This document shows, in pieces, positions 1 to 64,000 of a DNA stretch of 64,000 nucleotides. Each line of letters starts with the position of its first letter. The first letter of the stretch is position 1. The notes beneath the pieces are model-generated. The model did not search any database. It was not told the origin of the DNA and saw only the letters and a program-made list of their open reading frames with translations. The position numbers were made by a program, and so were the translations under genes. Origin of the DNA: an uncultured Gemmatimonadaceae bacterium (GTDB taxonomy: Bacteria > Gemmatimonadota > Gemmatimonadetes > Gemmatimonadales > Gemmatimonadaceae); NCBI GenBank assembly GCA_963740355.1, contig CAVUDW010000003.1:352001-416000 (forward strand), written 5' to 3'.

Positions 1-237
1 GATCCAGCGTCCAACCACAACCGCTGTCACGATCGCAAGGACGGCACGTGTGACGGTGATCGCATCCGGTGCGAAGCGCGTCGCTTCGAGCGCAAGCGAG
101 CCAGCGGCAAGCACGAGGACGACGGCGCAGGTCGTGATGGCCGCGCCTACGGCGAGATGACGGAGACGCCAGCGGCGACGAGCCCGTTGCAGCAGTGATG
201 ACAGCGATGCGGCGGCGTGCAATCTCGGTGCGGTCAT
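1..237 (-). CDS. N-terminus of a membrane protein running off the window edge (DUF4175-like partner of the MoxR/BatA operon)
   Basis: ATG at 237, open to the edge: MTAPRLHAAASLSSLLQRARRRWRLRHLAVGAAITTCAVVLVLAAG... A basic stretch followed by TM helices, directly downstream of the BatA gene. Confidence 0.6.
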   Translation of the reverse strand, partial: MTAPRLHAAASLSSLLQRARRRWRLRHLAVGAAITTCAVVLVLAAGSLALEATRFAPDAITVTRAVLAIVTAVVVGRWI

Positions 238-281
238 GGTAGTCGCATCCGGTTGGCGTCCATGCGGGGATGATGCATATG

Positions 282-2345
282 CTACTCGAGGGCAGGCGTC
301 TGCGTTGCCGCCCGGCGCGCCACGATGCTTTCCGCAATCAGCAGCAGGCCTGCGGCGATCAGCAGGTACCACCAGGTCGACTGCCGCGATTCGCGATCCG
401 CCAGGGTCTCCGACTCCGGCGTCGCGCCGTTGGTTGGTGATGTGCTGGTGGTGCTCGTCAGCGCCGTCGTGAGTCGCACGACGTCGAAGGATGCGAAATC
501 GAGCTCGGCCGGCGCGACGTTGGCCGCCACGAGCAGCGGGCGCGCACCAGGCGAGCCACCTGGCCGGAGTTCGAACACACCAGCCTCCGTGAGCTCGAGA
601 GCCGCGGGCGCGTCGGCACCACCGACGGTCGTGCGTGCACCCGACGGTGCGGTCGCGATCCACCGACCGTCCGATGGCAACACCACCGTCGACAGGTCGA
701 CCGGCCGCACACTCGCGCCAATCTCGAGCGCACGCGGCGCATCGCGCCAGCTTGCGGCGTATCGGGCCAGCTGCTGAACCAAGGGAAGAAAGGCGGCCTG
801 ACGTGGCAGGTCATTCCACGTACCATCGAGGCTCGATCCGAAGGTCAGCACACGGCCGCGACCCACGGCATGCTCGGTGAGCGCAGGCGTCCCATCGTCG
901 AAGCGCGCCAACACGCCGGATGTCGTATCCACCGCGCGGTACTTGTAGAAACGCGCCGCGGCGAGATCGCCCGCACGCGGGCCGGACAGCAACGCCAACG
1001 CGGGGTGCCGGCCATCGACGACGCCAAGCACGGCGCCGCTCCCCCCAAGCCGATCCGTCGCCGGCCGGATCGCGCCGGGAATTAGTGCGCGGGCCGCGCC
1101 AGTCCACACGCGAGCATTCGCCTGCTCGCCGAGTGCCACGATCAATCCGCCACCGTTTTCCACGAATTGCGCCAGCGGCGCTGCACCGATGCCTGATGGA
1201 AAGGCCCCATCGGCCAGAATCACGAGTCGCCGGCCAGGGAGGTCGGCGGCCGTGGCGCGACCCGGCGCGCGGCTCGTGATCTCGAAGCTCGGTGCATCTC
1301 CGATCGCCAGCGCACGCGTCAGGAACGGCGTCGAACGCCCCTCGATCACCAGCACAGGCAGCACCGGCGCCTGCGCCATCAGGAAATGAAATGCGTCGTC
1401 TCCGGGGATCGAATCCGCGGCCAGCACCACTCGCGCGGGCACGGCCGCCGGCTGCATCGGCACCGGCGCAAAGCTGACTGACGCGCCACCGTCGCGCGGC
1501 AGGTCGACGGCACGCTGCTCGATCACGCGCCCACCGACTTCCAGCTGGACTGAAACCCCGCGCGCCGCAGGACCAAGGTTGGCGATCCGCGCGCTCACGA
1601 TCACTTGTGCGGGCCCGCCCACCGTGCGTCGGTCGCGTCGCACATCCACCGACCTCACCGCGCGATCCGAAACCGGCGTGCCACCACTGACATCGAGGGG
1701 CGTGAGTTCGGTGCCAGGCGGCAGGCGCGATTCCTCAGTGATATCCCATGCGGTGCGCTGAAAATCGGAGACCACCACCAACGCCCTGCGAGGTGCATCA
1801 CTGGCGGCGAGGCGCTGCTGCGCCACGGCAATCGCTGGCGCGAGCCGCGTGGACTCGTCGCTCGGCTTCAGTGAATCGAGGCCGGTGCGAAGCTGCGCCA
1901 CATCGCCGGTGGCGGCAGTGACAGCACTTGCACGCCGATCGAACGGCACGAGCGTCATCCGATCGCCGGGCGCCAGCGTGCGTATGACGCTGTCCACTGC
2001 AGCGCGCGCCTTCGTCCAGCGTTGACCGACGCGCATCGAGAACGAACGATCGAGCAGGACGACCACTTCCCGTCGACGCTGATCGACGCCACCCACCACG
2101 GGTCGCGGGCCCAGCACCGGTCGCGCAAACGCCAGCACGAGTGCAACGATCGCCAGGGCGCGCAACAGAAGCAGCCACGGGTCGCGAAGGTGCCGGCGCG
2201 AGGTGAACGGCGACGGTGTACGCTCGAGAAACATGAGCGATGGGAACGCCACCGGGTCGCGTTTCTCCTTCTGGACGAGGTGCACCAGTAGCGGGATCGC
2301 GATCGCGGCCAGGCCAAGCAGGAAAAGCGGTGCAAGCAGCGGCAT
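282..2345 (-). CDS. BatA N-terminal domain + VWA domain membrane protein
   Basis: N-terminal 'PLFLLGLAAIAIPLLVHL...FPSLMFL...LLLLRALAIVALVLAFARP'; MIDAS motif DRSFSM; VVVSDFQ; C-terminal TM helix. Confidence 0.88.
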   Translation of the reverse strand: MPLLAPLFLLGLAAIAIPLLVHLVQKEKRDPVAFPSLMFLERTPSPFTSRRHLRDPWLLLLRALAIVALVLAFARPVLGPRPVVGGVDQRRREVVVLLDRSFSMRVGQRWTKARAAVDSVIRTLAPGDRMTLVPFDRRASAVTAATGDVAQLRTGLDSLKPSDESTRLAPAIAVAQQRLAASDAPRRALVVVSDFQRTAWDITEESRLPPGTELTPLDVSGGTPVSDRAVRSVDVRRDRRTVGGPAQVIVSARIANLGPAARGVSVQLEVGGRVIEQRAVDLPRDGGASVSFAPVPMQPAAVPARVVLAADSIPGDDAFHFLMAQAPVLPVLVIEGRSTPFLTRALAIGDAPSFEITSRAPGRATAADLPGRRLVILADGAFPSGIGAAPLAQFVENGGGLIVALGEQANARVWTGAARALIPGAIRPATDRLGGSGAVLGVVDGRHPALALLSGPRAGDLAAARFYKYRAVDTTSGVLARFDDGTPALTEHAVGRGRVLTFGSSLDGTWNDLPRQAAFLPLVQQLARYAASWRDAPRALEIGASVRPVDLSTVVLPSDGRWIATAPSGARTTVGGADAPAALELTEAGVFELRPGGSPGARPLLVAANVAPAELDFASFDVVRLTTALTSTTSTSPTNGATPESETLADRESRQSTWWYLLIAAGLLLIAESIVARRAATQTPALE

Positions 2346-3262
2346 CAGACGGCCGTGCGCAGGAACTCGCGCCGAAGCAGGACATCGAACAACACGCGGT
2401 CCAGCGGTTGCGAGGTGTCGACGAGGCTGTAGTCCACGCGCCCACCACCCAGCTTCGATCGCATCAGCTTGAGATGGGATTCCATCGCAGCCACGTAGCG
2501 TTCCCGCATCCGGCCGGGACTCACCGGCAGCCGTTCGCCGCTTTCGAGATCGCGAAAGGTGGTCGCGTCACTGAACGGGAAGGTGCGTTCCGCAGCGTCG
2601 AGCAACTGAAAAACGATCACGTCGTGCCCAGCCCCGGTCAGCGGTCCGAGCGCTCGCAGCACGTCGGCGGCAGGTTCATAGAGATCGGAGATCAGCACGA
2701 AGATTCCACGACGGCGCTGTGATTGCGCCACCTTCGACAGCGGCCGCGCCAGCGATCCGGTACCCGCCGCTGTCGCGCGCTCCAATGCGTGCAACACGTT
2801 GGGCAGGTGTCGCGCCGACGGCGGCACGATCTCGCGAACGTCGTCAGCAAAGGTCACCAGCCCGACCCGATCACGCTGCCGGCGCGAGAACCACGACAGC
2901 GTCGCAGCCACCAACTTGGCGTAAGCCAGCTTGGTGATACCGCCGTGCGCGTATCCCATTGATGCCGACACATCGAGCAACACCGTGAAATTGGTGTTCG
3001 TATCCGCTTCGTATGTCTTGAGATAGGTGCGCTCGGTCCGCGCGTAGACCCGCCAGTCGACATGTCGGATGTCGTCGCCGGGCACGTAGGGCCGATGCTC
3101 GGCGAAGTCGGTCGAGAATCCGAGATGCGGCGATCGGTGCAGTCCGGAGATGAACCCTTCCACCACCCAGCGCGCCACCAGCTCGAGGTTGCCGATGCGC
3201 GCGAGGGCTGCAGGGTCCATGACGAGGCGCTCAGCCACGCCCGCTCCGACGCTGACCGACAT
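2345..3262 (-). CDS. DUF58 domain protein (MoxR partner)
   Basis: [28 protein letters not shown] and LLDVSASM motifs. Confidence 0.93.
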   Translation of the reverse strand: [305 protein letters not shown]

Positions 3263-3265
3263 GCA

Positions 3266-4303
3266 TCACGCCAATCCAGCCGTTGGGCGAGGCACGGCCT
3301 TCAACAGGATCTCCACCAACTGATCGGTGGTGACCTTCTCGGCCTGCGCGTGGAAGTTGAGCAATACGCGATGACGCAGTACCGGTGCCGCGAGTGCAGC
3401 GATGTCCTCGAAGCTGACGTGGTAGCGGCCGTGCAGCAGTGCACGCGCCTTGCCGCCGAGCACCAGGTACTGTGCGGCGCGCACCGAGGCGCCATAGCTC
3501 ACCCACTCCTTCACCTGCGGTGGGGCCATCGGCGAGTCCGGCCGCGAGGCCCGCACCAGATGCACGGCATACCGCGCCACCGCGTCAGACACGGGAACAC
3601 GCCGCACCAGCTGTTGGTAGGCCACGATCTCGGCCGCTGTCATGACGCGCCGGAACTCGTGGCGCTGAATCGCCGTCGTCTGCTGCACCACCTGCAGTTC
3701 CTCATCTTCGGTGAGGTATCCCACCACCACCTGGAACATGAATCGATCGAGCTGCGCCTCGGGGAGCGGATACGTGCCTTCGAGCTCGATCGGATTCTGC
3801 GTGGCGAACACGAAGAACGGCGCCTCCAGCGGGTAGGTCCGCCCCTGCACCGTCACGCGCCGCTCCTGCATCGCTTCCAGCAGCGCGGCCTGTGTCTTGG
3901 GCGGCGTGCGATTCACTTCATCGGCGAGCAGGATGTTCGTGAACAACGGACCGGGCACGAACGCCATCCGCCGCCGCCCCGTCTCGGCGTCCTCCTGGAT
4001 GATGTCCGTCCCTGTGATGTCACTCGGCATCAGGTCCGGCGTGAACTGTACGCGCGCAAACTTCAGGTCGAGCACCTGCGCCATCGCGTGAACGAGCAGT
4101 GTCTTCGCGAGCCCCGGCACCCCGACGATGAGGCAGTTGCCGCCGGCGAACAGCGCAATCAGCGCCTGCTCGACCACCGCTTCCTGGCCCACGATCAACT
4201 TGCGCAGCTCGGCGAGAATCGCGGTGCGGCCGTCCCGAAGGCGATCGGCCAGCGCAACGTCATCCACGGCAGCGAGGGGACTGGGAGTGTTGTCAGCAGG
4301 CAT
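3266..4303 (-). CDS. moxR: MoxR family AAA+ ATPase
   Basis: Walker A [20 protein letters not shown], Walker B [29 protein letters not shown]. Start trimmed to ATG 4303. Confidence 0.95.
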   Translation of the reverse strand: [345 protein letters not shown]

Positions 4304-4305
4304 TT

Positions 4306-5055
4306 TCAGTGAGTGAGTGCGTAGACGACGTAGTTCACCGCAAGCTTGTACGCTTCGTTCGTGAGCGCGATCGGGAGCAGGCCCTGATCGGAGAATTCCA
4401 TGTAGTCGCCGATGTCGTTGTTGAAGTTGGCGATCATGACCAGGCGTTTCGACGAGTCGTTGTCCTCGTAAGCGCCCCAGAACTCCGATTTCACACCGAA
4501 GTTCGGATGTGACATCTCGAGGTTCTCGATGCGGAAGAACGAATCGAAGATCGGATTCGACGCATCCAGCTTCACCGGCACCAGCGTCGGGAATGCCGTC
4601 CGCCACTTCTCCTCGAAATTCAACCAGTGCCGACCGGCGAAATCATCGAAGATGATGAAGCCACCCTTGTTCACGTATGCCTGCACGCCCGCGAGCTCCT
4701 CTGGGCTCATGGTCCAGAAACCCGGCTCGGACACGTAAGCCACCGGGTAGCGATAGATGTCCTTGTCGGCGAACGAGAGGATGTTCGAGCCGTCGAGTCG
4801 CGGCTTCATGGTCGACACTTCATCGAGGATCTTCATGAAGTGTGTTTCCGACGTCGGGTAGTCGTGATCCCACTTCAGGTCACGTCCCCCACCCAGCGGC
4901 TCGAATTTCACGCGCACGAAGGTGAAGCGACCGTCGTAGCGCACATTCGGATTCGGTGTCTCGCCGGGCGACGCGCGGCGGAAGCGCTGCGCCGGCAATG
5001 CAAGTAGCGGCAGCGTGAAGAGCGCAACGAGCCACCAGCGATTGCGTCGGGTCAT
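4306..5055 (-). CDS. DUF4159 domain exported protein
   Basis: Signal peptide; FTFVRV, WDHDYP, GGFIIFDDF and 'AYKLAVNYVVYALTH' C-terminus. Confidence 0.85.
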   Translation of the reverse strand: MTRRNRWWLVALFTLPLLALPAQRFRRASPGETPNPNVRYDGRFTFVRVKFEPLGGGRDLKWDHDYPTSETHFMKILDEVSTMKPRLDGSNILSFADKDIYRYPVAYVSEPGFWTMSPEELAGVQAYVNKGGFIIFDDFAGRHWLNFEEKWRTAFPTLVPVKLDASNPIFDSFFRIENLEMSHPNFGVKSEFWGAYEDNDSSKRLVMIANFNNDIGDYMEFSDQGLLPIALTNEAYKLAVNYVVYALTH

Positions 5056-7679
5056 GGGGTCTTCCCGGATGAGCGGATGGTGAGCAACAAATCCTGGGCG
5101 GCCTCGAAACCGGGAGCCAGGTCCAGCGCGCGCAACACTTCCCTTCGAGCCGCAACCTTGTCACCCGCTCCGTTCAGCGCGAGGGCCAGGCGGTAGAACG
5201 CATCGGCACGATCAGATGGTCCCAGCGCAACTACCGCACGACGCGCGCGGATCGCACTGCTCCAGTCTCCACGCGCGAAAGCCAGGTCGCCCAGTCGCAC
5301 CTGCACCTTGGCATCGAACGGATCGACCAGCGCGGCGCGGTTAAGTGCGGCGATGGCGGCGGTCGAATCGTGCCCGGACTCCAGCAGGCCGGCCAGCGTA
5401 ATGTTCTCGTCAACTGCATCGCCGTTCTGGGCCGCGATCGCCGCCAGCGCCGTCCGGACTTTCGCCGTATCGGCGAGCGCCGTGTACGCAGCCACGAGGA
5501 AGTGGTAGCCGCTGCCTGGCTCCACGTACGACGGGAACAGCAGCACCGCCCGCTGCGCCGCCTGCACGACTTGCGGCCACGACTTCCTGTCAGCCGCATC
5601 GGCCGCCGCCGTGAGCGCGTCGCGCAGTGGCCCGGCCAGTTCAGTCAGTGGTTCCCCATCCGGTCCGGGCCGCACCACACCACGCACCGCCGCAAACTCG
5701 CGCGCGAACTTCGCGCGGAACCACGTATCGAAGGCGGCATCCAGCGCTGTTGAATCGACACCGAAAACCTGCTGCATCAGCGCGGGCGTTTTCGCACCGG
5801 TGCGATAGCCAGCAAGCAGGGTCCGGATTCCCGCCATCCCCTTCCGCTCCTCGAGCATCTCGAACACGTAGGCGGCCAACGCGTACGACAGGAAAACTTC
5901 CTGCTCATACCGCGGATGCACGAAGCCATCGTTGAGCCGGCTCACCGGCTGCAGGCGCCCGGCACTGTAGGCGGCAATCAGCATTGGCGTGACACCGCCG
6001 CCCCACTCGGCTCGGGCCCGTCGCTCCTCATGCACCGACAGCCCTTCCGACACCCACCGGGGCACACGATTGTCCGTCATGCCGAGGGTGATGGTGTGCG
6101 CGAACTCGTGCCAAAGCACCGAGCCCCAGTTGAATTCACCGCGCCCCCGGGCCGGCGGCTCATCCACCACCAGCACGTTGCCGAAGGCGACACCCAATGC
6201 ACCAAGCCCTGCCAGGCCAACCGCGCGGACACTGAAATCGGCGTGGCTGCGGAAAAATTCGACGCGGACTCTCCCGTTCGGCTTGAAGCCGTACCGTGTC
6301 GTCAATGCGGTGTAGGCCTCTTCTGCCAACGGTGCGGCGTAGAGGGAGATGATGTCGGCGTCGTTGGGTTCGATCACGAGATCGAAATGCGGAGTCGCGA
6401 CCGTGCGTGCCTTGCCGTACGAATCGAGCAGGTCGAGCGTGTTCTTCACCCAGACGTCGAAGGGGTCCAGCTCGAACGCGCGCTGCAGCGTGGCGCGACC
6501 GGCGTCCACCTGCCCGATGCGCAGCAGGTTGATGCCGAGCAATGCCTGCGCACGCGAGTCTCGTGGGTCGCGCGCCACACCGGCGCGCGCGAAGGTGACG
6601 GCGTCCGCGTACAAGCGATTGCGCGCCGACACATCCGCCAGTTCCACTTCCGCGAACGCCGATCCGGGCAGGCGTCGATGCGCGCGGCCCAGTGCAGCGC
6701 GATGTCCCACGGTATCACTGGCCAGCCATCGGGCGGCCGCGATGGCGACCCAAGGTCCCGGTGCGGTGCTATCGACCACCAGCCCGCGCCGAGCCTCAGC
6801 TTCGGCCGCCTCATACGACTCGGCATCGATCAGCCGTTTCGCTGCGAGGGCGTGGCCTTCGGCACCCAGTGGATCGACCGCCAGCAGCTGTGGCAGTGGA
6901 TCCTTCGCGGTGCCGCGACCATCCAGCGCGTAGAGTCGCACCAACGCAGCAAGTGCCCGCGGGTGGCGCGGATTGACCGCGAGCACTTGCTGCAGGGTCG
7001 AGCGTGCGTCAGCGAAGTTGAACTTCTCCAGGAACATCTCACCCAGTTCGACTCGCGCAGCCAGCCGCGCTGGTTCGAGAGCGAGGGCGCGGTCGTAGAA
7101 GCGAAGGGCGTCCTTGAAGCGCTGCGGCTCAGCGCGACCGAGCAGTCGCGATGCGATCGCCATCGCATGGTACTCACTCGCAGTGCGCGCCCCGCCGCGT
7201 GATTCGACCGTCGCCACCAGACGATTCAATCGACTGGCGACGCTGTCGGCCCCCGAACGCTCCCGAGCCAATCGCAGCCGTTCGACGCGGGCGCGCAGCG
7301 AGTCAGGACCGCGCAGCACGAGCGTCCATGCGGAATCCGCCTCGTCCAGCCTGCCCAGCTGCTCCATCGCCGCGGCGATCGCTGGCGCCACCAACGGATT
7401 GGTGCGCCAGACACCGGCCCGCTGAATGCCCTCGGCAGGGCGACCAACGTCAGCCAGCGCGCGCACCAGCACACTCGCACTCGCTGGCGCAGTGGCGGCA
7501 CTCGTCATTCCCCGCTCTGCCGCGGCAATCGCCTGCTCGTACTGGCCACGCTGATACAGCGCACTCGGTGAGACAGGAGCAACCGTGCGCACCGCTTGCG
7601 CCTGCAGGAGCGCGGTCGGGCTGGCGCTGATCGCAATCAGCGCGGCGAAAATCAGTCGGGAGTTCGCGCGGACCTTCAT
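5052..7679 (-). CDS. Exported TPR-repeat protein with a gluzincin/peptidase MA-like domain
   Basis: Signal peptide, many TPR-like repeats, HEFAH...PRWVSEG zinc-binding motif. Confidence 0.85.
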   Translation of the reverse strand: MKVRANSRLIFAALIAISASPTALLQAQAVRTVAPVSPSALYQRGQYEQAIAAAERGMTSAATAPASASVLVRALADVGRPAEGIQRAGVWRTNPLVAPAIAAAMEQLGRLDEADSAWTLVLRGPDSLRARVERLRLARERSGADSVASRLNRLVATVESRGGARTASEYHAMAIASRLLGRAEPQRFKDALRFYDRALALEPARLAARVELGEMFLEKFNFADARSTLQQVLAVNPRHPRALAALVRLYALDGRGTAKDPLPQLLAVDPLGAEGHALAAKRLIDAESYEAAEAEARRGLVVDSTAPGPWVAIAAARWLASDTVGHRAALGRAHRRLPGSAFAEVELADVSARNRLYADAVTFARAGVARDPRDSRAQALLGINLLRIGQVDAGRATLQRAFELDPFDVWVKNTLDLLDSYGKARTVATPHFDLVIEPNDADIISLYAAPLAEEAYTALTTRYGFKPNGRVRVEFFRSHADFSVRAVGLAGLGALGVAFGNVLVVDEPPARGRGEFNWGSVLWHEFAHTITLGMTDNRVPRWVSEGLSVHEERRARAEWGGGVTPMLIAAYSAGRLQPVSRLNDGFVHPRYEQEVFLSYALAAYVFEMLEERKGMAGIRTLLAGYRTGAKTPALMQQVFGVDSTALDAAFDTWFRAKFAREFAAVRGVVRPGPDGEPLTELAGPLRDALTAAADAADRKSWPQVVQAAQRAVLLFPSYVEPGSGYHFLVAAYTALADTAKVRTALAAIAAQNGDAVDENITLAGLLESGHDSTAAIAALNRAALVDPFDAKVQVRLGDLAFARGDWSSAIRARRAVVALGPSDRADAFYRLALALNGAGDKVAARREVLRALDLAPGFEAAQDLLLTIRSSGKTP

Positions 7680-8659
7680 GGCCTGGCCGCCGGTGCTGCG
7701 GTGCGCAACGCCCGTGTCCGTTCCGCCAACTCGACGATCAACGGCTCGAGCGCTTGCAGGTACGCATCCTCGGTCATGGTGCTCCGACGCGCGCGCAGCG
7801 CATCGATGCGCGCCTGCACTTCAGCGCGAGCCGTGAGCGCCGCGGTCGTGGCAGGGTCGGATGCGGAGGTGCCGCCACCGCGGGTCGCGGTGAAGTAGAA
7901 CGTGCGGGCACGGCCACCGTCGGCCCCATCGTCCAGCACCGCGTGTTCCGTCGCCAGCAGTCCACCTTTCGTGAAGACCTGCTCGACCTCATGCTGCGCA
8001 TACGTGAATGCTTCGAGCAGTGAAACGCGTCCATCCTTGTCGGTATCGCCGACATCGGTCGTCAGCGCCCGAACGAATGGTCCGGGAAAAATCGTTTCGT
8101 TCTGCTCTCGCGCGCTCTTCGTGGCCGTGATCACGATGCGACGCGGCCCGGCCAAAGCGTCCGCGAATTCGCCGCTGGCGCTGCCGGTGTGGATGAATGC
8201 GATCGCCGGCAGTGTCGCCGGCGTCAGAACCCGCGCAAAATCGGCCGGCGTCATGTCCGGGCCAGGCAGGTTCACGCGCGTCTCACCCACCAGCGACGAG
8301 CCATGCGCCATCACGATCACCACCAGTCGATCGGTGGCGCCGAGCGACCGAGCCAAGCCGCCCAGCACGCGCTCGATCGTGACCTTGCTCGACCGACCGT
8401 TCACGCGACCGCTCCCACGGGTGGAATCCTCTGCCAGTACGATCACGTTCGCCGCAGGAATTCCGAATCGCTGCGTCGCCGCGGAGGACAGCGCCATCGC
8501 CATGCCATGCCACTCAGTGCCGATGCGCGGCTCGCCACTCACGCCGGAGATCACCACCAGGTGTGTCGACGCAGCGTCCTGCGCGCGGAGGACCGATGCC
8601 CCAACGAGCGGCAGCAGCAGCAGCAGCGCAGACGCCGCAGTCCGAAGGACAGCTCTCAC
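7676..8659 (-). CDS. Exported caspase/C13-fold-like protein with an EF-hand-like loop and coiled-coil tail
   Basis: GTG 8659 overlaps the upstream stop (GTGA); signal peptide; 'VIVMAHGS', 'HTGSASG', 'IVITAT', DTDKDGRVS. Confidence 0.6.
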   Translation of the reverse strand: MRAVLRTAASALLLLLPLVGASVLRAQDAASTHLVVISGVSGEPRIGTEWHGMAMALSSAATQRFGIPAANVIVLAEDSTRGSGRVNGRSSKVTIERVLGGLARSLGATDRLVVIVMAHGSSLVGETRVNLPGPDMTPADFARVLTPATLPAIAFIHTGSASGEFADALAGPRRIVITATKSAREQNETIFPGPFVRALTTDVGDTDKDGRVSLLEAFTYAQHEVEQVFTKGGLLATEHAVLDDGADGGRARTFYFTATRGGGTSASDPATTAALTARAEVQARIDALRARRSTMTEDAYLQALEPLIVELAERTRALRTAAPAARP

Positions 8660-10950
8660 GTCAGCCCCCGACGACGACGAAGCACCCATTCGCCAGCCAG
8701 CAGCAGCAACAACAGGATCAGCACCAGCGGCGCATCCCACAGGTCGAGTCGACGTACCGACGTCGCGCCACTGGGGCTGTAGGTCAGGTCGCGTGCAACA
8801 TCGGTCGCGCGCTCCGGCGTGTACATCTTGCCACCCGTCTCGCGGGCAAGCTGATCGAGTAGTCCATCACGGCGTTCGGCACCGAAGTATTCCTCCGTCG
8901 GCTCCGCCACACGCAGGTATGTCAACGGCGCAAGTGTCGTGTCCGCGCCAGCGATGGCCCGCACGCGCACTGCATGAACGCCGTCGGCAGCGGGCACGAA
9001 AGAGCCGGAGTATTCGCCATCGCGATCGATGGCCCAGTCGAACGGAATCTCCTGCACTGCGCCGCCAGGGCCAGTGACGGTCGCCGTCACCGACGCTCCG
9101 TTGCGGCGGAGGTAGCCACTGTCGCGCACGATCGCGCGCAACGGCACTGCGTCGCCCGATCCGGTTTCCTCATCGGCCACTGCCTCCACCCGATCGGGAA
9201 CATCGTTCACCAGCCAGCGAAGCATCTGCCGCCAGAGTCGCTCGTGTGTGGAGTCATCCACGGCAATGTCGGCGTGCATCTGCCAGAGCCAATCATCCTG
9301 CGCACCAAATGCCAATACCCGGCCACGCCCATATCGCTGCGCGGCGAGCAATGGACGAGTCAGGCCGCGGTCGCCAGAGCGGCCCTGCAGGAGTACCGTC
9401 GCACCCGGCTTGGCGCGCGTCAACAGATTCACCGACGTCAGTGCCGGCAAAGTCTTCCATCGCAACGCCACCAGGGAATCGGTGGCGGCCACCTGCAGCG
9501 CCGGATGTCGCATCCCGTCCACCGTCGGCACCGCCGTCACCTCCACCAGCCGTTCCTCCTCACTGCGCGTACTGACTTCCATGTCGACGGGCATCAGGTC
9601 CGACAGCGGGGTGCCGACATAGCCCCCTTCGGCGAAAGACTCGCGACCACCGAGCAAAAGCAAGCCACCACCCCGCTCGGATACGAAGTCGCTCATCATC
9701 CGCAGCTGGTCGCCCGTGAAGAACGACGCCTCGATCGATCCGAGCACGATCGCGCGATATCCAAACAATTGCGCGCGCGAGGTCGGGAAGCCGTTGACGA
9801 GTTCGAGCGAGTCATCGACGCCGAGGCGGAGATACTTGTCCTTCGCCGAGCGCAGTAGTGTCACCAGTTGCAACTGCTCGTCGCCGGCAACGGCACGCCG
9901 CGCGAACTTCACCTCGGGACGGGGCTCACCTTCCACATAGAGCACCTTCTCGCGCCGGTCACGCACGGTGAGCAGTGCACGTCGCACGTTGTTTTCAGCA
10001 ATCAATTCACCGTTCTGCACTGGCACGCGCACCGTGAGCAATCGTGCGCCTGGCTCAGGCGTCGGAATGCGGAGCCTGACCGGAGTGGACTCCGCGTCGC
10101 GTGACAACGTGACGGTAGCCGTGGCGACAATTCGGCCGGAGTCTTCGACGACGAGTGGCAGTGAGGCGCCATCGAAGCCTCGGTGGGTCACGACCACGTC
10201 GAGCAGTACCGTGGCGTTGCGCAGCGCCGTTCGCGGGCCACCAAGCGAGGCGATCTCGATGTCCTTCGAGAATCTCGTGCTGCCGATTCCAACGGGATAC
10301 ACCGGCACGCCACGCGCGCGCAGTGTGGCCACCTGATCGGCGATGGAGGCGGCGTTCTCGCCAGCGCTGCCATTCTCTGCGCCATCGGTGAGTACCACCA
10401 CACCACTCAGCGGAGTGCTGGCGAGTTCGTCTTCGACCCGCGTGATGGCGCCGAGCAATCGTGTCCGTGCGCCATCGAAGTTCAGTGCGGCGACACCTGG
10501 CACACGCCCCGACGCGCTGGTGCGATACACACGAACCTGGTAGCGCTCGGCCAGCGCGCGGAGCAGCGCACTGTCGGGCCCACCGGCCAGCGCTCTGGCC
10601 GTCTGCGCGCGCGGCTGGCCGTCGACGTCAGCGACTCGCATGGATCGGGAGTCATCCACGAGCACGGCCACCACGTTGCGCTGGGCGAGTGACTCGGCGA
10701 CCACGAGCACGGGTCGACAGAGACACCACGCGAGCAGGGCGACGCTGCCGAGCCGCAGGGTACCGAGGGCGAAGCGGGCAGCTCCGGAAAGCGGTCGTCC
10801 CGGTCGCATCAGGCCCCAGATCGCCAAGGCGAACGCCAACGACGCCACCAGCAGCACAGCCCAGACCGGGACGACCGGGTCGTAGGCGAGTGCACCCTTG
10901 GCAAAAGCGGCTGGCCGATACTTGAGGAGAAATTCGACGACCGAGTCCAC
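8656..10950 (-). CDS. Membrane protein with VWA-like and class I glutamine-amidotransferase-like domains
   Basis: VLVDDSRSM, VVLTDG, VLYVEGEPR, GGGLLLLGG, YGRGRV; C-terminal 'AGEWVLRRRRGL'. Confidence 0.85.
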   Translation of the reverse strand: MDSVVEFLLKYRPAAFAKGALAYDPVVPVWAVLLVASLAFALAIWGLMRPGRPLSGAARFALGTLRLGSVALLAWCLCRPVLVVAESLAQRNVVAVLVDDSRSMRVADVDGQPRAQTARALAGGPDSALLRALAERYQVRVYRTSASGRVPGVAALNFDGARTRLLGAITRVEDELASTPLSGVVVLTDGAENGSAGENAASIADQVATLRARGVPVYPVGIGSTRFSKDIEIASLGGPRTALRNATVLLDVVVTHRGFDGASLPLVVEDSGRIVATATVTLSRDAESTPVRLRIPTPEPGARLLTVRVPVQNGELIAENNVRRALLTVRDRREKVLYVEGEPRPEVKFARRAVAGDEQLQLVTLLRSAKDKYLRLGVDDSLELVNGFPTSRAQLFGYRAIVLGSIEASFFTGDQLRMMSDFVSERGGGLLLLGGRESFAEGGYVGTPLSDLMPVDMEVSTRSEEERLVEVTAVPTVDGMRHPALQVAATDSLVALRWKTLPALTSVNLLTRAKPGATVLLQGRSGDRGLTRPLLAAQRYGRGRVLAFGAQDDWLWQMHADIAVDDSTHERLWRQMLRWLVNDVPDRVEAVADEETGSGDAVPLRAIVRDSGYLRRNGASVTATVTGPGGAVQEIPFDWAIDRDGEYSGSFVPAADGVHAVRVRAIAGADTTLAPLTYLRVAEPTEEYFGAERRDGLLDQLARETGGKMYTPERATDVARDLTYSPSGATSVRRLDLWDAPLVLILLLLLLAGEWVLRRRRGLT

Positions 10951-11297
10951 GTGTGTTGGATTTCCTCGGGCTGGACTTGTGCGGGACTCTGCCGTTCAAC
11001 GCGGCAGGGCTCGATGTCGTTCGTGGGCGCGGAGGCAAGCCTGAGTCAACTTGAAACACGCGGTGCCCGGAATGATGGGCCGACGAGGTTCCCAGCAGGA
11101 CCCGTGGAACACGGATGTGGTACAGCGCTTGCGTTCGTTAGAGCACGGTCGTAGCATCCAGATGTTGACCACATGCGCGAACGCAGCGCTTGCCTGATCG
11201 ATTGAGCGAAGTTGGCTCAGAAGATGATGGCGCGAGCAGCCCCCTCCGGGCCGCCCGCGCCATTTTGCGTTTCAATCACTTAGAAAGGGGAGTTCTC

Positions 11298-11657
11298 GTG
11301 TCAAAGCATTTGTCAGTAGCCCTGCTCGCCGCCATCGCGACCATCAGCATCGCGGCACCGCTCTCAGCCCAGAAGCGCAGCACCGTTGACGCCAGCGCCC
11401 TCGAAGTCGCCGTGGCCTCGCGCCCGGAGACCAGCCGCAAGGTCGTCACCTCGGCCCTCACGTCGAGCAACGCCCTGTCCGTCGCCGCTGGCATGGGCCT
11501 GAGCCCGGAAGCTGTCGCGACGCGCATCGCTGCGCTGGATGACGCCTCCGCCCAGAAGGTTGCGGACCAGATCCTGGCCGGTGGCGATTCGACCGTGGTC
11601 ATCAGCACCACGGCAATCATCATTGGCTTGTTGATCCTGATTCTGCTCACCCGCTAA
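11298..11657 (+). CDS. PA2779-like exported small protein with a GG motif and hydrophobic C-terminus
   Basis: RBS AAGGGGAG before GTG 11298; signal peptide; '..RIAALDDASAQKVADQILAGG-DSTVVISTTAIIIGLLILILLTR'. Confidence 0.7.
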   Translation: MSKHLSVALLAAIATISIAAPLSAQKRSTVDASALEVAVASRPETSRKVVTSALTSSNALSVAAGMGLSPEAVATRIAALDDASAQKVADQILAGGDSTVVISTTAIIIGLLILILLTR

Positions 11658-11678
11658 TAGCGCGGTTTGCTCGTGACG

Positions 11679-13767
11679 ATGCGCACTGGCCGCTGGCTGG
11701 TGCTCCTGCTGGCGATGTTCACTGCGTCGTGTGCCACGTTGAGGATGCCGGCTGCCCCCGCGGCAGGCGTGCGTCCTGATGAACCGCTCGTCCTGCAGGT
11801 CCCGTACGTGTCACAGTCAGAATTACTCTGTGGCGGCGCCGCCATCGCGATGATCGAGCGATGGTGGGGCCGTCGCGGCGTGTATGCCGAAGAATTCCAG
11901 CACCTGGTGCGGCCAGCAGATGGCGGCATTCTCACCACCGACATGATCGCGGTGATGCGCAGCCGCGGCTGGGACGCGCAGGCGCAGCGATCCACCGCGG
12001 CCGCAGTGCAGCAGTCGATCACTGACAGCATGCCAGTCATCGCGCTCATCAAGGTGTCCGCGAACCGCTATCACTACGTGGTGATCATCGGCTGGTCCGC
12101 CGCGGAGGTCACGTACCACGACCCTGCTGTCGCACCGGCAGTCACGGTGCGCTTGGCTGAGTTTCTGCGCCGCTGGGCTGGCGCAAACGAGTGGGCGATG
12201 ATCGTGCGCCCCGCTGCGGTTGCGGCGGCAGATCTCACTGCACCGGCTCCTTCCGCCCCGTCGACACAGGCGGTCACGGCCTCGATCGATTCTCTGCCCT
12301 GCCGTCCCTGGCTCGATCAGGCAGCCGATGCCGCAGCCGCCAATCGCCTCGACCAGGCCGAGCAGTTGCTCGCTGGTGCGGCACTCGCGTGTCCATCGGA
12401 GCCGCTGGTGTTGCGCGAGCTGGCGGGCGTGCGATTCCGTCAGGGGCGTCGCCCGGAAGCCGTTGTGTTGGCCAGACGAATACTCCCGTCGTGCACCAGC
12501 CGACACGCTGGGCTGGCAACTGCTCGCCAGCAGTCGGTATCTGGTTGGCGACGCGGCGGGCGCATTGCTGGCATGGAATACCATCGGCCGGCCCACCGTC
12601 GACCTGCTGCGTATCGACGGTAGCCACCACATACGATTCCGCGCCTTGGCCGATGGCATCGACGTGCAGCCGGGTGAAGTCCTGACGCCATCGCGCCTGA
12701 AGTTGGCGCAACGTCGGCTGTCGGATATCCCGGCACTCACAACGACGAAGGTGACATACGCCGCTGTGACAGGCGGTGTCGTCGAAGTCCGTGGCGTGGT
12801 GACGGAGCGACCGCTGACCGAGCCGCTCGGTCCCGTGCTGGTGATCAGTGCGATCCGTGCCGCCGTGCGTCAGAGCGTGACGCTGTCGGCAAGCACACCA
12901 CTCGGGCGGGGAGAGGTGTGGGCAGTGCAATGGCGGTGGCAGCCTGCAGAGCCACGCGTTGCGCTTCGCGTCGCGATCCCGACGCGGATAGGCATCCCGG
13001 CGATTGTGCGTTTCGAACGGAGTTGGGACATGTATCGCTTCTCCGGTAGCACGGCCCAGGAGCAGCGCAGTTCGTCGTCAGCGTCGCTCGCCGGCTGGTT
13101 GCGTCCGAATTACGAGCAGCTCCTCGGCGCGCGCTTCGAGCGTTGGACCGACGTGGGCAATTTCGCGGCGATTTCGACCAGTGGCGCGTGGCATACGGCC
13201 AACGATCAGGTCCTGCTACTCGGCGAGGTGGAGCATGCGTTCCCGATCAGTGCTGCGAAGGCGTACGATCGACTGACCTCGCGGCTCGTCTGGACGATGC
13301 CACCTGACCGTTGGTCGAACGATTGGTCGATGCGACTCGGCGCCGATGTGACGAGCGCGAACACTCCACTCGGCGTGTCACCGATCGCGGGCGGCAATTT
13401 TTCGCGTGACATTCCTCTCCGCGCCCATCCCATCATCGTCGACAACCGCTTGCCGTCGGCGCGTATCGGTCGCGCGATCGTGCACGGAGGCATCGCGGCC
13501 GATCGACAGCTGGCGACCCTCGGTCGGATCGCACTGGGCGCGGGGGTGTTCGTGGATGGCGCCCAGGTGCGGACGGCGGTCAGCGGCGCGGAACGCAACC
13601 CGCTTTACGTCGATGCGGGCGCTGGGTTGCTCGTCGGTCTCGCTGGCGCCAAGTGGACGACGCTACGCTTCGACGTCGCGAGAGGGTTGGTGGCCGATCA
13701 GCGCTGGGGCGTGAGCGTTGGCATTGCACAGGCACGCGGGCTGCGGCTCGGCAGGGCGAGACCCTGA
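11679..13767 (+). CDS. C39-family cysteine peptidase lipoprotein fused to TPR, POTRA-like and beta-barrel-like domains; one +1 frameshift near 12470
   Basis: Lipobox-like FTAS-C; VPYVSQSELLCG, HYVVIIG, YHDP in the 11667 frame. The TPR continues in the 12220 frame (..VVLA/DEYSRRAPADTLGW), then a POTRA-like segment and amphipathic strands. Confidence 0.7.
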
Positions 13768-13815
13768 GTGCCGCGAGCGAAAAACGGCAACCTGTCCATT
13801 GCCGTTCTGCGCCCG

Positions 13816-14448
13816 CTACAAGTGCTCTTCCACTCGCAGGTAGGCACCGGACGTGATGAGCCGAATGAGGACGTCGCGGTTCCCGCGATTTCTCCAGAAC
13901 CAGCCGTGATTTCCCTTGAATCCGGCAACCAGTTCACCTGAATCCGCCGCTGCGGCCTGCCCCTTCTTGTAGCTCACGAACCAGTCCTTCGGGGCGTTGG
14001 TGGAATCGCCGTGCATGTCGAAGTTCACTGCGCCTCCAGTCACGGTCCACTGATAGTTCACGCGCGTTCCGGCATCCATCACGAGCTTGACTTCGCCGCC
14101 TTTCGTGGGTCGCAGCGTGACCAGCGTGGTGTCGGTTCGCACCGCTGCAGTCGCCGTCGAAGTCGCCGCCGCGTCGCTCGCGGGCGCACTCGCTTCCGAC
14201 GCCGCAATCACCGAGTCAGCCGAGGCCTCGGCCGCCGCATTGCTCGCCGCCTCCTCGGCCAGGGCGAGCTTCACCTCACCCATCTGTGTCAGGCCAAGAA
14301 GCCGACCGATGCCGGTCAGGTCCTTCCCGTATTCAGCGGGCAAGACACAGGTCACCAGCAGCACGATCGCCACCAGCAGCGCGATCAGTGTCGAGCGAAG
14401 CAGCGAGCGGCCCGAGGGCGTCTCGTTCGGTGAGATCGGAGCGCTCAT
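13816..14448 (-). CDS. Transmembrane-anchor protein commonly found beside HupE/UreJ
   Basis: Single TM + VLPAEYGKDLTGIGRLLGL; C-terminal FDMHGD...GNHGWFWRNR; ATGA overlap with the hupE-like gene. Confidence 0.75.
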   Translation of the reverse strand: MSAPISPNETPSGRSLLRSTLIALLVAIVLLVTCVLPAEYGKDLTGIGRLLGLTQMGEVKLALAEEAASNAAAEASADSVIAASEASAPASDAAATSTATAAVRTDTTLVTLRPTKGGEVKLVMDAGTRVNYQWTVTGGAVNFDMHGDSTNAPKDWFVSYKKGQAAAADSGELVAGFKGNHGWFWRNRGNRDVLIRLITSGAYLRVEEHL

Positions 14449-15143
14449 GTAGCCGGTTGCATGATGAAGTATCCCGCCAGCTGGAATCCGACCAGCACGA
14501 ATCCAGCGGTCATGATGGCGACGTTCGCGCCGTAGGCGAGGGGGCGAAAGCTGGAGGTGCGCCGCCAGTGATTCATCGCGATCAGGATCGCGCTCAACGC
14601 CAGCACTTGTCCGATCTCCACGCCGACGTTGAAGGCGACGAGGTTCGGGACGAGTCCATCCTTGGCCATGTTGAAGTCGAGGATCTTGGTGGCCAGGCCG
14701 AAGCCATGGAAGAAGCCGAAGATCAGCGTTGCCGCTCGCGCGTCAGGGCTGACGCCGAACCAGGTCTTGAACGCGCCGAGATTCTCGAGCGCCTTGTAGA
14801 CCACCGACAGCCCGATGACGGCATCGACCAGGTACGCGTTCACCGTGACGTGCAGCAATACGCCAAGCAGCAGCGTCGTGGAATGACCGATGGCGAAGAG
14901 CGTCACGTAGAGCGCGACGTCCTTCAATCGGTACAGGTAGAAGATCACGCCAAGCAGGAACAGCAGGTGGTCGTAGCCCGTGACCATGTGCTTGGCGCCG
15001 AGATAGGCGAACGGGATCAGCAGCACACCGCTGCTCTGCTGAATGAAGCCCTTGTCGCCGGCGGCGACCCCATGCGCCATCAAGCGTGGCGCAAGCCCCG
15101 CCAGCATGACCAGCGCGAGCACCAGCCGTTGGACAAGGCGCAC
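14445..15143 (-). CDS. HupE/UreJ family Ni/Co transporter-like protein
   Basis: Signal ending AHG; GAKHMVTGYDHLLFL, FAIGHSTTL, FGFFHGFGLA, FNVGVEIGQ. Confidence 0.92.
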   Translation of the reverse strand: MRLVQRLVLALVMLAGLAPRLMAHGVAAGDKGFIQQSSGVLLIPFAYLGAKHMVTGYDHLLFLLGVIFYLYRLKDVALYVTLFAIGHSTTLLLGVLLHVTVNAYLVDAVIGLSVVYKALENLGAFKTWFGVSPDARAATLIFGFFHGFGLATKILDFNMAKDGLVPNLVAFNVGVEIGQVLALSAILIAMNHWRRTSSFRPLAYGANVAIMTAGFVLVGFQLAGYFIMQPAT

Positions 15144-15144
15144 G

Positions 15145-15963
15145 TCACTTCACCGCGAACGTGAGCGAGCCCCACTTCGACGCGTGATTCGCTTCTGGAT
15201 CGTTCGCGATCCGCGTCATCGAGATGAACTTGATGAAGTACGTCCCTGTGCGATCGAGCGGAATGCGAATCAGGCCCGCGGCGTCGGAGCGGATGTTGCG
15301 CTGCGCCACGCGGCCGTTCGACGACGACAAGCCGCCATACTGCACGAACTGATTCGCAACCGGCTTGCCATCCACCAGCACACGCACCGACAGCGTCGCG
15401 CCGACCTTCAGGGCGTAGGGATTTTCCACCGGCACCAACTCGGCCGGATAGCCCAGGACGGTGTTGAAGGCAGCGCTTGGCGTTGCACCGACCTGCACCA
15501 GCGCCTTCACGTGCTTCTGGTAGCGTTCCTTCGACCGTTCCTCGAGGCGATTCTGCGCGCGCCGTGCGGCGAGTTCGTCCGGAATGCCATCCGAGCGCAG
15601 GTAGGCATTGAAATCCTTGCCGCTCATCTCGAGCACGCGCGGCTTGGTCGACACCCCGACGACATACGTGCCAGCCGCGCCAGTGCGCAGCGGGAACACG
15701 CTCGTGTCGCCCGCTGCATTCCACTGTGCCACATCGACCTTGGCACGGCCCGCTGGTGACACCACTGCAATGTCAGCGAGGCGATCAGGCGTGATCGAGT
15801 TCTCGGAGAGAATGAAGGTGCCGTTGAACAGCTTCACGTTCACTGTCGTGTTCGGGGCCACGAAGAACTGTTCGAGGCGCAGGAACATGTCGTGCGCGAA
15901 GAGCGGCGTGGCCACGAAGGTGAGGGCCACGAGGATCGACGCGCGTCGGGAGGAGGGTCGCAT
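15145..15963 (-). CDS. DUF4198 domain periplasmic protein (NikM-like, putative Ni/Co binding)
   Basis: Signal peptide ending 'LFA-HDMFL' (mature N-terminal His); LGYPAELVPVENPY; C-terminal 'WGSLTF'. Start trimmed to ATG 15963. Confidence 0.88.
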   Translation of the reverse strand: MRPSSRRASILVALTFVATPLFAHDMFLRLEQFFVAPNTTVNVKLFNGTFILSENSITPDRLADIAVVSPAGRAKVDVAQWNAAGDTSVFPLRTGAAGTYVVGVSTKPRVLEMSGKDFNAYLRSDGIPDELAARRAQNRLEERSKERYQKHVKALVQVGATPSAAFNTVLGYPAELVPVENPYALKVGATLSVRVLVDGKPVANQFVQYGGLSSSNGRVAQRNIRSDAAGLIRIPLDRTGTYFIKFISMTRIANDPEANHASKWGSLTFAVK

Positions 15964-16161
15964 GTGACAAGTCGGGTGGGGAGAATCGGCGACAGAGGCA
16001 TCACGAACTGGCACGACGTCGACGGCGCGAGCCATCGGGTCGCCTACAACAGACTCTTCCGTATCGGGTGCGCCGATCCGCGCCACTCGGTCGCGGTCGT
16101 CGCCCTCACGGCCTGCAATCAATTGTACCTTTCGCGCCGACGATACCACCTGAGGCTGCCA

Positions 16162-16776
16162 ATGAACCGGAAGTTGCACTGGGAGACGGTGTACGAAACC
16201 AAGGCATCGTCAGACGTCAGCTGGTTTCAGGCAGTCCCGACGCGCTCCCTCGAGCTGATTGCCGCAACCGGGACCACACCGAGCACTGCGATCATCGACA
16301 TCGGTGGCGGCGACTCTTCCCTGGTCGACGCCTTGCTGCAGCTTGGCCACCAACGGGTGACGGTCCTCGATCTCTCCCTTGCGGCGCTCGAGCGTGCACA
16401 GCTGCGACTCGGTGCTCGGGCGGCAGACGTGACCTGGATCGAGGCCGACATCACTCAGGCCGAGCTCCCCGCCGCATTCTACGACGTCTGGCATGACCGC
16501 GCGGTGTTTCACTTTCTGACGGCAGCGGAGGACCGGCAGCGCTACGTCCAGACGGCCGCCGAGGCGATTCGCCCGGGCGGCACGATGATCATCGGGACCT
16601 TCGCGCTGGATGGACCGCTGCGCTGCAGTGGCCTCGAGGTGGCCCGGTACGACCCTGAGACGCTCGCGGCCGAGTTTGCGCCCGCCTTCGATCTCGCCCG
16701 TGGGTTTGCCGATGTGCACACGACACCGTGGGGCGCGGAGCAGCGGTTCACGTTTGTGGTGCTGGTGCGCCGATAG
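16162..16776 (+). CDS. Class I SAM-dependent methyltransferase (TPMT-like)
   Basis: HWETVY, IIDIGGGDS, YDVWHDRAVFHFL, CSGL. Start at ATG 16162. Confidence 0.92.
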   Translation: MNRKLHWETVYETKASSDVSWFQAVPTRSLELIAATGTTPSTAIIDIGGGDSSLVDALLQLGHQRVTVLDLSLAALERAQLRLGARAADVTWIEADITQAELPAAFYDVWHDRAVFHFLTAAEDRQRYVQTAAEAIRPGGTMIIGTFALDGPLRCSGLEVARYDPETLAAEFAPAFDLARGFADVHTTPWGAEQRFTFVVLVRR

Positions 16777-16816
16777 CGCCGCCGCCGCCCATGTCGTCGG
16801 CGCGACATCCGGAAAT

Positions 16817-16979
16817 CCGGTGACAGTGCACGATTTCGAAATCCGGTGACAGTGCACGGTTTAACCGGACAAAAACCGGTGACAGTGCACAGTTTCGAAA
16901 TCCGGTGACAGTGCACGGTTTCGAAATCCGGTGACAGTGCACGGTTTCCCCGTTTTCGAATTGTGTGCACTGTCACCGG
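16817..16979. repeat. Tandem cluster of the REP-like 15-mer CCGGTGACAGTGCAC: five direct copies and one inverted copy
   Basis: Direct copies at 16817, 16843, 16876, 16902, 16928 (periods 26/33/26/26); inverted copy at 16965-16979; degenerate GTCACCGGTTTGGGC tail to about 17006. Confidence 0.95.
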
Positions 16980-17027
16980 TTTGGGCGTCACCGGTTTGGG
17001 CACCGGCGCCCATGCAGCTCCTTGCGG

Positions 17028-17585
17028 CTACACACGAAGCACTGCCGCCGCCCACTCCGTCGGTTCGACATCGGCCGCCAGCACCCGGTCGACGGCAACG
17101 ATCACGCGGTCCTGCTGCAGGCGAAGTGCAAAACGATCGAGGTCGGGGGTGCGCCGACCGCTCGCGCGACGCCCATCCGTCATGAAGCGCACCTTGTGCT
17201 TGGGACAGTAGAAGCGATTCTCGGCTGGCGTCCACTCCAGCAGCCGCCCCTTGTGGGGGCACTCGAGCGAAAAGGCGAACAGCTGGCGGCTGGTCCGAAC
17301 CAGGCAGACGCGGTTCTCGACGTCCACCCAGACGCCGTCGACTGCCGGCAAGGCGTACGACCGCTCGATCTTGTCGACGGCAAGGGCAGTCACCTCTCCA
17401 ACGCCCGACGCGAATGCGCGCGTCGAGATCAGGCCGCCGGCAAGCAGCGCGGCCCCGATCGCTGTCGCTGCATCCCGCACGAAGCGGCGACGGTCAACAA
17501 CGGCCGGGCAGCCGGCATGGCTGGTATCGCTGGCATCGCTGGGCAATGCCGTCAGCGATCGCATGGTGTGCAGAGACTCCGACAT
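17028..17585 (-). CDS. Tat-exported Rieske [2Fe-2S] protein
   Basis: Twin-arginine DRRRFV; CPH and CPKH ligand boxes; RBS AGGAG before ATG 17585. Confidence 0.9.
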   Translation of the reverse strand: MSESLHTMRSLTALPSDASDTSHAGCPAVVDRRRFVRDAATAIGAALLAGGLISTRAFASGVGEVTALAVDKIERSYALPAVDGVWVDVENRVCLVRTSRQLFAFSLECPHKGRLLEWTPAENRFYCPKHKVRFMTDGRRASGRRTPDLDRFALRLQQDRVIVAVDRVLAADVEPTEWAAAVLRV

Positions 17586-17665
17586 GACGAATGCTCCTGA
17601 TGAATGTTGGGAGGTGCTGGCCGTACTCAGGCTCACATTCGGCTCCCCACACCCACGCCACCATC

Positions 17666-17677
17666 CGACATTCGTCG
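17666..17677. promoter_or_regulatory. Candidate LuxR-type box (CGAC-N4-GTCG) upstream of the Rieske gene
   Basis: Minus-strand CGACGAATGTCGGAT is 13/15 identical to CGACAGATGTCGGAT at 18368. Confidence 0.5.
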
Positions 17678-17729
17678 CGACTCAGTCGATCAGAACACTT
17701 GTGAGTCCTGACCGGCGGGCCGATCTCCC

Positions 17730-18281
17730 CTATTCGTCGACGCTTTGAGCGGGAGGCAGCATCAAACCTCCAAGAAAAAAGGCGGCCAGCTCGGCCCTCC
17801 CCTGCTGTCCGGACTTGCCGTAGACCGTCACCGCGTGCTGTCGGACGGTGCTCTCGCTTCGATTCGTCTGCGCGGCGATCTGCTTGTGACCGTGGCCCTT
17901 GAGCAGCAGAAGCGCGACTTCTCGCTCGCTGGGCGTCAGCCCCCAGTCGTCGAACTGTTCGTCGATCGCGCTGGCGAGGCCCGCGAGCGCCCGTTCGGCC
18001 CGACGTTGCCATGCCATCTGATCGGCCTGGGCCGCGGATAGCGAGCGTTTCGTTGCCTGAAGCGCCTCGGCTGTCGTTCGCCAGGCGCGCCAGAGCAGGA
18101 AGCCGACGCTGGCGCTGACCAGCATGATCCCCACCTCGACCAGCACATGGGCCGAGAGCCATTGGTCCGGCGCATCCAGATAGAGGTCGAACGCACCGGC
18201 CGCGACGACAGCCGCCAGGACGGCGAGCACCGCACGCCGCAACCACAGGTCGTCCTCGAACTCTTCACGCGGGAGTGTCAT
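17730..18281 (-). CDS. Membrane-anchored LuxR-type HTH regulator
   Basis: Two N-terminal TM helices, then WGLTPSEREVALLLLKG..KQIA..SESTVRQH..VYGK. Confidence 0.9.
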   Translation of the reverse strand: MTLPREEFEDDLWLRRAVLAVLAAVVAAGAFDLYLDAPDQWLSAHVLVEVGIMLVSASVGFLLWRAWRTTAEALQATKRSLSAAQADQMAWQRRAERALAGLASAIDEQFDDWGLTPSEREVALLLLKGHGHKQIAAQTNRSESTVRQHAVTVYGKSGQQGRAELAAFFLGGLMLPPAQSVDE

Positions 18282-18367
18282 GAGGGTGAAACGTGCACGC
18301 TTCCGACCGCTGCGGTACCCCAGCACCAGGCGCTGGGGCTTCACATACGTGCAGAAAGCGGCAACCA

Positions 18368-18379
18368 CGACAGATGTCG
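18368..18379. promoter_or_regulatory. Candidate LuxR-type box (CGACA-GA-TGTCG) in a divergent promoter
   Basis: Palindrome between the LuxR gene and the DUF2231 gene; matches the 17666 site. Confidence 0.5.
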
Positions 18380-18461
18380 GATAGGCGGTAAGCCCCGCGG
18401 ATGCGAAGGTGTGGGTGTGCTTCGGGAGCGTCCCGAGAGCACTTCACCCCTGGAGGCATTC

Positions 18462-19022
18462 ATGAACGGCTCATTTGCGGCACTACTGCCCACGCCGCTG
18501 CACCCTGCCATCGTGCATCTCCCGATGGCCCTCGCAGTCCTCGTCCCGATCTTCGCCGTGGCCGCACTGGTGGCGGTTCGGAGGGGGGCGCGACCGATTC
18601 GTGCGTGGAGCATTACCGTGGCGATGTTTGCGGCGCTCACGCTGAGCAGTTGGGTCTCCGTGGAAACCGGCGAAGATCAGGAAGACCGGGTCGAGTCGAC
18701 GGTTCCGCGCGCCGCATTCCATGCGCATGAGGACGCTGCCTCACTCTTCCTCTGGATGTCGGCTGGCGTGCTAGGCATCGCCGGCATCGGGTTGTTGGCA
18801 TCACGGGCTGGATCGACGGCGAGGTGGGTGGCGACTGCTGGATCAGCCGCACTGCTCGTGGCAGGGTACCGCGTTGGGCATACGGGCGGCGCGATGGTTT
18901 ACACCTACGGTGCGGCGAGCGCCTACACTGACAGCGCGGCGGTGGCGGCTGGCAACGCCGCCACGACGTCTTCTGGACGTGCGCGTGCGAGTGGCGACGC
19001 CGACGACGACGACAATCGGTAG
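18462..19022 (+). CDS. DUF2231-like membrane protein
   Basis: RBS GGAGG; PLHPAIVHLPMAL, HAHE, GHTGGAMVY; four TM segments. Confidence 0.8.
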   Translation: MNGSFAALLPTPLHPAIVHLPMALAVLVPIFAVAALVAVRRGARPIRAWSITVAMFAALTLSSWVSVETGEDQEDRVESTVPRAAFHAHEDAASLFLWMSAGVLGIAGIGLLASRAGSTARWVATAGSAALLVAGYRVGHTGGAMVYTYGAASAYTDSAAVAAGNAATTSSGRARASGDADDDDNR

Positions 19023-19200
19023 CGAGCGGCTCGAGCGGCTCGAGCGAGGTACCGTCACGCGCTCATGAAATATCGTGGATGTTTCAACTGTCGAGGTGCC
19101 GCGAGCACGCAACATGCACTGACGATTCATCGCTGCCCTGTCGCTGCGTCACCGTGTCGCGCGCTGACGGGCAGCCTGGATCACGATCAACGGAGGTTTC

Positions 19201-19716
19201 ATGCACATGACTTCATGGCGCACACTGCAGGCATCGGCACTCATCTTGGCTGTCGGCTCGCTCGCTGCCTGCGCTGGCAAGACTGCGGAGAAGGCCAGCG
19301 ACTCTGCCGCGACTGCGGCGCCGGTCACGGCTGAGCCATCGGCGGCCGCATCGAAGATGGAGTGGACGACGACGCTGGAGCCGCGAGGCGGTACGAATGT
19401 GCGCGGCACTGCGTCAGTCGCGGCAGGGGCGACCTCCGGCACTACGACGGCGGCGGTGTCCATCACTGGCGCGCCGAAGGGTGGGACGCACCCGTGGCAC
19501 GTGCATGTCGGGACATGCGCCGCCAGCGGGGCAATCGTCGGAGCGGCTGACGCCTACACACCGCTGAAGGCTGACGACAATGGCGCGGCCAATTCCAGTG
19601 CTACGCTCAATGTCGCGACGCCGACCACCGGCGAGTATCACGTGAACGTGCACCTGTCACCGACCGAGATGGGTACCATCGTGTCGTGCGGCGACCTGAA
19701 GATGGCTGGGATGTAA
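19201..19716 (+). CDS. Lipoprotein with a Cu/Zn-SOD-like (His-rich) domain
   Basis: RBS GGAGG; lipobox LAAC; HPWHVHVGTC, YHVNVH, IVSCGDL. Confidence 0.75.
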   Translation: MHMTSWRTLQASALILAVGSLAACAGKTAEKASDSAATAAPVTAEPSAAASKMEWTTTLEPRGGTNVRGTASVAAGATSGTTTAAVSITGAPKGGTHPWHVHVGTCAASGAIVGAADAYTPLKADDNGAANSSATLNVATPTTGEYHVNVHLSPTEMGTIVSCGDLKMAGM

Positions 19717-19741
19717 GCACCGGCTACGAGGCTGAACGTGC

Positions 19742-19782
19742 GGGGTCGGTGCCTTATGTTTGGGGCACCGGCCCCTTTGTTT
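19742..19782 (+). terminator. Rho-independent terminator
   Basis: GGGGTCGGTGCC..GGCACCGGCCCC stem followed by TTTGTTT, 25 nt after the stop at 19716. Confidence 0.7.
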
Positions 19783-19929
19783 GACCCGCGCCAACGAGGG
19801 GTGGCTCTTCCAGGAACGCTCGCCCGCACCGTCGGGCGGTTGTCCCTGGCCCACATCGCATCCCTGCGCGCCGACATGGCACCTCAGGTCACGCCTTTCA
19901 TCACAACGACGGCTGTGCGTGACGACGGC

Positions 19930-20667
19930 ATGTCGCTGCGCACCAGCTACGATGAATTTCGCGCGCGCGAGATCGATTTTTACAAGGAAATCATTCCGCA
20001 TCAGCAACTGATGCGCCTCGCCGACAGCGCGCTCCAGAGCATGGAGGCGCGGGGCGAGCTCATGCTCGGCGATGTGATGCTGAAATACGAAGTCGACGAC
20101 ATCGTCGCCGCTCGCCTTCGCCTGCCCTCCTTCCGCGCCTGGACACGCCGTCAGTCAGGCGGGGGCGGTGTGCTCCGCCCCTGGTCAGACCGCGCCGACC
20201 AACTGGCTCTCGAACTACCCACTGTTGCATCGAGTGCGGTCGTCCTGCTGCTGCAGCCACGCTCCGCAGATCTCTGGCAGGCCCTGAGCGGACATCGGCA
20301 TCATACGCTGGTCGTGGAACCAGACGACGAGCGTCGAGCGCGGCTGCTGGATGACGCCCACCGCGTCGACGGCGGTGAATACGTGACGGCCCTCCCCGCC
20401 TACGACGCGATCGATCCCGAGACGCTGTTTTCCTCGGTCTGCTATTCGCCGGCCGCCTGCGCCGATCTTGCAGACTGGGAAGCCGAGGAGCTGATCGAGT
20501 CGCTCAAGCAGCGGACGGTGCGGGGTGGCTGGCATGTGGTGGATGGCCTTTTGCGCGACCGCGCCTCGGTCCCACGCTCGATGCTCAAGCGGAGTTATGC
20601 CACCTGGGTGAAGCAAAAGCGGCGCGGCGCCGGCGACAGCACCTTCGTCGCAGCGCACTCAGGCTGA
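19930..20667 (+). CDS. Hypothetical protein, possibly with a degenerate SAM-methyltransferase-like C-terminal domain
   Basis: Helical N-terminus (SLRTSYDEF..RLRLPSFRAW); C-terminal 'LIESLKQRTVRGGWHVV'. Start uncertain (19876 or 19930). Confidence 0.6.
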   Translation: MSLRTSYDEFRAREIDFYKEIIPHQQLMRLADSALQSMEARGELMLGDVMLKYEVDDIVAARLRLPSFRAWTRRQSGGGGVLRPWSDRADQLALELPTVASSAVVLLLQPRSADLWQALSGHRHHTLVVEPDDERRARLLDDAHRVDGGEYVTALPAYDAIDPETLFSSVCYSPAACADLADWEAEELIESLKQRTVRGGWHVVDGLLRDRASVPRSMLKRSYATWVKQKRRGAGDSTFVAAHSG

Positions 20668-20712
20668 TCGGAACACACCGCCATGCGCTACCACCGGCGG
20701 GACGCCATCAAT

Positions 20713-20755
20713 CCGGTGACAGTGCACTCATTTCCGAAATCCGGTGACAGTGCAC
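20713..20755 (+). repeat. Two direct REP-like 15-mers
   Basis: CCGGTGACAGTGCAC at 20713 and 20741, each followed by TCA; between convergent genes. Confidence 0.95.
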
Positions 20756-20783
20756 TCAATGCAAAGCTGCTGCGCCGAGACGT

Positions 20784-21218
20784 CTATGTGCTGGCTGGTT
20801 CAGCGCGGATCAGCGTCCCGCGCAGCTCCGTACCCGGCGAGACAGTGTTGAAGACCGTGCCGTACTTCTGAACGTTTGCGTGCAGCAGGGCCAGCCGCTG
20901 CTCTGATTCGTCGGTGTCGACACGCAGCTCATAAGTGATCGACTCGAGGCGAGGCGGAACGTCCTGACGTACCGCAGTGATTGTGACCGAGACGCCTCGC
21001 AGCGCAAAGTGCAGCATCGGCGCGATGCGCTCGATACCCTTTAGCATGCACGCCGCCAGCGCAGCGAGCAGCAACTCGGCGGGATTGAACGCATCCATCC
21101 GGCCAGCGAGGTCGGTGTCGAGTGTCAGCGTCGCATTCTTGCAGGATGCCGTGCTGCCGTGAGCATCGTCACGATGCGCGGAGACGCGGTACTCCAGTGG
21201 CGGCTTTGCATCTGTCAT
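20784..21218 (-). CDS. OsmC family protein
   Basis: FNPAELLLAALAAC, KYGTVFNTV; ATG 21218. Confidence 0.9.
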   Translation of the reverse strand: MTDAKPPLEYRVSAHRDDAHGSTASCKNATLTLDTDLAGRMDAFNPAELLLAALAACMLKGIERIAPMLHFALRGVSVTITAVRQDVPPRLESITYELRVDTDESEQRLALLHANVQKYGTVFNTVSPGTELRGTLIRAEPAST

Positions 21219-21286
21219 GCGCGAGTTCCTCCCGAGGCGGTGGACGTGATCGAAAGATAGCCTCTGAGCACCGTCCCCGACCCAAT

Positions 21287-21301
21287 CCGGTGACAGTGCA
21301 C
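21287..21301 (+). repeat. REP-like 15-mer (direct)
   Basis: Exact CCGGTGACAGTGCAC between the marR and osmC genes. Confidence 0.95.
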
Positions 21302-21405
21302 ACAATGGCTATCCACCGCGCCGCGGAGTGGATTCAGGCGTACCCGGCCGGCTGGCCGCTCCCCGCCACTCTGCACCCGAATTCACGCGCGCTCCGTCAG
21401 CCGAA

Positions 21406-21933
21406 TCAGTCGACAGCCACCCCGTGGATGCCGACATGGGCAACGACACCCTTGAGCGTCGCGAGCAGCTGCGCTCGAGCCTCCGCATCGAGGTGCCCGA
21501 ATGCCTGGTCATCGTTGTCGTCGGCGAGCGCGGCGAGTATCGGTACGAGACGTCTGCCCGAGGCCCGCAGCACGATCAGCTGCGCGCGACCGTCCTCCGG
21601 ATCACTGCGGACCGACACCAGTTCCTTGGCGAACAGGCGATCGATGAGCTTCGATATCGCGCCGCGCGTCAGCCCAAGCCTTGCCGCCAGCTCACTCGGC
21701 TTGATGCCATCGCCGTCGAACAAGGCGCGCAACACGACCCACTCCGCGACCGTCACGCCCTGCTGCTCGACCTTCGTCTTGAAGGCGTGCGAGGCATGGT
21801 TCGAGACGACCCTCAGCCAGTAGCCGAGATGTGATTCGAGCGCGCTGACCCCATTTCGGTCCGGCGTCCGCTGGATGGGGCCGGCCTCGCGAACCGCCGC
21901 GAGCACCGAGCTATTGCGGGAAATGTTCGACAT
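21406..21933 (-). CDS. MarR family regulator
   Basis: HLGYWLR..VTVAEWVVLRAL..PSELAARLGLTRGAISKLIDRL..DGRAQ. Start uncertain (21933 ATG or 21906 GTG). Confidence 0.88.
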   Translation of the reverse strand: MSNISRNSSVLAAVREAGPIQRTPDRNGVSALESHLGYWLRVVSNHASHAFKTKVEQQGVTVAEWVVLRALFDGDGIKPSELAARLGLTRGAISKLIDRLFAKELVSVRSDPEDGRAQLIVLRASGRRLVPILAALADDNDDQAFGHLDAEARAQLLATLKGVVAHVGIHGVAVD

Positions 21934-22312
21934 GTGTTTCCGCAGTCCGACCAAAGTAGACGACGCGTTTCCCAAGGAACGAGACCATGTACCCCGCACA
22001 CCCTGCCGCCCGCACCTTCGTGTTGAATCCCGCATAGGAGTAGCCGGGTGCGTTGGTTTGCGCCTCACGCACCGCCTCCTGGATCGCAGTGACGTCGAAG
22101 GTGGCGGCGATCGGTCTCGCCGGTGTCGGCATCGCCAGTTGGACGCTGTCGCCGCTCGCACTGAAGTACGTGGCGGTCCCGCGACGATAGTCCACGTCAT
22201 ACCCCTCGAAGCCGGCGCTGATTAGCGTGCCGACGATCGCAGGAAAGGTCATCGGGCCGCCGTAGGCCGCATCGAGGCACCTCTGCGCGACCGCGGTCAG
22301 ATCCTCGGGCAT
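21911..22312 (-). CDS. DUF1398 family protein
   Basis: RBS GGGGAGG; MTFPAIVGTL..GFEGYDVDYR, AGCAGYMVSFLGKRVVYFGRTAETHVEHFP. Confidence 0.85.
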   Translation of the reverse strand: MPEDLTAVAQRCLDAAYGGPMTFPAIVGTLISAGFEGYDVDYRRGTATYFSASGDSVQLAMPTPARPIAATFDVTAIQEAVREAQTNAPGYSYAGFNTKVRAAGCAGYMVSFLGKRVVYFGRTAETHVEHFPQ

Positions 22313-22409
22313 CTCAGCTCGTCCTCCCCAGTGTGTGACTATTCGCGTTTCGAACCGACAACCCAAATATAGTTGCCTAGTCACTCATGTGAAGGCCTTG
22401 TCGTTGAAA

Positions 22410-22465
22410 TCCGGTGACAGTGCACTCATTGCGTAATTCGGTGACACAACCCGGTGACAGTGCAC
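22410..22465 (+). repeat. Left REP-like cluster flanking the transposase (two full direct copies and one partial)
   Basis: Copies at 22411 and 22451, partial CGGTGACA at about 22439. The transposase stop codon (22466-22468) abuts the second copy. Confidence 0.95.
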
Positions 22466-23140
22466 TCATTCGCCGACCGGCGCGCGAAGCGGCCTGCGCC
22501 CCGGCCTCCCGGGCCGCAAGCGACGCCTCGTCTGCGACTCCAACTGCGCCACGAACTCGGCCGACCCCGCCGGCCGACCGATCGTTTCACCGGCGCGGAT
22601 CCGTCGCAGGCGATCCTCATCGCCTGCCTCGCCCAGGTACGCCCGCATGTCGTCAATTCGCGCACGCATCAGATCGGGCTCCGTAAGGCCGTCGCCTGTG
22701 TGCGCCAGATAGGCGCGGGCGCTCGACCATCGCCACGCCAATGCCGTCCGTACGAGATTCGCGCGCACGGGATTGAGCAGGACGTACCGCAGCGCCTCGT
22801 AGAGATGCGGATCATCCATCGGTACCGACCCGTAACGCCCCTGCCAGAAGTGTCCCGTGACACCTCGGCTGCTGTTGAGGCAGCCGGCGTACGTGCGATG
22901 CACGGCGGACAGTGTGCGCCGCAACCCATCCTCGCACGCAGGCACGAGGATCAGGTGCGCGTGATTGGGCATGAGGCAATACGCGAGGCAGCGCACACGC
23001 GCCTCGGAACACGCCTCGCAGAGGAGGCGCAGGTACAGCGCGTAGTCTCCCGCTGAGAAGAACACCTGCTGCCGCCCATTGCCACGTTGCGTGACGTGAT
23101 GGGCGACACCGGGGATGACGAGGCGGGCAAGGCGAGCCAT
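22466..23140 (-). mobile_element. HUH/Y1 tyrosine transposase (RAYT / TnpA-REP-like, IS200/IS605 superfamily), no tnpB
   Basis: MARLAR..HHVTQRGN, YCLMPNHAHL (HUH), GHFWQGRY, LRYVLLNPVRA (catalytic Tyr), WRWSS; flanked by inverted repeat clusters. Confidence 0.93.
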
Positions 23141-23230
23141 ATGACGTATGGTGTGGGCACGAAACGCCGCCTTGCGGCAGCACGTGGCACCATCCTAAGA
23201 CGACTCGCCGCCCGCGACCTACCCAATTCT

Positions 23231-23275
23231 GTGCACTGTCACCGGTTTACACGCAATGAGTGCACTGTCACCGGA
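23231..23275 (-). repeat. Right REP-like cluster flanking the transposase (two inverted copies)
   Basis: GTGCACTGTCACCGG at 23231 and 23260; 23251-23275 is the exact reverse complement of 22410-22434 (25 bp). Confidence 0.95.
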
Positions 23276-23276
23276 A

Positions 23277-23762
23277 TTAGGGCTTCCGTGGCGCGGGGGC
23301 CGGTGCCGGCGCGCTGCCCGACGTGCGACCAGTGTTCGGCGAGGTGCCGGCGTTAGGCTTCGGCAACGGCTTGCCCGTGATCGGACGTTCGACACCCTGC
23401 ACCGTCCGTCGCTCGACTTCGAGATCGTCGAGATCATCGTCACCACCTGCGCGCGCCGTGCCGCCGCCGGTATTCGGCGAGACGCCGGCACCTGATTTCA
23501 CCGGCGGCCTGCCGGAGGTCGTCGGTGTGTTGACGCCCTGTACCGTGCGCTTCGTGCCAACATAGATGTCGTCCTCCGTCTGCGTGCCCGGGCCAGTCGT
23601 GGCGCGCGTGTTCACCGGCGGTTTGGTGGTCGGCGCATTCGGGGTGATGGTCTTGGGCGCCGTCTTGGGAGTCGGTGCCGGTGGCGCCGACTGCGCGAAG
23701 ACCGAGGCACTCGTCAGCATGACGGCGCAGACGACGGCGGACAGGCGACTGAAGCGTTGCAT
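23277..23762 (-). CDS. Exported Pro/Thr/Gly-rich protein with an internal duplication
   Basis: RBS GAGGAG; signal peptide (SVFA-Q); two DD..RTVQGV..G.P..K..AG.SPNTG units. Confidence 0.75.
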   Translation of the reverse strand: MQRFSRLSAVVCAVMLTSASVFAQSAPPAPTPKTAPKTITPNAPTTKPPVNTRATTGPGTQTEDDIYVGTKRTVQGVNTPTTSGRPPVKSGAGVSPNTGGGTARAGGDDDLDDLEVERRTVQGVERPITGKPLPKPNAGTSPNTGRTSGSAPAPAPAPRKP

Positions 23763-23829
23763 TTGTCACTCCTCGAAGAATTTGGGACAGCGTTGAGACT
23801 GACAGATCGTGACGCGAGAGACTCGCGTC

Positions 23830-25227
23830 TTATCGCACACGAACCATGTGCAGCGTGATCCCCGCACCCGGTTCGTCCAGCACCAGGTTGAGCACCCGCC
23901 CGCCGCGGATGCCTTCGAACGACGCGTGAAACCGACGCGTCCGCCCCTGAAAATTGTTGCCGAACGCGATCGTCCAGTTGTCGACCACGGAGAAATTCCC
24001 CCGGTACGACACGTTCTGGCTGCGGATGCTGCCGACCATTCCAGTCGCACTGGCCACATCCATCTGATACGATGCGCCGGTGAACGACACGGTGGTGTTG
24101 CCACCGGCGTACATCATCCCTGCCGCACGGCCCGTCGCCGCATACACCATGCTCGTGCCCGAAGCGAAATTGTCGCTCCACGTACCGACGAAATCCCTCG
24201 GCGACACCGCGAACCTGTTGCGTCCGGCCATCGCGACCCATCGATCCCATGCCGTCTCGTTCTGCCGGTACGGCCCGAACTCTCGCTCGAACGTCGCCTT
24301 GTCTGGCGTCGCGAACTCCATCCAGTGTGTGTTCCTGTTCGGGTGACTGAACAGCACGACGTACATCCTGCGACCGGTCTCGATGTCGGTGGCCGTTCCC
24401 GCCGCGTAGTTGATCGGTTCGTAGCCGCCAGGGTTATTCCGCTCGACAACGAAGTCCGTCAGGTCACGGTACCGCGGCGCCACCAGCAGATTCCAGAACA
24501 GCGTCGTCTGCTCGGCAAGCACGGACATGTACGCCTTCTCTTCTTCGCGCGCGTAGTGCAGCACCACCCGCAGGTCTCCCTTCGTGACCTTCGTGTAGCT
24601 CTCCCCGATGACACTCGTCCACCCGTCGTCGAAATTCGTCGTGCTGAAGGCAAAGGCGCCCGGCGCAGTTTCCGCCGAGGCAGCGTTCTCCGTGACAGGC
24701 GCAGGCGTACTCGCCACCGCTGGCGGGGTTGCAGGAACGTTCGCGCCCGCTGCCGCTGGCTCGACCGCGGCAACGGCCGTCACCGGCCCCGATGGAGTCG
24801 CTGCTGCTGCGACCGTGACCGAGCGCTGCGAGATCTCGGCAGTGTAGAGCCAGCGATCCTTCTTGCCCGTCACGAACGACAGCAGCACGGACGATGCTCC
24901 GTCCTTGTCGGCGATGCCTGTCGTCGAGTCACGCGCACTCATCGTGACGGTCCAGCCGGAGCGCTGCACCGACGCGATGATCTCCGTCGTGGGTGGCGCG
25001 CTGAGTGAGAGCCGAAACACCTCGAGACGAGGACCGAGCTTCACTCCCTCACGCACCGCATCGAGCTTCAGAGACTCGCGGGCTGTTGCACGGTAGAGAA
25101 AGTTCGCGCTCACCGACGTGCCGTCGGGCAATCCCGTCCCGAGTAATGCCGACGTCACCGATGCGGCAGCCTGCGCGAAGCAGACGGCTGGGACCAGCAG
25201 CATTGCGAGGCCTGCACTGAACTTCAC
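23830..25227 (-). CDS. Exported two-domain hypothetical protein
   Basis: RBS AGGAG before GTG 25227; signal-like N-terminus; Pro/Ala linker; beta-rich C-terminal domain. Confidence 0.7.
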   Translation of the reverse strand: MKFSAGLAMLLVPAVCFAQAAASVTSALLGTGLPDGTSVSANFLYRATARESLKLDAVREGVKLGPRLEVFRLSLSAPPTTEIIASVQRSGWTVTMSARDSTTGIADKDGASSVLLSFVTGKKDRWLYTAEISQRSVTVAAAATPSGPVTAVAAVEPAAAGANVPATPPAVASTPAPVTENAASAETAPGAFAFSTTNFDDGWTSVIGESYTKVTKGDLRVVLHYAREEEKAYMSVLAEQTTLFWNLLVAPRYRDLTDFVVERNNPGGYEPINYAAGTATDIETGRRMYVVLFSHPNRNTHWMEFATPDKATFEREFGPYRQNETAWDRWVAMAGRNRFAVSPRDFVGTWSDNFASGTSMVYAATGRAAGMMYAGGNTTVSFTGASYQMDVASATGMVGSIRSQNVSYRGNFSVVDNWTIAFGNNFQGRTRRFHASFEGIRGGRVLNLVLDEPGAGITLHMVRVR

Positions 25228-25366
25228 GCCTTGACTCCTGCAAATGGTGATCGACCCGCATCCTCGGGCGTGCCACAAGATCTTCCAACATCTGGCGTAT
25301 TTCTGCGGGTTGCACGCACCCGCAACCGCGAGGTGCACTGGTAGCGTGCCCCGTTCAGTCATCGCT

Positions 25367-27748
25367 TCAGTAGGGCATCCACATGAATGCGTTCGCAAGT
25401 CCGGTGAAGGCCACGAACATTCCCGAAGCACGAGCGCCTGGGTCGTATTGATTGTTCGAACCGAACGCCACGTACGCACCGGTCCGCGAGATCGACACGC
25501 CGCTTGGTGAGTTGTTGGTCATCGTCGTCACGGGACGCGTTTCCCCGGTGATGTTGTTGTGCATGAAGATGTTGCCTTCAGGTGCGCCGAGGTTCTTCGC
25601 GGCGGACGCGAAGGCCACCCACTCGCCGCTCGAAGAAAGTGCGAGTCGGCCACCCTGCTCGACCGGCGAATCACCATTCGCCTCGGCGCCAGACGAGGTG
25701 ACACTGGCCCGCTGCACACGCCCGCTGCGCAGGTCCACGACGAACACATCCTGCAGTCCATTTGCATCGCCCGGCACGAGATTCGTCGCCGTGGTGGCAA
25801 ACGCGACGACGTTGCCATCGCCTGAGATCGCCGGCGCGACTTCGCGGCTCGCACTTTCGTTGCCCTGGTTACGCTCTCCACCCGCAGAGGTCCGACTGAC
25901 GCGTGAGAGGCCGCCCGTACTCTGATCGAAGACGAAGATGTCCCAGAGGCCATTCCTGTCACCGGTGACGAGGTCGGCGGAGAAACTCTGGAATGCGATC
26001 CGCGCGCCGTCCTCGGAGATGGACGGCTTCGAGCCACCCACTGCGCTGCCTTTGACACCGCGTGTCACGAGTGTCGTCTGCTTGGCTTGCAGGTCGCGCC
26101 GATAGACGTTCGGCGTGCTGACGCCAACCACGCCAGGCGTGAGATTGCTCGCGCTGCTGGTGAACGCGACCACGCGACCATCGCCCGATACCGTGGGTTC
26201 GTACGAGTCCGCGTTCCCCTCGACGCCGCCACTGCCGATGCTGATTCGGGTGACTGAAGTGGGGAGCAAGCCATTGGCGGCGGACCACACGAACACATCA
26301 CGCACCTTGTTGCCGTCACCCGGCACGAGGTTGGTGGCATGCGACTCGAAGGCCACTGTCAGGCCGTCAGCTGAAATCGACGGAGCGAAGCTGTCAGCGT
26401 CACCCGGTGTGCCATCGGCGGCGGCGCTGAGCAACTGCGTGTTGCCGGTGAGGCGGTCGCGCCAGTAGACCTGCCGCGCCTTCACCGGCCGATCGACCAG
26501 CCCACTCGCACCCGACATGAACGCCACGAATCGCCCCTCGCCGAAGCCGGCGAACGTGCTCCCTACCGGATCAGCAGCCCCGCCGACGACCGCATCCTTG
26601 CTCTCGTAGAACGTCGCACGCACGGTGCCGGCTGAATTCGTGCTGATGTGTTCGAACCGCGTCTCACAGCCCACGCGCAGACCGGGCTGTCCCTGCGGCA
26701 TGATGCCGATCGCACCTTGGTATGCCACACAGGTCACGTTGCTCCCGACTGGTGTCGCGGTGACGGTGTACGGCGTGCCATTTGCTCGCGGAGGCGCAAA
26801 GGTGAAGCTCTGCTCGTTGTAGCGATCAGTTCCACCGATGAAGACTGGCACCGTGACGGTCAGCGGCACGCCGCTGCCATTCACCGTCAAGGCCGCGCGT
26901 GCACCGACTGGTCCACGCAGGATGCCGCCGAGCGGGGAGGTGCCGCCCGCTCGCGGCCCGATGGTGACCGGGAGTCGCGTACGCGGCGGGATCAGCGTGC
27001 CTGAGCCACGGCCGCCAGTCGGCGCTGTTCCAGGCCCGGGTTCGGCGCCCGCTCCGACCACAGGCGGTGGCGCGGCGGCGGTGCAATTCGCTGTGACATA
27101 GATGTCTGAGTAGGCGCGGATGACGAGCGTGTCACCGACCGACTTCACCGCCCACGGCTCGGCAGCGGTGATGGGACAGGTTCGCCCCGCCGGGCTGCCG
27201 GCGCGCCAGACTCGCACCGTGCTGGCCGCGTCGATCATGCGAGTGAACCCGCCCTGGCGAGTTGGCGCGGTCACGTCGATCGGATCGGCGCCATCCATGC
27301 CGAAGCGGACAGTTTCGCCGTCGGCCGTGCCAAACGCGCGCACGATCACGCTAAACGTCGAGGGCACGTCCTTGCAGTCGGCGAATACGACCAGCGAGCT
27401 GCCAGTGGCGGTCCCGGTCTGGTTGGACAATCGGCAGGTGCGTGGGCCGGCGGTCTGCGTCACGGAATACGCCATCCCGCGCGGGACGGGCTGCGCGAAC
27501 GACTTCGGGTTTTCGTAAGTCAGCCCCGTCCACGACCCCGCGGCGTACACCACCTGCTGGCTGCCAAGTGTGAACGTGAACGCATCGTCCATCGAGCGGC
27601 CAGCGACGAGCACGGAGATCGTGGTGCCGGCGAGGGTCTGGGTTGCACCGTTCCGGGGCGGGAGGGTCTGCTGTGCCCTCAGGAGGAGGGGCATGGCGGC
27701 GACGAGCGTCGCCCCCGAACAGGCCAGCGCACGGAAGGATCGAGTCAT
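25367..27748 (-). CDS. Exported protein with TolB-like/PD40 beta-propeller and Ig-like repeats
   Basis: Signal peptide; repeated PSISADG..VAF.S.A.NLVPGD.N..RDVFV blades. Confidence 0.88.
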   Translation of the reverse strand: MTRSFRALACSGATLVAAMPLLLRAQQTLPPRNGATQTLAGTTISVLVAGRSMDDAFTFTLGSQQVVYAAGSWTGLTYENPKSFAQPVPRGMAYSVTQTAGPRTCRLSNQTGTATGSSLVVFADCKDVPSTFSVIVRAFGTADGETVRFGMDGADPIDVTAPTRQGGFTRMIDAASTVRVWRAGSPAGRTCPITAAEPWAVKSVGDTLVIRAYSDIYVTANCTAAAPPPVVGAGAEPGPGTAPTGGRGSGTLIPPRTRLPVTIGPRAGGTSPLGGILRGPVGARAALTVNGSGVPLTVTVPVFIGGTDRYNEQSFTFAPPRANGTPYTVTATPVGSNVTCVAYQGAIGIMPQGQPGLRVGCETRFEHISTNSAGTVRATFYESKDAVVGGAADPVGSTFAGFGEGRFVAFMSGASGLVDRPVKARQVYWRDRLTGNTQLLSAAADGTPGDADSFAPSISADGLTVAFESHATNLVPGDGNKVRDVFVWSAANGLLPTSVTRISIGSGGVEGNADSYEPTVSGDGRVVAFTSSASNLTPGVVGVSTPNVYRRDLQAKQTTLVTRGVKGSAVGGSKPSISEDGARIAFQSFSADLVTGDRNGLWDIFVFDQSTGGLSRVSRTSAGGERNQGNESASREVAPAISGDGNVVAFATTATNLVPGDANGLQDVFVVDLRSGRVQRASVTSSGAEANGDSPVEQGGRLALSSSGEWVAFASAAKNLGAPEGNIFMHNNITGETRPVTTMTNNSPSGVSISRTGAYVAFGSNNQYDPGARASGMFVAFTGLANAFMWMPY

Positions 27749-27919
27749 GACGTGGTAGCGGAGATGGGAGACATCCACCAACGTCAGACGTCAGGGTCCG
27801 GCAAACATTCTCAGCCGTCGGGCGGGCGGCGTTCCGAGGCGTGCCGCGTCCCGGCGACGCGCAGGGCGATCGCACGTCGCCGGGCGGTTGCGAATGGCGA
27901 GATCCCGGACGTTGAATCA

Positions 27920-27933
27920 GTGCACTGTCACCG
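27920..27933 (-). repeat. REP-like repeat (inverted, 14/15 match)
   Basis: GTGCACTGTCACCG(A), 30 nt past the stop codon at 27964. Confidence 0.9.
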
Positions 27934-27963
27934 AATTCCCGGACTTCCGGCAGTGAGATAGCG

Positions 27964-28614
27964 TCAGTTGCCGCGCGTGGGATTGACCGATCGCGTGGCG
28001 CACGGAACGACACTGTAGAAGAGACGATAGGTGCTCATCGACGCCGTCTCACGGTCGGCGTATGGCTCCGGCGGCCAGGGCACGACGTAGTTCGAAGCGG
28101 CGGCGAGATCCACGACAGAGCTCACCTGAAATGTGCTCTTGGCCGTGGTCGCGCAGGCGCTTTCGAGCGGCGCGGCGCTCGAGGCGCGATCGACGGTCAG
28201 CGCGGCGAACGTCATCGTGCCCCCGTTGGCCACGCTGCCGCCAGCGGTGGGTGTGCCGTTGTCGATCGCAATGTTCGACTCGATCAGGACGCCGGATGAC
28301 GCGCCGTTCAATCGCAACGGCGCCATCTGCGCGATCGCCATACGATTCGCATTCCCGTTGCCACCGCCCACCACCAGCTTGTAGCCCGTCTGCATCGTGA
28401 CCGTGAAGCGGATGTTGCAACGCACCCGACCGCGATTGATCGGGATCGGGAACTGTCCCGCCGCCGCCCAATCCGCAGCGAGAAACCTGCCCGACGCATC
28501 CGCCGCCTGGCTGAACGAGGTGCCGGTACAGTCGCCGGACGCGCTGCCGGCGGTGATCGAGAGCGACTGCGCCGCAGCGACCGAGGGCACCGACGCGAAC
28601 AACAGGGCGAACAT
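27964..28614 (-). CDS. Exported Cys-containing beta-rich hypothetical protein
   Basis: Signal 'MFALLFASVPSVAAA-QS'; four Cys in the mature part. Start uncertain. Confidence 0.65.
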   Translation of the reverse strand: MFALLFASVPSVAAAQSLSITAGSASGDCTGTSFSQAADASGRFLAADWAAAGQFPIPINRGRVRCNIRFTVTMQTGYKLVVGGGNGNANRMAIAQMAPLRLNGASSGVLIESNIAIDNGTPTAGGSVANGGTMTFAALTVDRASSAAPLESACATTAKSTFQVSSVVDLAAASNYVVPWPPEPYADRETASMSTYRLFYSVVPCATRSVNPTRGN

Positions 28615-28810
28615 GACACCTGGACGGAACACGACGGCCTCCGATGGATTTCCGAGGGGGCACAGGCCGCGTTGGGGAAGCCAGGTCGCGCGCAGGTGCC
28701 GCTCTCGGGGACACAGGGAGGACTGGTGCACGGCAACTGGGCAACATGCCTTGCCAGGGCGATACTTCCCGACTCAACGGATGCCAGACAGCCCAATTCC
28801 GATGACAAAT

Positions 28811-28900
28811 CCGGTGACAGTGCACTCATTGCAGGCCAATGCCCGTGCGCCTTCGCCGCGCCGTGATCGTCCTGAGGGGATATCTGTGCACTGTCACCGG
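28811..28900. repeat. Inverted REP doublet (REPIN-like)
   Basis: Direct copy 28811-28825 and inverted copy 28886-28900 with a 60-nt spacer. Confidence 0.93.
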
Positions 28901-28908
28901 ATTTACTG

Positions 28909-30459
28909 ATGCCTGCCACATCCTCCCCTCTCCTCCGCTCGCTCGCCGCCGCACTGCTTCTCTCCGCGTGTGGGGGAGATCCCGCGCCGGCGCCGCTACG
29001 ACTCGCAGTGGACCCGGCATTCTGCGCACAGGTCCAGGCCCCTGCCCCGGCGCTGTCCACCGTCCTCGCACCGCTCGATTCGCTGATGCGCGTGCACACC
29101 GGCGTGCACTCGCTCGAGGAAGGTGACCAGTCGATGGTCGCGCGTGCCTGGCTGACCGCCGCGGCCGAGCGCAGCATCGACGTGCAGTACTTCATCTTCA
29201 CGGGCGACAACGTCGGCTTGATCGCGGTGGACTACCTGCTCCGTGCAGCCGACCGCGGAGTGCACGTTCGGTTGCTGGTGGACGACTTCATGCTCGAGGC
29301 GGATGCTCGGTCATTGCTGGCACTGGATGCCCACCCGAACCTCGAGATCCGTCTCTACAATCCGACGACGAACATCGGGAAGACGCTGCCGACGAAGCTC
29401 TTTTCGCTGGCCACCGATTTCCGCGGCTTCAACCAGCGGATGCACAACAAGACGTTCATCGTGGATGGACGAGTCGTGATCACCGGCGGACGCAATATCG
29501 CCGACGAATACTTCGACTACGACCACGAATACAACTTTCGTGACCGGGATGTCCTGCTGCTGGGTGGTGCCGCAGGCGATGTGCAGCGCTCGTTCGAGAC
29601 GTTCTGGTCGAGCGCACTGAGTGTCCCGGTGGCCTCGCTGGTGCGCGCTGATACTGCGCCGATGGACACGGCCGTCGCGTACCGCTACCTGCATGACTAC
29701 GCCTGCGATCCACATAACTTCTGGCCACAGGTGCGCGAACGCATTGCGGCGGCGCCGGCCACCTTCGACCGCCTGCGTGATTCGGGGGCGGTCGTATGGT
29801 CGGACAGCGTCAGCTTCGTGACGGACCTGCCCGGCAAGAACGCCGGGACCGATGGAATCGGCGGCGGAGGGCGAAGCACCGAGGCACTGATCCAGTTGGT
29901 GAAGGAGGCGCGTTCATCGGTGACCATCCAGTCGCCGTATCTGGTCACGACTGCGGTGAGCCAGCAGCTGTTCCGCGATGCCATTGCGCGCGGCGTGCGC
30001 GTGCGAATCCTCACCAACAGCCTCGCCTCGACCGACAATCTCGACGCCTTCAGCGGCTATCAGCGCGAGCGCGCAACGTTGCTTGCACTCGGCGTCGAGA
30101 TCTACGAGTTCAGGCCCGATGCGGCGGTGCGTCGCCGAATCATGACGGGCGCGCTGCAGACGACCCTCGACTACGCACCGATCTTCGGCCTGCATGCGAA
30201 GTCGATGGTGATCGACGACAGGATCGCGGTGATCGGCACCTTCAACCTCGATCCCCGGAGCGCGAACCTGAACACCGAGTGCCTGGCGGTGGTGCGCGAT
30301 GCGCAGGTGGCGAAGGATCTCGCGCGTGCGATGGCGGTGGACATGCAGCCGGAGAATGCCTGGCACACGACGGCCGCGTTCAATCCGGATGGGGAGGTCG
30401 CGCTGGGGAAGCGGCTGAAGGTCTGGCTGCGGGGGGCGGTGCCGAAGGCGGTGTTGTAG
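28909..30459 (+). CDS. Phospholipase D family lipoprotein (ClsC/YmdC-like)
   Basis: Lipobox LSAC; two HKD motifs, HNKTFIVD and HAKSMVID; FNLDPRSANLNTE. Confidence 0.93.
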   Translation: MPATSSPLLRSLAAALLLSACGGDPAPAPLRLAVDPAFCAQVQAPAPALSTVLAPLDSLMRVHTGVHSLEEGDQSMVARAWLTAAAERSIDVQYFIFTGDNVGLIAVDYLLRAADRGVHVRLLVDDFMLEADARSLLALDAHPNLEIRLYNPTTNIGKTLPTKLFSLATDFRGFNQRMHNKTFIVDGRVVITGGRNIADEYFDYDHEYNFRDRDVLLLGGAAGDVQRSFETFWSSALSVPVASLVRADTAPMDTAVAYRYLHDYACDPHNFWPQVRERIAAAPATFDRLRDSGAVVWSDSVSFVTDLPGKNAGTDGIGGGGRSTEALIQLVKEARSSVTIQSPYLVTTAVSQQLFRDAIARGVRVRILTNSLASTDNLDAFSGYQRERATLLALGVEIYEFRPDAAVRRRIMTGALQTTLDYAPIFGLHAKSMVIDDRIAVIGTFNLDPRSANLNTECLAVVRDAQVAKDLARAMAVDMQPENAWHTTAAFNPDGEVALGKRLKVWLRGAVPKAVL

Positions 30460-30465
30460 AGCGCG

Positions 30466-30637
30466 TCACGGCGGCGTCATCTCGTAGTTCGACGGTGGCT
30501 CAGCGCCGAGCAGGTTGCGGACGAAGTAGTCACAGCGTGGCGGATCGCGTATCGAACGCTGATGACCCGCATCCGTCACGATCAGCAGGTCGAAGTCCCG
30601 GTTCGCCTTCTGCATGGCGTCGGCCGAGACGCAGCGT
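30466..30637 (-). pseudogene. C-terminal remnant of an S9 (DPP-IV-like) peptidase
   Basis: Manual translation TLRL/ADAMQKANRDFDLLIVTDAGH...DYFVRNLLGAEPPSNY*, with a frameshift and no upstream body. Confidence 0.7.
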
Positions 30638-30659
30638 CTCAGCAAACCGCGCCTGACGG

Positions 30660-31391
30660 CTACTCTGGCTTCACAACGTCCTCCGTCGACAATCGATGGA
30701 CATTCGTGTCACCTCGACGGATCAGCAGGCCTGCCATTGAATCCCGAAGCCCCAGCGCTGGCGCGGCTGGTGACGCGCCGAGGAAGATCGATCGTCGATT
30801 GGTGGCTCGAACCGACAGGCCCGCCTGCCCGTCGTCGTGCACCGAGAGCACCACCGCCTCGTCGCCATCCTTGCCATCGAGGCCCAAGACGACACGATCC
30901 TTTCCTGCCACGGTCAACAGGCCGTACCCTGTGCGCTCGAAGCCTTCCGCATCATTGATCGTAATGCCTGGCCCAGCGCCGATGCGCGTGCCGATATTCG
31001 GATCGGGCGTGGAGTCGCCGATGGCCAGCCGATCGTGTCCGTTCTCGTCGAGCACCAGCATACCGTGCATGCTCTGCCGATAGCCCTCGTAAAACTTCAT
31101 GTACTGTTTCGGGTCGGGAAAGCGGGCTGCCCATGCGCGCTCGACGCGCGTGGCATTCGTCCGCAGTCGATTGATCGCACTGGGGATGGGCGCACCAATC
31201 AGGATGCGCTCACGACCACGTGCGTCGACGATAACGATCCCACGGGTGCGGATCACGTCGCGTGTCGCAGGCGCGAAGCCAGCCAAAAGCGCAATCGCAC
31301 AGAGCGCTGCGACCGCGCCAAGGAAACGTCGTTGCGTACGAAGCTGACACTCGAGGGCCGTGATCCGCTCCGCTTCCAGTTGCTCATTCAC
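30660..31391 (-). CDS. Hypothetical single-TM protein with beta-repeat periplasmic part
   Basis: RBS GGAGAGG before GTG 31391; repeated 'IVIVDARGRERI / MLVLDENGHDRL / ITINDAEGFERT'. Confidence 0.75.
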   Translation of the reverse strand: MNEQLEAERITALECQLRTQRRFLGAVAALCAIALLAGFAPATRDVIRTRGIVIVDARGRERILIGAPIPSAINRLRTNATRVERAWAARFPDPKQYMKFYEGYRQSMHGMLVLDENGHDRLAIGDSTPDPNIGTRIGAGPGITINDAEGFERTGYGLLTVAGKDRVVLGLDGKDGDEAVVLSVHDDGQAGLSVRATNRRSIFLGASPAAPALGLRDSMAGLLIRRGDTNVHRLSTEDVVKPE

Positions 31392-31443
31392 GATGCATTC
31401 CTCTCCGAAGTAGTTGAGACTCACATCAAACGACACGCCACCC

Positions 31444-33000
31444 TCACCGGGAGGCGGCTGTACCACCAGTAGCGATTGGTACCATCGCACTGACCACGCG
31501 CTCACCCGCCGCCTGCCACGCAGGCGCAATGACCAGCAGCGCCGCACTGTCTCGCCAACTCTGGAGATCGCGGGGACGCGCAGCGCCGCTGCGGAAGCGC
31601 TCGAGTCGAACGATACCAGACATGTGGCGCAGCCCCGGCAAAACAGTCATGCTCGCCACGTCCTTGCTCTCGTATTCATGCAAGGCGAGTAGACGCTTTT
31701 GACCGCGGTGCAACAGGGCGAAATCGAGATTCGCGATATCGTTCCGCCGCCCTGCCATGGCGCTGCCGAGCATGGCCACGCGCACATCGATGGCCACTCC
31801 CGTGTCGCTGACCTGCGCCGACTCGATCGTGACGCGGTATCCGGGTGCTGGCACCGTCTCTACCGACCCGAGATCGACACGCATCAGCTCCGCGCCGAAT
31901 GACGTGCGCACCTGAATCCGCAGCATGGCGCTGGCCACACGTCCGCAGACACGCGTTGCCGCGCTGCGCGAGAGGTCGAACGCGATGTCCGTTCGGCGCA
32001 CTCTGGTCGTCATGCTATCGGGATCACTGGCACCATCCGCGCGCGGTGCCGTTCCAGGAATCATCGGCCCCCAGATCCCAGCCGACGCCATCCATCGCTC
32101 CGAGGACAACGTCTGGAGCGACCCGTCGATGAGGGTGAGCACGACGCTCGGCCGCATCAGCTCGACTCGCCACGTCGGCGGCGAGGCTACCTCTACCGGC
32201 AGTGTCACCCGACCCGCCGCACACTCAGGCTGGCTGACGAGTGGCATGCGCAGTGCCACGGACTGCACGGCACTGTCGGAAACTTCAGGCGTCGGCACCT
32301 GTGTTTGTTCGCCCAGCGTGAGCGCAGGCACGACCACGACACTGACGCCACTGAACAGCAACATCCCCCGACGCGCCACAGACCACTTGGGCTGCAAGTA
32401 CGCGCGCGCGAACAGCACTCCGCTGCCCGCGGCCATCAGACAGGTCACAGTCGCCCACATCGGAAGCGTGAGTGCGCGATGTGCGCCGCCCATTGCAAGT
32501 GTGCCGCCCAATGTCAACGCGAACGTCACACCGAGCAGTAGTCCGACTGCCGTCAGACTCGAACAGGCGGTGGCAAGAACCGCAGTACCAAGAAGTAGAA
32601 TCGCGAAGTACGTGAACGACGCCCCCGCGACCGCATCTGCCGACACCACACGCAATTGCCATCCGGTCAGCGCGACCAGGATTGCCATGGCGCACATGGT
32701 CAACAGCAACAGGAGGAATAGCAGCTTCGATGCGATCACGGCGGAGGCCCTGATCGGCTGTGTCGCCCAGAACGCGTCAACGCGCTGCGTCGAGTCGGCG
32801 AGGACGGTCGTCGCCACCAGCAGAGACGCGAGCAGCATCACGAGCTGCCCAACGGCGAATAGCAGACTTGGGATCGGCCGGAGTACCTCGGTTGCCGTCC
32901 CGACCGCCAATAGTAGTGTCGCGATGTACGCCACCAACGGCCAGGTCGTGCGACGAAGTTCGCGCCGCAAGAGATGCAGGACTTCAGCGGTCCAGCTCAT
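31444..33000 (-). CDS. ABC-2-type permease-like membrane protein with a soluble C-terminal domain
   Basis: ATGA coupling to the ATPase; 'FWATQPIRASAVIASKL'; multiple TM helices. Confidence 0.75.
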   Translation of the reverse strand: MSWTAEVLHLLRRELRRTTWPLVAYIATLLLAVGTATEVLRPIPSLLFAVGQLVMLLASLLVATTVLADSTQRVDAFWATQPIRASAVIASKLLFLLLLLTMCAMAILVALTGWQLRVVSADAVAGASFTYFAILLLGTAVLATACSSLTAVGLLLGVTFALTLGGTLAMGGAHRALTLPMWATVTCLMAAGSGVLFARAYLQPKWSVARRGMLLFSGVSVVVVPALTLGEQTQVPTPEVSDSAVQSVALRMPLVSQPECAAGRVTLPVEVASPPTWRVELMRPSVVLTLIDGSLQTLSSERWMASAGIWGPMIPGTAPRADGASDPDSMTTRVRRTDIAFDLSRSAATRVCGRVASAMLRIQVRTSFGAELMRVDLGSVETVPAPGYRVTIESAQVSDTGVAIDVRVAMLGSAMAGRRNDIANLDFALLHRGQKRLLALHEYESKDVASMTVLPGLRHMSGIVRLERFRSGAARPRDLQSWRDSAALLVIAPAWQAAGERVVSAMVPIATGGTAASR

Positions 33001-33920
33001 GCCACCTCCGCCTCTTCCGTCGGTCGACGACGGCCCTGCACAACCGTCGAAAACAGGTCTCGAAGTGCCATGTCTTCCACCAGCACCGAGTCCGCACTCG
33101 CGTAGCGGCGGAGGAGCATCGCAGCGTCCAGCGGCGTTCTTTCGGTATCGGCAACGATGCGCAACATGCGCCCCGACCGAGCGATTTCCATCCAAGACTG
33201 CTCACCCGAGACTGCGCGGAGCACCTCGTCGTTGCCCAACACGGTGATCCGGCGATACCGAGCCCGCAGTTCCTCCACGGAGCCCGCAACATGCACCCTT
33301 CCAGCACTCAGGATCGCCGCGTGACTGAGGACCGACTCGATCTCGGCGATATCATGCGTTGCGATGAGGATGGTCGTCCCGGTCGCTGCAGCACTGGCGA
33401 GAAGACCGCGCGCGATTTCGTCGCGCGATACCGCGTCGATGCCGGTGAGTGGCTCGTCCATGAACAGCACCTGTGGCTGCGCGGCGAGCGCGCACAATAG
33501 TGCTGCCTTCATGCATTCACCACGCGACAGGCTGGTGAGGGCTCGCGTTGCATCGAGGCCAAAGCGTTCACGCAATGACGTCGCCAGCTCCGCGTCCCAT
33601 CGCCTGTGCAGCGGCGCCACCCAGCGTTCGAGCCCCTGAAGCGTCAACTCTCGCGGCAGCTCCATGCCGGCCGATACGTATCCGATCACGCCACGCACGA
33701 TCAGCGACCGTCGGACGCTGTCCTCGCCGCCGATAAGGACGCGACCCGCATCCGGTGTGCGAAGACCGGCGCAGCACTGTAGCAGCGTGGTCTTTCCCGC
33801 GCCGTTTGCGCCCAAGAGACCAAGGATGGCGCCGGACGGAACGTCCATCGTCACGTTGCACAGCGCCTCGGTATTTCGGTCGTAGCGGTACGAGAGTCCC
33901 GCAATGGCCACGTCGCTCAT
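32997..33920 (-). CDS. ABC transporter ATP-binding protein (YtrB-like)
   Basis: GANGAGKT, LSRGE, LFMDEP, ATHD. Confidence 0.93.
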   Translation of the reverse strand: MSDVAIAGLSYRYDRNTEALCNVTMDVPSGAILGLLGANGAGKTTLLQCCAGLRTPDAGRVLIGGEDSVRRSLIVRGVIGYVSAGMELPRELTLQGLERWVAPLHRRWDAELATSLRERFGLDATRALTSLSRGECMKAALLCALAAQPQVLFMDEPLTGIDAVSRDEIARGLLASAAATGTTILIATHDIAEIESVLSHAAILSAGRVHVAGSVEELRARYRRITVLGNDEVLRAVSGEQSWMEIARSGRMLRIVADTERTPLDAAMLLRRYASADSVLVEDMALRDLFSTVVQGRRRPTEEAEVA

Positions 33921-34369
33921 CGACGAGTTCCGCGTGTAGTTGGTACTGGCCGCGGCACGGCGACATCATGCGTCCCAGTGCGTCTTTCGTCGCCGAACAC
34001 GGATCGCCATGTCGAGTCGACCTCGGCCAGCAACGCCTCATTGCCCAAGCCGAGCCGGCGCGCCTCGACGACGAGTTGCTCGACGCTGGCGGAGAGCTGC
34101 AATCGCCGTTCTGGATCGGGCGACCGCGGCCCTGCTGTGACCACGGTTCCCACCCCGGTACGGACGGCCAGGAAACCGTCGCGGACCAATTCGGCGATCA
34201 CCTTCTGAACCGTGTTGGGGTGCAGCTTGAGCTCTTCGCTCAATTCGCGCACTGACGGGAATGGGTCGCCCGCCCGCATGCCGCCGGCGAGAATGGCCTT
34301 GGAGGCAGCGAATACGACCTGTTTGACAGGTGATTCACCGGGCTGGATCAGAACGGGGAACGGAAGCAT
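33917..34369 (-). CDS. GntR family regulator, YtrA subfamily
   Basis: GDPFPSVRELSEELKLHPNTVQK..GVGTVV; short C-terminal domain; heads the ABC operon. Start ATG 34369. Confidence 0.9.
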   Translation of the reverse strand: MLPFPVLIQPGESPVKQVVFAASKAILAGGMRAGDPFPSVRELSEELKLHPNTVQKVIAELVRDGFLAVRTGVGTVVTAGPRSPDPERRLQLSASVEQLVVEARRLGLGNEALLAEVDSTWRSVFGDERRTGTHDVAVPRPVPTTRGTRR

Positions 34370-34404
34370 AGGTGTACCATGGCACCTGTTACACCTGTTG
34401 TCAA
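34370..34404 (-). promoter_or_regulatory. YtrA-type operator AGGTGTA-N13-TACACCT overlapping a sigma70-like promoter
   Basis: Inverted repeat 34370-34376/34390-34396; minus-strand TTGACA at 34404-34399; weak -10 CATGGT at 17-nt spacing. Confidence 0.75.
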
Positions 34405-34641
34405 CTGCGCGCCAAGGGGACTCCGTCAAGCAGGTCGAGGCCGCAATTGCCGCGCTGAGACATCTGGCAGAGGATGCTTCATTGCTCGCACCTTCGTCCC
34501 GCCGCGCGCCACGACGCATCCCCGCCGCGCATGACGAACGATTGACGCGACTTGGCCCAAAGTGCGACTTTCGCTCCAGACGGCGGCTCCGCGACCGGCG
34601 CCGCACGACATTACTCACGACTGCGCTCGGGAGCGCCCGCG

Positions 34642-35859
34642 ATGACCGTAGCGGCACGTTCGGCATGGAGCATAGGACTCGCAGCCAGCGCACTCACCGT
34701 GCCGCTGTCGGCGCAGATTTCGCACCGCGACAGCGCTGGGATTCGCATCACGACGAGCAATTCGCCCAGTAGCCCGGCGAACGCAGTGGTGCTTGCGCCG
34801 TCGCCGAGAGTTGTCTTTGGATCACCGACCGACGGCAACCTCCGGCTTCAAGCCATTCGGTTTGTCACGGTGCTCAGCAACGGCCGGGTTGCCATCGCCG
34901 ACGAGGCGACGGGCCAGCTCCATTACTTCAACCCCGACGGTGCGCTGCTGTACACTCGCGCCGGACTCGGCACTGCTCCTGATCAGATTCCGAGCATGCG
35001 CAGAGTTCGTCGCACAATCGGCGATACCATAGCCATCGCCACCGGAAGGACGGCGGTGGTCCGCTTCGACTGCGCCGGCGTCAAAGTCGACACCGGCATC
35101 ACCCCATCTCCGTCTGGCCCACCTCGCGAGATGGTCGCGGATCTACTCGCAACGGGCCACCACGTGTTGGCCACGCTCAGCCCGATGGAAGAGCGACCAC
35201 GTGGCGAAATCTGGGTCGCTTCTCTGCCCCTTTCCCTCCGCGCACCGTCATCCGCGGCCAGCGTCGATCTTGGTGCACTGCCCATGAACGAAATGGAGCA
35301 GACGACGTCTGGCCCTGCCCCGAGATGGTTGTCACCAGTCGGCGTCCTGACGAGCAATTCGTCACGCATATATTTCGGCTTCGGGTCGCGATACGAGGTC
35401 CACGCGTACTCGCTTGACGGGAAACTCCGATCGATCATTCGCCGCGCCTGGACACCAGTCCCGATCAGCAACGAGGACTGGGAAACGTGGGTGGTTGAAT
35501 GGTCCAAGCGGTGGATCAGGACGACGGGCGAGGAACGCGTGCGCGATCTACAGGCCATGCGAGACGCGCCGTGGGCCGACAAGCTGCCCGCGTTTTCGCA
35601 GCTACTTGCAGATCGTGTCGGCCGGTTGTGGGTGCGACGCGCTCACTGGCAGGACGCCATCGCCGCCGGCTCACTGACTGACATTCCGGTCGTACCCAGT
35701 GAGTGGTCGGTGTTCGACGACCGTGGGATCTGGCTTTACGACGTAACGATGCCCGCGTACTTCGAGCCGTTCGAAATCGGACGTGATTACGTCGCGGGAC
35801 GCATCGTGAATGACAAGCAGCAGGTGGGGGCAATCTTTGATCTCGCTCCCGCACGATGA
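34642..35859 (+). CDS. Exported 6-bladed beta-propeller-like (NHL/TolB-like) protein
   Basis: Signal peptide; 'RDSAGIRIT', 'LHYFNPDG', 'LADRVGRLWVR', 'WSVFDDRGIWL'. Confidence 0.75.
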   Translation: MTVAARSAWSIGLAASALTVPLSAQISHRDSAGIRITTSNSPSSPANAVVLAPSPRVVFGSPTDGNLRLQAIRFVTVLSNGRVAIADEATGQLHYFNPDGALLYTRAGLGTAPDQIPSMRRVRRTIGDTIAIATGRTAVVRFDCAGVKVDTGITPSPSGPPREMVADLLATGHHVLATLSPMEERPRGEIWVASLPLSLRAPSSAASVDLGALPMNEMEQTTSGPAPRWLSPVGVLTSNSSRIYFGFGSRYEVHAYSLDGKLRSIIRRAWTPVPISNEDWETWVVEWSKRWIRTTGEERVRDLQAMRDAPWADKLPAFSQLLADRVGRLWVRRAHWQDAIAAGSLTDIPVVPSEWSVFDDRGIWLYDVTMPAYFEPFEIGRDYVAGRIVNDKQQVGAIFDLAPAR

Positions 35860-35916
35860 CGCCGGAATTCAAGCGGCACTGTTGATTGGCAAGTCAGGTC
35901 ACCTGATCACGCGGGA

Positions 35917-36813
35917 CTATTTGGCGATCCAGAACGGATCCTTCGCCCCCACAAACCCCACCGGCACTTCCTTCACGAACGACTGCAACCACCGCGTCGC
36001 ATCCTCCATGCCCGGCTGCTCGGAAGGGATGTGCCCGATGATGATCAGCGCACGACGCTGCCCGGCCGCGATCGCGTCATCGATGTACTCCACCGTTTCC
36101 CATTCCCGCGCCTCTCCGATCACCAGCAGTTGCACCGTCGAATCGCGCATCGCGAGGCGGTGCGCCGGGAACCCCGCCGCGCCTGGCACCAGCATGACGT
36201 CCGTCACCGACAACGTTGGATCCCCGACAACGCGCATCGCATGTGCACCAAGTTTGCGCCGGATACTGTCGGCGAGCACCGCCAGCGTCGTCGCGGGCAT
36301 GCGAAAGCGCCACGATACCGCGTGATCCTGAAACGATTGCCAGCCGAGCGCGCGAACGACACCGGTCATGATGATGTCCGGGCGCATACGGTGCGCGTAG
36401 TCGTGGAATCGCCACACCACCATGTGGTGCTCGGTGATGAACTTGAGCTTCGCGGCAGTCACGGCGTCACTCTCGCGCACCAGCGTGCCGGTCGAATCGA
36501 GATGGTCGTAGAAGGTCGGCTCGTGCGTGATCACGAGATTCTTGCCTTCACGCGCAGCCCGCTGCAGCACGTCGAGGGTCGCCATCATCGTCACGGCGAT
36601 ACCGGTGACCGGCGTGTTCGCGTCGCCGGCCTTGATGGTATCGACCGTAGGGAGCGTCCACGCCACGCCGACGTTTGCCTTGATGCGGTCGATGACCTGC
36701 TGGGCGGTGATCGCCTGTGCGCGCAGCGGAATGGATGCCGCGAGGCAGAGCATCGACGCGAGTCCGATGCAGCGCGCAAAACCGGTGGCGCGGACGACCA
36801 TGGGTGACCTCAT
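35917..36813 (-). CDS. NIF3-like dinuclear metal-centre protein with a signal peptide
   Basis: TVDTIKAGD..VTGIAVT, ITHEPTFY, RFHD, GHIPSEQPGM. Confidence 0.88.
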   Translation of the reverse strand: MRSPMVVRATGFARCIGLASMLCLAASIPLRAQAITAQQVIDRIKANVGVAWTLPTVDTIKAGDANTPVTGIAVTMMATLDVLQRAAREGKNLVITHEPTFYDHLDSTGTLVRESDAVTAAKLKFITEHHMVVWRFHDYAHRMRPDIIMTGVVRALGWQSFQDHAVSWRFRMPATTLAVLADSIRRKLGAHAMRVVGDPTLSVTDVMLVPGAAGFPAHRLAMRDSTVQLLVIGEAREWETVEYIDDAIAAGQRRALIIIGHIPSEQPGMEDATRWLQSFVKEVPVGFVGAKDPFWIAK

Positions 36814-36927
36814 CGCATTCGGGAGAGTGGGAACGGTGAAACTACCGCACTGCCACCCCGTACCTCACGATCTCCGCTGGATCTCCGCCGACATCTTCGC
36901 CACTCCGGCACTCAATCCCGTGTCTCG

Positions 36928-38166
36928 ATGCACTCTCGCCCGCTCACGTTGTCTCGCTCGCTGTCCTTGCTCGCGACTGCGGCGGCCCTGCTCGCGTCGT
37001 GTGCCGGTCCGGTCGGCGGAAGATCGGGTGCTGTGACCGCGCTCGCTCCCCTGCGCAGCGTCGAGCCAGGCGGCGACCGTCGCGATCTCGAACCGCTTGG
37101 CACACTCGTCGGCAATGCGCGCGTCGTCGCCCTCGGCGAACCAGCTCATGGCGTCCACGAGCCGCTCGCGCTTCGCAACCGCGTCTTCGAGTATCTGGTC
37201 ACTGACCTTGGGTTTACCGCAATTGCACTCGAAGCGCCGTTTCCGGAAATGCGGCGCGTCAGCGAGTATGTCGCCGGCGGTCCGGGCACAGCCGAGTCGG
37301 TGCTGGCGGAGAGTCGCGGGTGGGGCGCGCAGCCGCTGGAGGAGAACCTGCAGCTGCTGCGTTGGATGCGAGCCTGGAACACGACACCGGGCCGCAAGCG
37401 CGCGATCAGGTTGTATGCAATCGACTTGAGTTACACCGGCCCGTTCGGGACGCACCCGACGCCGGCCGCGCTCGAAATGGCGCTCGCCTACGTGCGCCAC
37501 GTCGACACCGCGTCCGCGCGCGTGCTCGATCCCACGTTCGAACCGTGGCTTCGCCGATTGTCGAACCCGATGTTGCCGGTCAGTCGGTCGGAGCACGACG
37601 TGATGACGGCCGCCGTGGACGATCTTGTAGCGCTGCTCGAGCGTCAACGCGTGACGTACGTTGCCGCGGGATCAGCCGCTGAGTACGAGTGGGCGCACCG
37701 GGCGGCGATCGTCGCGCAACAGGCAGACCGCATGTTTCGCGTGGCGCCCGATGCACCGCCAGAAGGGCCGATTCCCCGCGATGCGTGGCGAGCGATCAAT
37801 GCGCGGGATGCCGCGATGGCGGAGAATGTGATGTGGGCATTGCGGCAGGAAGAGCCGGATGGGCGCGTGCTCGTCATCGCGCACAACGTGCACGTGCAAG
37901 GTGCACCGAACACCGCGGGACCATGGTCCGCCCTCGAACGTCTGCCGACGTCGATGGGGGAGCAGCTGCGTCTCTCGCTCGGCCCCCGTCTGGTCAGCAT
38001 CGCGAGCAGCGATGCGGCGTCTTCGGAAGCGCTTGGTGTCACCGCAGTCCAGCGCACGCGGCCGCGACCGTTCCTGGTGGACCTTCGATCGAAGTGGGCT
38101 GGCTTTGATGGGGTGGTGGTGATGGACTCGCTCACCGCGGCAAAGCCTGTGCGCAAGGGAAACTGA
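36928..38166 (+). CDS. Erythromycin esterase (EreA/B-like) family lipoprotein
   Basis: Lipobox LASC; VVALGEPAHG, GFTAIALE, RDAAMAENV, AHNVHV. Confidence 0.88.
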   Translation: MHSRPLTLSRSLSLLATAAALLASCAGPVGGRSGAVTALAPLRSVEPGGDRRDLEPLGTLVGNARVVALGEPAHGVHEPLALRNRVFEYLVTDLGFTAIALEAPFPEMRRVSEYVAGGPGTAESVLAESRGWGAQPLEENLQLLRWMRAWNTTPGRKRAIRLYAIDLSYTGPFGTHPTPAALEMALAYVRHVDTASARVLDPTFEPWLRRLSNPMLPVSRSEHDVMTAAVDDLVALLERQRVTYVAAGSAAEYEWAHRAAIVAQQADRMFRVAPDAPPEGPIPRDAWRAINARDAAMAENVMWALRQEEPDGRVLVIAHNVHVQGAPNTAGPWSALERLPTSMGEQLRLSLGPRLVSIASSDAASSEALGVTAVQRTRPRPFLVDLRSKWAGFDGVVVMDSLTAAKPVRKGN

Positions 38167-38224
38167 GCGGCATGGCGGTGCGCATGCCGCCGGAGCGCGC
38201 ATCGTCCTGCTCGACGGCACCCCC

Positions 38225-38701
38225 TCAGTCGCGCACCTGGACAATGAGATCCATCTCGATGCACGCACCAAATGGTGCCTGCGCCACGCCAATCGCACTG
38301 CGGGAGTGTGCGCCCCGCGCACCGAACACGTCGACGAAGAGCTCCGACGCGCCGTTCGCGACCACCTGCGGGTCGGTGAAGTCCAGCGTGCAGTTGACCA
38401 TGGCGAACAGCCGCACGATCCGCTCCACCTTGTCGAGATCTCCCACGGCCTCCTTCACGACGGCCAGCAGCTCGATCGCGATCCCGCGGGCCGCCTCCTT
38501 CCCCTCAGTCATGCTGATGCCGTCACCAAGCTTCCCCACCAACACCGCGCCGTCGCGCTTGGCGAGCCGACCTGACAGGTAGAGCAAGCCATCAGCGCGC
38601 ACCCACGGCACGAATGACGGTGTGTAGCCCGCGACCACAGGAGGCGCGATATCAGGCAACTCGATCTGTAGTGCACTGAGTCGGTCAGCAATGGTCGTCA
38701 C
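38225..38701 (-). CDS. RidA/YjgF family protein
   Basis: LYLSG, FTDPQVVANGASELFVDVFGARGAHSRSAIGV. Confidence 0.92.
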   Translation of the reverse strand: MTTIADRLSALQIELPDIAPPVVAGYTPSFVPWVRADGLLYLSGRLAKRDGAVLVGKLGDGISMTEGKEAARGIAIELLAVVKEAVGDLDKVERIVRLFAMVNCTLDFTDPQVVANGASELFVDVFGARGAHSRSAIGVAQAPFGACIEMDLIVQVRD

Positions 38702-38755
38702 GGTATGCTCCAGTTGATGTTGCGTCGCGGACAGCAGCGCGGGGCGCCAGCGGAG

Positions 38756-39919
38756 TCACGAAAAGCTCCGCACGACGTCGACAAGCTGCTCGATGTGATC
38801 TTCGGTGTTGAACAGATGCGGCGACACGCGAATTCGGCCCGAGCGGAGGCTTACGACCACCCCCTGCTCGCGGAGAATACGATGGAGCGACGCCGTGCGC
38901 TCCGTCGTCTCCGCCACGAAGCATCCATAGGGCCCGCGCTGCTGCGCATCCAGCGGGCTGGCTGGCGTGCATGACTTCGGAAGTTCCGCGAAGAGGGTGT
39001 CAATCAGTACCCGGTTGTGCACGAACACACTCTCCGCACCCACCTGGCACACGAAGCTCGCCGACGCGTCGAAGGCCGTAAGATTCAGGTTGAAATAGCT
39101 CGCAGTCTCGGCTGCGTCGAACCGCCTCGCGGCGTGGGTCGGCGTCGGGTTCACCATGTTCAACGCCCCAAAACTCCCGATATCCTGGCCAGTCCAATAG
39201 AACGGCCCTGGGCGGAGTCGATCGAGTTGCTCGCGCCGCGCCCACATGAATCCAGTTCCGTACGGACTCAGCAGCCACTTGTAGCCAGCACAGACCACGA
39301 CGTCGGCGCCAAGCGCCTGGACGTCCAACGGGATCGCACCACACGACTGTGTGATATCGAGTACGAAGACGATGCCATGCGCTCGGCACGCCTCAGCGAC
39401 TCGAGCGGCATCAAGGCGCGACGCATCGTCGAATCGCACATGACTGATAGAGATCACCCGCGTCCTCGGCGTGATTGCCGAGACGATGTCATCAGCCGTG
39501 ATGATCGGCCCCGCCGGCGAGACAATCGTCAGCTTGATGCCCTCTCGCTGCTCCAGCGGCTTCCATGTGGCGTACTGCAACGGGAACTCACCCGCAGCCG
39601 TGATCACCTCATCACCACGCCGCCACTCCAGGCCATGCACCACATTCAGCAAGCCGGCGCTGGCCCCGGTGTTGAGCGATATCTCGTCCGCCGGTGCACC
39701 GATCAACTGGCCGAGGGACTGCCGCAACCGATTCGAGGGCGTGAAGTATTCGGCGTCGGGCGATAGGTGCGGACTCCGCTTCACCGTGAGCGCTTTCTGC
39801 ACCGCGTCGTACGACGTCGTCGGTAGCGCTCCCTGCGCGGCCGTGTTCAGGTAGACGGCATCGTCGATCGGCGCCCAGTGATCGCGCCACGCAGTGTGGA
39901 CGGACAGGTTGGCGCTCAT
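38756..39919 (-). CDS. Class V PLP-dependent aminotransferase (cysteine desulfurase-like)
   Basis: YLNTAAQG, LDITQSCG, AGYKWLLSPYGTGF, RVSPHLFNT. Confidence 0.92.
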   Translation of the reverse strand: MSANLSVHTAWRDHWAPIDDAVYLNTAAQGALPTTSYDAVQKALTVKRSPHLSPDAEYFTPSNRLRQSLGQLIGAPADEISLNTGASAGLLNVVHGLEWRRGDEVITAAGEFPLQYATWKPLEQREGIKLTIVSPAGPIITADDIVSAITPRTRVISISHVRFDDASRLDAARVAEACRAHGIVFVLDITQSCGAIPLDVQALGADVVVCAGYKWLLSPYGTGFMWARREQLDRLRPGPFYWTGQDIGSFGALNMVNPTPTHAARRFDAAETASYFNLNLTAFDASASFVCQVGAESVFVHNRVLIDTLFAELPKSCTPASPLDAQQRGPYGCFVAETTERTASLHRILREQGVVVSLRSGRIRVSPHLFNTEDHIEQLVDVVRSFS

Positions 39920-40788
39920 AGCGTCGCCCCACGGCGCGCGCTCGCATCGTCACCTACAGGCGGTACCACATCAGTCAGGCGCGCGGCCAGAAACGCCAGC
40001 ACCTCGTCGCGTGCCGCGATCGTTGGTGAGCCAGCGGTATCAGTCAGGTGCACCGTGAGGACACTGTGCGGGAAATTGACGTGCTCAGCGAAGAACGGAG
40101 GTGCGTCATCAAGGTTCGCGGCCTCGTCCGGGAGGACGCGAGCGACGAAGCAATCGCCAAGCGCCGCCGCGTAGGCATCGAACCGCGCGGCGGTGCAGAC
40201 GCGATCACCACTGAAGCGAAGTCCCAGCACGGAAAGCTGCTCGCGCTCGCAGCGCGCCTTCACCGCGGCCAGATCACTCGGCGAAATCTCGAGGCCAGAT
40301 GGGATGTCGAACGGCAGGCTCGGCTGTGACAGCACGGGAGCCAGCATCGCAGGCTCGAGCATCATGCTGAGGGCGAAGTTGCCCGTGAAACACATCCCCA
40401 CCGCGCCGACTCCTCGTCCGCCACATTGCGCATGCGCCTGCCGCGCTAGCGCTCGCAGCCAGCTGCAGATGGGGCTTGTTGCGCCCGCGCCAAGGGCGCG
40501 GAACTCCGCACTGACGCACGCGCGCTTGAAGACGTTGCGTCCCTCTTCCGCGCTCACGTCGGCGCCATCGACGCCGAAGAGCGACGGCACGTACACCGTG
40601 AACCCGGCGTCCCGGACCCAGCGCGCAAAGCGCAGCAGCTGTGGGCTGATGCCGGGCATTTCGTGCAGCACGATGACGGCGGGACCGACACCGGCGACGA
40701 ACACGGTGCGCGTCACTCCATCGAGGAGCACGCGACGATTCACAAAATCAGCGAAACTGGCGACTGGCGCGGAGTCGAAGGATGTCAT
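39916..40788 (-). CDS. Dienelactone hydrolase family protein
   Basis: VIVLHEMPG, nucleophile elbow GMCFTG, HSVLT. Confidence 0.9.
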   Translation of the reverse strand: MTSFDSAPVASFADFVNRRVLLDGVTRTVFVAGVGPAVIVLHEMPGISPQLLRFARWVRDAGFTVYVPSLFGVDGADVSAEEGRNVFKRACVSAEFRALGAGATSPICSWLRALARQAHAQCGGRGVGAVGMCFTGNFALSMMLEPAMLAPVLSQPSLPFDIPSGLEISPSDLAAVKARCEREQLSVLGLRFSGDRVCTAARFDAYAAALGDCFVARVLPDEAANLDDAPPFFAEHVNFPHSVLTVHLTDTAGSPTIAARDEVLAFLAARLTDVVPPVGDDASARRGATL

Positions 40789-40927
40789 GGAACGCAACGT
40801 CGCGCTCAGCGCCGAACAGTACAAGCGTCATAATTACCACCTATCGGGGCTTTTCCGCCATATGCCATTCAGGCAATCGCCAACCCACCGTCGCGCGTAA
40901 AAGTCGCTCTGTGACGCGAGGTACGCT

Positions 40928-41449
40928 CTACCGCTGCAACACGCGCAAGTACGCGCACCACGGACCGACGGCGTCCCGATACTGCGACGCCATGACGCGC
41001 GCGATCTGCGCGAGATGCGACAGGTCGTGCGTCGCCCACGTCGCGAGCAACTGACGCAGCAGAACAGTCCCGAACGCCGGGTGCACCGCGGTGCGGTCCA
41101 GCTCCGCGTCGGACAGCGCCCATCCTGACAGCTCAGCGAGACACGCGGCTCGCGTCTCCTCGAACTCCGTCAGCAGTTCGAGGAGACCGCGTCCTGCCGT
41201 GACATCGAGCCCCGCGCCAGGATCGAACACTGGCAGCGCCCGTGCGCCGTCCGCGAGGAAGATTCGTGCGCGGGGGACCCAGTTAGTCCGATCGGTGACG
41301 ATGAGATGTGCGACGACCTGCGTCGGGCTCCACGTGCCGGGGCCCTCAGATGCTTCCGTCCAGGTGGTTGGAAGGTCTGCGAGCAGCGAGCGCAGCACAT
41401 GTGGCGTGCGCGACAACACTGCGACTGCATCGGGAAGTGCGAAAGTCAT
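40928..41449 (-). CDS. DinB family protein
   Basis: WSPTQVVAHL, HPAFG..LRQLLATWATHDLSHLAQI. Confidence 0.9.
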   Translation of the reverse strand: MTFALPDAVAVLSRTPHVLRSLLADLPTTWTEASEGPGTWSPTQVVAHLIVTDRTNWVPRARIFLADGARALPVFDPGAGLDVTAGRGLLELLTEFEETRAACLAELSGWALSDAELDRTAVHPAFGTVLLRQLLATWATHDLSHLAQIARVMASQYRDAVGPWCAYLRVLQR

Positions 41450-41625
41450 GGCGATTGGCGCGAATGCGTCAGGAATGAAGGTCTGCATCGGCACGCGACT
41501 GAAGTGTGCGTTGTGCGCCCGAACCTATGCGTCATCTCTCGCGCGCGCACCTGCCGCACCGTGGCGAGAAATCCCCGAAAGGTGTCGCTTTTGCACCTCG
41601 ACTTCTGCGCCTCCGGTACTCATCA

Positions 41626-42600
41626 TCAGGTTGGTCTCAAGTCACGCGGTCTCGCTCCCGCATCCTTCTTCAAGAGGCGGCGAAGTGTGGTCGGCTCGGC
41701 ATAACCAACCCGATGTGCGATCGCTTCCACCGAGAGCGCCGTGGTCTCCAGCAATTCGATGGCACGCTCGACGCGCAGGCGTCGCAGAAACTGCACCGGT
41801 GACAGGCCCGTTGCCCGCTCGACACGGCGCGCAAAGGTCCGAGGGGCAAGGTTTGCCGCTGCGGCAAGCGCTTCCACCGTGACGCCCCGCTCCAACTCGG
41901 TCCGCGCCCAGCGTTCCGCGCGAGCGATGTCCGGGTCCTGCCCTGCCAACTGCCCCATCGCCATGTACCGCGCCTGGCTTCGACGTCCGTCCAGCAGCAG
42001 GAACCGTGCGCACCGCGATGCCATGTCGGCTCCGCAATACCGGTCAACGATCGACAGCATCAGATCGAGGTGCGCCAATGCGGCCCCCGCCGTGCTGAAG
42101 CGCCCGTCGGTCACCACCATCTCATCCGGTGCGAGGTCAATGCTGGGGAACATGCGGCGGAAGGCAGGGGCAAGCCACCACGTGGTTGTTGCGCGTCGCC
42201 CGTCCAGGAGCCCAGCGCGCGCAACGTGGAAGACCGCAGAGCACGAGGCGGCGATGTGTACGCCCTTCTCTGCCGCCGTCTGCAATTCACGGCGCATACG
42301 CACGGCATCGCTGCGCATCAGGCGCGCGGAAACGGCTTCCTCCGTCACCGTGAGTAAGCTCGGGATGATCAGCATGTCGGCGCGCTCGTCCGTGGGCGCA
42401 GGTAGCACCGGAAACACCGCGTGCAGGAACGCGCGCGTCGTGCGCGCGGCGGGGCCACGTACACGCAGGGTGAAGGCTGGAGGCCGGCCTCGCGCGAGTC
42501 GCAGCCGATTGGCAGTCGCGAGAACGTCGGCGGTGATGGCGATGCTCGAAGGCATGGCGCCGGCGAGGGCGTACAAGTCGATCGTCCGCATCGCGATCAT
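41626..42600 (-). CDS. GlxA-family AraC regulator (DJ-1/PfpI + HTH)
   Basis: AASCSA, GLLDGRRATTTWW, RTFARR..TGLSP, IAHRVGY. Confidence 0.92.
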   Translation of the reverse strand: MIAMRTIDLYALAGAMPSSIAITADVLATANRLRLARGRPPAFTLRVRGPAARTTRAFLHAVFPVLPAPTDERADMLIIPSLLTVTEEAVSARLMRSDAVRMRRELQTAAEKGVHIAASCSAVFHVARAGLLDGRRATTTWWLAPAFRRMFPSIDLAPDEMVVTDGRFSTAGAALAHLDLMLSIVDRYCGADMASRCARFLLLDGRRSQARYMAMGQLAGQDPDIARAERWARTELERGVTVEALAAAANLAPRTFARRVERATGLSPVQFLRRLRVERAIELLETTALSVEAIAHRVGYAEPTTLRRLLKKDAGARPRDLRPT

Positions 42601-42687
42601 TTCCGGAAGTGGCAGGAGTATAGTGAACGCTGAACTGTGTCACGCGAGCGACTTTCGCGCCATTGCCACCACTTCTTCGCCCTCATC

Positions 42688-43197
42688 ATGTTCCACGATC
42701 CCGTCGAGTTGTTGAAATACATCGATCGCATGCACGAGCGGACTCGCCGCCTGATTGCGCTCATTCATCCCGACGACGTCGAGTGGGCACCGGTAGACCA
42801 CTGGTTCACGATAGGCGCGCTCGCCCGGCACCTCGCTGGCATGCAGCGATGGATGTGGGCGGAGACTGTCGTGGGACGTCAAAGCCGCTATCCGGGACAT
42901 GGCATCGAGCTCGCGAACGGCCTCGAGGCAGTGACGAACTATCTGGATCGGTTGCATGGGGAGTCCCGGGCAATCTTTGCTCGCCTCACGGCCGCAGATC
43001 TGGATGCGCCTGTGGCGACGCCGAGCGGTGCGACGCTTCCGTGTTGGAAGTGGCTGCGATCCATGACCGAACATGAAGCGCATCATCGCGGCCAGTTGTA
43101 CTTGATGCTGGCCATGCGCGGTGTTTCGACGCCGCCGATCTTTGGCCTGACCGCCGAAGAGGTCCAGGCGCGCTCACTCCCACCTGTAGACGTATGA
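42688..43197 (+). CDS. DinB family protein
   Basis: FTIGALARHLA, WKWLRSMTEHEAHHRGQ. Confidence 0.9.
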   Translation: MFHDPVELLKYIDRMHERTRRLIALIHPDDVEWAPVDHWFTIGALARHLAGMQRWMWAETVVGRQSRYPGHGIELANGLEAVTNYLDRLHGESRAIFARLTAADLDAPVATPSGATLPCWKWLRSMTEHEAHHRGQLYLMLAMRGVSTPPIFGLTAEEVQARSLPPVDV

Positions 43198-43697
43198 GCA
43201 CCCTCGCCGCATTGACGCTACCCGAGTTGCTTGCCTACACCACCGTCGAGACGCGCGCCTGGCGCGAGTGGTTGGCGGGTCAGCCTCCCGAGATTCTCGA
43301 CCTGACCGCAGGAATCAGACGCACTGCGACAGTCCGACAGCTGATTCACCATATCGTGGTGGTGGAACGTCGCTATGCGGATCGCCTGCGCGGCATGCCA
43401 GTCACGGACTACGACGCCGTCCGCGCGGATACGCTCGACGAACTGTTCGATGCCTTCGAGGAGGCACGCCGGTCGCTTGCAAACTGGGTGGATCGTGCGA
43501 CCGAGGAGGACTTCAGCCGGACCCTGCGCTTCACGACCCTGACTGCGGGCGCACTCGAAGCGAGTGCCCGGAAGATCGTGATTCACACCGTGTTGCATGG
43601 CGTGCGGCACTGGGCGCAGCTGGCGACGCTCGTTCGCCAGCACGGGTATCCGACGGAGTGGCAGCACGACATCCTGATGAGCGACGTACTGCGTTGA
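43194..43697 (+). CDS. DinB family protein
   Basis: ATGA overlap; LIHHIVVVERRY, HTVLHGVRHWAQ. Confidence 0.88.
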   Translation: MSTLAALTLPELLAYTTVETRAWREWLAGQPPEILDLTAGIRRTATVRQLIHHIVVVERRYADRLRGMPVTDYDAVRADTLDELFDAFEEARRSLANWVDRATEEDFSRTLRFTTLTAGALEASARKIVIHTVLHGVRHWAQLATLVRQHGYPTEWQHDILMSDVLR

Positions 43698-43737
43698 CGC
43701 CGAGCACTGAGACACAGGTCCTTCACCAACACTGCAG

Positions 43738-44154
43738 ATGAGCATCAACAACAGTCGCATCGAGCAACTTCCGGTCGAGTTCTTCAACCGTGTCTGGGCA
43801 CCACCGCATGATCTCGACGCCATCGACGAGCTGATGACGGAGGACTACACCATCACGACTGGCGGACAGGTCATTCGTGGGCGAGTTGCATTCAAGGCCT
43901 GGGTCGCTGAATTCCAGGGCAGGATTCTCGACGCGACGAACGAGACGCTGGAGGTGTTCGCGTCAGCGTCGGGCGATCGTGTCGTCTCGCGCTGGGTCTG
44001 TCGCGGTACGAATGGTGGCCTCTTTGGCCTTCCGGCCGACGGCCGTCCAGTGGAATTCACTGGCATCGCCATCTGGCGGGTGGAGCACGAACGGCTTGCT
44101 GAATGCTGGGTGGAGCGCGCCGCGTTCGAGGCGTATCGACAGCTCTCGGCGTAG
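43738..44154 (+). CDS. SnoaL-like ester cyclase family protein
   Basis: DLDAIDELM, GDRVVSRW..GTNGG..GRPVEFTGIAIW. Confidence 0.9.
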   Translation: MSINNSRIEQLPVEFFNRVWAPPHDLDAIDELMTEDYTITTGGQVIRGRVAFKAWVAEFQGRILDATNETLEVFASASGDRVVSRWVCRGTNGGLFGLPADGRPVEFTGIAIWRVEHERLAECWVERAAFEAYRQLSA

Positions 44155-44171
44155 CGGGACGACCAAGCTGG

Positions 44172-44378
44172 ATCAGATTCGCTAGCGCGGTTGCCGGTTT
44201 CGGCATGTTGCTGCGCGACAGCCCGACTCGCGGTGCGATCACGTGGAGCGATGTGCGAGGGCTGGCTCGGCAGGGAATCGGGAGAGATCGCGATGGTGAT
44301 CGGGCCGGCCTGCTGACGATGATCGATCTCGCGAAGCGTGCGGTACCGGCGACGGCGAGGGCTCGAGGGGAGCGGTGA
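44172..44378 (+). pseudogene. C-terminal remnant of a YfbK/DUF3520-type VWA protein
   Basis: IRFASAVAGFGMLLRDS..G..TWSDVRGLARQGIG.D.DG.RA..MIDLA* with no start and no upstream domains. Confidence 0.7.
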
Positions 44379-44583
44379 GATAGCCGGCGACGGTGCCTAC
44401 GACACACGGGCCTCCCTGGCCAGCGCACCGCGTTGCGCCAACGCGCCCGCTCTGGCGCAAACCTGCTCCGTCCGCACACTTTCGTCCGATGCCCCACATC
44501 CCGCCCATCCGTCCGGTGGTGCAGCAGACCACCGCGCAGGCGTTGCCGAGCCGGTGACGGTGCGTCGCGGCGCTGCTGCCGAG

Positions 44584-47607
<3,024 letters not shown>

Positions 47608-47803
47608 CACAGACGCAGTCACAGGCGCAGGCACAGGCACAGACAACGTTCGGCGCGAGAGCATGCATGCGGGTTGCCACGGGTTCGACGCCTATCTCGA
47701 TGCGTCTGCAGCGTTCGGCGGAAACGTGTTCGCGCAGTCGCTGGACGAACGAGGCAGCCAGCGCAGAGCGCACTGGCTGCCTCGTTCGCATCCCGTGATA
47801 TGG

Positions 47804-49084
47804 TCAGCGCAGCGCGAGCTGGGCTGCCGACTCGGGGATCGCCGTGCCGTACCGGGCATTGATGGCCCGCGCTGCGGCGGCGGCGAGGATCGCATGCCCG
47901 GCGGCATTCGGATGGATTCCGTCCAGACTGACGGCATAGCCGTACGGGGTAGCCGTCGTCATCAGCGCGACCGTGCTGTAGGTCGGCTTGAGGTCAACGC
48001 GGCCAAAGAGCTCGTTCAGCGCCATGTACGCGAAGCCGTGCTTCTCGGCGGTCGCACTGATGTGTGCGTTCATGGCGGCCAGCTGTGTATTCACGATCGC
48101 GGCTTCGTCCGGCGTCAACACGAAATCCTGTGTCGTGGCGTTGCCACCGGCGCAGGAGAACTTGAACGTGCCAAGGCCGTTCCGGCGGTAGAACAACCCA
48201 GTGCCCACCGCCGTCGGAATCCGCACCGGCACGAAGATCAGGTTGGTGCTGGCATCGCAGTTCGGCAGGACCTCGATGTTGAACGCGGCCAGCATCGCGA
48301 CGCGGTCCGCCCAGATCTCCTGTCCGCGACGAAAGCTCGGGAAGTCACCGACGTTGTTCACCAGCCCGACCAGGATCCCACGCTTCACCTCCGCCGCGAC
48401 GGTATCGGTGAGCGCGGTGTACTGCGGCATCCACGTCGCGAGCGGTACGATCGTGGCGCCCGGGATCGCGATACCTGAACGGGAGTTGAGCACTTCATTG
48501 CCGCCGAACTCCACCGAGATGAATTTCGGCTTCTGGCGCAGTGCCGCCTGCAGCTGTGTGGTCTGCGACGGCAGGATATTCGGGTAGAGCAACCGGTAGG
48601 AAGCGTCAGTCTGCTTCGATTCCGGCGTTGCGGTGAGCGCGTCGTGCGTGCTCGCAGCAGCTATGGCCACATTCTGCGCGGGCAGTACCACACCCTCCTC
48701 CTGACCGGCACAGGAGGCATCGCCCGGGTTGATTGCCGCCGACTCGCCCGACAGGCGCACGCCATTGGCAAGCGGTGCGGCGAATGGCGAGCGGCAGCCA
48801 GGAAAGGCGATCAGCGGCAACGTCTGACTGCGACCGGCCAGCTCGGCCAGCTGCGCGGTCCAACTCTGTCGCTGGCCGGCGCCGGTTACGCCCTCGCTTT
48901 GCCAGCCCATCGAAATGCTGGTGCCCATCGAGACGAAGCGTTGGAACATGCCCAGTTCGTCGGGCGCTTCGCCGGTGAGGTTGGCGTGAACCTTCGGCGA
49001 TGTCGGATTGGTGACGTCCGAGCAGGCCGTGGCCACCAGAGCGAGCGCAGGGATGATGATACGGAAGCGGGTGCGGAACGACAT
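47804..49084 (-). CDS. SGNH/GDSL-like hydrolase lipoprotein
   Basis: RBS AGGAGG; lipobox ATAC; MGTSISMG (block I), GGNEV, DGIHP (block V). Confidence 0.82.
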   Translation of the reverse strand: MSFRTRFRIIIPALALVATACSDVTNPTSPKVHANLTGEAPDELGMFQRFVSMGTSISMGWQSEGVTGAGQRQSWTAQLAELAGRSQTLPLIAFPGCRSPFAAPLANGVRLSGESAAINPGDASCAGQEEGVVLPAQNVAIAAASTHDALTATPESKQTDASYRLLYPNILPSQTTQLQAALRQKPKFISVEFGGNEVLNSRSGIAIPGATIVPLATWMPQYTALTDTVAAEVKRGILVGLVNNVGDFPSFRRGQEIWADRVAMLAAFNIEVLPNCDASTNLIFVPVRIPTAVGTGLFYRRNGLGTFKFSCAGGNATTQDFVLTPDEAAIVNTQLAAMNAHISATAEKHGFAYMALNELFGRVDLKPTYSTVALMTTATPYGYAVSLDGIHPNAAGHAILAAAAARAINARYGTAIPESAAQLALR

Positions 49085-49174
49085 TGGCGAACCCTCCTGA
49101 GGGTGGTGAAACGGTGCGCGATTGGCCGCGCGCACCATCATCGGACTTCGCCAGAGGCCTTCCTATGAGACAGA

Positions 49175-49309
49175 TGACGTAGGAGTGCACCGGTCCTGAC
49201 GTAGGTCTTCCGCTCGCCTGCGCCACACCTGCGGGCGTCATGCAGAAGCAACGAACCCCTCACATCGACGCGGGCATACCTACGTCACCACCGCCCGGTG
49301 ACTACGTCA
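49175..49309. promoter_or_regulatory. Four-box array TGACGTAG(G): two direct and two inverted, each pair 22 bp apart
   Basis: TGACGTAGG at 49175 and 49197; CCTACGTCA at 49279; ACTACGTCA at 49301. Confidence 0.65.
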
Positions 49310-49355
49310 GGCGGCAGCGCAGGTGGAAGGCCGTCAACGGCGCGCGACAGAATGG

Positions 49356-49370
49356 GTGCACTGTCACCGG
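49356..49370 (-). repeat. Isolated REP-like 15-mer (inverted)
   Basis: Exact GTGCACTGTCACCGG upstream of arsR. Confidence 0.92.
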
Positions 49371-49497
49371 TTATCGGCGTCGACATGGCGACGGTGTCCC
49401 GCGTGGCGTCCTGCAGGGGTAGCGAGCGAGCCAGCGGGTACCTCACGGGGCGAAGGGCGATCACCGGCCGGACGACCACAGGTGGGCGCCGCCGGAA

Positions 49498-49547
49498 TTG
49501 ACATCTCATATTCGCTCAAGCAAGTTTCATCTGCCTAAACGCATATG
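49498..49547 (+). promoter_or_regulatory. Probable arsR promoter/operator
   Basis: TTGACA at 49498; imperfect inverted repeat CATCTGC-N6-GCATATG at 49528-49547. Confidence 0.55.
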
Positions 49548-49578
49548 ACAGTCCTCCCTTCCCTGACGCCCCGGCCCC

Positions 49579-49977
49579 ATGACGACCTGCGCGCTGCCTG
49601 AAGCCGGAGCGGCTCCTGACACGAAGGCCGGTATCGACGAACTCGACGCGCTCTTCAAGGGCTTCGCCGACCCCACCCGCCTGCGCGTGCTGAACCTGCT
49701 CGTCGCCGGCGAGCTCTGTGTCTGCGACATCGTCGAGATCCTCGCGCTGCCGCAGCCCGCGGTGTCACGACATCTGGCATACCTGCGCCGCGCCGGCCTC
49801 GTCGAGGCGACCCGGGAATGGAAGTTCGCGCACTACCGCCTGGCCGAACCACGGCATGCGGTGCATCGGAACATGATGAACTGCGTGCGCTCGTGTTTCA
49901 CCGGCGTCACGAGCCTCGACACCGAGCGTGCGCGTGCCGTCGCACGCGTGGCCGAGCGCGCGGCGACGCCCTGCTGA
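49579..49977 (+). CDS. arsR: ArsR/SmtB family regulator
   Basis: ADPTRLRVL, ELCVCD As(III) box, QPAVSRHLAYLRRAGLV. Confidence 0.93.
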   Translation: MTTCALPEAGAAPDTKAGIDELDALFKGFADPTRLRVLNLLVAGELCVCDIVEILALPQPAVSRHLAYLRRAGLVEATREWKFAHYRLAEPRHAVHRNMMNCVRSCFTGVTSLDTERARAVARVAERAATPC

Positions 49978-50041
49978 GTCGCCGACGTCGCGCGAGTGCG
50001 CGTCAGTCCGTCGACACCTCGCATCACTCCCCACGCACATC

Positions 50042-51195
50042 ATGAGCGTCTCCACCACCGCCCGCGCGCCACTGCCTCCGCGCGGCGCCCCGTCCGATCT
50101 CGACGCGCCCATCCTGCGTCGCCTCTCGACGCTCGACCGCTTCCTGCCGCTCTGGATCTTCGCCGCGATGGCGCTCGGCCTGCTGCTCGGACGAGTCAAT
50201 CCCGACGCTTGGCGCGACACTCGACCGCGTGCAGGTCAACGGCGTGTCGGTCCCGATTGCCGTCGGCCTGCTCTGGATGATGTATCCCGTGCTGGCGAAG
50301 GTGAAATACGAGACCATCGGCGCGCACGTGCGCGACACGAAGCTGCTCGGCACCTCACTGGTGCTGAACTGGGTCATCGGCCCCAGTGCTGATGCTCGGT
50401 CTGGCGTGGCTGTTCCTGCCGGACCTGCCCGCGTATCGCAATGGGCTGGTGCTGATCGGCCTCGCGCGGTGCATCGCGATGGTGCTGATCTGGAACTCGC
50501 TCGCCTGCGGGTCGGGCGAACTTGCCGCGGTGCTCGTCGCACTGAACTCGGTCTTCCAGATCCTCACGTACTCCGTGCTCGGGTATCTCTTCCTGACGGT
50601 GGTGCCTGGCTGGTTCGGCGCCGACACCGCGGCGCTCAACATTTCGATGGGGCAGATCGCGACCAGCGTCGGCATCTTCCTCGGTGTGCCGCTGGTCGCC
50701 GGCTATCTGACGCGCAAGCTGCTGCTGCAGGCGAAGGGTGCCGCGTGGTACGACGGCGTGTTCATGCCGAAGTTCGGGCCGACCGCACTGCTTGGCCTGC
50801 TCTACACCATCGTGCTGATGTTCGCGATGCAGGGCAATCGCATCGTGACGCAGCCGATGGACGTGGTGCGCATCGCGATCCCGATGCTGGTCTACTTCGG
50901 CGTGATGTTCGGCCTCGCGTTCTGGCTGTCGCTGCGACTCGGCTTCAACTACGAGACCACGGCATCGCTGTCGTTCACGGCTGCTGGCAACAACTTCGAA
51001 CTGGCCATCGCGGTCGCCGTCGCGACGTTCGGCATCACGTCGGGCGAGGCGTTGGCTGCCGTGATCGGCCCGCTGATCGAGGTGCCGGCGCTTGTCGGCC
51101 TCGTGTACGCGTCGCTGTGGGCTCGTCGTCGCTACTTCCCCGGCGATGCGTTGAGCGACTCGCGCACCGCATTGCTCACTCCGCGTAAACAGTGA
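50042..51195 (+). CDS. acr3: ACR3 family arsenite efflux transporter, interrupted by two +1 frameshifts (pseudogene or assembly indels)
   Basis: LSTLDRFLPLWI / GLLWMMYPVLAKV..LNWVIGP / GLARCIAMV..AGNNFELAIAV..GPLIEVP occur in three successive frames, with breaks near 50203 and 50384. Confidence 0.9.
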
Positions 51196-51200
51196 CTGTC

Positions 51201-51959
51201 ATGCGCTACGCCCTCATCTCCGACATCCACGCCAACCTGCATGCACTCGATGCGGTGCTGGCCGACATCGACCGTCGCGGTGACACCGACGCCATCTACC
51301 ATCTCGGGGATCTCGTCGGCTACTCGTCCAATCCGAACGAGGTCGTGCACCGGCTCACTGCGCGCGGCATCAGCGGCATTGCCGGCAACTACGACTCGAC
51401 CGTCGCGACCGACTACAAGCACTGCGGCTGCAAGAGCGAGACGCCGCGGCAGGAGGAGCTGGCGCACATCAGCTACGAGTACACGCGCGGCGCGGTGACC
51501 GCCGAGACGAAGCGCATGCTGGGCGCACTGCCCTTCTCGCTGGACATCCGCCCGAAGGGTGGGCATGCCTCGGGGCCGCGGCTGGTGCTCGTGCACGGAA
51601 CACCGACGCTGAACACGCTGTACTGGACCGAGGATCGTCCCGACGACTTCTGCCTGAAGATGGCGGCGAGCGTAAACCTGAAGAGCGGTGACGTGATCGC
51701 GTTCGGACACACGCACAAGCCGTGGCATCGCGAGGTGGAGGGAATCCACTTCGTGAACACCGGCAGCGTGGGGCGGCCGAAGGACGCGGACTGGCGCGCG
51801 GGCTACGTGCGGCTGGAGCTCGGGACCGGAGCCGCGACGGTGGAGTTCGTGCGCGTGGAGTACGACGTCGAGGCGGCGGCTCGTGGGGTGATCGAAGCCG
51901 GATTGCCGATGGAGTTCGCGGCGTTCCTTCGGAACGGTGGCACGACGTTGGTCGGCTGA
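51201..51959 (+). CDS. Calcineurin-like metallophosphoesterase
   Basis: ISDIHAN, LGDLVGY, GNYD, VHG, GHTH, NTGSVG; extra CGC motif. Confidence 0.92.
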   Translation: MRYALISDIHANLHALDAVLADIDRRGDTDAIYHLGDLVGYSSNPNEVVHRLTARGISGIAGNYDSTVATDYKHCGCKSETPRQEELAHISYEYTRGAVTAETKRMLGALPFSLDIRPKGGHASGPRLVLVHGTPTLNTLYWTEDRPDDFCLKMAASVNLKSGDVIAFGHTHKPWHREVEGIHFVNTGSVGRPKDADWRAGYVRLELGTGAATVEFVRVEYDVEAAARGVIEAGLPMEFAAFLRNGGTTLVG

Positions 51960-52181
51960 TCTCGACGGGGCGACGAAAACACTGAGAGCACGCCACACCG
52001 CGCCCGCGTTGCACGCAAGGCCCCGGCCACTCGATGCATCGGATTTCGAGGGCGCGACTCGCCTGCGAACGTGTAAATTGAGGATGCCACGCCCATCCGC
52101 TCACGGCCCGAGAGTCGCCACGAGCGCGCAAGGCTCGAACACACCGAGCCGACCGTCTCCCCGCAATTCGGCAACGCCATC

Positions 52182-53444
52182 GTGCTTGAAATCGTCTCCA
52201 TTCTGCTGGCCGTCACCGCCGTTCTCGCGTTCGTCAACACGCGCTTCCTGCGACAGCCTCCCGCGATAGGGCTGCTGATCACCGCGCTCGGCAGCGCCCT
52301 CGTCGTCAAGGCGCTGGGCGTGTTCGGACTCGTGAATCTGGATCCGATTCTGGCGCTGCTGCGCGAGCTCGACTTCCGCGCAGCCCTCCTTGACGGCATG
52401 CTCGGCCTGTTGCTGTTCGCGGGGGCATTGCACGTGGACCCGGCCCAGCTGCGGGCGCAGGTCAGGCCCATCGCGGCCCTGGCGACACTGGGCACGCTGA
52501 TCAGCGCCGTGCTCATTGCGACAGCGGTCGTATGGATCGGCAAGGCAATCGGGACACCCGTCCCAGTCATCTGGGCCGTCGCGTTCGGCGTCCTGATCGC
52601 GCCCACGGACCCCATCGCGGTCGCGGCCCTGCTGCGCAGCGCAGGTGTTCCCAACGCGCTCCAGAAGACCATCACCGGCGAGTCCCTCTTCAACGACGGC
52701 ATCGGTGTGGTCTTGTTCCTCGCCGTCCTGACGACGATTGAACAGGGCGTCGTCCCTGGTGCCGGCGAGATCGCGCGCTTGCTCGGCGTCGAGATCGTCG
52801 GTGGTCTGGTGTTCGGGCTGGGACTTGGCTGGGTTGCCGTGCGCATGCTACGCCAGATCGATGAATACCAGACGGAGATCCTGCTCACGCTCGCCTTCGC
52901 ATTCGCTGGCTTCACGCTGGCGCGGTATCTCCACGTCTCTGGCGTGCTCGGCATGGTGGTGCTGGGGCTCGTGATCGGGCGGCAGGGTGGCGACGATGTC
53001 ATTTCGACCAAGACCAAGCAGCGGCTCGACGACTTCTGGGAGTTGATCGACGAATTTCTCAATGCCGGACTGTTCGTCCTCATCGGTGTCGAAATCCTCG
53101 TCATTGACGTACGCCCCGCTGCGCTGCTCCTCGGGCTCCTGCTGATCCCGGTGATCGTGGCCGTGCGATGGATCTCGGTGGCCGGCGTCGTCTGGCCGAT
53201 GCGGAATGTCCTCCGGTGGCCGGCAGGCAGCATCGGTCTCGTCACCTGGGCGGGCGTCCGTGGCGGCATCTCGATTGCCTTGGCGCTCGCCCTACCGGCG
53301 AATCCATTGCGGACGACGCTACTGGCGGCGACGTACGTCGTCGTCTGCTTCTCCATCGTCGTTCAGGGCCTGTCGGTCGGCTGGGTCGCACGCCGACTCC
53401 TTGGGGCGGCAGCGATGCGAGTCGCTGACGCGTCGGACCACTGA
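52182..53444 (+). CDS. CPA1 Na+/H+ antiporter (NhaP-like)
   Basis: LLFAGALH, IAPTDPIAV, GESLFNDG, WAGVRGGISIALAL. Confidence 0.93.
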   Translation: MLEIVSILLAVTAVLAFVNTRFLRQPPAIGLLITALGSALVVKALGVFGLVNLDPILALLRELDFRAALLDGMLGLLLFAGALHVDPAQLRAQVRPIAALATLGTLISAVLIATAVVWIGKAIGTPVPVIWAVAFGVLIAPTDPIAVAALLRSAGVPNALQKTITGESLFNDGIGVVLFLAVLTTIEQGVVPGAGEIARLLGVEIVGGLVFGLGLGWVAVRMLRQIDEYQTEILLTLAFAFAGFTLARYLHVSGVLGMVVLGLVIGRQGGDDVISTKTKQRLDDFWELIDEFLNAGLFVLIGVEILVIDVRPAALLLGLLLIPVIVAVRWISVAGVVWPMRNVLRWPAGSIGLVTWAGVRGGISIALALALPANPLRTTLLAATYVVVCFSIVVQGLSVGWVARRLLGAAAMRVADASDH

Positions 53445-53540
53445 TACATCGCACGCGCTGGCTCGATCGCGGGCACCCGGGCGGGATGGTGGAGTACCCT
53501 GCTGTGTCCCATATGACTTCGCACTCATAACCGGATCGCA

Positions 53541-54989
53541 ATGCTGCAAGAGATCGCCAGCTGGTTCCGCGGATGGCGCGCCGCGGTGATCGAAGGACCG
53601 GCGCCGCGCCTCGCCGACGAAAATCAGTGGTACACAGAGCACACGGCACTGCTCATCAGCACGCTCAAGTGGTCGCTGCTGGGTGCCGGAGCAGGTGTCT
53701 GTGTTGGCCTTGGCACACGCGTGTTCCTCTGGGCGGTCGCCGCCAGCTCGGCGCAGGCGACGTCTGCCACGCAGGGCCGCTTCGCTTCCTACTGGTTCCT
53801 GCCGCTCGCGATGCCGCTCTGCGTCTGGCTGATCCGCACGTTCGCGCCTGACGCACGGGGGCACGGGACCGAGGCCGTCATCGCCGCCATTCACACCAGA
53901 GCTGGCCGGATCGATTGGCTGATTGCGCCAGTCAAGCTCGCCGGCACGGTGCTCACGCTCGCCTGCGGTGGATCAGTCGGAAAGGAAGGACCGGCGGCAC
54001 AGATCGGCGCTGCGATCACGAGCCTGTTTGCCGACATCATCCGGCTCACCGACGAGGATCGCCGCCGTCTCGTGATCTGCGGCATAAGCGCTGGTTTTGC
54101 AGCAGTCTTCGGCACGCCCGTGTCGGGAGCTCTGTTCGGTATCGAGGTGCTGTACCTGGGCCGCCTCGACTACACCGTGATATTCCCTGCTCTCGTCGCT
54201 GGCATCGTCGGCCACCTCGTCTGCGGCATCGCCCCGCCATTCCCGCAGCTGCACGAATCCTTCAGCGATATCGGCCAGGTTCGCATCGTCCTCACGACCA
54301 TCGCATCCGGCGCCCTGTTCGGCCTTGTGGCGCTGCTCCTGATCGAGACACTGCGCGGCGTCGAACGTGGGATCGAGCGCCTCCACATGAACGCCTACGC
54401 GCTCGCAGCCCTCGGTGGCGTGGCCCTCGTCTCGCTCTACACTTTTGCAGGGCCCGCGTATGCCGGACTTGGGACGGCCACGATTGATGGGGTACTGGCT
54501 GGGACGCTGGTCGTGTCAGGTGTCGCATTCCTGCTCAAGATCGTCGCCACCGCGATCACGCTGGAGACCGGAGGAAGCGGCGGCATCCTCACCCCGATCT
54601 TCTTCATCGGGGCGACCAGCGGCGCGGCACTCGCGCGCCTGTTTCACGTGCCACCGACGCTGCTTGCGGCCTTCGGCTTCGTGTCGGTCCTCGCGGCCGC
54701 GGCGAACACTCCAATCGCTGCGGCCGTCATGGCCATCGAGCTGCTGCCGCCTGACATCAGCGTGTATGCCGCGCTTTCCGCAGCGACCGCCTACTTGATG
54801 GTGGGTCACCGCAGTGTGTACGCCAGCCAGAAGCTCGGCTTTTCCAAGTCCGGCGGGCTCGAACTCCCGCTCGGAGGGACCATCGGAGATGTGGACCGCG
54901 CGTCGTTGCGCATCCGCAAAGGCAGTCTCACGGAGCGCGTGCACGGCCTTGGGCGACGCACCGAGAGCGGACGTGATGACGTGGAATGA
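53541..54989 (+). CDS. ClC chloride channel/antiporter family protein
   Basis: GHGTE, GGSVGKEGP, FGTPVSGALFGIE, GGSGGILTP, ANTPIA. Confidence 0.92.
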   Translation: MLQEIASWFRGWRAAVIEGPAPRLADENQWYTEHTALLISTLKWSLLGAGAGVCVGLGTRVFLWAVAASSAQATSATQGRFASYWFLPLAMPLCVWLIRTFAPDARGHGTEAVIAAIHTRAGRIDWLIAPVKLAGTVLTLACGGSVGKEGPAAQIGAAITSLFADIIRLTDEDRRRLVICGISAGFAAVFGTPVSGALFGIEVLYLGRLDYTVIFPALVAGIVGHLVCGIAPPFPQLHESFSDIGQVRIVLTTIASGALFGLVALLLIETLRGVERGIERLHMNAYALAALGGVALVSLYTFAGPAYAGLGTATIDGVLAGTLVVSGVAFLLKIVATAITLETGGSGGILTPIFFIGATSGAALARLFHVPPTLLAAFGFVSVLAAAANTPIAAAVMAIELLPPDISVYAALSAATAYLMVGHRSVYASQKLGFSKSGGLELPLGGTIGDVDRASLRIRKGSLTERVHGLGRRTESGRDDVE

Positions 54990-55009
54990 CCGCGAACATC
55001 ACGCCCCGA

Positions 55010-56797
55010 TCAGAACGCGCGGTCCCAAGGAATCGACAGGCGCAGCGCTGAGCTGATCAACCCAACCATGCTGTACGTCTGCACGAAGTTGCCCCACTGC
55101 TCGAGCGACACGGGATCTATGTGCTCCGCCAGCAGGCCGTGCGGGTTGCGGCATGCAAGCACATGTTCGAACAGCGCCCGGGCTTCCGTGTCGCGTCCGA
55201 TGGCTGCCAGCGCATTGATGTACCAGAAGGTGCACGCAAGGAACGCGTTCTCCGGCTTGCCGAAGTCATCTTCGCCGACATACCGGTAGATGAACTGCCC
55301 GCGCAACAGATCGCGCTCGATGGCGTGCACGGTGGCGACGAAACGGACGTCGTCCGCCGCCACAAAGCCGACGTCATGCATGCGCAGCAGCGAGGCGTCG
55401 AGTGTGCTGCCGTCCATCGTGGAGACGAACGTGTGCAGGTCCGCATTCCAGCAGCGTCGGCAGATCTCGATGTGCATGCGATCCGCGGTTTCTCGCCAGT
55501 ACGCATACCGATCCCGCAGGCCGAGCTGCGCGGCGATGCGTGCGAGCCTGTCGCAGCCCGCCCAGCACATCACGCTCGAGAACGTGTGCACATGCGCGCT
55601 GCCACGCAGCTCCCAGATTCCGGCGTCGGGCTGGTCGTAGCAGGCGGCAGCACGGTGTCCGATGTGCTCGAGGCGCTCGAAGAGGGCCACATCACCTCGC
55701 TGCTCGAGACGACGGTCGAAGAAAATGTGCGTCGCGGCCAGGATCGCGGCGCCGTACACGTCATGCTGCACCTGCCGATACGCGTCGTTGCCAACCCGCA
55801 CGGGCCCCATGCCGCGGTACCCTGGCAGCGATTCCACCGTGCGTTCCTCGATATCCGCCCGCCCACTGATGGTGTACATCGGCTGCAGTTCCCCGTGCTC
55901 TGCGCTGGCGATCACATTCAGGATGTACGCAAGAAATCGCTCCATCGTGCGCGTCGCGCCGAGCCGGTTCAGTGCGTCGACCACGAAGTAGGCGTCGCGG
56001 ATCCAGCAGTAGCGATAGTCCCAGTTGCGCGTGCTGCCTGACGCCTCAGGGATCGACGTCGTCATCGCGGCAATCACGGCGCCCGTGTCCTCGTGCGCGT
56101 TGAGCTTGAGCGCAATGGCCGAGCGGATCACGACGTCCTGCCACTCGAACGGAATCGCGAGGGCGCGCACCCAGTCTCGCCAGTGCGCCACAGTCTCTTC
56201 GAGGAATCGGCGGCCGACGATCCCGGCCGATTCCGTCACCGTCTCGTCGGCGCCAAGGATCATGGTCACCGTCCCGTCGAGAAAGAACGGCAGCTCCTCG
56301 ACGATGGGGGTGAGCGGCGCGTCCGTCGTCAGTCGCAGCACGACATCCCCGCCGATGTAGCGGATGTGATTGCTGCCCATCGTTCGCTCGGCTGGGAAGC
56401 GCCCGTACTGGCACATCGGGCGAAGCCGGATCCTGATGCGTGGGTGCCCGGCAACCGCCGTTACGCGGCGCACCAGCGACATGGGGCAGAAGAATCGTCC
56501 GTACTGCTCGAACCGCGGCGCGAAGTCGACAATCTCGACCACGCCGCCTGACGCGTCATGAAGCCGTGTGACGAGGACAGGGGTGTTCTCGAGCACGGAC
56601 TGCTCGGTGCGCACACACTCGAGGACCTCGATGCCGAAGTGGCCGCCCGCCTCCGGCGCGTCCGTCCCGGTCAGCAGCGAACAGAACGAAGGATCCCCAT
56701 CGAAGCGCGGAAAGCACGCCCAGGTGATGTCCCCTTCGGGCGTGATCAATGCGCTGATGGTGCCGTTGCCGATCAGTGCCAGGTTCAGAGAACTCAT
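55010..56797 (-). CDS. Glycoside hydrolase family 15 (trehalase-like)
   Basis: ALIGNG, TTSIPE..RNWDYRYCWIRD, GIWELR, GLLAEHID..WGNFVQTYS. Confidence 0.93.
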   Translation of the reverse strand: MSSLNLALIGNGTISALITPEGDITWACFPRFDGDPSFCSLLTGTDAPEAGGHFGIEVLECVRTEQSVLENTPVLVTRLHDASGGVVEIVDFAPRFEQYGRFFCPMSLVRRVTAVAGHPRIRIRLRPMCQYGRFPAERTMGSNHIRYIGGDVVLRLTTDAPLTPIVEELPFFLDGTVTMILGADETVTESAGIVGRRFLEETVAHWRDWVRALAIPFEWQDVVIRSAIALKLNAHEDTGAVIAAMTTSIPEASGSTRNWDYRYCWIRDAYFVVDALNRLGATRTMERFLAYILNVIASAEHGELQPMYTISGRADIEERTVESLPGYRGMGPVRVGNDAYRQVQHDVYGAAILAATHIFFDRRLEQRGDVALFERLEHIGHRAAACYDQPDAGIWELRGSAHVHTFSSVMCWAGCDRLARIAAQLGLRDRYAYWRETADRMHIEICRRCWNADLHTFVSTMDGSTLDASLLRMHDVGFVAADDVRFVATVHAIERDLLRGQFIYRYVGEDDFGKPENAFLACTFWYINALAAIGRDTEARALFEHVLACRNPHGLLAEHIDPVSLEQWGNFVQTYSMVGLISSALRLSIPWDRAF

Positions 56798-57585
56798 GAC
56801 CGGACCGCTCCACCAGCACTCGGGGCGACCGCCAGATCGAGCCAGCGCCGCACAGCGCGTACGTCCCGCATGCGCCAGCTCGCCAAGGTGCGCCCAGGGC
56901 CGACCTTGACCGAGATCCCATCGAACTCGTTGATCACCGCAAAGCCATACTCGTCGGTCATGTCGTCACCGATGAAGACTGGACATCGGCCTCGGAATGG
57001 AGGCTCAGTCAGGAATGTGCGAATGGCCGTACCCTTGTCGCGTCCCGCCAGCTTCAGTTCGACGACGCGCTTGCCGCGCTGCACGCAAAACTCCGTACCA
57101 GCCTCGCGACCGACCTGCCGCATCACACGGTGCGCGTAGCTGGCGAGGGCGGGTGCCCGACGGTAGTGAAGCGCGAGCGACAGTCCCTTGTCCTCGAGCA
57201 GAAGGCTGGGATGACGCTGCACAACTTCGCGAAGTCGGGTGCGAGCGACACCAAACGCCGGAAGCGGTAGTGAGAACCGGGAGACCTCGCCACTCGGCGC
57301 ACGCCGTTCGAGTCCGTGCTGGCCGGCGACGGGCAGGTGCAATGCCGGGAAGAGATGATCTACCTCGGCCACCGTTCGTCCCGTGATGATCGCGACCGCG
57401 CCGCCCGTGAGGGTCGTGAGCGCTGTGATCGTGGCCCGGAGCTCCGCGTCCACCTGCACGTCACCGGGCCTCGAGACAATCTCGAGCAACGTGCCATCGA
57501 GGTCGATGAAATACGCCAACTCCCGCGTCGGCGATGGCACACCAGCAGTGCGACGTCGTCGCGGCGCAGACAATGTCACGGTCAT
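56794..57585 (-). CDS. otsB: Trehalose-6-phosphate phosphatase
   Basis: HAD motif DLDGTL, ITGR, GQHGLE, EDKG..ALHYR, GDDMTDE. Confidence 0.93.
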   Translation of the reverse strand: MTVTLSAPRRRRTAGVPSPTRELAYFIDLDGTLLEIVSRPGDVQVDAELRATITALTTLTGGAVAIITGRTVAEVDHLFPALHLPVAGQHGLERRAPSGEVSRFSLPLPAFGVARTRLREVVQRHPSLLLEDKGLSLALHYRRAPALASYAHRVMRQVGREAGTEFCVQRGKRVVELKLAGRDKGTAIRTFLTEPPFRGRCPVFIGDDMTDEYGFAVINEFDGISVKVGPGRTLASWRMRDVRAVRRWLDLAVAPSAGGAVRS

Positions 57586-59867
57586 GCGCTCGCCTCGCGA
57601 CGCTCAGGCGTGGGGACGAGACGGGGGCGCAGGCCGACTGGGAACTCGAATCGGCGGATCAGGCGCGTCCGACGACGGACGCTGGCGGCATCGAGCATCA
57701 TGCGCCCGGCCCATCGGTAGACGTTGAATTCTCCCACCAGGCTCCGCATCAGTCGCATGCGCGCACGCTGCTCATGCTGTGGCATTGTGACTGCTTGAAA
57801 CAAGGCCTCCGCACACTCTTCGGCATCATATGGGTTGACGATGATGGCCTCCGGCAACTCCCGGGCAGCACCGGTGAACTGGCTCAGTACCAGCACCCCA
57901 CGTTCATCGTCGCGCGCGGCGACGAACTCCTTCGCCACGAGGTTCATGCCATCGTGCAAGCTGCTGACGAAGCAGACATCAGCGCCGCGATAATATTCGT
58001 AGACCTCGCGAGGCTCGTGGTGCTCCGCGTGCAGGATGATCGGGGGGTGTGCGGCAGCCGAGAACTGCGTATTGATGCGCATGGCGAGCGCACGCACGCG
58101 CGCTTCATACGCCTGATAGTGTTCGATGCTCGATCGCGTCGGGGCGGCGATCTGGATGAATGAGAACCGGCCCACCCACTCAGGGTGCAGCTCGAGGAAC
58201 CGCTGCACGGCACGAAAGCGCTCCTCGATGCCCTTGGTGTAGTCGAGGCGATCCACACCGACACCGACGACGTGCCCCTCTGGCAGGAGGTGATGGTGTC
58301 GCACGTCGGCACGGCACTGCTCCACCGACTTCGCGAGCATCGACGCGGCCGGCGGCCAGTCGACCGAAATCGGGTATCGCTTCACCGCGGTCGGCTCGCC
58401 GTGATAGGACACATTGAATGACTCGCGATCGACACGCGCCTCGAGCAACCGGTCCACGGTGTCGACGAAGTTGTTGCAGTGGAACTGCGTGTGGAAGCCG
58501 AGGATGCTGCTGCCCAGCAGGCCATCGAGCAGTTCCTCGCGCCAGGGGCAGATGCTGAATGCCTCCGGATTGGGCCAAGGGATGTGCCAGAACGTGATGA
58601 TCGTGGCGTTCGGCAGGAGCTCGCGCACATATCGTGGCAGGAGCGCGAAGTGGTAGTCCTGCACGAGCACGATGGGGTCGCTGGATGTCGCCTCGCGCAC
58701 CACGGCCTCGGCGAACTTCCGATTCACGGCGACGTACTGCGCCCAGTCTGTTGCACGAAACGTCGGCCGCACGTGCGCATTGTGGCAGAGCGGCCAGAGC
58801 CCCTCGTTCGAGAAGCCGTAGTAGTACCCAGACTCCTCCTGCGCCGACAGCCAGACGCGGCGGATCTGGTACGCCGGGTTCTCGACCGGTACACCGACTC
58901 GATCGTGGCGGTCGACGACTTCCCGGTCCGCGGTGCCGGAGCCGTGTGCGATCCAGGTGCCCGAACAGGCGCGCATGATCGGCTCAAGCGCCGTCACCAG
59001 CCCGCTCGCCGGCTGCTTCACGACGATCTCGTCGCCCTGAAACATGTGCATGTACGGCTCGCGGTTCGAGACCACGATCACCTCCTGCCCACGCAGGTCG
59101 CCATCGAGAATCGCCTTCAATGCGGCCGCATCCCATGGCGCCTGATGCTCTTCCCGGCCGCGATGCTCCGACTGGATGTCCTGGATCAGCGCGCGAAGAT
59201 CGGCCGCAATGGGCCGCAGCTCCGGCCGGTCATGCTCGTCGGTCGGGCGCAGGATACCCTCGCCTCGCATGAGCGCGCGGAGGCCCTGTTCCCAGCCACG
59301 CCAGCTGAGCTGCGCCACCGCCACCGTGATCATCGACACGGTCAGGCCGAGTGCAGCAAAGACGTAGAACAGGTACTTCCGCGTCTCCTCGCTCCGGCGT
59401 CCGACGAAGCTCATGTCATGCACGAGGACCAGCTCACCAGAGGGAGCACTGTCGCTCGCCAGCGAGCGCACGGACACGAGCAGCGGACCGCGTTCACTGC
59501 TCAGGACGTGCGTGGCGGGATCTTCACCGGTGAAGCGAGCAAGACTGTCACACGCCAGCTCCACCGGCAATGACGGCGTCGCAATCGGCTTCGAGGTGGG
59601 CGCGGCGCAGTACCCCATCGCGAACAGGCGCTCATCCTGCGTGATCTTCGCGAACAGCTGGCGTACCCTCGCCTTGTTATCGACCTGCACCAAATCCTGC
59701 ACGGCATCCTCGACCGTCGTCGCCACCAGCTTCGCGCGGATGTCGAGGTCGCGCGTGAACCACCGCACCGTCAGGCTGTCGACGAGTGGGACGACGGCAT
59801 AGGCGACTGCGGCGAGCACGAGCAGGAGCGGTATGATGAATCGAAGGGAGAGTCGCATGGGCCTCAT
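57582..59867 (-). CDS. otsA: Trehalose-6-phosphate synthase with an N-terminal two-TM/periplasmic extension
   Basis: [44 protein letters not shown]; about 255-aa N-terminal extension. Confidence 0.93.
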
Positions 59868-59924
59868 CAGGTCGTGCGTGAAACGAGTTGACGGAACAGC
59901 GCGTGCAGTGGCAATGGCGTCGGC

Positions 59925-61016
59925 TCACGACGCGTTGGCGTATTCCCGCGACCGCACATCGCGAGGCGCTGCACGCTGCAGCAGCAATGTCTGGGTTGGA
60001 TAGGCGAACTCGATCCCCGCGTCCTCGAACTGCGCGTGCACAGACAGGTTGACCTGTTGCTGGATGTCCATGTACAGGTTGTAGTCAGCGGAGTTCACGA
60101 AGTACACGACCTCATAGTCGACAGCGAAATCAGCGAACGAAGCCAGATGCGCGCGGTCGAACCGCACTGGCGACTGGCGCTCCACCGCGTCGCGCAGCAT
60201 TCCTGGAATCTGCTCGAGCAGCTCCCTGCCGGTCTGGTACGTCACGCCAACGTGGAATACCACGCGCCTTTCCTGCATCCGGCCGTAGTTGCGCACCCGG
60301 CTGTCGAGCAGGTCACTATTCGAAAAAATGAGTTGCTCGCCGGACAATGCACGCAGCCGCGTTGTCTTCAGCCCGACGCGATCCACCGTGCCCATCAGCT
60401 CGCCCACCGCGATGAAGTCACCAATCACGAACGGCTTGTCGAGCACGATGGCGAGCGACGCGAAGAGGTCTCCGAGGATCTTCTGTGTCGCGAGCGCAAT
60501 GGCGACGCCGCCCACGCCGAGACTCGCCACGAACGCAGTGATGTTGACGCCAAGATTGTCGAGTGCCAACAGCAATACCACGGTCCAGATCACTACCTGC
60601 ACGGCCACCTGCATCGCGGCTAGCATCGTGGACGTGCTGCGGTCCTCTGCGGGCCGCCGCCCCCGGTGGACGGCAATCACTCCGCGCGCGGCCGCCGTGC
60701 ACCAGAATCCCACCTGCGCCAGCAACGCGAGCGCCGCCACCCCGCTCGCCCACCGTTCGACGTCGGACGAGAGCGGCAGGGAGCGCAATCCGACGAAAAG
60801 ACCGCCGACGACCACGAGCAGCGTTCGCGTGCTGCGGACCACGTTCACGACGACGTCGTCCCACGGGTTCGCGGTGCGCTTCGACAGAATTGCAAGGCGC
60901 TTTGCGACGACGGAACGCAAGACAAGAGCACACGCCACGACCGCCGCCGACAGTGCTGCCGCACGCAACAACGCCACGGTGGAGAGGTCTGTGAGAACGA
61001 CCGATTCGGGGAGCAC
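59925..61016 (-). CDS. mscS: MscS small-conductance mechanosensitive channel
   Basis: SLGVGGVAIALA, DKPFVIGD, GLKTTRLR..GEQLIFSN, GIEFAYPT; RBS GGGAGGAG before GTG 61016. Confidence 0.92.
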   Translation of the reverse strand: MLPESVVLTDLSTVALLRAAALSAAVVACALVLRSVVAKRLAILSKRTANPWDDVVVNVVRSTRTLLVVVGGLFVGLRSLPLSSDVERWASGVAALALLAQVGFWCTAAARGVIAVHRGRRPAEDRSTSTMLAAMQVAVQVVIWTVVLLLALDNLGVNITAFVASLGVGGVAIALATQKILGDLFASLAIVLDKPFVIGDFIAVGELMGTVDRVGLKTTRLRALSGEQLIFSNSDLLDSRVRNYGRMQERRVVFHVGVTYQTGRELLEQIPGMLRDAVERQSPVRFDRAHLASFADFAVDYEVVYFVNSADYNLYMDIQQQVNLSVHAQFEDAGIEFAYPTQTLLLQRAAPRDVRSREYANAS

Positions 61017-61189
61017 GAGTCTCCTCCCGCCAACCTGCGACCGCAGGCCAGCCCAGTAAATCACAAGTGGGAGCCGGCTCGGCATGCCGTCCGGACCATC
61101 GAGCTGTGCCGCTGCGTGCGACGAGCAATGCGGCAGGAACTACCGACGCCGGTCCTGATCGAACACTCAGGAATCCACGGGGCGCGGAC

Positions 61190-61219
61190 TGTCAATTACA
61201 TAGATACAAATATAGTATT
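61190..61219. promoter_or_regulatory. AT-rich divergent promoter region (mscS-ots versus usp-marR), possible MarR site
   Basis: TGTCAATTACATAGATACAAATATAGTATT; minus-strand TTGACA at 61195-61190. Confidence 0.45.
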
Positions 61220-61278
61220 CGGGGACGCTCGCGGTGGCAACCCACGCGCCGCACTTCCCGATCATGCTGGAGGCTCAC

Positions 61279-61842
61279 ATGCTGAATCGACTGCTCGTCG
61301 TGCTCGACGAATTCGATCCATCCGAGATCGCGATCATGGACGCCCTGCATCTCGCCGGCGAGCACGGCAGTGCCGTGCTCTTCGTCGGCATCGTACCGTC
61401 GCTGACGGTGCCACAGTTCGACGTGCCGAGCCTCTCGCTTCTCTTCACCTCTCGGCGGCAGGCAACCGCCGAGGCGACCGTGAGAAGCCGAATCGACCGC
61501 GGCGTCCGCGAGGCGTCGCGTCTCGGGCTGCATAGCGCATTCCGCCTGCTCAACCCGCCACGCAGTGCCAGGATGGTGGTCGCTGTCGCAGAGGAGGAGA
61601 GGTGCGACACGATCATCATCGCATCCGACGGTCGGTCGGCGCTGCGTCGCCTCATCGCGGGGAGCCTGATCCCCGGCCTCATCACACACGCACCGATGCC
61701 CGTCATCGTGTGCAAGGCGCACCGCGATGTCGTGCCGGCGCTGGTGACAAGGAAGCCACCGACGCGAGATCCGGCCCCCGCGCGGCCTGTCGTCCCGCGA
61801 CGTCGTCCGACGCGCGGCGGGCTCGCAGGGGTGCCGGCGTGA
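61279..61842 (+). CDS. Universal stress protein (Usp)
   Basis: RBS GGAGG; RLLVVLD, CDTIIIASDGRSALRRLIAGS..HAPMPVIVC. Confidence 0.88.
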   Translation: MLNRLLVVLDEFDPSEIAIMDALHLAGEHGSAVLFVGIVPSLTVPQFDVPSLSLLFTSRRQATAEATVRSRIDRGVREASRLGLHSAFRLLNPPRSARMVVAVAEEERCDTIIIASDGRSALRRLIAGSLIPGLITHAPMPVIVCKAHRDVVPALVTRKPPTRDPAPARPVVPRRRPTRGGLAGVPA

Positions 61843-62354
61843 TCGACGTGCCTCCGCGACGCCGTCGCGTTGACGAGCCGGACTCGCTTGCCGCACCCGC
61901 CACGCCCGACACGGTGCTTCAGCAGTTCCGGGTCGTCTTCACGGCCATCAAGACGCACTTTCAACAGTTGGAACGACAGGCCGGCATCGGTGGCGCACAG
62001 GTCTGGGCCCTTGCCACGATTCGGGACCACCCGCGCATGAGCATCGGTGAGCTCGCCATCGCGCTCAGCGTGCGTCAGCCGACGGCGAGCAACCTCGCAC
62101 GCAGTCTCGCCGAGCAGGGCTGCATCACCCACGAGCGCCGCACAGACGACCGGCGTGGTGTCACCCTGCGCATCACGGGCGCTGGCCGGGCATTGCTCGG
62201 GCGTGTGTCACCACCGTACGAGGGGGTCTTGCCGGCGGCCTTGGGAAAGCTCGATCCAGACACCCTCCACAGGCTCGACGTGGACCTGCGCGAACTCATC
62301 AGCCACCTGAACGCGGACGACAGTGCGCGCCTGCGACCGCTCGCCTCACTGTAG
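61839..62354 (+). CDS. MarR family regulator
   Basis: GTGA overlap; GAQVWAL, IGELA..VRQPTASNL, DDRRGV.LRIT.AG. Confidence 0.9.
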   Translation: MIDVPPRRRRVDEPDSLAAPATPDTVLQQFRVVFTAIKTHFQQLERQAGIGGAQVWALATIRDHPRMSIGELAIALSVRQPTASNLARSLAEQGCITHERRTDDRRGVTLRITGAGRALLGRVSPPYEGVLPAALGKLDPDTLHRLDVDLRELISHLNADDSARLRPLASL

Positions 62355-62380
62355 CACCGACACCGGCGAGCGACGGCGCA

Positions 62381-63751
62381 CTACCGCCGCTCGACGTTCG
62401 TCAGTTCGACGGAGTCCACCTTCAGGCGCGTCGCGAGAAATGCTCGCAATCGGGTCGACGCGGTGCGATCCGGCGAACGGCGCCACGTTGCCACGACGGC
62501 GACACGCGGGGTGATCGCCGGCTTCGCAGCGGTGTCGGCGTCGGAGACAATGCGACCGACAGCCAGCGACACCAGTCCGGGATTGAGCGCGCGCACCTCC
62601 GAAAAGAGGCTCCTGGTCGGCAGTTCCGCCGCCCGCAGGCGGACGACCTCCGCCTGCAGCTCCGTCGCACGTTGCGCATCGACCGACGGCGTCTTCGCAT
62701 CGCGCGTCGTCATGCCTTTCAGCGCCTCCTGCCGCAGCACATCGGCGAGCTCCTCCAGCGACGGCTGATGCCCGAGCGGCTGTCGCAGCACCAGACGCGT
62801 CTTCGCGAGTCCATACGCCGGAAGGCGCCGGCGCACGGAGTCGACCTGCGCGACGGGCACCGGTTCACCGATCAGCGTCGCCTCGATGGTGGAGGAATCG
62901 CGCGCATATCGGAACACTGTGTTGAGGATGCTTCGGTCGGCGAACACCAGGTTCTCCGCAACGAAGCGGCGCGCCGCGCCCTTGAAACGTGTCTCCTGCA
63001 CGACGTTCCAGCCGGTGTAGATGCTCGGCAGGACGAGCACGAGCGTCAGGAACACGATGACCGTGCGCACGCGACCACGTGTCGTCGACTCCGGTACGGC
63101 GACCTGCGGAAAATGCATCAGTCGCACGAAGCCGAGCGTCGCGAGGCAGATGAAGAGCGCGTTGATCAGGAACAGGTGCATCGCGCCGAGGAAGAACCAG
63201 AGATCGCCGTGTGCGAGACCGAAGCCCGCCGTGCAGAGTGGCGGCATGAGCGCGGTCGCAATCGCCACCCCGGGAAGCACCTGACTCTTGTTCGCCTTGC
63301 GTGTGACGGCGACGATGCCAGCCGCGCCACCGAACAGCGCGATCAGCACGTCATACAGCGTCGGTCGTGTCCGTGCGAGGAGTTCGGACTGTGCCTCGGC
63401 CAGCGGCGAGATGAAGAAGAAGAGCGTTGACGCCGCGAGTGAGATGCCCGTCGCGAACATCAGGCTGCGCACACTGCGGCGCAGCAGCAGGACGTCACTC
63501 GTGCCGAGCGCGACCCCCATGCCGACAATCGGTCCCATGAGCGGCGAGATGAGCATCGCGCCGATGATGACCGCGGTCGAGTTGACGTTCAGGCCGACGG
63601 ATGCGATGAGGATCGCGAAGACCAGCGCCCAGGCACCGCCGCTCCGCAGTTCGACGTCGCCGCGGACCTGCTCGACACTGCCGGCGTAGTCCGTCTCGGC
63701 CCGAAGGGACAGGACCGCACGGGCAGTCCCAAGAAGGGTCTGAGAGTTCAC
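62381..63751 (-). CDS. DUF389 (TIGR00341-like) membrane protein
   Basis: IASVGLNVNSTAVIIGAMLISPLMGPI, RTRPTLYD, GVAIATALMPPL. Confidence 0.92.
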   Translation of the reverse strand: MNSQTLLGTARAVLSLRAETDYAGSVEQVRGDVELRSGGAWALVFAILIASVGLNVNSTAVIIGAMLISPLMGPIVGMGVALGTSDVLLLRRSVRSLMFATGISLAASTLFFFISPLAEAQSELLARTRPTLYDVLIALFGGAAGIVAVTRKANKSQVLPGVAIATALMPPLCTAGFGLAHGDLWFFLGAMHLFLINALFICLATLGFVRLMHFPQVAVPESTTRGRVRTVIVFLTLVLVLPSIYTGWNVVQETRFKGAARRFVAENLVFADRSILNTVFRYARDSSTIEATLIGEPVPVAQVDSVRRRLPAYGLAKTRLVLRQPLGHQPSLEELADVLRQEALKGMTTRDAKTPSVDAQRATELQAEVVRLRAAELPTRSLFSEVRALNPGLVSLAVGRIVSDADTAAKPAITPRVAVVATWRRSPDRTASTRLRAFLATRLKVDSVELTNVERR

Positions 63752-63839
63752 GCAGGTGCCTCGCGGTGGAGAGTGGTGGCGCGTCTTCTACCGCCCCCCC
63801 GGACACGAGGGATCAGGGCGACGGAATCTTGTGGGGACG

Positions 63840-63873
63840 AAAACGAAACGCGGCCCCACACCGGAGGCCGCGT
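63840..63873 (-). terminator. Possible rho-independent terminator
   Basis: ACGCGGCC/GGCCGCGT 8-bp stem followed on the minus strand by TTCGTTTT. Confidence 0.5.
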
Positions 63874-64000
63874 CTGCTACTCGAACCAGCGACCCGGCGG
63901 ATAGCACCGACGGGCAGTAAACCTATCAGCCCTCCAAAATCGTTGGATACGCTGACCTGCTTAACTCACTTCATTCCAATGTGTGATCGCCGTCAATGCA

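Follow-up and report, generated by a model that had tools for sequence, protein, structure and literature searches.

A TIRYT-like REP/RAYT system and its repeat family in a variable island of a Gemmatimonadaceae genome

Described systems and the enzyme RAYT-1

TIRtrons and TIRYTs were described by Di Nocera, De Gregorio, and Rocco (2013; PMC3733652). In the account of Quentin et al. (2018; PMC6006769), TIRYTs probably correspond to TnpA-Y1 subclass 2.1, which takes in 291 of the 292 sequences that Bertels et al. (2017; PMC5581495) place in RAYT group 1, and Y---NP is given as the class 2 signature. The catalytic tyrosine of the Escherichia coli TnpA-REP with the solved structure 4ER8 is Y115 (PMC3479197). 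Here, we analyze a window of 64 kb from the genome of an uncultured Gemmatimonadaceae bacterium (hereafter G000), for which a first-pass annotation had proposed that a Y1/HUH transposase and a 15-bp repeat partition the neighboring genes into cassettes in the manner of an integron. We consider it very probable that this is an ordinary REP/RAYT system of the kind known as TIRYTs or "TIRtrons" and that the apparent cassettes reflect the punctuation of gene ends by repeats.

The enzyme, RAYT-1, is an HUH/Y1 protein of 224 aa encoded on the minus strand at positions 22466..23140, and it matches the Pfam model Y1_Tnp with an E value of 9.4e-8. Its HUH motif, N59-H60-A-H62, is followed by hydrophobic residues, and the two histidines H60 and H62, which align to H59 and H61 of 4ER8, are invariant across 26 homologues. 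The tyrosine motif, Y119-V-L-L-N123-P124, carries the class 2 signature, with R118-Y119 and N123-P124 likewise invariant in 26 homologues, and Y119 aligns to Y115 of 4ER8. By profile, E. coli TnpA-REP (4ER8, E value 1.3e-9) is the nearest protein of solved structure, ahead of the ISDra2 transposase at 3.3e-5; a single-sequence search returned no PDB match. RAYT-1 covers positions 3–146 of the 146 positions in the NCBIfam equivalog model NF047646 (REP_Tyr_transpos) and scores 60.7 bits, under the cutoff of 80. The C-terminal extension keeps W138-S139-S140, G188-R189-P190, and E201 across phyla. Judged by these features of its sequence, RAYT-1 probably belongs with the TIRYTs (TnpA-REP subclass 2.1, RAYT group 1), and its motifs suggest that it cleaves and rejoins the repeat, hereafter REP-1, as single-stranded DNA. 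The Y1_Tnp match, the invariant motifs, the profile match to 4ER8, and the arms found in congeners (see below) bear out the original proposal of an HUH/Y1 REP-associated enzyme that has the 15-mer as its cognate repeat. A tblastn search of G000 revealed a single copy of RAYT-1 and one paralog with 32% identity. RAYT-1 does not fit an insertion sequence of the IS200/IS605 type, a multicopy element whose left and right subterminal hairpins differ and that often carries tnpB: the gene is single copy, its arms are identical inverted repeats, and the neighboring ORFs gave no tnpB-type family in the Pfam scan.

Distribution, arrangement, and folding of REP-1

The window contains 16 exact copies of the 15-mer CCGGTGACAGTGCAC, compared with none in 100 shuffles, and one further copy with one mismatch at 27920-27934. 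As annotated, 16 of these 17 copies lie within 16817-28900, the remaining one being at 49356, and orientation flips at the transposase gene, with 10 of 11 copies forward on the left and five of six reverse on the right if the copy at 49356 is counted. The leftmost array (16817..16979) consists of five forward copies spaced by 26–33 nt and one reverse copy, and its last forward copy forms a hairpin with the reverse copy (fold of 16921-16986, −19.3 kcal/mol, z −5.5). Two forward copies (20713..20755) follow between the convergent genes 19738-20667 and osmC, and a single forward copy (21287..21301) occupies the gap between osmC and marR. RAYT-1 itself is enclosed by a left arm of two forward copies (22411..22465), the second of which touches the stop codon, and a right arm of two reverse copies (23231..23274). 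Farther to the right are the single mismatched reverse copy (27920..27934) past the stop of 27964-28731, a convergent, REPIN-like doublet (28811..28900) with an unusually long spacer of 60 nt between 27964-28731 and a PLD gene (−31.1 kcal/mol, z −6.0), and an isolated reverse copy (49356..49370) that still falls within the variable island described below.

Four copies had been said to lie 0, 2, 28, and 30 nt past stop codons. The first three distances hold, for the copy at 22451-22465 that abuts the RAYT-1 stop at 22466, the copy at 23260-23274 (stop at 23277), and the copy at 20741-20755 (stop at 20784); read from the sequence, the fourth, from the copy at 27920-27934 to the stop at 27964, is 29 nt. 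The statement that all copies are intergenic is correct if OsmC starts at an internal methionine, as the longest ORF, 20784-21305, would otherwise take in the copy at 21287. In this ORF, the Pfam domain does not start until residue 71, and the ortholog in the relative G014 aligns from residue 26.

Genome-wide, the REP-1 unit is about 20–25 nt long and consists of AAATCCGGTGACAGTGCAC, with the core GGTGACAG, and a weak tcatt tail. There are 105 exact 15-mers and 119–121 core copies, which form 50 tight, intergenic sites, about 43 of them outside the locus, and all are on the two large contigs C2 and C3; allowing up to five mismatches to a 23-mer yields 129 copies, and the reversed control yields none. 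Convergent sites with a spacing of 28–31 nt account for 28 of the 50, and 23 of the 30 spacings between forward and reverse neighbors fall in this range, whereas reverse-then-forward adjacency was seen once. The convergent doublet, the arrangement by which REPINs are recognized, is therefore the commonest; unidirectional tandem runs with a period of 26–29 nt are also common. Doublets fold (z −5.5 to −6.9 vs. shuffles), but singlets do not (z −0.5 and +0.7) and are thus unlike attC sites, to which they had been likened. The closeness to stop codons behind that comparison is a genome-wide property of REP-1: 19 of 49 sites lie within 30 nt of a stop codon, and 26 of 49 within 60 nt of a facing one.

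The proposed clustering near the enzyme was confirmed. The surroundings of RAYT-1, with seven sites in 12.1 kb, are the densest 12 kb of the genome, and none of 5,000 uniform placements reached seven. One-directional half-sites make up five of these seven sites and 16 of the 43 elsewhere, although the numbers are small. Single-gene units partitioned by REP-1 also occur at a distance from any Y1 gene, as in C2:1.966-1.973 Mb, where four sites (five doublets) lie in 6.5 kb. The second RAYT of the genome, RAYT-2, has its own repeat, REP-2, with 156 copies; only its two flanking arrays are nearby, and no comparable partitioned cluster was found in its neighborhood.

Allowing one mismatch, the 15-mer was matched in 17 of 18 congeners, and the other seven sampled genera were at control level (0–2). 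Eight of nine congener RAYT loci have the forward-left and reverse-right arms, and the ninth is broken by a contig end. Genomes in which a RAYT-1 ortholog was found contain 16–152 REP-1 copies, and those in which none was found contain 0–34. The congener G016 (94% completeness) has 34 copies and no RAYT-1 was found in it, which indicates that persistence of REP-1 does not need the enzyme. Crowding recurs in G009, where about 6 kb surrounding the RAYT contain five sites, and five sites lie within 3.2 kb in G010. Among distant RAYT loci, 20 of 31 are flanked by inverted 13-mers, and in 19 of these the core is G/T-GACA (G[GT]GACAG or closely similar); these arms carry GGGGACAG, and their cores appear to match the GGGGWSAS inverted repeats reported for TIRYTs (PMC3733652; PMC6006769). 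REP-1 enters resident DNA where gene order is conserved: at 154100-154143 of G009 two copies lie inside a collinear, still-open ORF of 893 aa that has none in G000.

On the TIRYT reading, RAYT-1 would be a single-copy, domesticated HUH/Y1 single-stranded DNA nuclease-transferase, seated between inverted arms of its cognate repeat, that recognizes REP-1 and places further copies of it between genes, mainly in the form of convergent, REPIN-like doublets that fold into long hairpins. Tandem runs would grow afterwards by slippage or unequal exchange. If, as we infer, RAYT-1 favors sites close to its own gene and the surrounding chromosome is tolerant of change, as a fast-turnover island would be, then REP-1 copies are expected to crowd around RAYT-1 in gene gaps, usually just past stop codons.

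The variable island and its gene blocks

RAYT-1 lies in a variable island (10978..52042) between flanks that blastn and tblastn comparisons show to be collinear with contig C2 of G009. The island spans 41 kb in G000 and 15.5 kb in G009 with almost no genes in common, but despite this replacement the RAYT and its arrays are retained in the same place relative to the conserved outer flanks. As had been anticipated, relatives (G016 and G009) have not kept the same genes around the enzyme.

The genes near RAYT-1 can be divided into blocks. Block A (17028..20667) comprises Rieske and LuxR genes on the minus strand, followed on the plus strand by a DUF2231-like gene, a lipoprotein-like gene (19201-19716), and 19738-20667. 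Blocks B and C (20784..22384, minus strand) consist of osmC and of marR with a weakly DUF1398-like ORF, respectively, and Blocks D and E (23277..28731, minus strand) of three ORFs, one encoding a PD40 beta-propeller protein, and of a single ORF. The eight ORFs from osmC through 27964-28731 are all on the minus strand, as claimed. Judged by eye, three of the four ORFs of Blocks D and E (23277-23762, the PD40 protein, and 27964-28731) have signal-peptide-like N-termini, as does 19201-19716. Pfam confirmed the labels Rieske, LuxR/GerE, OsmC, MarR, PD40, and Y1_Tnp, whereas the label SOD-like for 19201-19716 is not supported; the DUF2231 match is just below the cutoff (24.1 vs. 26.4 bits), and the DUF1398 label is weakly supported (E value 0.003, 18.1 bits, cutoff 22).

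The integron-like capture that had been proposed for these blocks is not supported, as 87% of REP-1 copies lie elsewhere, partitioned stretches occur far from Y1 genes, and the island edges are free of repeats. Pfam scans of the ORFs in the locus detected no integrase family, and the sole recombinase-like gene is that of the Y1_Tnp (HUH) protein. The locus departs from an integron in having no IntI-type tyrosine recombinase, junctions with one to six copies, eight of 15 gene gaps that are empty, and single units that do not fold. Nor are the blocks promoterless single cassettes in one orientation: Block A has five genes on both strands and its own LuxR regulator, and Block C includes MarR. Homologues of three blocks are repeat-free in relatives. 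Those of the Rieske-LuxR-DUF2231 genes share one context without repeats in G014 (three genes) and G010 (LuxR-DUF2231 only), and osmC of G014 adjoins the ortholog of 51192-51959 of the window with no repeat near. Blocks D and E were not found in the syntenic regions of G016 and G009. The first-pass annotation had itself named an even genome-wide spread of the repeat, combined with conserved gene order or breakpoints that avoid repeats, as evidence against capture, and the outcome is mixed, because REP-1 is spread genome-wide but unevenly, and local gene order is not conserved, yet the same holds elsewhere. Repeats between genes beside a RAYT are the normal look of such systems and no evidence of capture, and the locus is a known kind of REP/RAYT system in a fast-changing stretch.

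A role of the repeats in gene turnover is unlikely, though the least improbable of the alternatives. REP-1 arrays would drive the turnover of the island, blocks entering and leaving by recombination between the 20–25-nt repeats (RAYT-catalyzed on single strands, or homologous), and the inverted arms would thereby be split into a series of half-sites that are forward to the left of the enzyme and reverse to its right. The extreme excess of sites near RAYT-1 and the replacement of nearly all island genes between the collinear genomes G000 and G009, in which RAYT, arms, and large arrays persist, indicate that REP-1 may have such a role. REP-1 occupies seven of the 15 gene gaps in 16179-28909 versus about 1% of intergenic sites (50 sites) genome-wide, and the flip of half-site polarity at the enzyme and the share of half-sites there (five of seven sites), albeit small numbers, would also fit arrays split by incoming DNA. 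Relatives have homologues of Block A, Block B, and 19201-19716 in different surroundings; in L027, two genes that are inserted by comparison with G005 and G016 are bordered by a REP-1 doublet at one of the two boundaries; and in G009, a duplicate of the right arm array of the RAYT lies 15 kb away as a direct repeat. However, the outer edges of the island are repeat-free in both genomes, the distance from the right edge to the closest REP-1 being 2.7 kb in G000 and 0.75 kb in G009 and neither genome having one near the left edge, and the 20-kb interior at 30459-49356, with about 14 ORFs, has none. The junction between the DUF2231-like gene and 19201-19716 joins genes that have different contexts in relatives, yet it contains no repeat; at least four breakpoints relative to G016 in the window are repeat-free; a tract shared with G009 at 89% identity does not end at repeats; and block homologues elsewhere are without repeats. 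Gene order is, moreover, fluid everywhere, since the regions of relatives map to five to seven scattered places in G000. Composition gives no sign of import (block GC 0.626–0.680 vs. 0.650 ± 0.022 for the contig). It is similarly unlikely that RAYT-1 and its arrays are a long-lived anchor of a plasticity island, with incoming or relocating gene blocks stitched in between repeats by either kind of recombination; if so, group 1 RAYTs or TIRYTs would acquire a role in local gene turnover. The collinear pair G000 and G009, with the enzyme in the same place and the island genes replaced, is the right material for this question.

Quite improbably, RAYT-1 and its arms could still be a mobile, IS-like unit (an active TIRtron) in an older plasticity zone, with the nearby repeats as debris of local hops. 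The immediate neighbors of RAYT-1 differ among G000, G009, G010, G014, and G008, G010 encodes two full-length proteins like RAYT-1 that are 66% and 60% identical to it, and group 1 RAYTs have been reported to occur on plasmids, with horizontal transfer hinted at (PMC5581495), but the gene is single copy in G000, its position in G000 and G009 is identical relative to the conserved outer flanks, the G010 copies are old paralogs rather than recent duplicates, and the genus-wide retention of the 15-mer alongside a protein diverged to 63–68% identity fits long vertical co-residence. Least probable of all is that REP-1 is retained chiefly because it serves the host at the ends of genes, as transcript 3′ hairpins, terminators, or binding sites for proteins, in which case the partition would mark where transcription units end. 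Although many sites lie close to facing stop codons, doublets form strong hairpins, seven of eight one-directional sites elsewhere (stop within 150 nt, crude gene calls) point as the upstream gene does, and REPs have been reported to lie mainly downstream of coding sequences, where transcription is plausible (PMC3733652), singlets remain unfolded, neither arrays of up to six copies nor the doublet at 28811-28900, which lies in a divergent promoter gap, resemble terminators, and such a function is compatible with the dispersal mechanism, to which it adds only a reason for retention.

Comparison with known systems

The resemblance to integrons is one of look only, in that short repeats separate genes, frequently right after a stop codon, and gene content varies between relatives; the locus differs in having an HUH/Y1 enzyme in place of IntI, a variable number of repeats per junction, multigene blocks on two strands, and most of its sites elsewhere. 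In prochlorosin clusters (Laurenceau et al., bioRxiv 10.1101/2020.03.09.984088), a group 1/subclass 2.1 RAYT has likewise been proposed to diversify its neighbors, a causation that the authors' post-submission note describes as neither strongly supported nor opposed. As far as that preprint describes them, however, those clusters have many tnpA copies or fragments and one gene family, whereas here one enzyme has unrelated neighbors. The likeness to E. coli TnpA-REP with its REP/BIME elements (4ER8; PMC3479197) extends from the aligned HUH histidines and catalytic tyrosine to N123 of alpha-D, which aligns to N119. RAYT-1 is nevertheless about 60 residues longer than 4ER8 (165 aa), and it has an alanine in place of H123, the second metal ligand that alpha-D provides in 4ER8.

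With the REPIN-RAYT systems of Pseudomonas and Enterobacteria (Bertels and Rainey 2011, PMC3116915; groups 2 and 3), the locus shares a single-copy RAYT, a convergent hairpin doublet as the apparent replicating unit, higher-order clusters that adjoin the RAYT gene, extragenic repeats, and vertical inheritance within a genus. Unlike in those systems, the REP-1 unit is no palindrome and lacks a GTAG head, the RAYT falls in a different group, and unidirectional tandem runs are common.

The closest likeness is to TIRYTs, with which RAYT-1 shares its length, the conserved C-terminal extension, and the signature Y---NP. The gene lies between inverted repeats, and a core resembling GGGGWSAS is seen in REP-2, which carries GGGGTCAG, in the distant arms, and, less exactly, in REP-1; the REP-1 arms are not themselves hairpins, and their sequence recurs as a moderately abundant family of singles, dimers, and groups. 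As in the account of Stenotrophomonas maltophilia (PMC3733652), there are two systems per genome, one with a self-complementary repeat family (REP-2) and one without (REP-1). The REP-1 core differs from the consensus by one base, and its roughly 120–150 copies are about tenfold above the mean of 12 given for flanking 16-mers of group 1 RAYTs (PMC5581495). The portions of the TIRYT and group 1 literature covered here make no mention of Gemmatimonadaceae. The locus thus presents a TIRYT-type RAYT whose arm sequence, preserved unchanged throughout a genus of Gemmatimonadaceae, has been amplified to such numbers with REPIN-like doublets, and this copy number makes it a useful natural case for how the little-studied group 1 enzymes spread repeats.

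A probable TIRYT-type enzyme and its repeat

The locus is a RAYT, probably of the TIRYT type, with its own amplified repeat, lying within a fast-turnover island. The window spans C3:352001–416000 of the studied genome. The enzyme, RAYT-1, is a 224-aa HUH/Y1 protein encoded at 22466–23140 on the minus strand that matches the Y1_Tnp domain model from Pfam (E value 9.4e-8); it also matches the NCBIfam RAYT model over the whole model length, yet with 60.7 bits against a cutoff of 80. In an alignment of RAYT-1 with 25 homologs (seven from congeners, 17 from other phyla, and one paralog from its own genome), every sequence has N59-H60-x-H62 and R118-Y119...N123-P124, and Y103 varies. A PDB search with the single RAYT-1 sequence gave no match, and it was the alignment profile that identified Escherichia coli TnpA-REP (4ER8) as the top solved structure (E value 1.3e-9), with the ISDra2 transposase behind it (3.3e-5). 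The profile places Y119 on Y115 and N123 on N119 of 4ER8, the active site of which is described as including Y115, H59/H61, and N119 (PMC3479197). RAYT-1 is present in one copy in the genome, which also encodes a paralog on contig C2. The closest named record is from a Gemmatimonadaceae metagenome-assembled genome (79% identity over the 140 residues present on a short contig), and beyond the genus we confirmed 576 relatives from many phyla with 41–57% identity.

The cognate repeat, REP-1, is the 15-mer CCGGTGACAGTGCAC, which has 16 exact copies in the window as opposed to 0 in 100 shuffles, and a further copy with one mismatch at 27920. Mapping of the copies bore out both the clustering (16 of 17 copies within 16817–28900) and the copy orientations described in the first-pass annotation, and the distances to stop codons that it listed are correct, except that the repeat past the stop codon at 27964 lies at 29 nt instead of 30 nt. 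Pfam bears out the assignments Rieske, LuxR, OsmC, MarR, PD40, and Y1_Tnp; the match to DUF2231 is slightly below the cutoff, that to DUF1398 is weak (E value 0.003), and the "SOD-like" label of 19201–19716 found no support in domain searches. From the left, the locus comprises a HupE operon (−) and a MTase gene (+) followed by six REP-1 copies; Rieske (−), LuxR (−), DUF2231-like (+), 19201–19716 (+), and 19738–20667 (+) followed by two copies; OsmC (−) followed by one copy; MarR (−) and 21911–22384 (−) followed by two copies; RAYT-1 (−) followed by two copies; three ORFs (−) followed by one copy; one ORF (−) followed by two copies; and a PLD gene (+). The GC content of these repeat-bracketed blocks gives no sign of foreign origin, which is weak evidence either way.

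Distribution of REP-1 within the genome and the genus

Genome-wide, we identified 105 exact 15-mers and 119–121 copies of the 11–12-nt core, all on the two large contigs, and a search with a 23-mer at up to five mismatches returned 129 copies compared with 0 for the reversed control. The conserved unit spans approximately 20–25 nt, aAATCCGGTGACAGTGCAC with a weak tcatt tail, and its core, set beside the variant GGGGACAG, has T at position 3. Together the copies make up 50 tight sites, of which 28 are convergent (forward, then reverse) with a spacing that is for the most part 28–31 nt; the opposite arrangement, reverse then forward, occurs once. Because convergent doublets fold (−19 to −31 kcal/mol, z −5.5 to −6.9) and singlets fold no better than shuffles, the structured unit is a REPIN-like doublet. 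The second common form is a one-directional tandem run with a period of 26–29 nt. The three small contigs, C1 (183 kb), C4 (100 kb), and C5 (29 kb), contain zero copies of REP-1 or of REP-2, the repeat of the paralog on C2; they may be plasmids or contigs of another genome that were binned in. Their GC content of 0.646–0.652 matches that of the rest of the genome.

The 15-mer is both dispersed and clustered: 87% of the copies lie outside the locus, yet the surroundings of RAYT-1 are the densest 12.1 kb of the genome, with seven sites, or five if the arms of RAYT-1 itself are left out. Every other 12.1-kb stretch contains fewer than five sites, and in none of 5,000 simulations of uniform placement were seven sites reached in 12.1 kb. 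The excess is real, and it recurs at the RAYT-1 genes of two congeners, G009 and G010. Elsewhere, 14 sites lie in C2:1.630–1.687 Mb, and in C2:1.9666–1.9732 Mb four sites (five doublets) divide single genes within 6.5 kb, both stretches having no Y1 gene. Like those at the locus, the genes there form a mixed accessory set, with photolyase, tannase, kinase, S9 peptidase, cytochrome c, DinB, and SDR.

Nearness of REP-1 to stop codons is likewise general and genome-wide, a facing stop codon being located within 30 nt at 19 of 49 sites and within 60 nt at 26 of 49, as judged from crude gene calls. By the same crude calls, seven of the eight one-directional sites outside the locus with a stop codon within 150 nt are oriented like the upstream gene. 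One-directional sites make up 5 of 7 near RAYT-1 compared with 16 of 43 elsewhere in the genome. Once the arms of RAYT-1 are set aside, the orientation "flip" at the enzyme rests on three half-sites, and the reverse copies to its right would be explained by a direction matched to the genes, all of which are on the minus strand there.

The paralog, RAYT-2 (C2:1530310–1530978; L029:6310–6978 in the fetched stretch), is 32% identical to RAYT-1 and serves as an internal control. Its repeat, unlike REP-1, is self-complementary, has a length of 25–27 nt (GATCAAGGGGTCAGAGATCTTGATC, core GGGGTCAG), and across the genome occupies 43 sites with 156 core copies. Three to four forward copies stand on one side of RAYT-2 and three reverse copies on the other (L029:6044–6239 and 7202–7372), and the next REP-2 site is 45 kb away. 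Adjacency to a RAYT alone thus does not yield a repeat-partitioned neighborhood.

At up to one mismatch, the 15-mer is present in 17 of 18 congeners, and counts in seven other genera sampled are 0–2, the control level. The eight genomes in which a RAYT-1 ortholog was found have 16–152 copies and the ten in which none was found have 0–34, a comparison limited by the kinship of the genomes and by the loss of repeats from fragmented assemblies. One congener, G016 (10 contigs, 94% complete), has 34 copies, and a search with RAYT-1 as a query found no RAYT-1 or RAYT-2 homolog in it. The RAYT loci of congeners have a forward copy to the left and a reverse copy to the right in eight of nine cases, the ninth being interrupted by a contig end. 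Among 31 distant loci with full 10-kb flanks, 20 have inverted exact 13-mers in these flanks; 19 of the 20 contain a G/T-GACA core, either G[GT]GACAG or a near match, and the remaining one, from an alphaproteobacterial metagenome-assembled genome, has GGTGACAGTGCAT. These 20 loci have two to four sites per 20 kb, and the seven sites and 16 copies in the window are the maximum among the 33 loci compared.

Gene order and the origin of the blocks

We infer that the local excess of REP-1 most likely reflects preferential seeding close to the RAYT-1 gene in DNA that would be tolerant of insertions. Direct evidence that REP-1 can be gained without gene movement comes from G009, in which two copies (C2:154100–154143; L116:14100–14143) lie in frame within an open 893-aa ORF, in a variable linker; the ortholog in the studied genome (window 5052–7679, 875 aa; compared over 5437–5684) has no REP-1, and the context is otherwise collinear.

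A looser role, in which the repeat arrays contribute to the turnover of blocks, appears improbable to us. Comparison with G009 speaks in its favor. Window 282–10950 is collinear with G009:C2:148.8–159.5 kb and window 52043–63724 with 174.8–185.1 kb, and RAYT-1 occupies a matching relative place between these flanks in both genomes, yet the island between them measures 41 kb in the studied genome and 15.5 kb in G009, and its content differs while the RAYT and the arrays stay. Only four elements are common to the two islands: the RAYT (64% identity), arrays of the repeat, a block of three diverged genes, and the gene at 51192–51959, which in G009 lies on the opposite side of the RAYT. In G009, the order within the island is a cupin gene followed by four REP-1 copies; ArsP, ECF sigma, anti-sigma, and PLP enzyme genes; two REP-1 copies, the RAYT, and three REP-1 copies; and two small ORFs. 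However, neither edge of the island has a repeat in either genome, and the approximately 14 ORFs in 30459–49356 are free of repeats. In G016, the positional ortholog, the HupE operon and PLD are approximately 12 kb apart without a RAYT; the whole stretch from the MTase to 27964–28731 is absent, and unrelated TPR, kinase, amidohydrolase, and C39-like peptidase genes are found instead. The 170 kb fetched from G016 contain no repeat, and at least four further breakpoints in the same window lie in repeat-free gaps.

LuxR-DUF2231 homologs in G014 (with Rieske) and G010 are located among orthologs of C3:1.97–1.99 Mb of the studied genome, OsmC in G014 adjoins the ortholog of 51192–51959, and the homolog of 19201–19716 in G016 is in yet another context; the stretches fetched around these homologs contain no repeat. 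Because they are less similar to these homologs (50–76%) than neighboring genes are to theirs (78–87%), the blocks may have arisen as paralogs or by import instead of being orthologs that moved. These regions of the relatives map to five to seven scattered places in the studied genome, and gene order in a repeat-dense region distant from RAYT-1 is equally scrambled; gene order, being fluid throughout the genus, therefore cannot single out the RAYT-1 locus. At such divergence, many genes have no DNA match between genomes. The integron-like capture proposed in the first-pass annotation failed each integron criterion that could be checked and found no specific support.

Several other features of these regions were recorded. 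Window 52043–63724 shares 89% DNA identity with G009:C2:174810–185068 (proteins 86–97%), compared with 72–75% in the left flank and 68% for the RAYT, suggesting that the two lineages exchanged DNA recently. Within this tract, the studied genome has an extra 1.6-kb gene (53541–54989). We rejected the tract as a repeat-bounded transferred block since its ends lie 0.75–7.5 kb from the nearest repeats. The right-arm array of the G009 RAYT (three reverse copies) has a second, directly oriented copy 15 kb downstream (C2:173842–174062 and 189217–189454), with near-identical flanks and spacing. The set of MTase, 13816–14448, HupE, and DUF4198 genes occurs twice in the studied genome, at window 13816–16776 and at C3:536614–541767 (65–82% protein identity); the second set lacks repeats and a RAYT, and the RAYT of G010 is in a locus of that type. 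Contig C32 of G010 (MTase, four repeats, and RAYT), considered as an "empty" form of the MTase-to-RAYT stretch, was rejected as a clean ortholog because its MTase is nearer to the second locus (C3:536–542 kb; 75% identity) than to that in the window (63%). In the public sequencing runs X1 and X2, contigs are short, of low depth, and break at repeats, and the parts not covered are uninformative; one repeat-adjacent joint, 20765 to 23253, was set aside because it falls below the reliability guide (one contig, depth 2, a shorter side of 21 nt, and five extra letters).

Comparison with known RAYT systems

This kind of system is already known, and the locus adds a member. Subclass 2.1 of TnpA-Y1 consists of long proteins with a C-terminal extension that are described as probably TIRYTs; it takes in 291 of the 292 sequences that Bertels et al. 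place in RAYT group 1, the inverted repeats that flank TIRYTs contain GGGG[AT][CG]A[CG] in most cases, and its authors report that REP-like structures were not found near its genes (Quentin et al. 2018, PMC6006769). The flanking 16-mer is given as having approximately 12 copies replicon-wide in group 1 versus 57 and 140 in groups 2 and 3 (Bertels et al. 2017, PMC5581495). Higher-order REPIN clusters are reported to adjoin each RAYT in Pseudomonas fluorescens SBW25 (Bertels and Rainey 2011, PMC3116915). A group 1 TnpA-REP was proposed to diversify nearby prochlorosin genes, and the authors later stated that they had strong evidence neither for causation nor against it (bioRxiv 10.1101/2020.03.09.984088). 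Titles and abstracts on Gemmatimonadetes and repetitive extragenic palindromic sequences included nothing relevant. TIRtrons and TIRYTs were defined with the motif GGGGWSAS, and moderately abundant TIR families are described as occurring as dimers or clusters (Di Nocera et al. 2013, PMC3733652). The core GGGGTCAG of REP-2 fits this motif, and GGTGACAG of REP-1 is one base off. Stenotrophomonas maltophilia is reported to have two TIRYTs with repeats that are self-complementary in one and not in the other (PMC3733652), and the two systems of the present genome show a matching picture.

Follow-up and report, generated by a model that had tools for sequence, protein, structure and literature searches.

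The Y1 transposase gene and its flanking inverted repeats in the 64,000-nucleotide stretch of an uncultured Gemmatimonadaceae genome analyzed here (hereafter, the window) very probably constitute a TIRtron, i.e. a single-copy TIRYT-type gene (TnpA-Y1 subclass 2.1, or Bertels group 1) with its cognate 25-nt terminal inverted repeat (TIR) standing convergently on both sides, the repeat itself having spread extragenically. This architecture has been in print since 2013, when Di Nocera (PMC3733652) described RAYT-like genes that are associated with long inverted repeats instead of GTAG REPs and named the elements TIRtrons and the enzymes TIRYTs, for TIR-associated tyrosine transposases. According to Quentin 2018 (PMC6006769), most TIRYTs belong to TnpA-Y1 subclass 2.1, which equals Bertels group 1. 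What is new here is a repeat-rich, well-preserved member in an under-studied lineage. An earlier note on this DNA, made from the sequence by itself, had proposed a distinct new class of enzyme and repeat specificity; that proposal is unsupported, as the element matches the TIRtron/TIRYT description and its repeat carries the GGGGWSAS motif of that class.

The outer arms of the element are identical. The 25-nt sequence TCCGGTGACAGTGCACTCATTGCGT at positions 22410–22434 (plus strand) is exactly inverted at 23251–23275 (minus strand), just as the earlier note had stated, and in a repeat search the inverted pair could be extended to 28 nt at 96% identity. The second copy that had been reported on each side is also there: the inner left copy (22451–22470, plus strand) matches the outer right arm perfectly over 20 nt, and the inner right copy (23226–23250, minus strand) has a core at 23231–23248, 18 nt long at 94% identity, with 15 nt of these exact. 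A third piece of the repeat, a truncated 5′ module (AATTCGGTGACAC; 22435–22447, plus strand), lies between the two left copies. The space between the repeats is filled by a sole open reading frame on the minus strand (22466–23140, stop included), which is intact and encodes a HUH/Y1 tyrosine transposase-like protein of 224 aa. Its TGA stop had been thought to be supplied by a TCA following the repeat; instead, the stop (22466–22468, read on the minus strand) falls within the inner left copy, where it is the TCA of ...GTGCACTCATT, and this copy also contains 2 nt of the last sense codon. The mini-palindromes CCGG and GTGCAC are both present in the 25-nt repeat, and GT[AG]G is absent from the repeat and from its complement, in agreement with the original remark that the GTAG/GGAG foot of classical REPs is missing.

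The repeat is not confined to the borders of the gene. In the 64-kb window there are 17 matches to a 20-nt core (≤3 mismatches) versus 0.00 expected from 100 shuffles. Gene-less copies are found as an array of five plus-strand copies and one minus-strand copy (16817–16979), two tandem copies (20713–20760, plus strand), a convergent pair (28811–28900, with a plus-strand copy at 28811–28830 and a minus-strand copy at 28881–28900) and single copies at 21287–21306 (plus strand, downstream of a MarR gene), 27915–27934 (minus strand) and 49351–49370 (minus strand). The neighbours of the Y1 gene encode an OsmC-like protein, a MarR regulator and three proteins that match no Pfam family, and tnpB is not among them. 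The description of the element as REPtron-like and tnpB-less is thus borne out, its inverted repeats being amplified genome-wide. The first right-hand neighbour (23277–23762, minus strand) is a 161-aa Pro/Thr/Ala-rich protein with an N-terminal hydrophobic stretch and the second (23830–25479, minus strand) is a 549-aa protein, neither with a Pfam match; relatives of both are present in two other genomes, G019 and G015. Scans of 22300–23400 returned one promoter-like site, on the side of the neighbouring gene, and no terminator-like site.

The 224-aa protein is matched by Pfam Y1_Tnp (E 9.4e-8). A phmmer search of the PDB with the single sequence gave no match, and a family profile made from the query and 42 representatives (43 sequences) found E. 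coli TnpAREP (4er8) at 4.8e-10 and then ISDra2 TnpA at 2.3e-4. The same ranking was obtained from structure: for the AF2 model (pLDDT 94.5) the top Foldseek match was 4er8_A (E 5.9e-9, TM 0.74 on the target, 160 aligned columns), followed by ISDra2/IS608 TnpA. The histidines of the HUH motif N59-H60-A61-H62 (NHAH; 22955–22966, minus strand) are nearly invariant; H60, H62 and Y119 are each retained in ≥90% of the 43 family sequences. Tyr119 (codon 22784–22786, minus strand) lies within YVLLNP, a form of the class 2 TnpA-Y1 motif Y---NP, and is presumed to be catalytic, based on the alignment and the motif table of PMC6006769. The family consensus reads NHVH, WQ, YVExNP and WxWSS over a length of ~220–235 aa, and the query has NHAH, WQ, YVLLNP and WSS, with Ala rather than V/Y/F as the middle residue of the HUH motif. 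Homologues are abundant: of 8,000 scored candidates, 7,607 proteins reach E ≤1e-5, and at E ≤0.001 the query matches 32,554 representative clusters. The closest named homologue, at 63% identity, comes from a Gemmatimonadaceae MAG.

These features suggest membership of subclass 2.1, an assignment that we draw from motifs and length and not from a tree with the Quentin reference sequences. For this subclass, Table 1 of PMC6006769 gives NHVH or NH[YF]H, W[EQ], YIELNP or Y[IV]HLNP, an SS tail and a median length of 238 aa. The window protein and its family share with it the Y---NP, NHxH and WQ motifs, the SS tail, a length of ~224–238 aa, a low gene copy number and a broad, patchy taxonomy. The C-terminal extension of subclass 2.1 is described as resembling HTH domains (Bac_DnaA_C, HTH_23, HTH_28) and as heterogeneous in group 2.1.2 (PMC6006769). 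In contrast, residues 141–224 of the window protein match no Pfam family at E values up to 10, Bac_DnaA_C and HTH families included, the HTH not being a strict criterion of the subclass; the tail carries a conserved TGRPLG...GRP motif.

The repeat forms a large population in the genome. Counted with ≤1 mismatch, its 13-nt core GGTGACAGTGCAC occurs 150 times in the 5.45-Mb assembly (119 copies are exact) versus 4 times for a reversed control pattern, and the conserved unit around it, (G)AAATCCGGTGACAGTGCACTCATT, is ~25 nt long and also describes the outer left TIR of the window. The 150 copies are arranged in 73 clusters, comprising singlets, tandem arrays and convergent doublets, and adjacent copies form 33 convergent pairs (mostly 28–31 nt start to start), 2 divergent pairs and 42 tandem pairs. 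The repeat is mostly extragenic: of the 119 exact copies, 95 are located outside crude gene calls, which take up 84.6% of the genome, 19 are inside and 5 are partly inside. The one-mismatch copies found inside genes (21 of 31) are probably chance matches. Exact copies are also clumped, with 33 of 119 in C2:1.60–1.70 Mb and 20 of 119 in C3:350–450 kb, around the Y1 gene, a region that includes the window. The hot region at C2:1.63–1.69 Mb holds ordinary accessory genes (an ECF sigma factor, peptidases, kinases and histidine kinases), and no mobile-element genes were recognized in it.

Single repeat units fold no better than shuffled sequences (z scores of +0.47, −0.62 and +0.50). When 28 close convergent pairs were folded, a long hairpin formed in all but one (−14.6 kcal/mol), with energies mostly of −20 to −40 kcal/mol and, typically, a stem of 26–29 bp closed by a loop of 3–4 nt. 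The two arms of these hairpins vary together from locus to locus. By analogy with E. coli TnpAREP and the TnpA proteins of IS200/IS605, the enzyme would have single-stranded DNA as its target, such as that at replication forks, with H60 and H62 holding a metal ion and Tyr119 cutting and rejoining one strand at the repeat through a 5′-phosphotyrosine link. Gene-less repeat units would then be moved or copied by the enzyme in trans. Because a lone unit does not fold by itself, the doublet with its hairpin of ~26–29 bp is the likelier substrate; two arms paired across the gene would be an alternative.

Elsewhere in the genus, orthologues of the protein at 60–68% identity are encoded in 8 other genomes. 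The earlier note had staked its reading on close homologues carrying the flanking motif, and they do: at 9 of 9 full-length orthologue loci the core, or its variants ...GCAT or GGGG..., stands convergently on both flanks, and the motif recurs at 55 of 72 more distant loci (see below). For the 19 other genomes of the genus the core totals run from 9 to 183 and, in the majority, exceed the control; 21 genomes from outside the genus have 0 to 15. Within the genus, totals are 32–183 in genomes with a full-length orthologue and 9–75 in those lacking one, which is only a loose trend, many of the assemblies being fragmented. G016, another genome of the genus (94% complete, 10 contigs), has 75 copies of the core and no family member detectable by profile search, so that its repeats are either orphans left after gene loss or accompanied by a gene in the unassembled part.

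The possibility that each gene copy maintains its own repeat variant was considered in G010, where two copies of the gene are flanked by minor variants of the repeat (16 and 10 copies) and the dominant variant (94 copies) is that of the window genome. Because the variant populations do not correspond to the gene copies, a fine-scale matching of gene and repeat is unsupported, and we have rejected it.

At a coarser scale, a second gene–repeat pair is found in the same genome. Besides the one copy of the Y1 gene, with no near-identical second copy, the genome has one paralogue, at 34% identity, which lies outside the window at G000:C2:1530310–1530978 (locus L032). It is located between convergent arrays of a different repeat, GATCAAGGGGTCAGAGATCTTGATCGG, with periods of 71 and 25 nt. 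This repeat, also given as GATCAAGGGGTCAGAGATCTTGATC, is present in 202 copies versus 0 for its control. Arms related to it flank the relatives of the paralogue at 7 of 12 other loci of the genus.

The surroundings of the gene are poorly conserved. The five flanking proteins of the window were found beside none of 16 related loci, and among 10 orthologous loci that were compared, similarity between flanks was seen in 1 pair; no instance of movement, no empty site and no insertion polymorphism was found at the compared related loci. The left neighbours of the window are present in another genome, G017, but beside a different gene. Because the flanks are unconserved in this way, and those in G017 adjoin a different gene, the boundary of a mobile unit cannot be read from these comparisons.

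Such a lack of shared neighbours would be expected if the element were an autonomous insertion sequence, in which the entire TIR–gene–TIR unit is mobile and the gene-less doublets are MITE-like deletion derivatives, instead of a domesticated, stationary gene; the synteny argument is weakened, however, by the many fragmented MAGs with short flanks. Two alphaproteobacterial genomes (G044 and G045) point in the same direction, in that at two or three places convergent cores are spaced by ~670–950 nt, possibly as additional gene-bearing copies, and group 1 genes have been reported on plasmids, with possibly more horizontal transfer (Bertels 2017, PMC5581495). Against this explanation, the genome under study has one copy of the gene plus a distant paralogue with a different repeat, the gene-less repeats outnumber the Y1 gene by more than 100 to 1, and the orthologues found within the genus group together in a single clade (100*). 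On balance we regard an autonomous insertion sequence as unlikely, and we retain the reading of a TIRtron whose gene is single-copy and whose repeats have spread apart from it.

The resemblance to described TIRtrons extends to several details. Like them, the element consists of a RAYT-like HUH/Y1 gene with flanking inverted repeats that are not GTAG-tagged palindromes, the repeat overlaps the 3′ end of the gene, as can happen in TIRtrons, and repeats are amplified as singles, dimers and groups, as is seen in part of the TIRtron genomes. According to Di Nocera (PMC3733652), TIRs share the motif GGGGWSAS, which is true of part of the class, and some TIRs form moderately abundant families, as dimers or clusters. 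In the window repeat the motif is present as GGTGACAG, which agrees at 7 of 8 positions, the third base being T, not G; all 8 positions agree in the repeat at an orthologue locus (L049; GGGGACAG) and in the core of the paralogue repeat (GGGGTCAG). The genome has 150 and 202 copies of its two repeats, numbers that are high for the class, with no claim that they exceed its richest case. The large population also departs from the published picture of subclass 2.1 and group 1, for which PMC6006769 gives 'REP: no' and PMC5581495 reports that the 16-mers flanking group 1 genes occur only about 12 times per replicon. Gemmatimonad hosts are not mentioned in the accessible text of PMC3733652, and two supplements of PMC6006769 have no 'Gemmatimon' entry. 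Our literature search likewise returned no work on RAYT, REPIN or TIRtron elements in the Gemmatimonad lineage.

The earlier note had measured the element against IS200/IS605, correctly remarking that those elements lack terminal inverted repeats, which the window element has. The yardstick itself was ill chosen, however, because the protein is nearer to TnpAREP, both by profile and by Foldseek. With IS200/IS605 TnpA (IS608, ISDra2; subclass 1.1) it shares the core HUH/Y1 fold, but it has Y---NP in place of Y---Q, and the element has no subterminal hairpins, no tnpB and no multi-copy gene. The comparison with E. coli TnpAREP (RayT) is closer: besides being the best profile and fold match, it is encoded by a single-copy gene between extragenically amplified inverted repeats, and the chemistry of cutting and rejoining a single strand is presumably common to both. 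Nevertheless, E. coli TnpAREP requires a hairpin REP preceded by GTAG, and the window repeat has neither, and the 224-aa protein is ~60 aa longer at its C terminus, where it bears the TGRPLG...GRP tail.

These same comparisons bear on whether the element could be a canonical REP/REPIN-RAYT system (in the broad sense subclasses 2.2/2.4/2.5/2.7/2.8 and Bertels groups 2/3), in particular one like those of E. coli or Pseudomonas (subclasses 2.2/2.5), whose REP has simply diverged. A single-copy gene, a high-copy extragenic repeat with convergent doublets, and TnpAREP as the best structural match are all features that such a system would show. However, besides the missing GT[AG]G and the single unit that forms no hairpin, the protein scores 60.7 bits with the NCBIfam model REP_Tyr_transpos (NF047646), under its cut-off of 80, phmmer with the single sequence finds no PDB entry, and the protein agrees in length and in its HUH, Y and tail motifs with subclass 2.1 rather than 2.2 or 2.5. 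A divergent canonical system is therefore very improbable, and assignment to the TIRYTs of subclass 2.1 is preferred.

The pairing of gene and repeat reaches far beyond the genus. We compared 80 homologue loci (L061–L140) at 43–57% identity, most of them from Alphaproteobacteria and the remainder from Acidobacteriaceae, Planctomycetota, Armatimonadota, Thermodesulfobacteriota, Actinomycetota and other groups; 72 of the 80 have flanks of ≥200 nt on either side. The hexamer G[GT]GACA is present on both flanks in convergent orientation at 55 of the 72 loci and in divergent orientation at 6. For the stricter octamer GG[GT]G[AT][CG]A[CG], these numbers are 40 and 4 of 72, and none of 56 distal control windows has it in convergent orientation. 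The arm consensus across the family, approximately GAATTnCGG(G/T)GACA(G/C)TnTACTnAnT, is fitted by the window repeat at its conserved positions, and loci of the Rhizobiales type carry AATTACGGTGACAGTGCACTTAATT, a 25-mer almost the same as that of the window. Five alphaproteobacterial genomes with nearly the same repeat contain from 2 to 38 copies of it. In the two already mentioned, G044 and G045 (reached through L063 and L093), the nearly identical repeat is found 38 and 19 times, respectively, with doublets ~59 nt apart.

When 100 proteins were placed in a quick maximum-likelihood tree, repeats of the GACAGTGCA form fell in a single starred clade (96*) of 23 rows, made up of the 10 rows of the genus (100*) and 13 alphaproteobacterial rows (97*), and this label requires 3 changes on the tree compared with 19.3 in shuffles. 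Since relatives share labels, this result represents clustering and not independent co-evolution, and since the tree is unrooted, no donor lineage can be named. Were the repeats elements of the host, for instance sites bound by a protein or terminator-like hairpins, spread by some other route and standing around the gene by accident, this would account for intergenic doublets with strong hairpins and for the 75 copies kept by G016 with no detectable gene, but it is scarcely credible given that the convergent pairing recurs across many phyla and again for a second paralogue with its own repeat, and that the repeat variant tracks the protein clade.

Within the repeat, conservation is uneven, and it looks to be built from two parts: a 5′ module, GAAATCCGG(T/G)GACA(G/C), that is conserved across phyla, and a clade-dependent 3′ module, which in this genome is TGCACTCATT. 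In this genome, 24 truncated 5′ modules abut a full copy, with 19 of the 24 breaking after ...GACA or ...GACAG, and lone 3′ halves are rare (4 of 75). The same stutter is seen at 19 of the 80 loci of other phyla, where 21 of 44 cases (setting aside an unrelated tandem repeat in L121) restart 0–3 nt after G[GT]GACA. It is suggestive only that the truncated modules mark a point of cleavage or strand transfer, as replication slippage could give the same pattern. As a tentative model from these alignments, to which we would assign a modest chance, enzymes of subclass 2.1 might recognize a two-module site with a nearly fixed 5′ part, GAAWTNCGG(G/T)GACA(G/C), and a clade-dependent 3′ part, and might cut or transfer directly 3′ of the octamer GG(G/T)GACA(G/C). 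If true, this would be the first cleavage-site model for subclass 2.1 (group 1), the largest group of RAYT-like proteins, and it would explain how REPIN-like populations arise without a hairpin REP or a GTAG guide. The available text of Messing 2012 (PMC3479197) and Corneloup 2021 (PMC8266576) concerns the biochemistry of GTAG-REP enzymes only, and our literature search returned no biochemistry for any subclass 2.1 enzyme.

To a specialist the element itself will be unsurprising; what stands out is the copy number of its repeat and the second paralogue with a 202-copy family. With two paralogues that have their own repeat families (150 and 202 copies), doublet hairpins and a 5′ half that is shared across phyla, the genome and its genus offer a natural study system, and a source of enzyme–substrate pairs for asking how DNA is recognized without a hairpin REP and a GTAG guide. 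A minor observation concerns the single repeat copy at 21287–21306: the matching place in G017 (L143:2468–2510) has a convergent doublet where the window has one copy. The repeat site downstream of the MarR gene thus seems, from this alignment, to have been kept across species, although G017 is without an orthologue of the Y1 gene.
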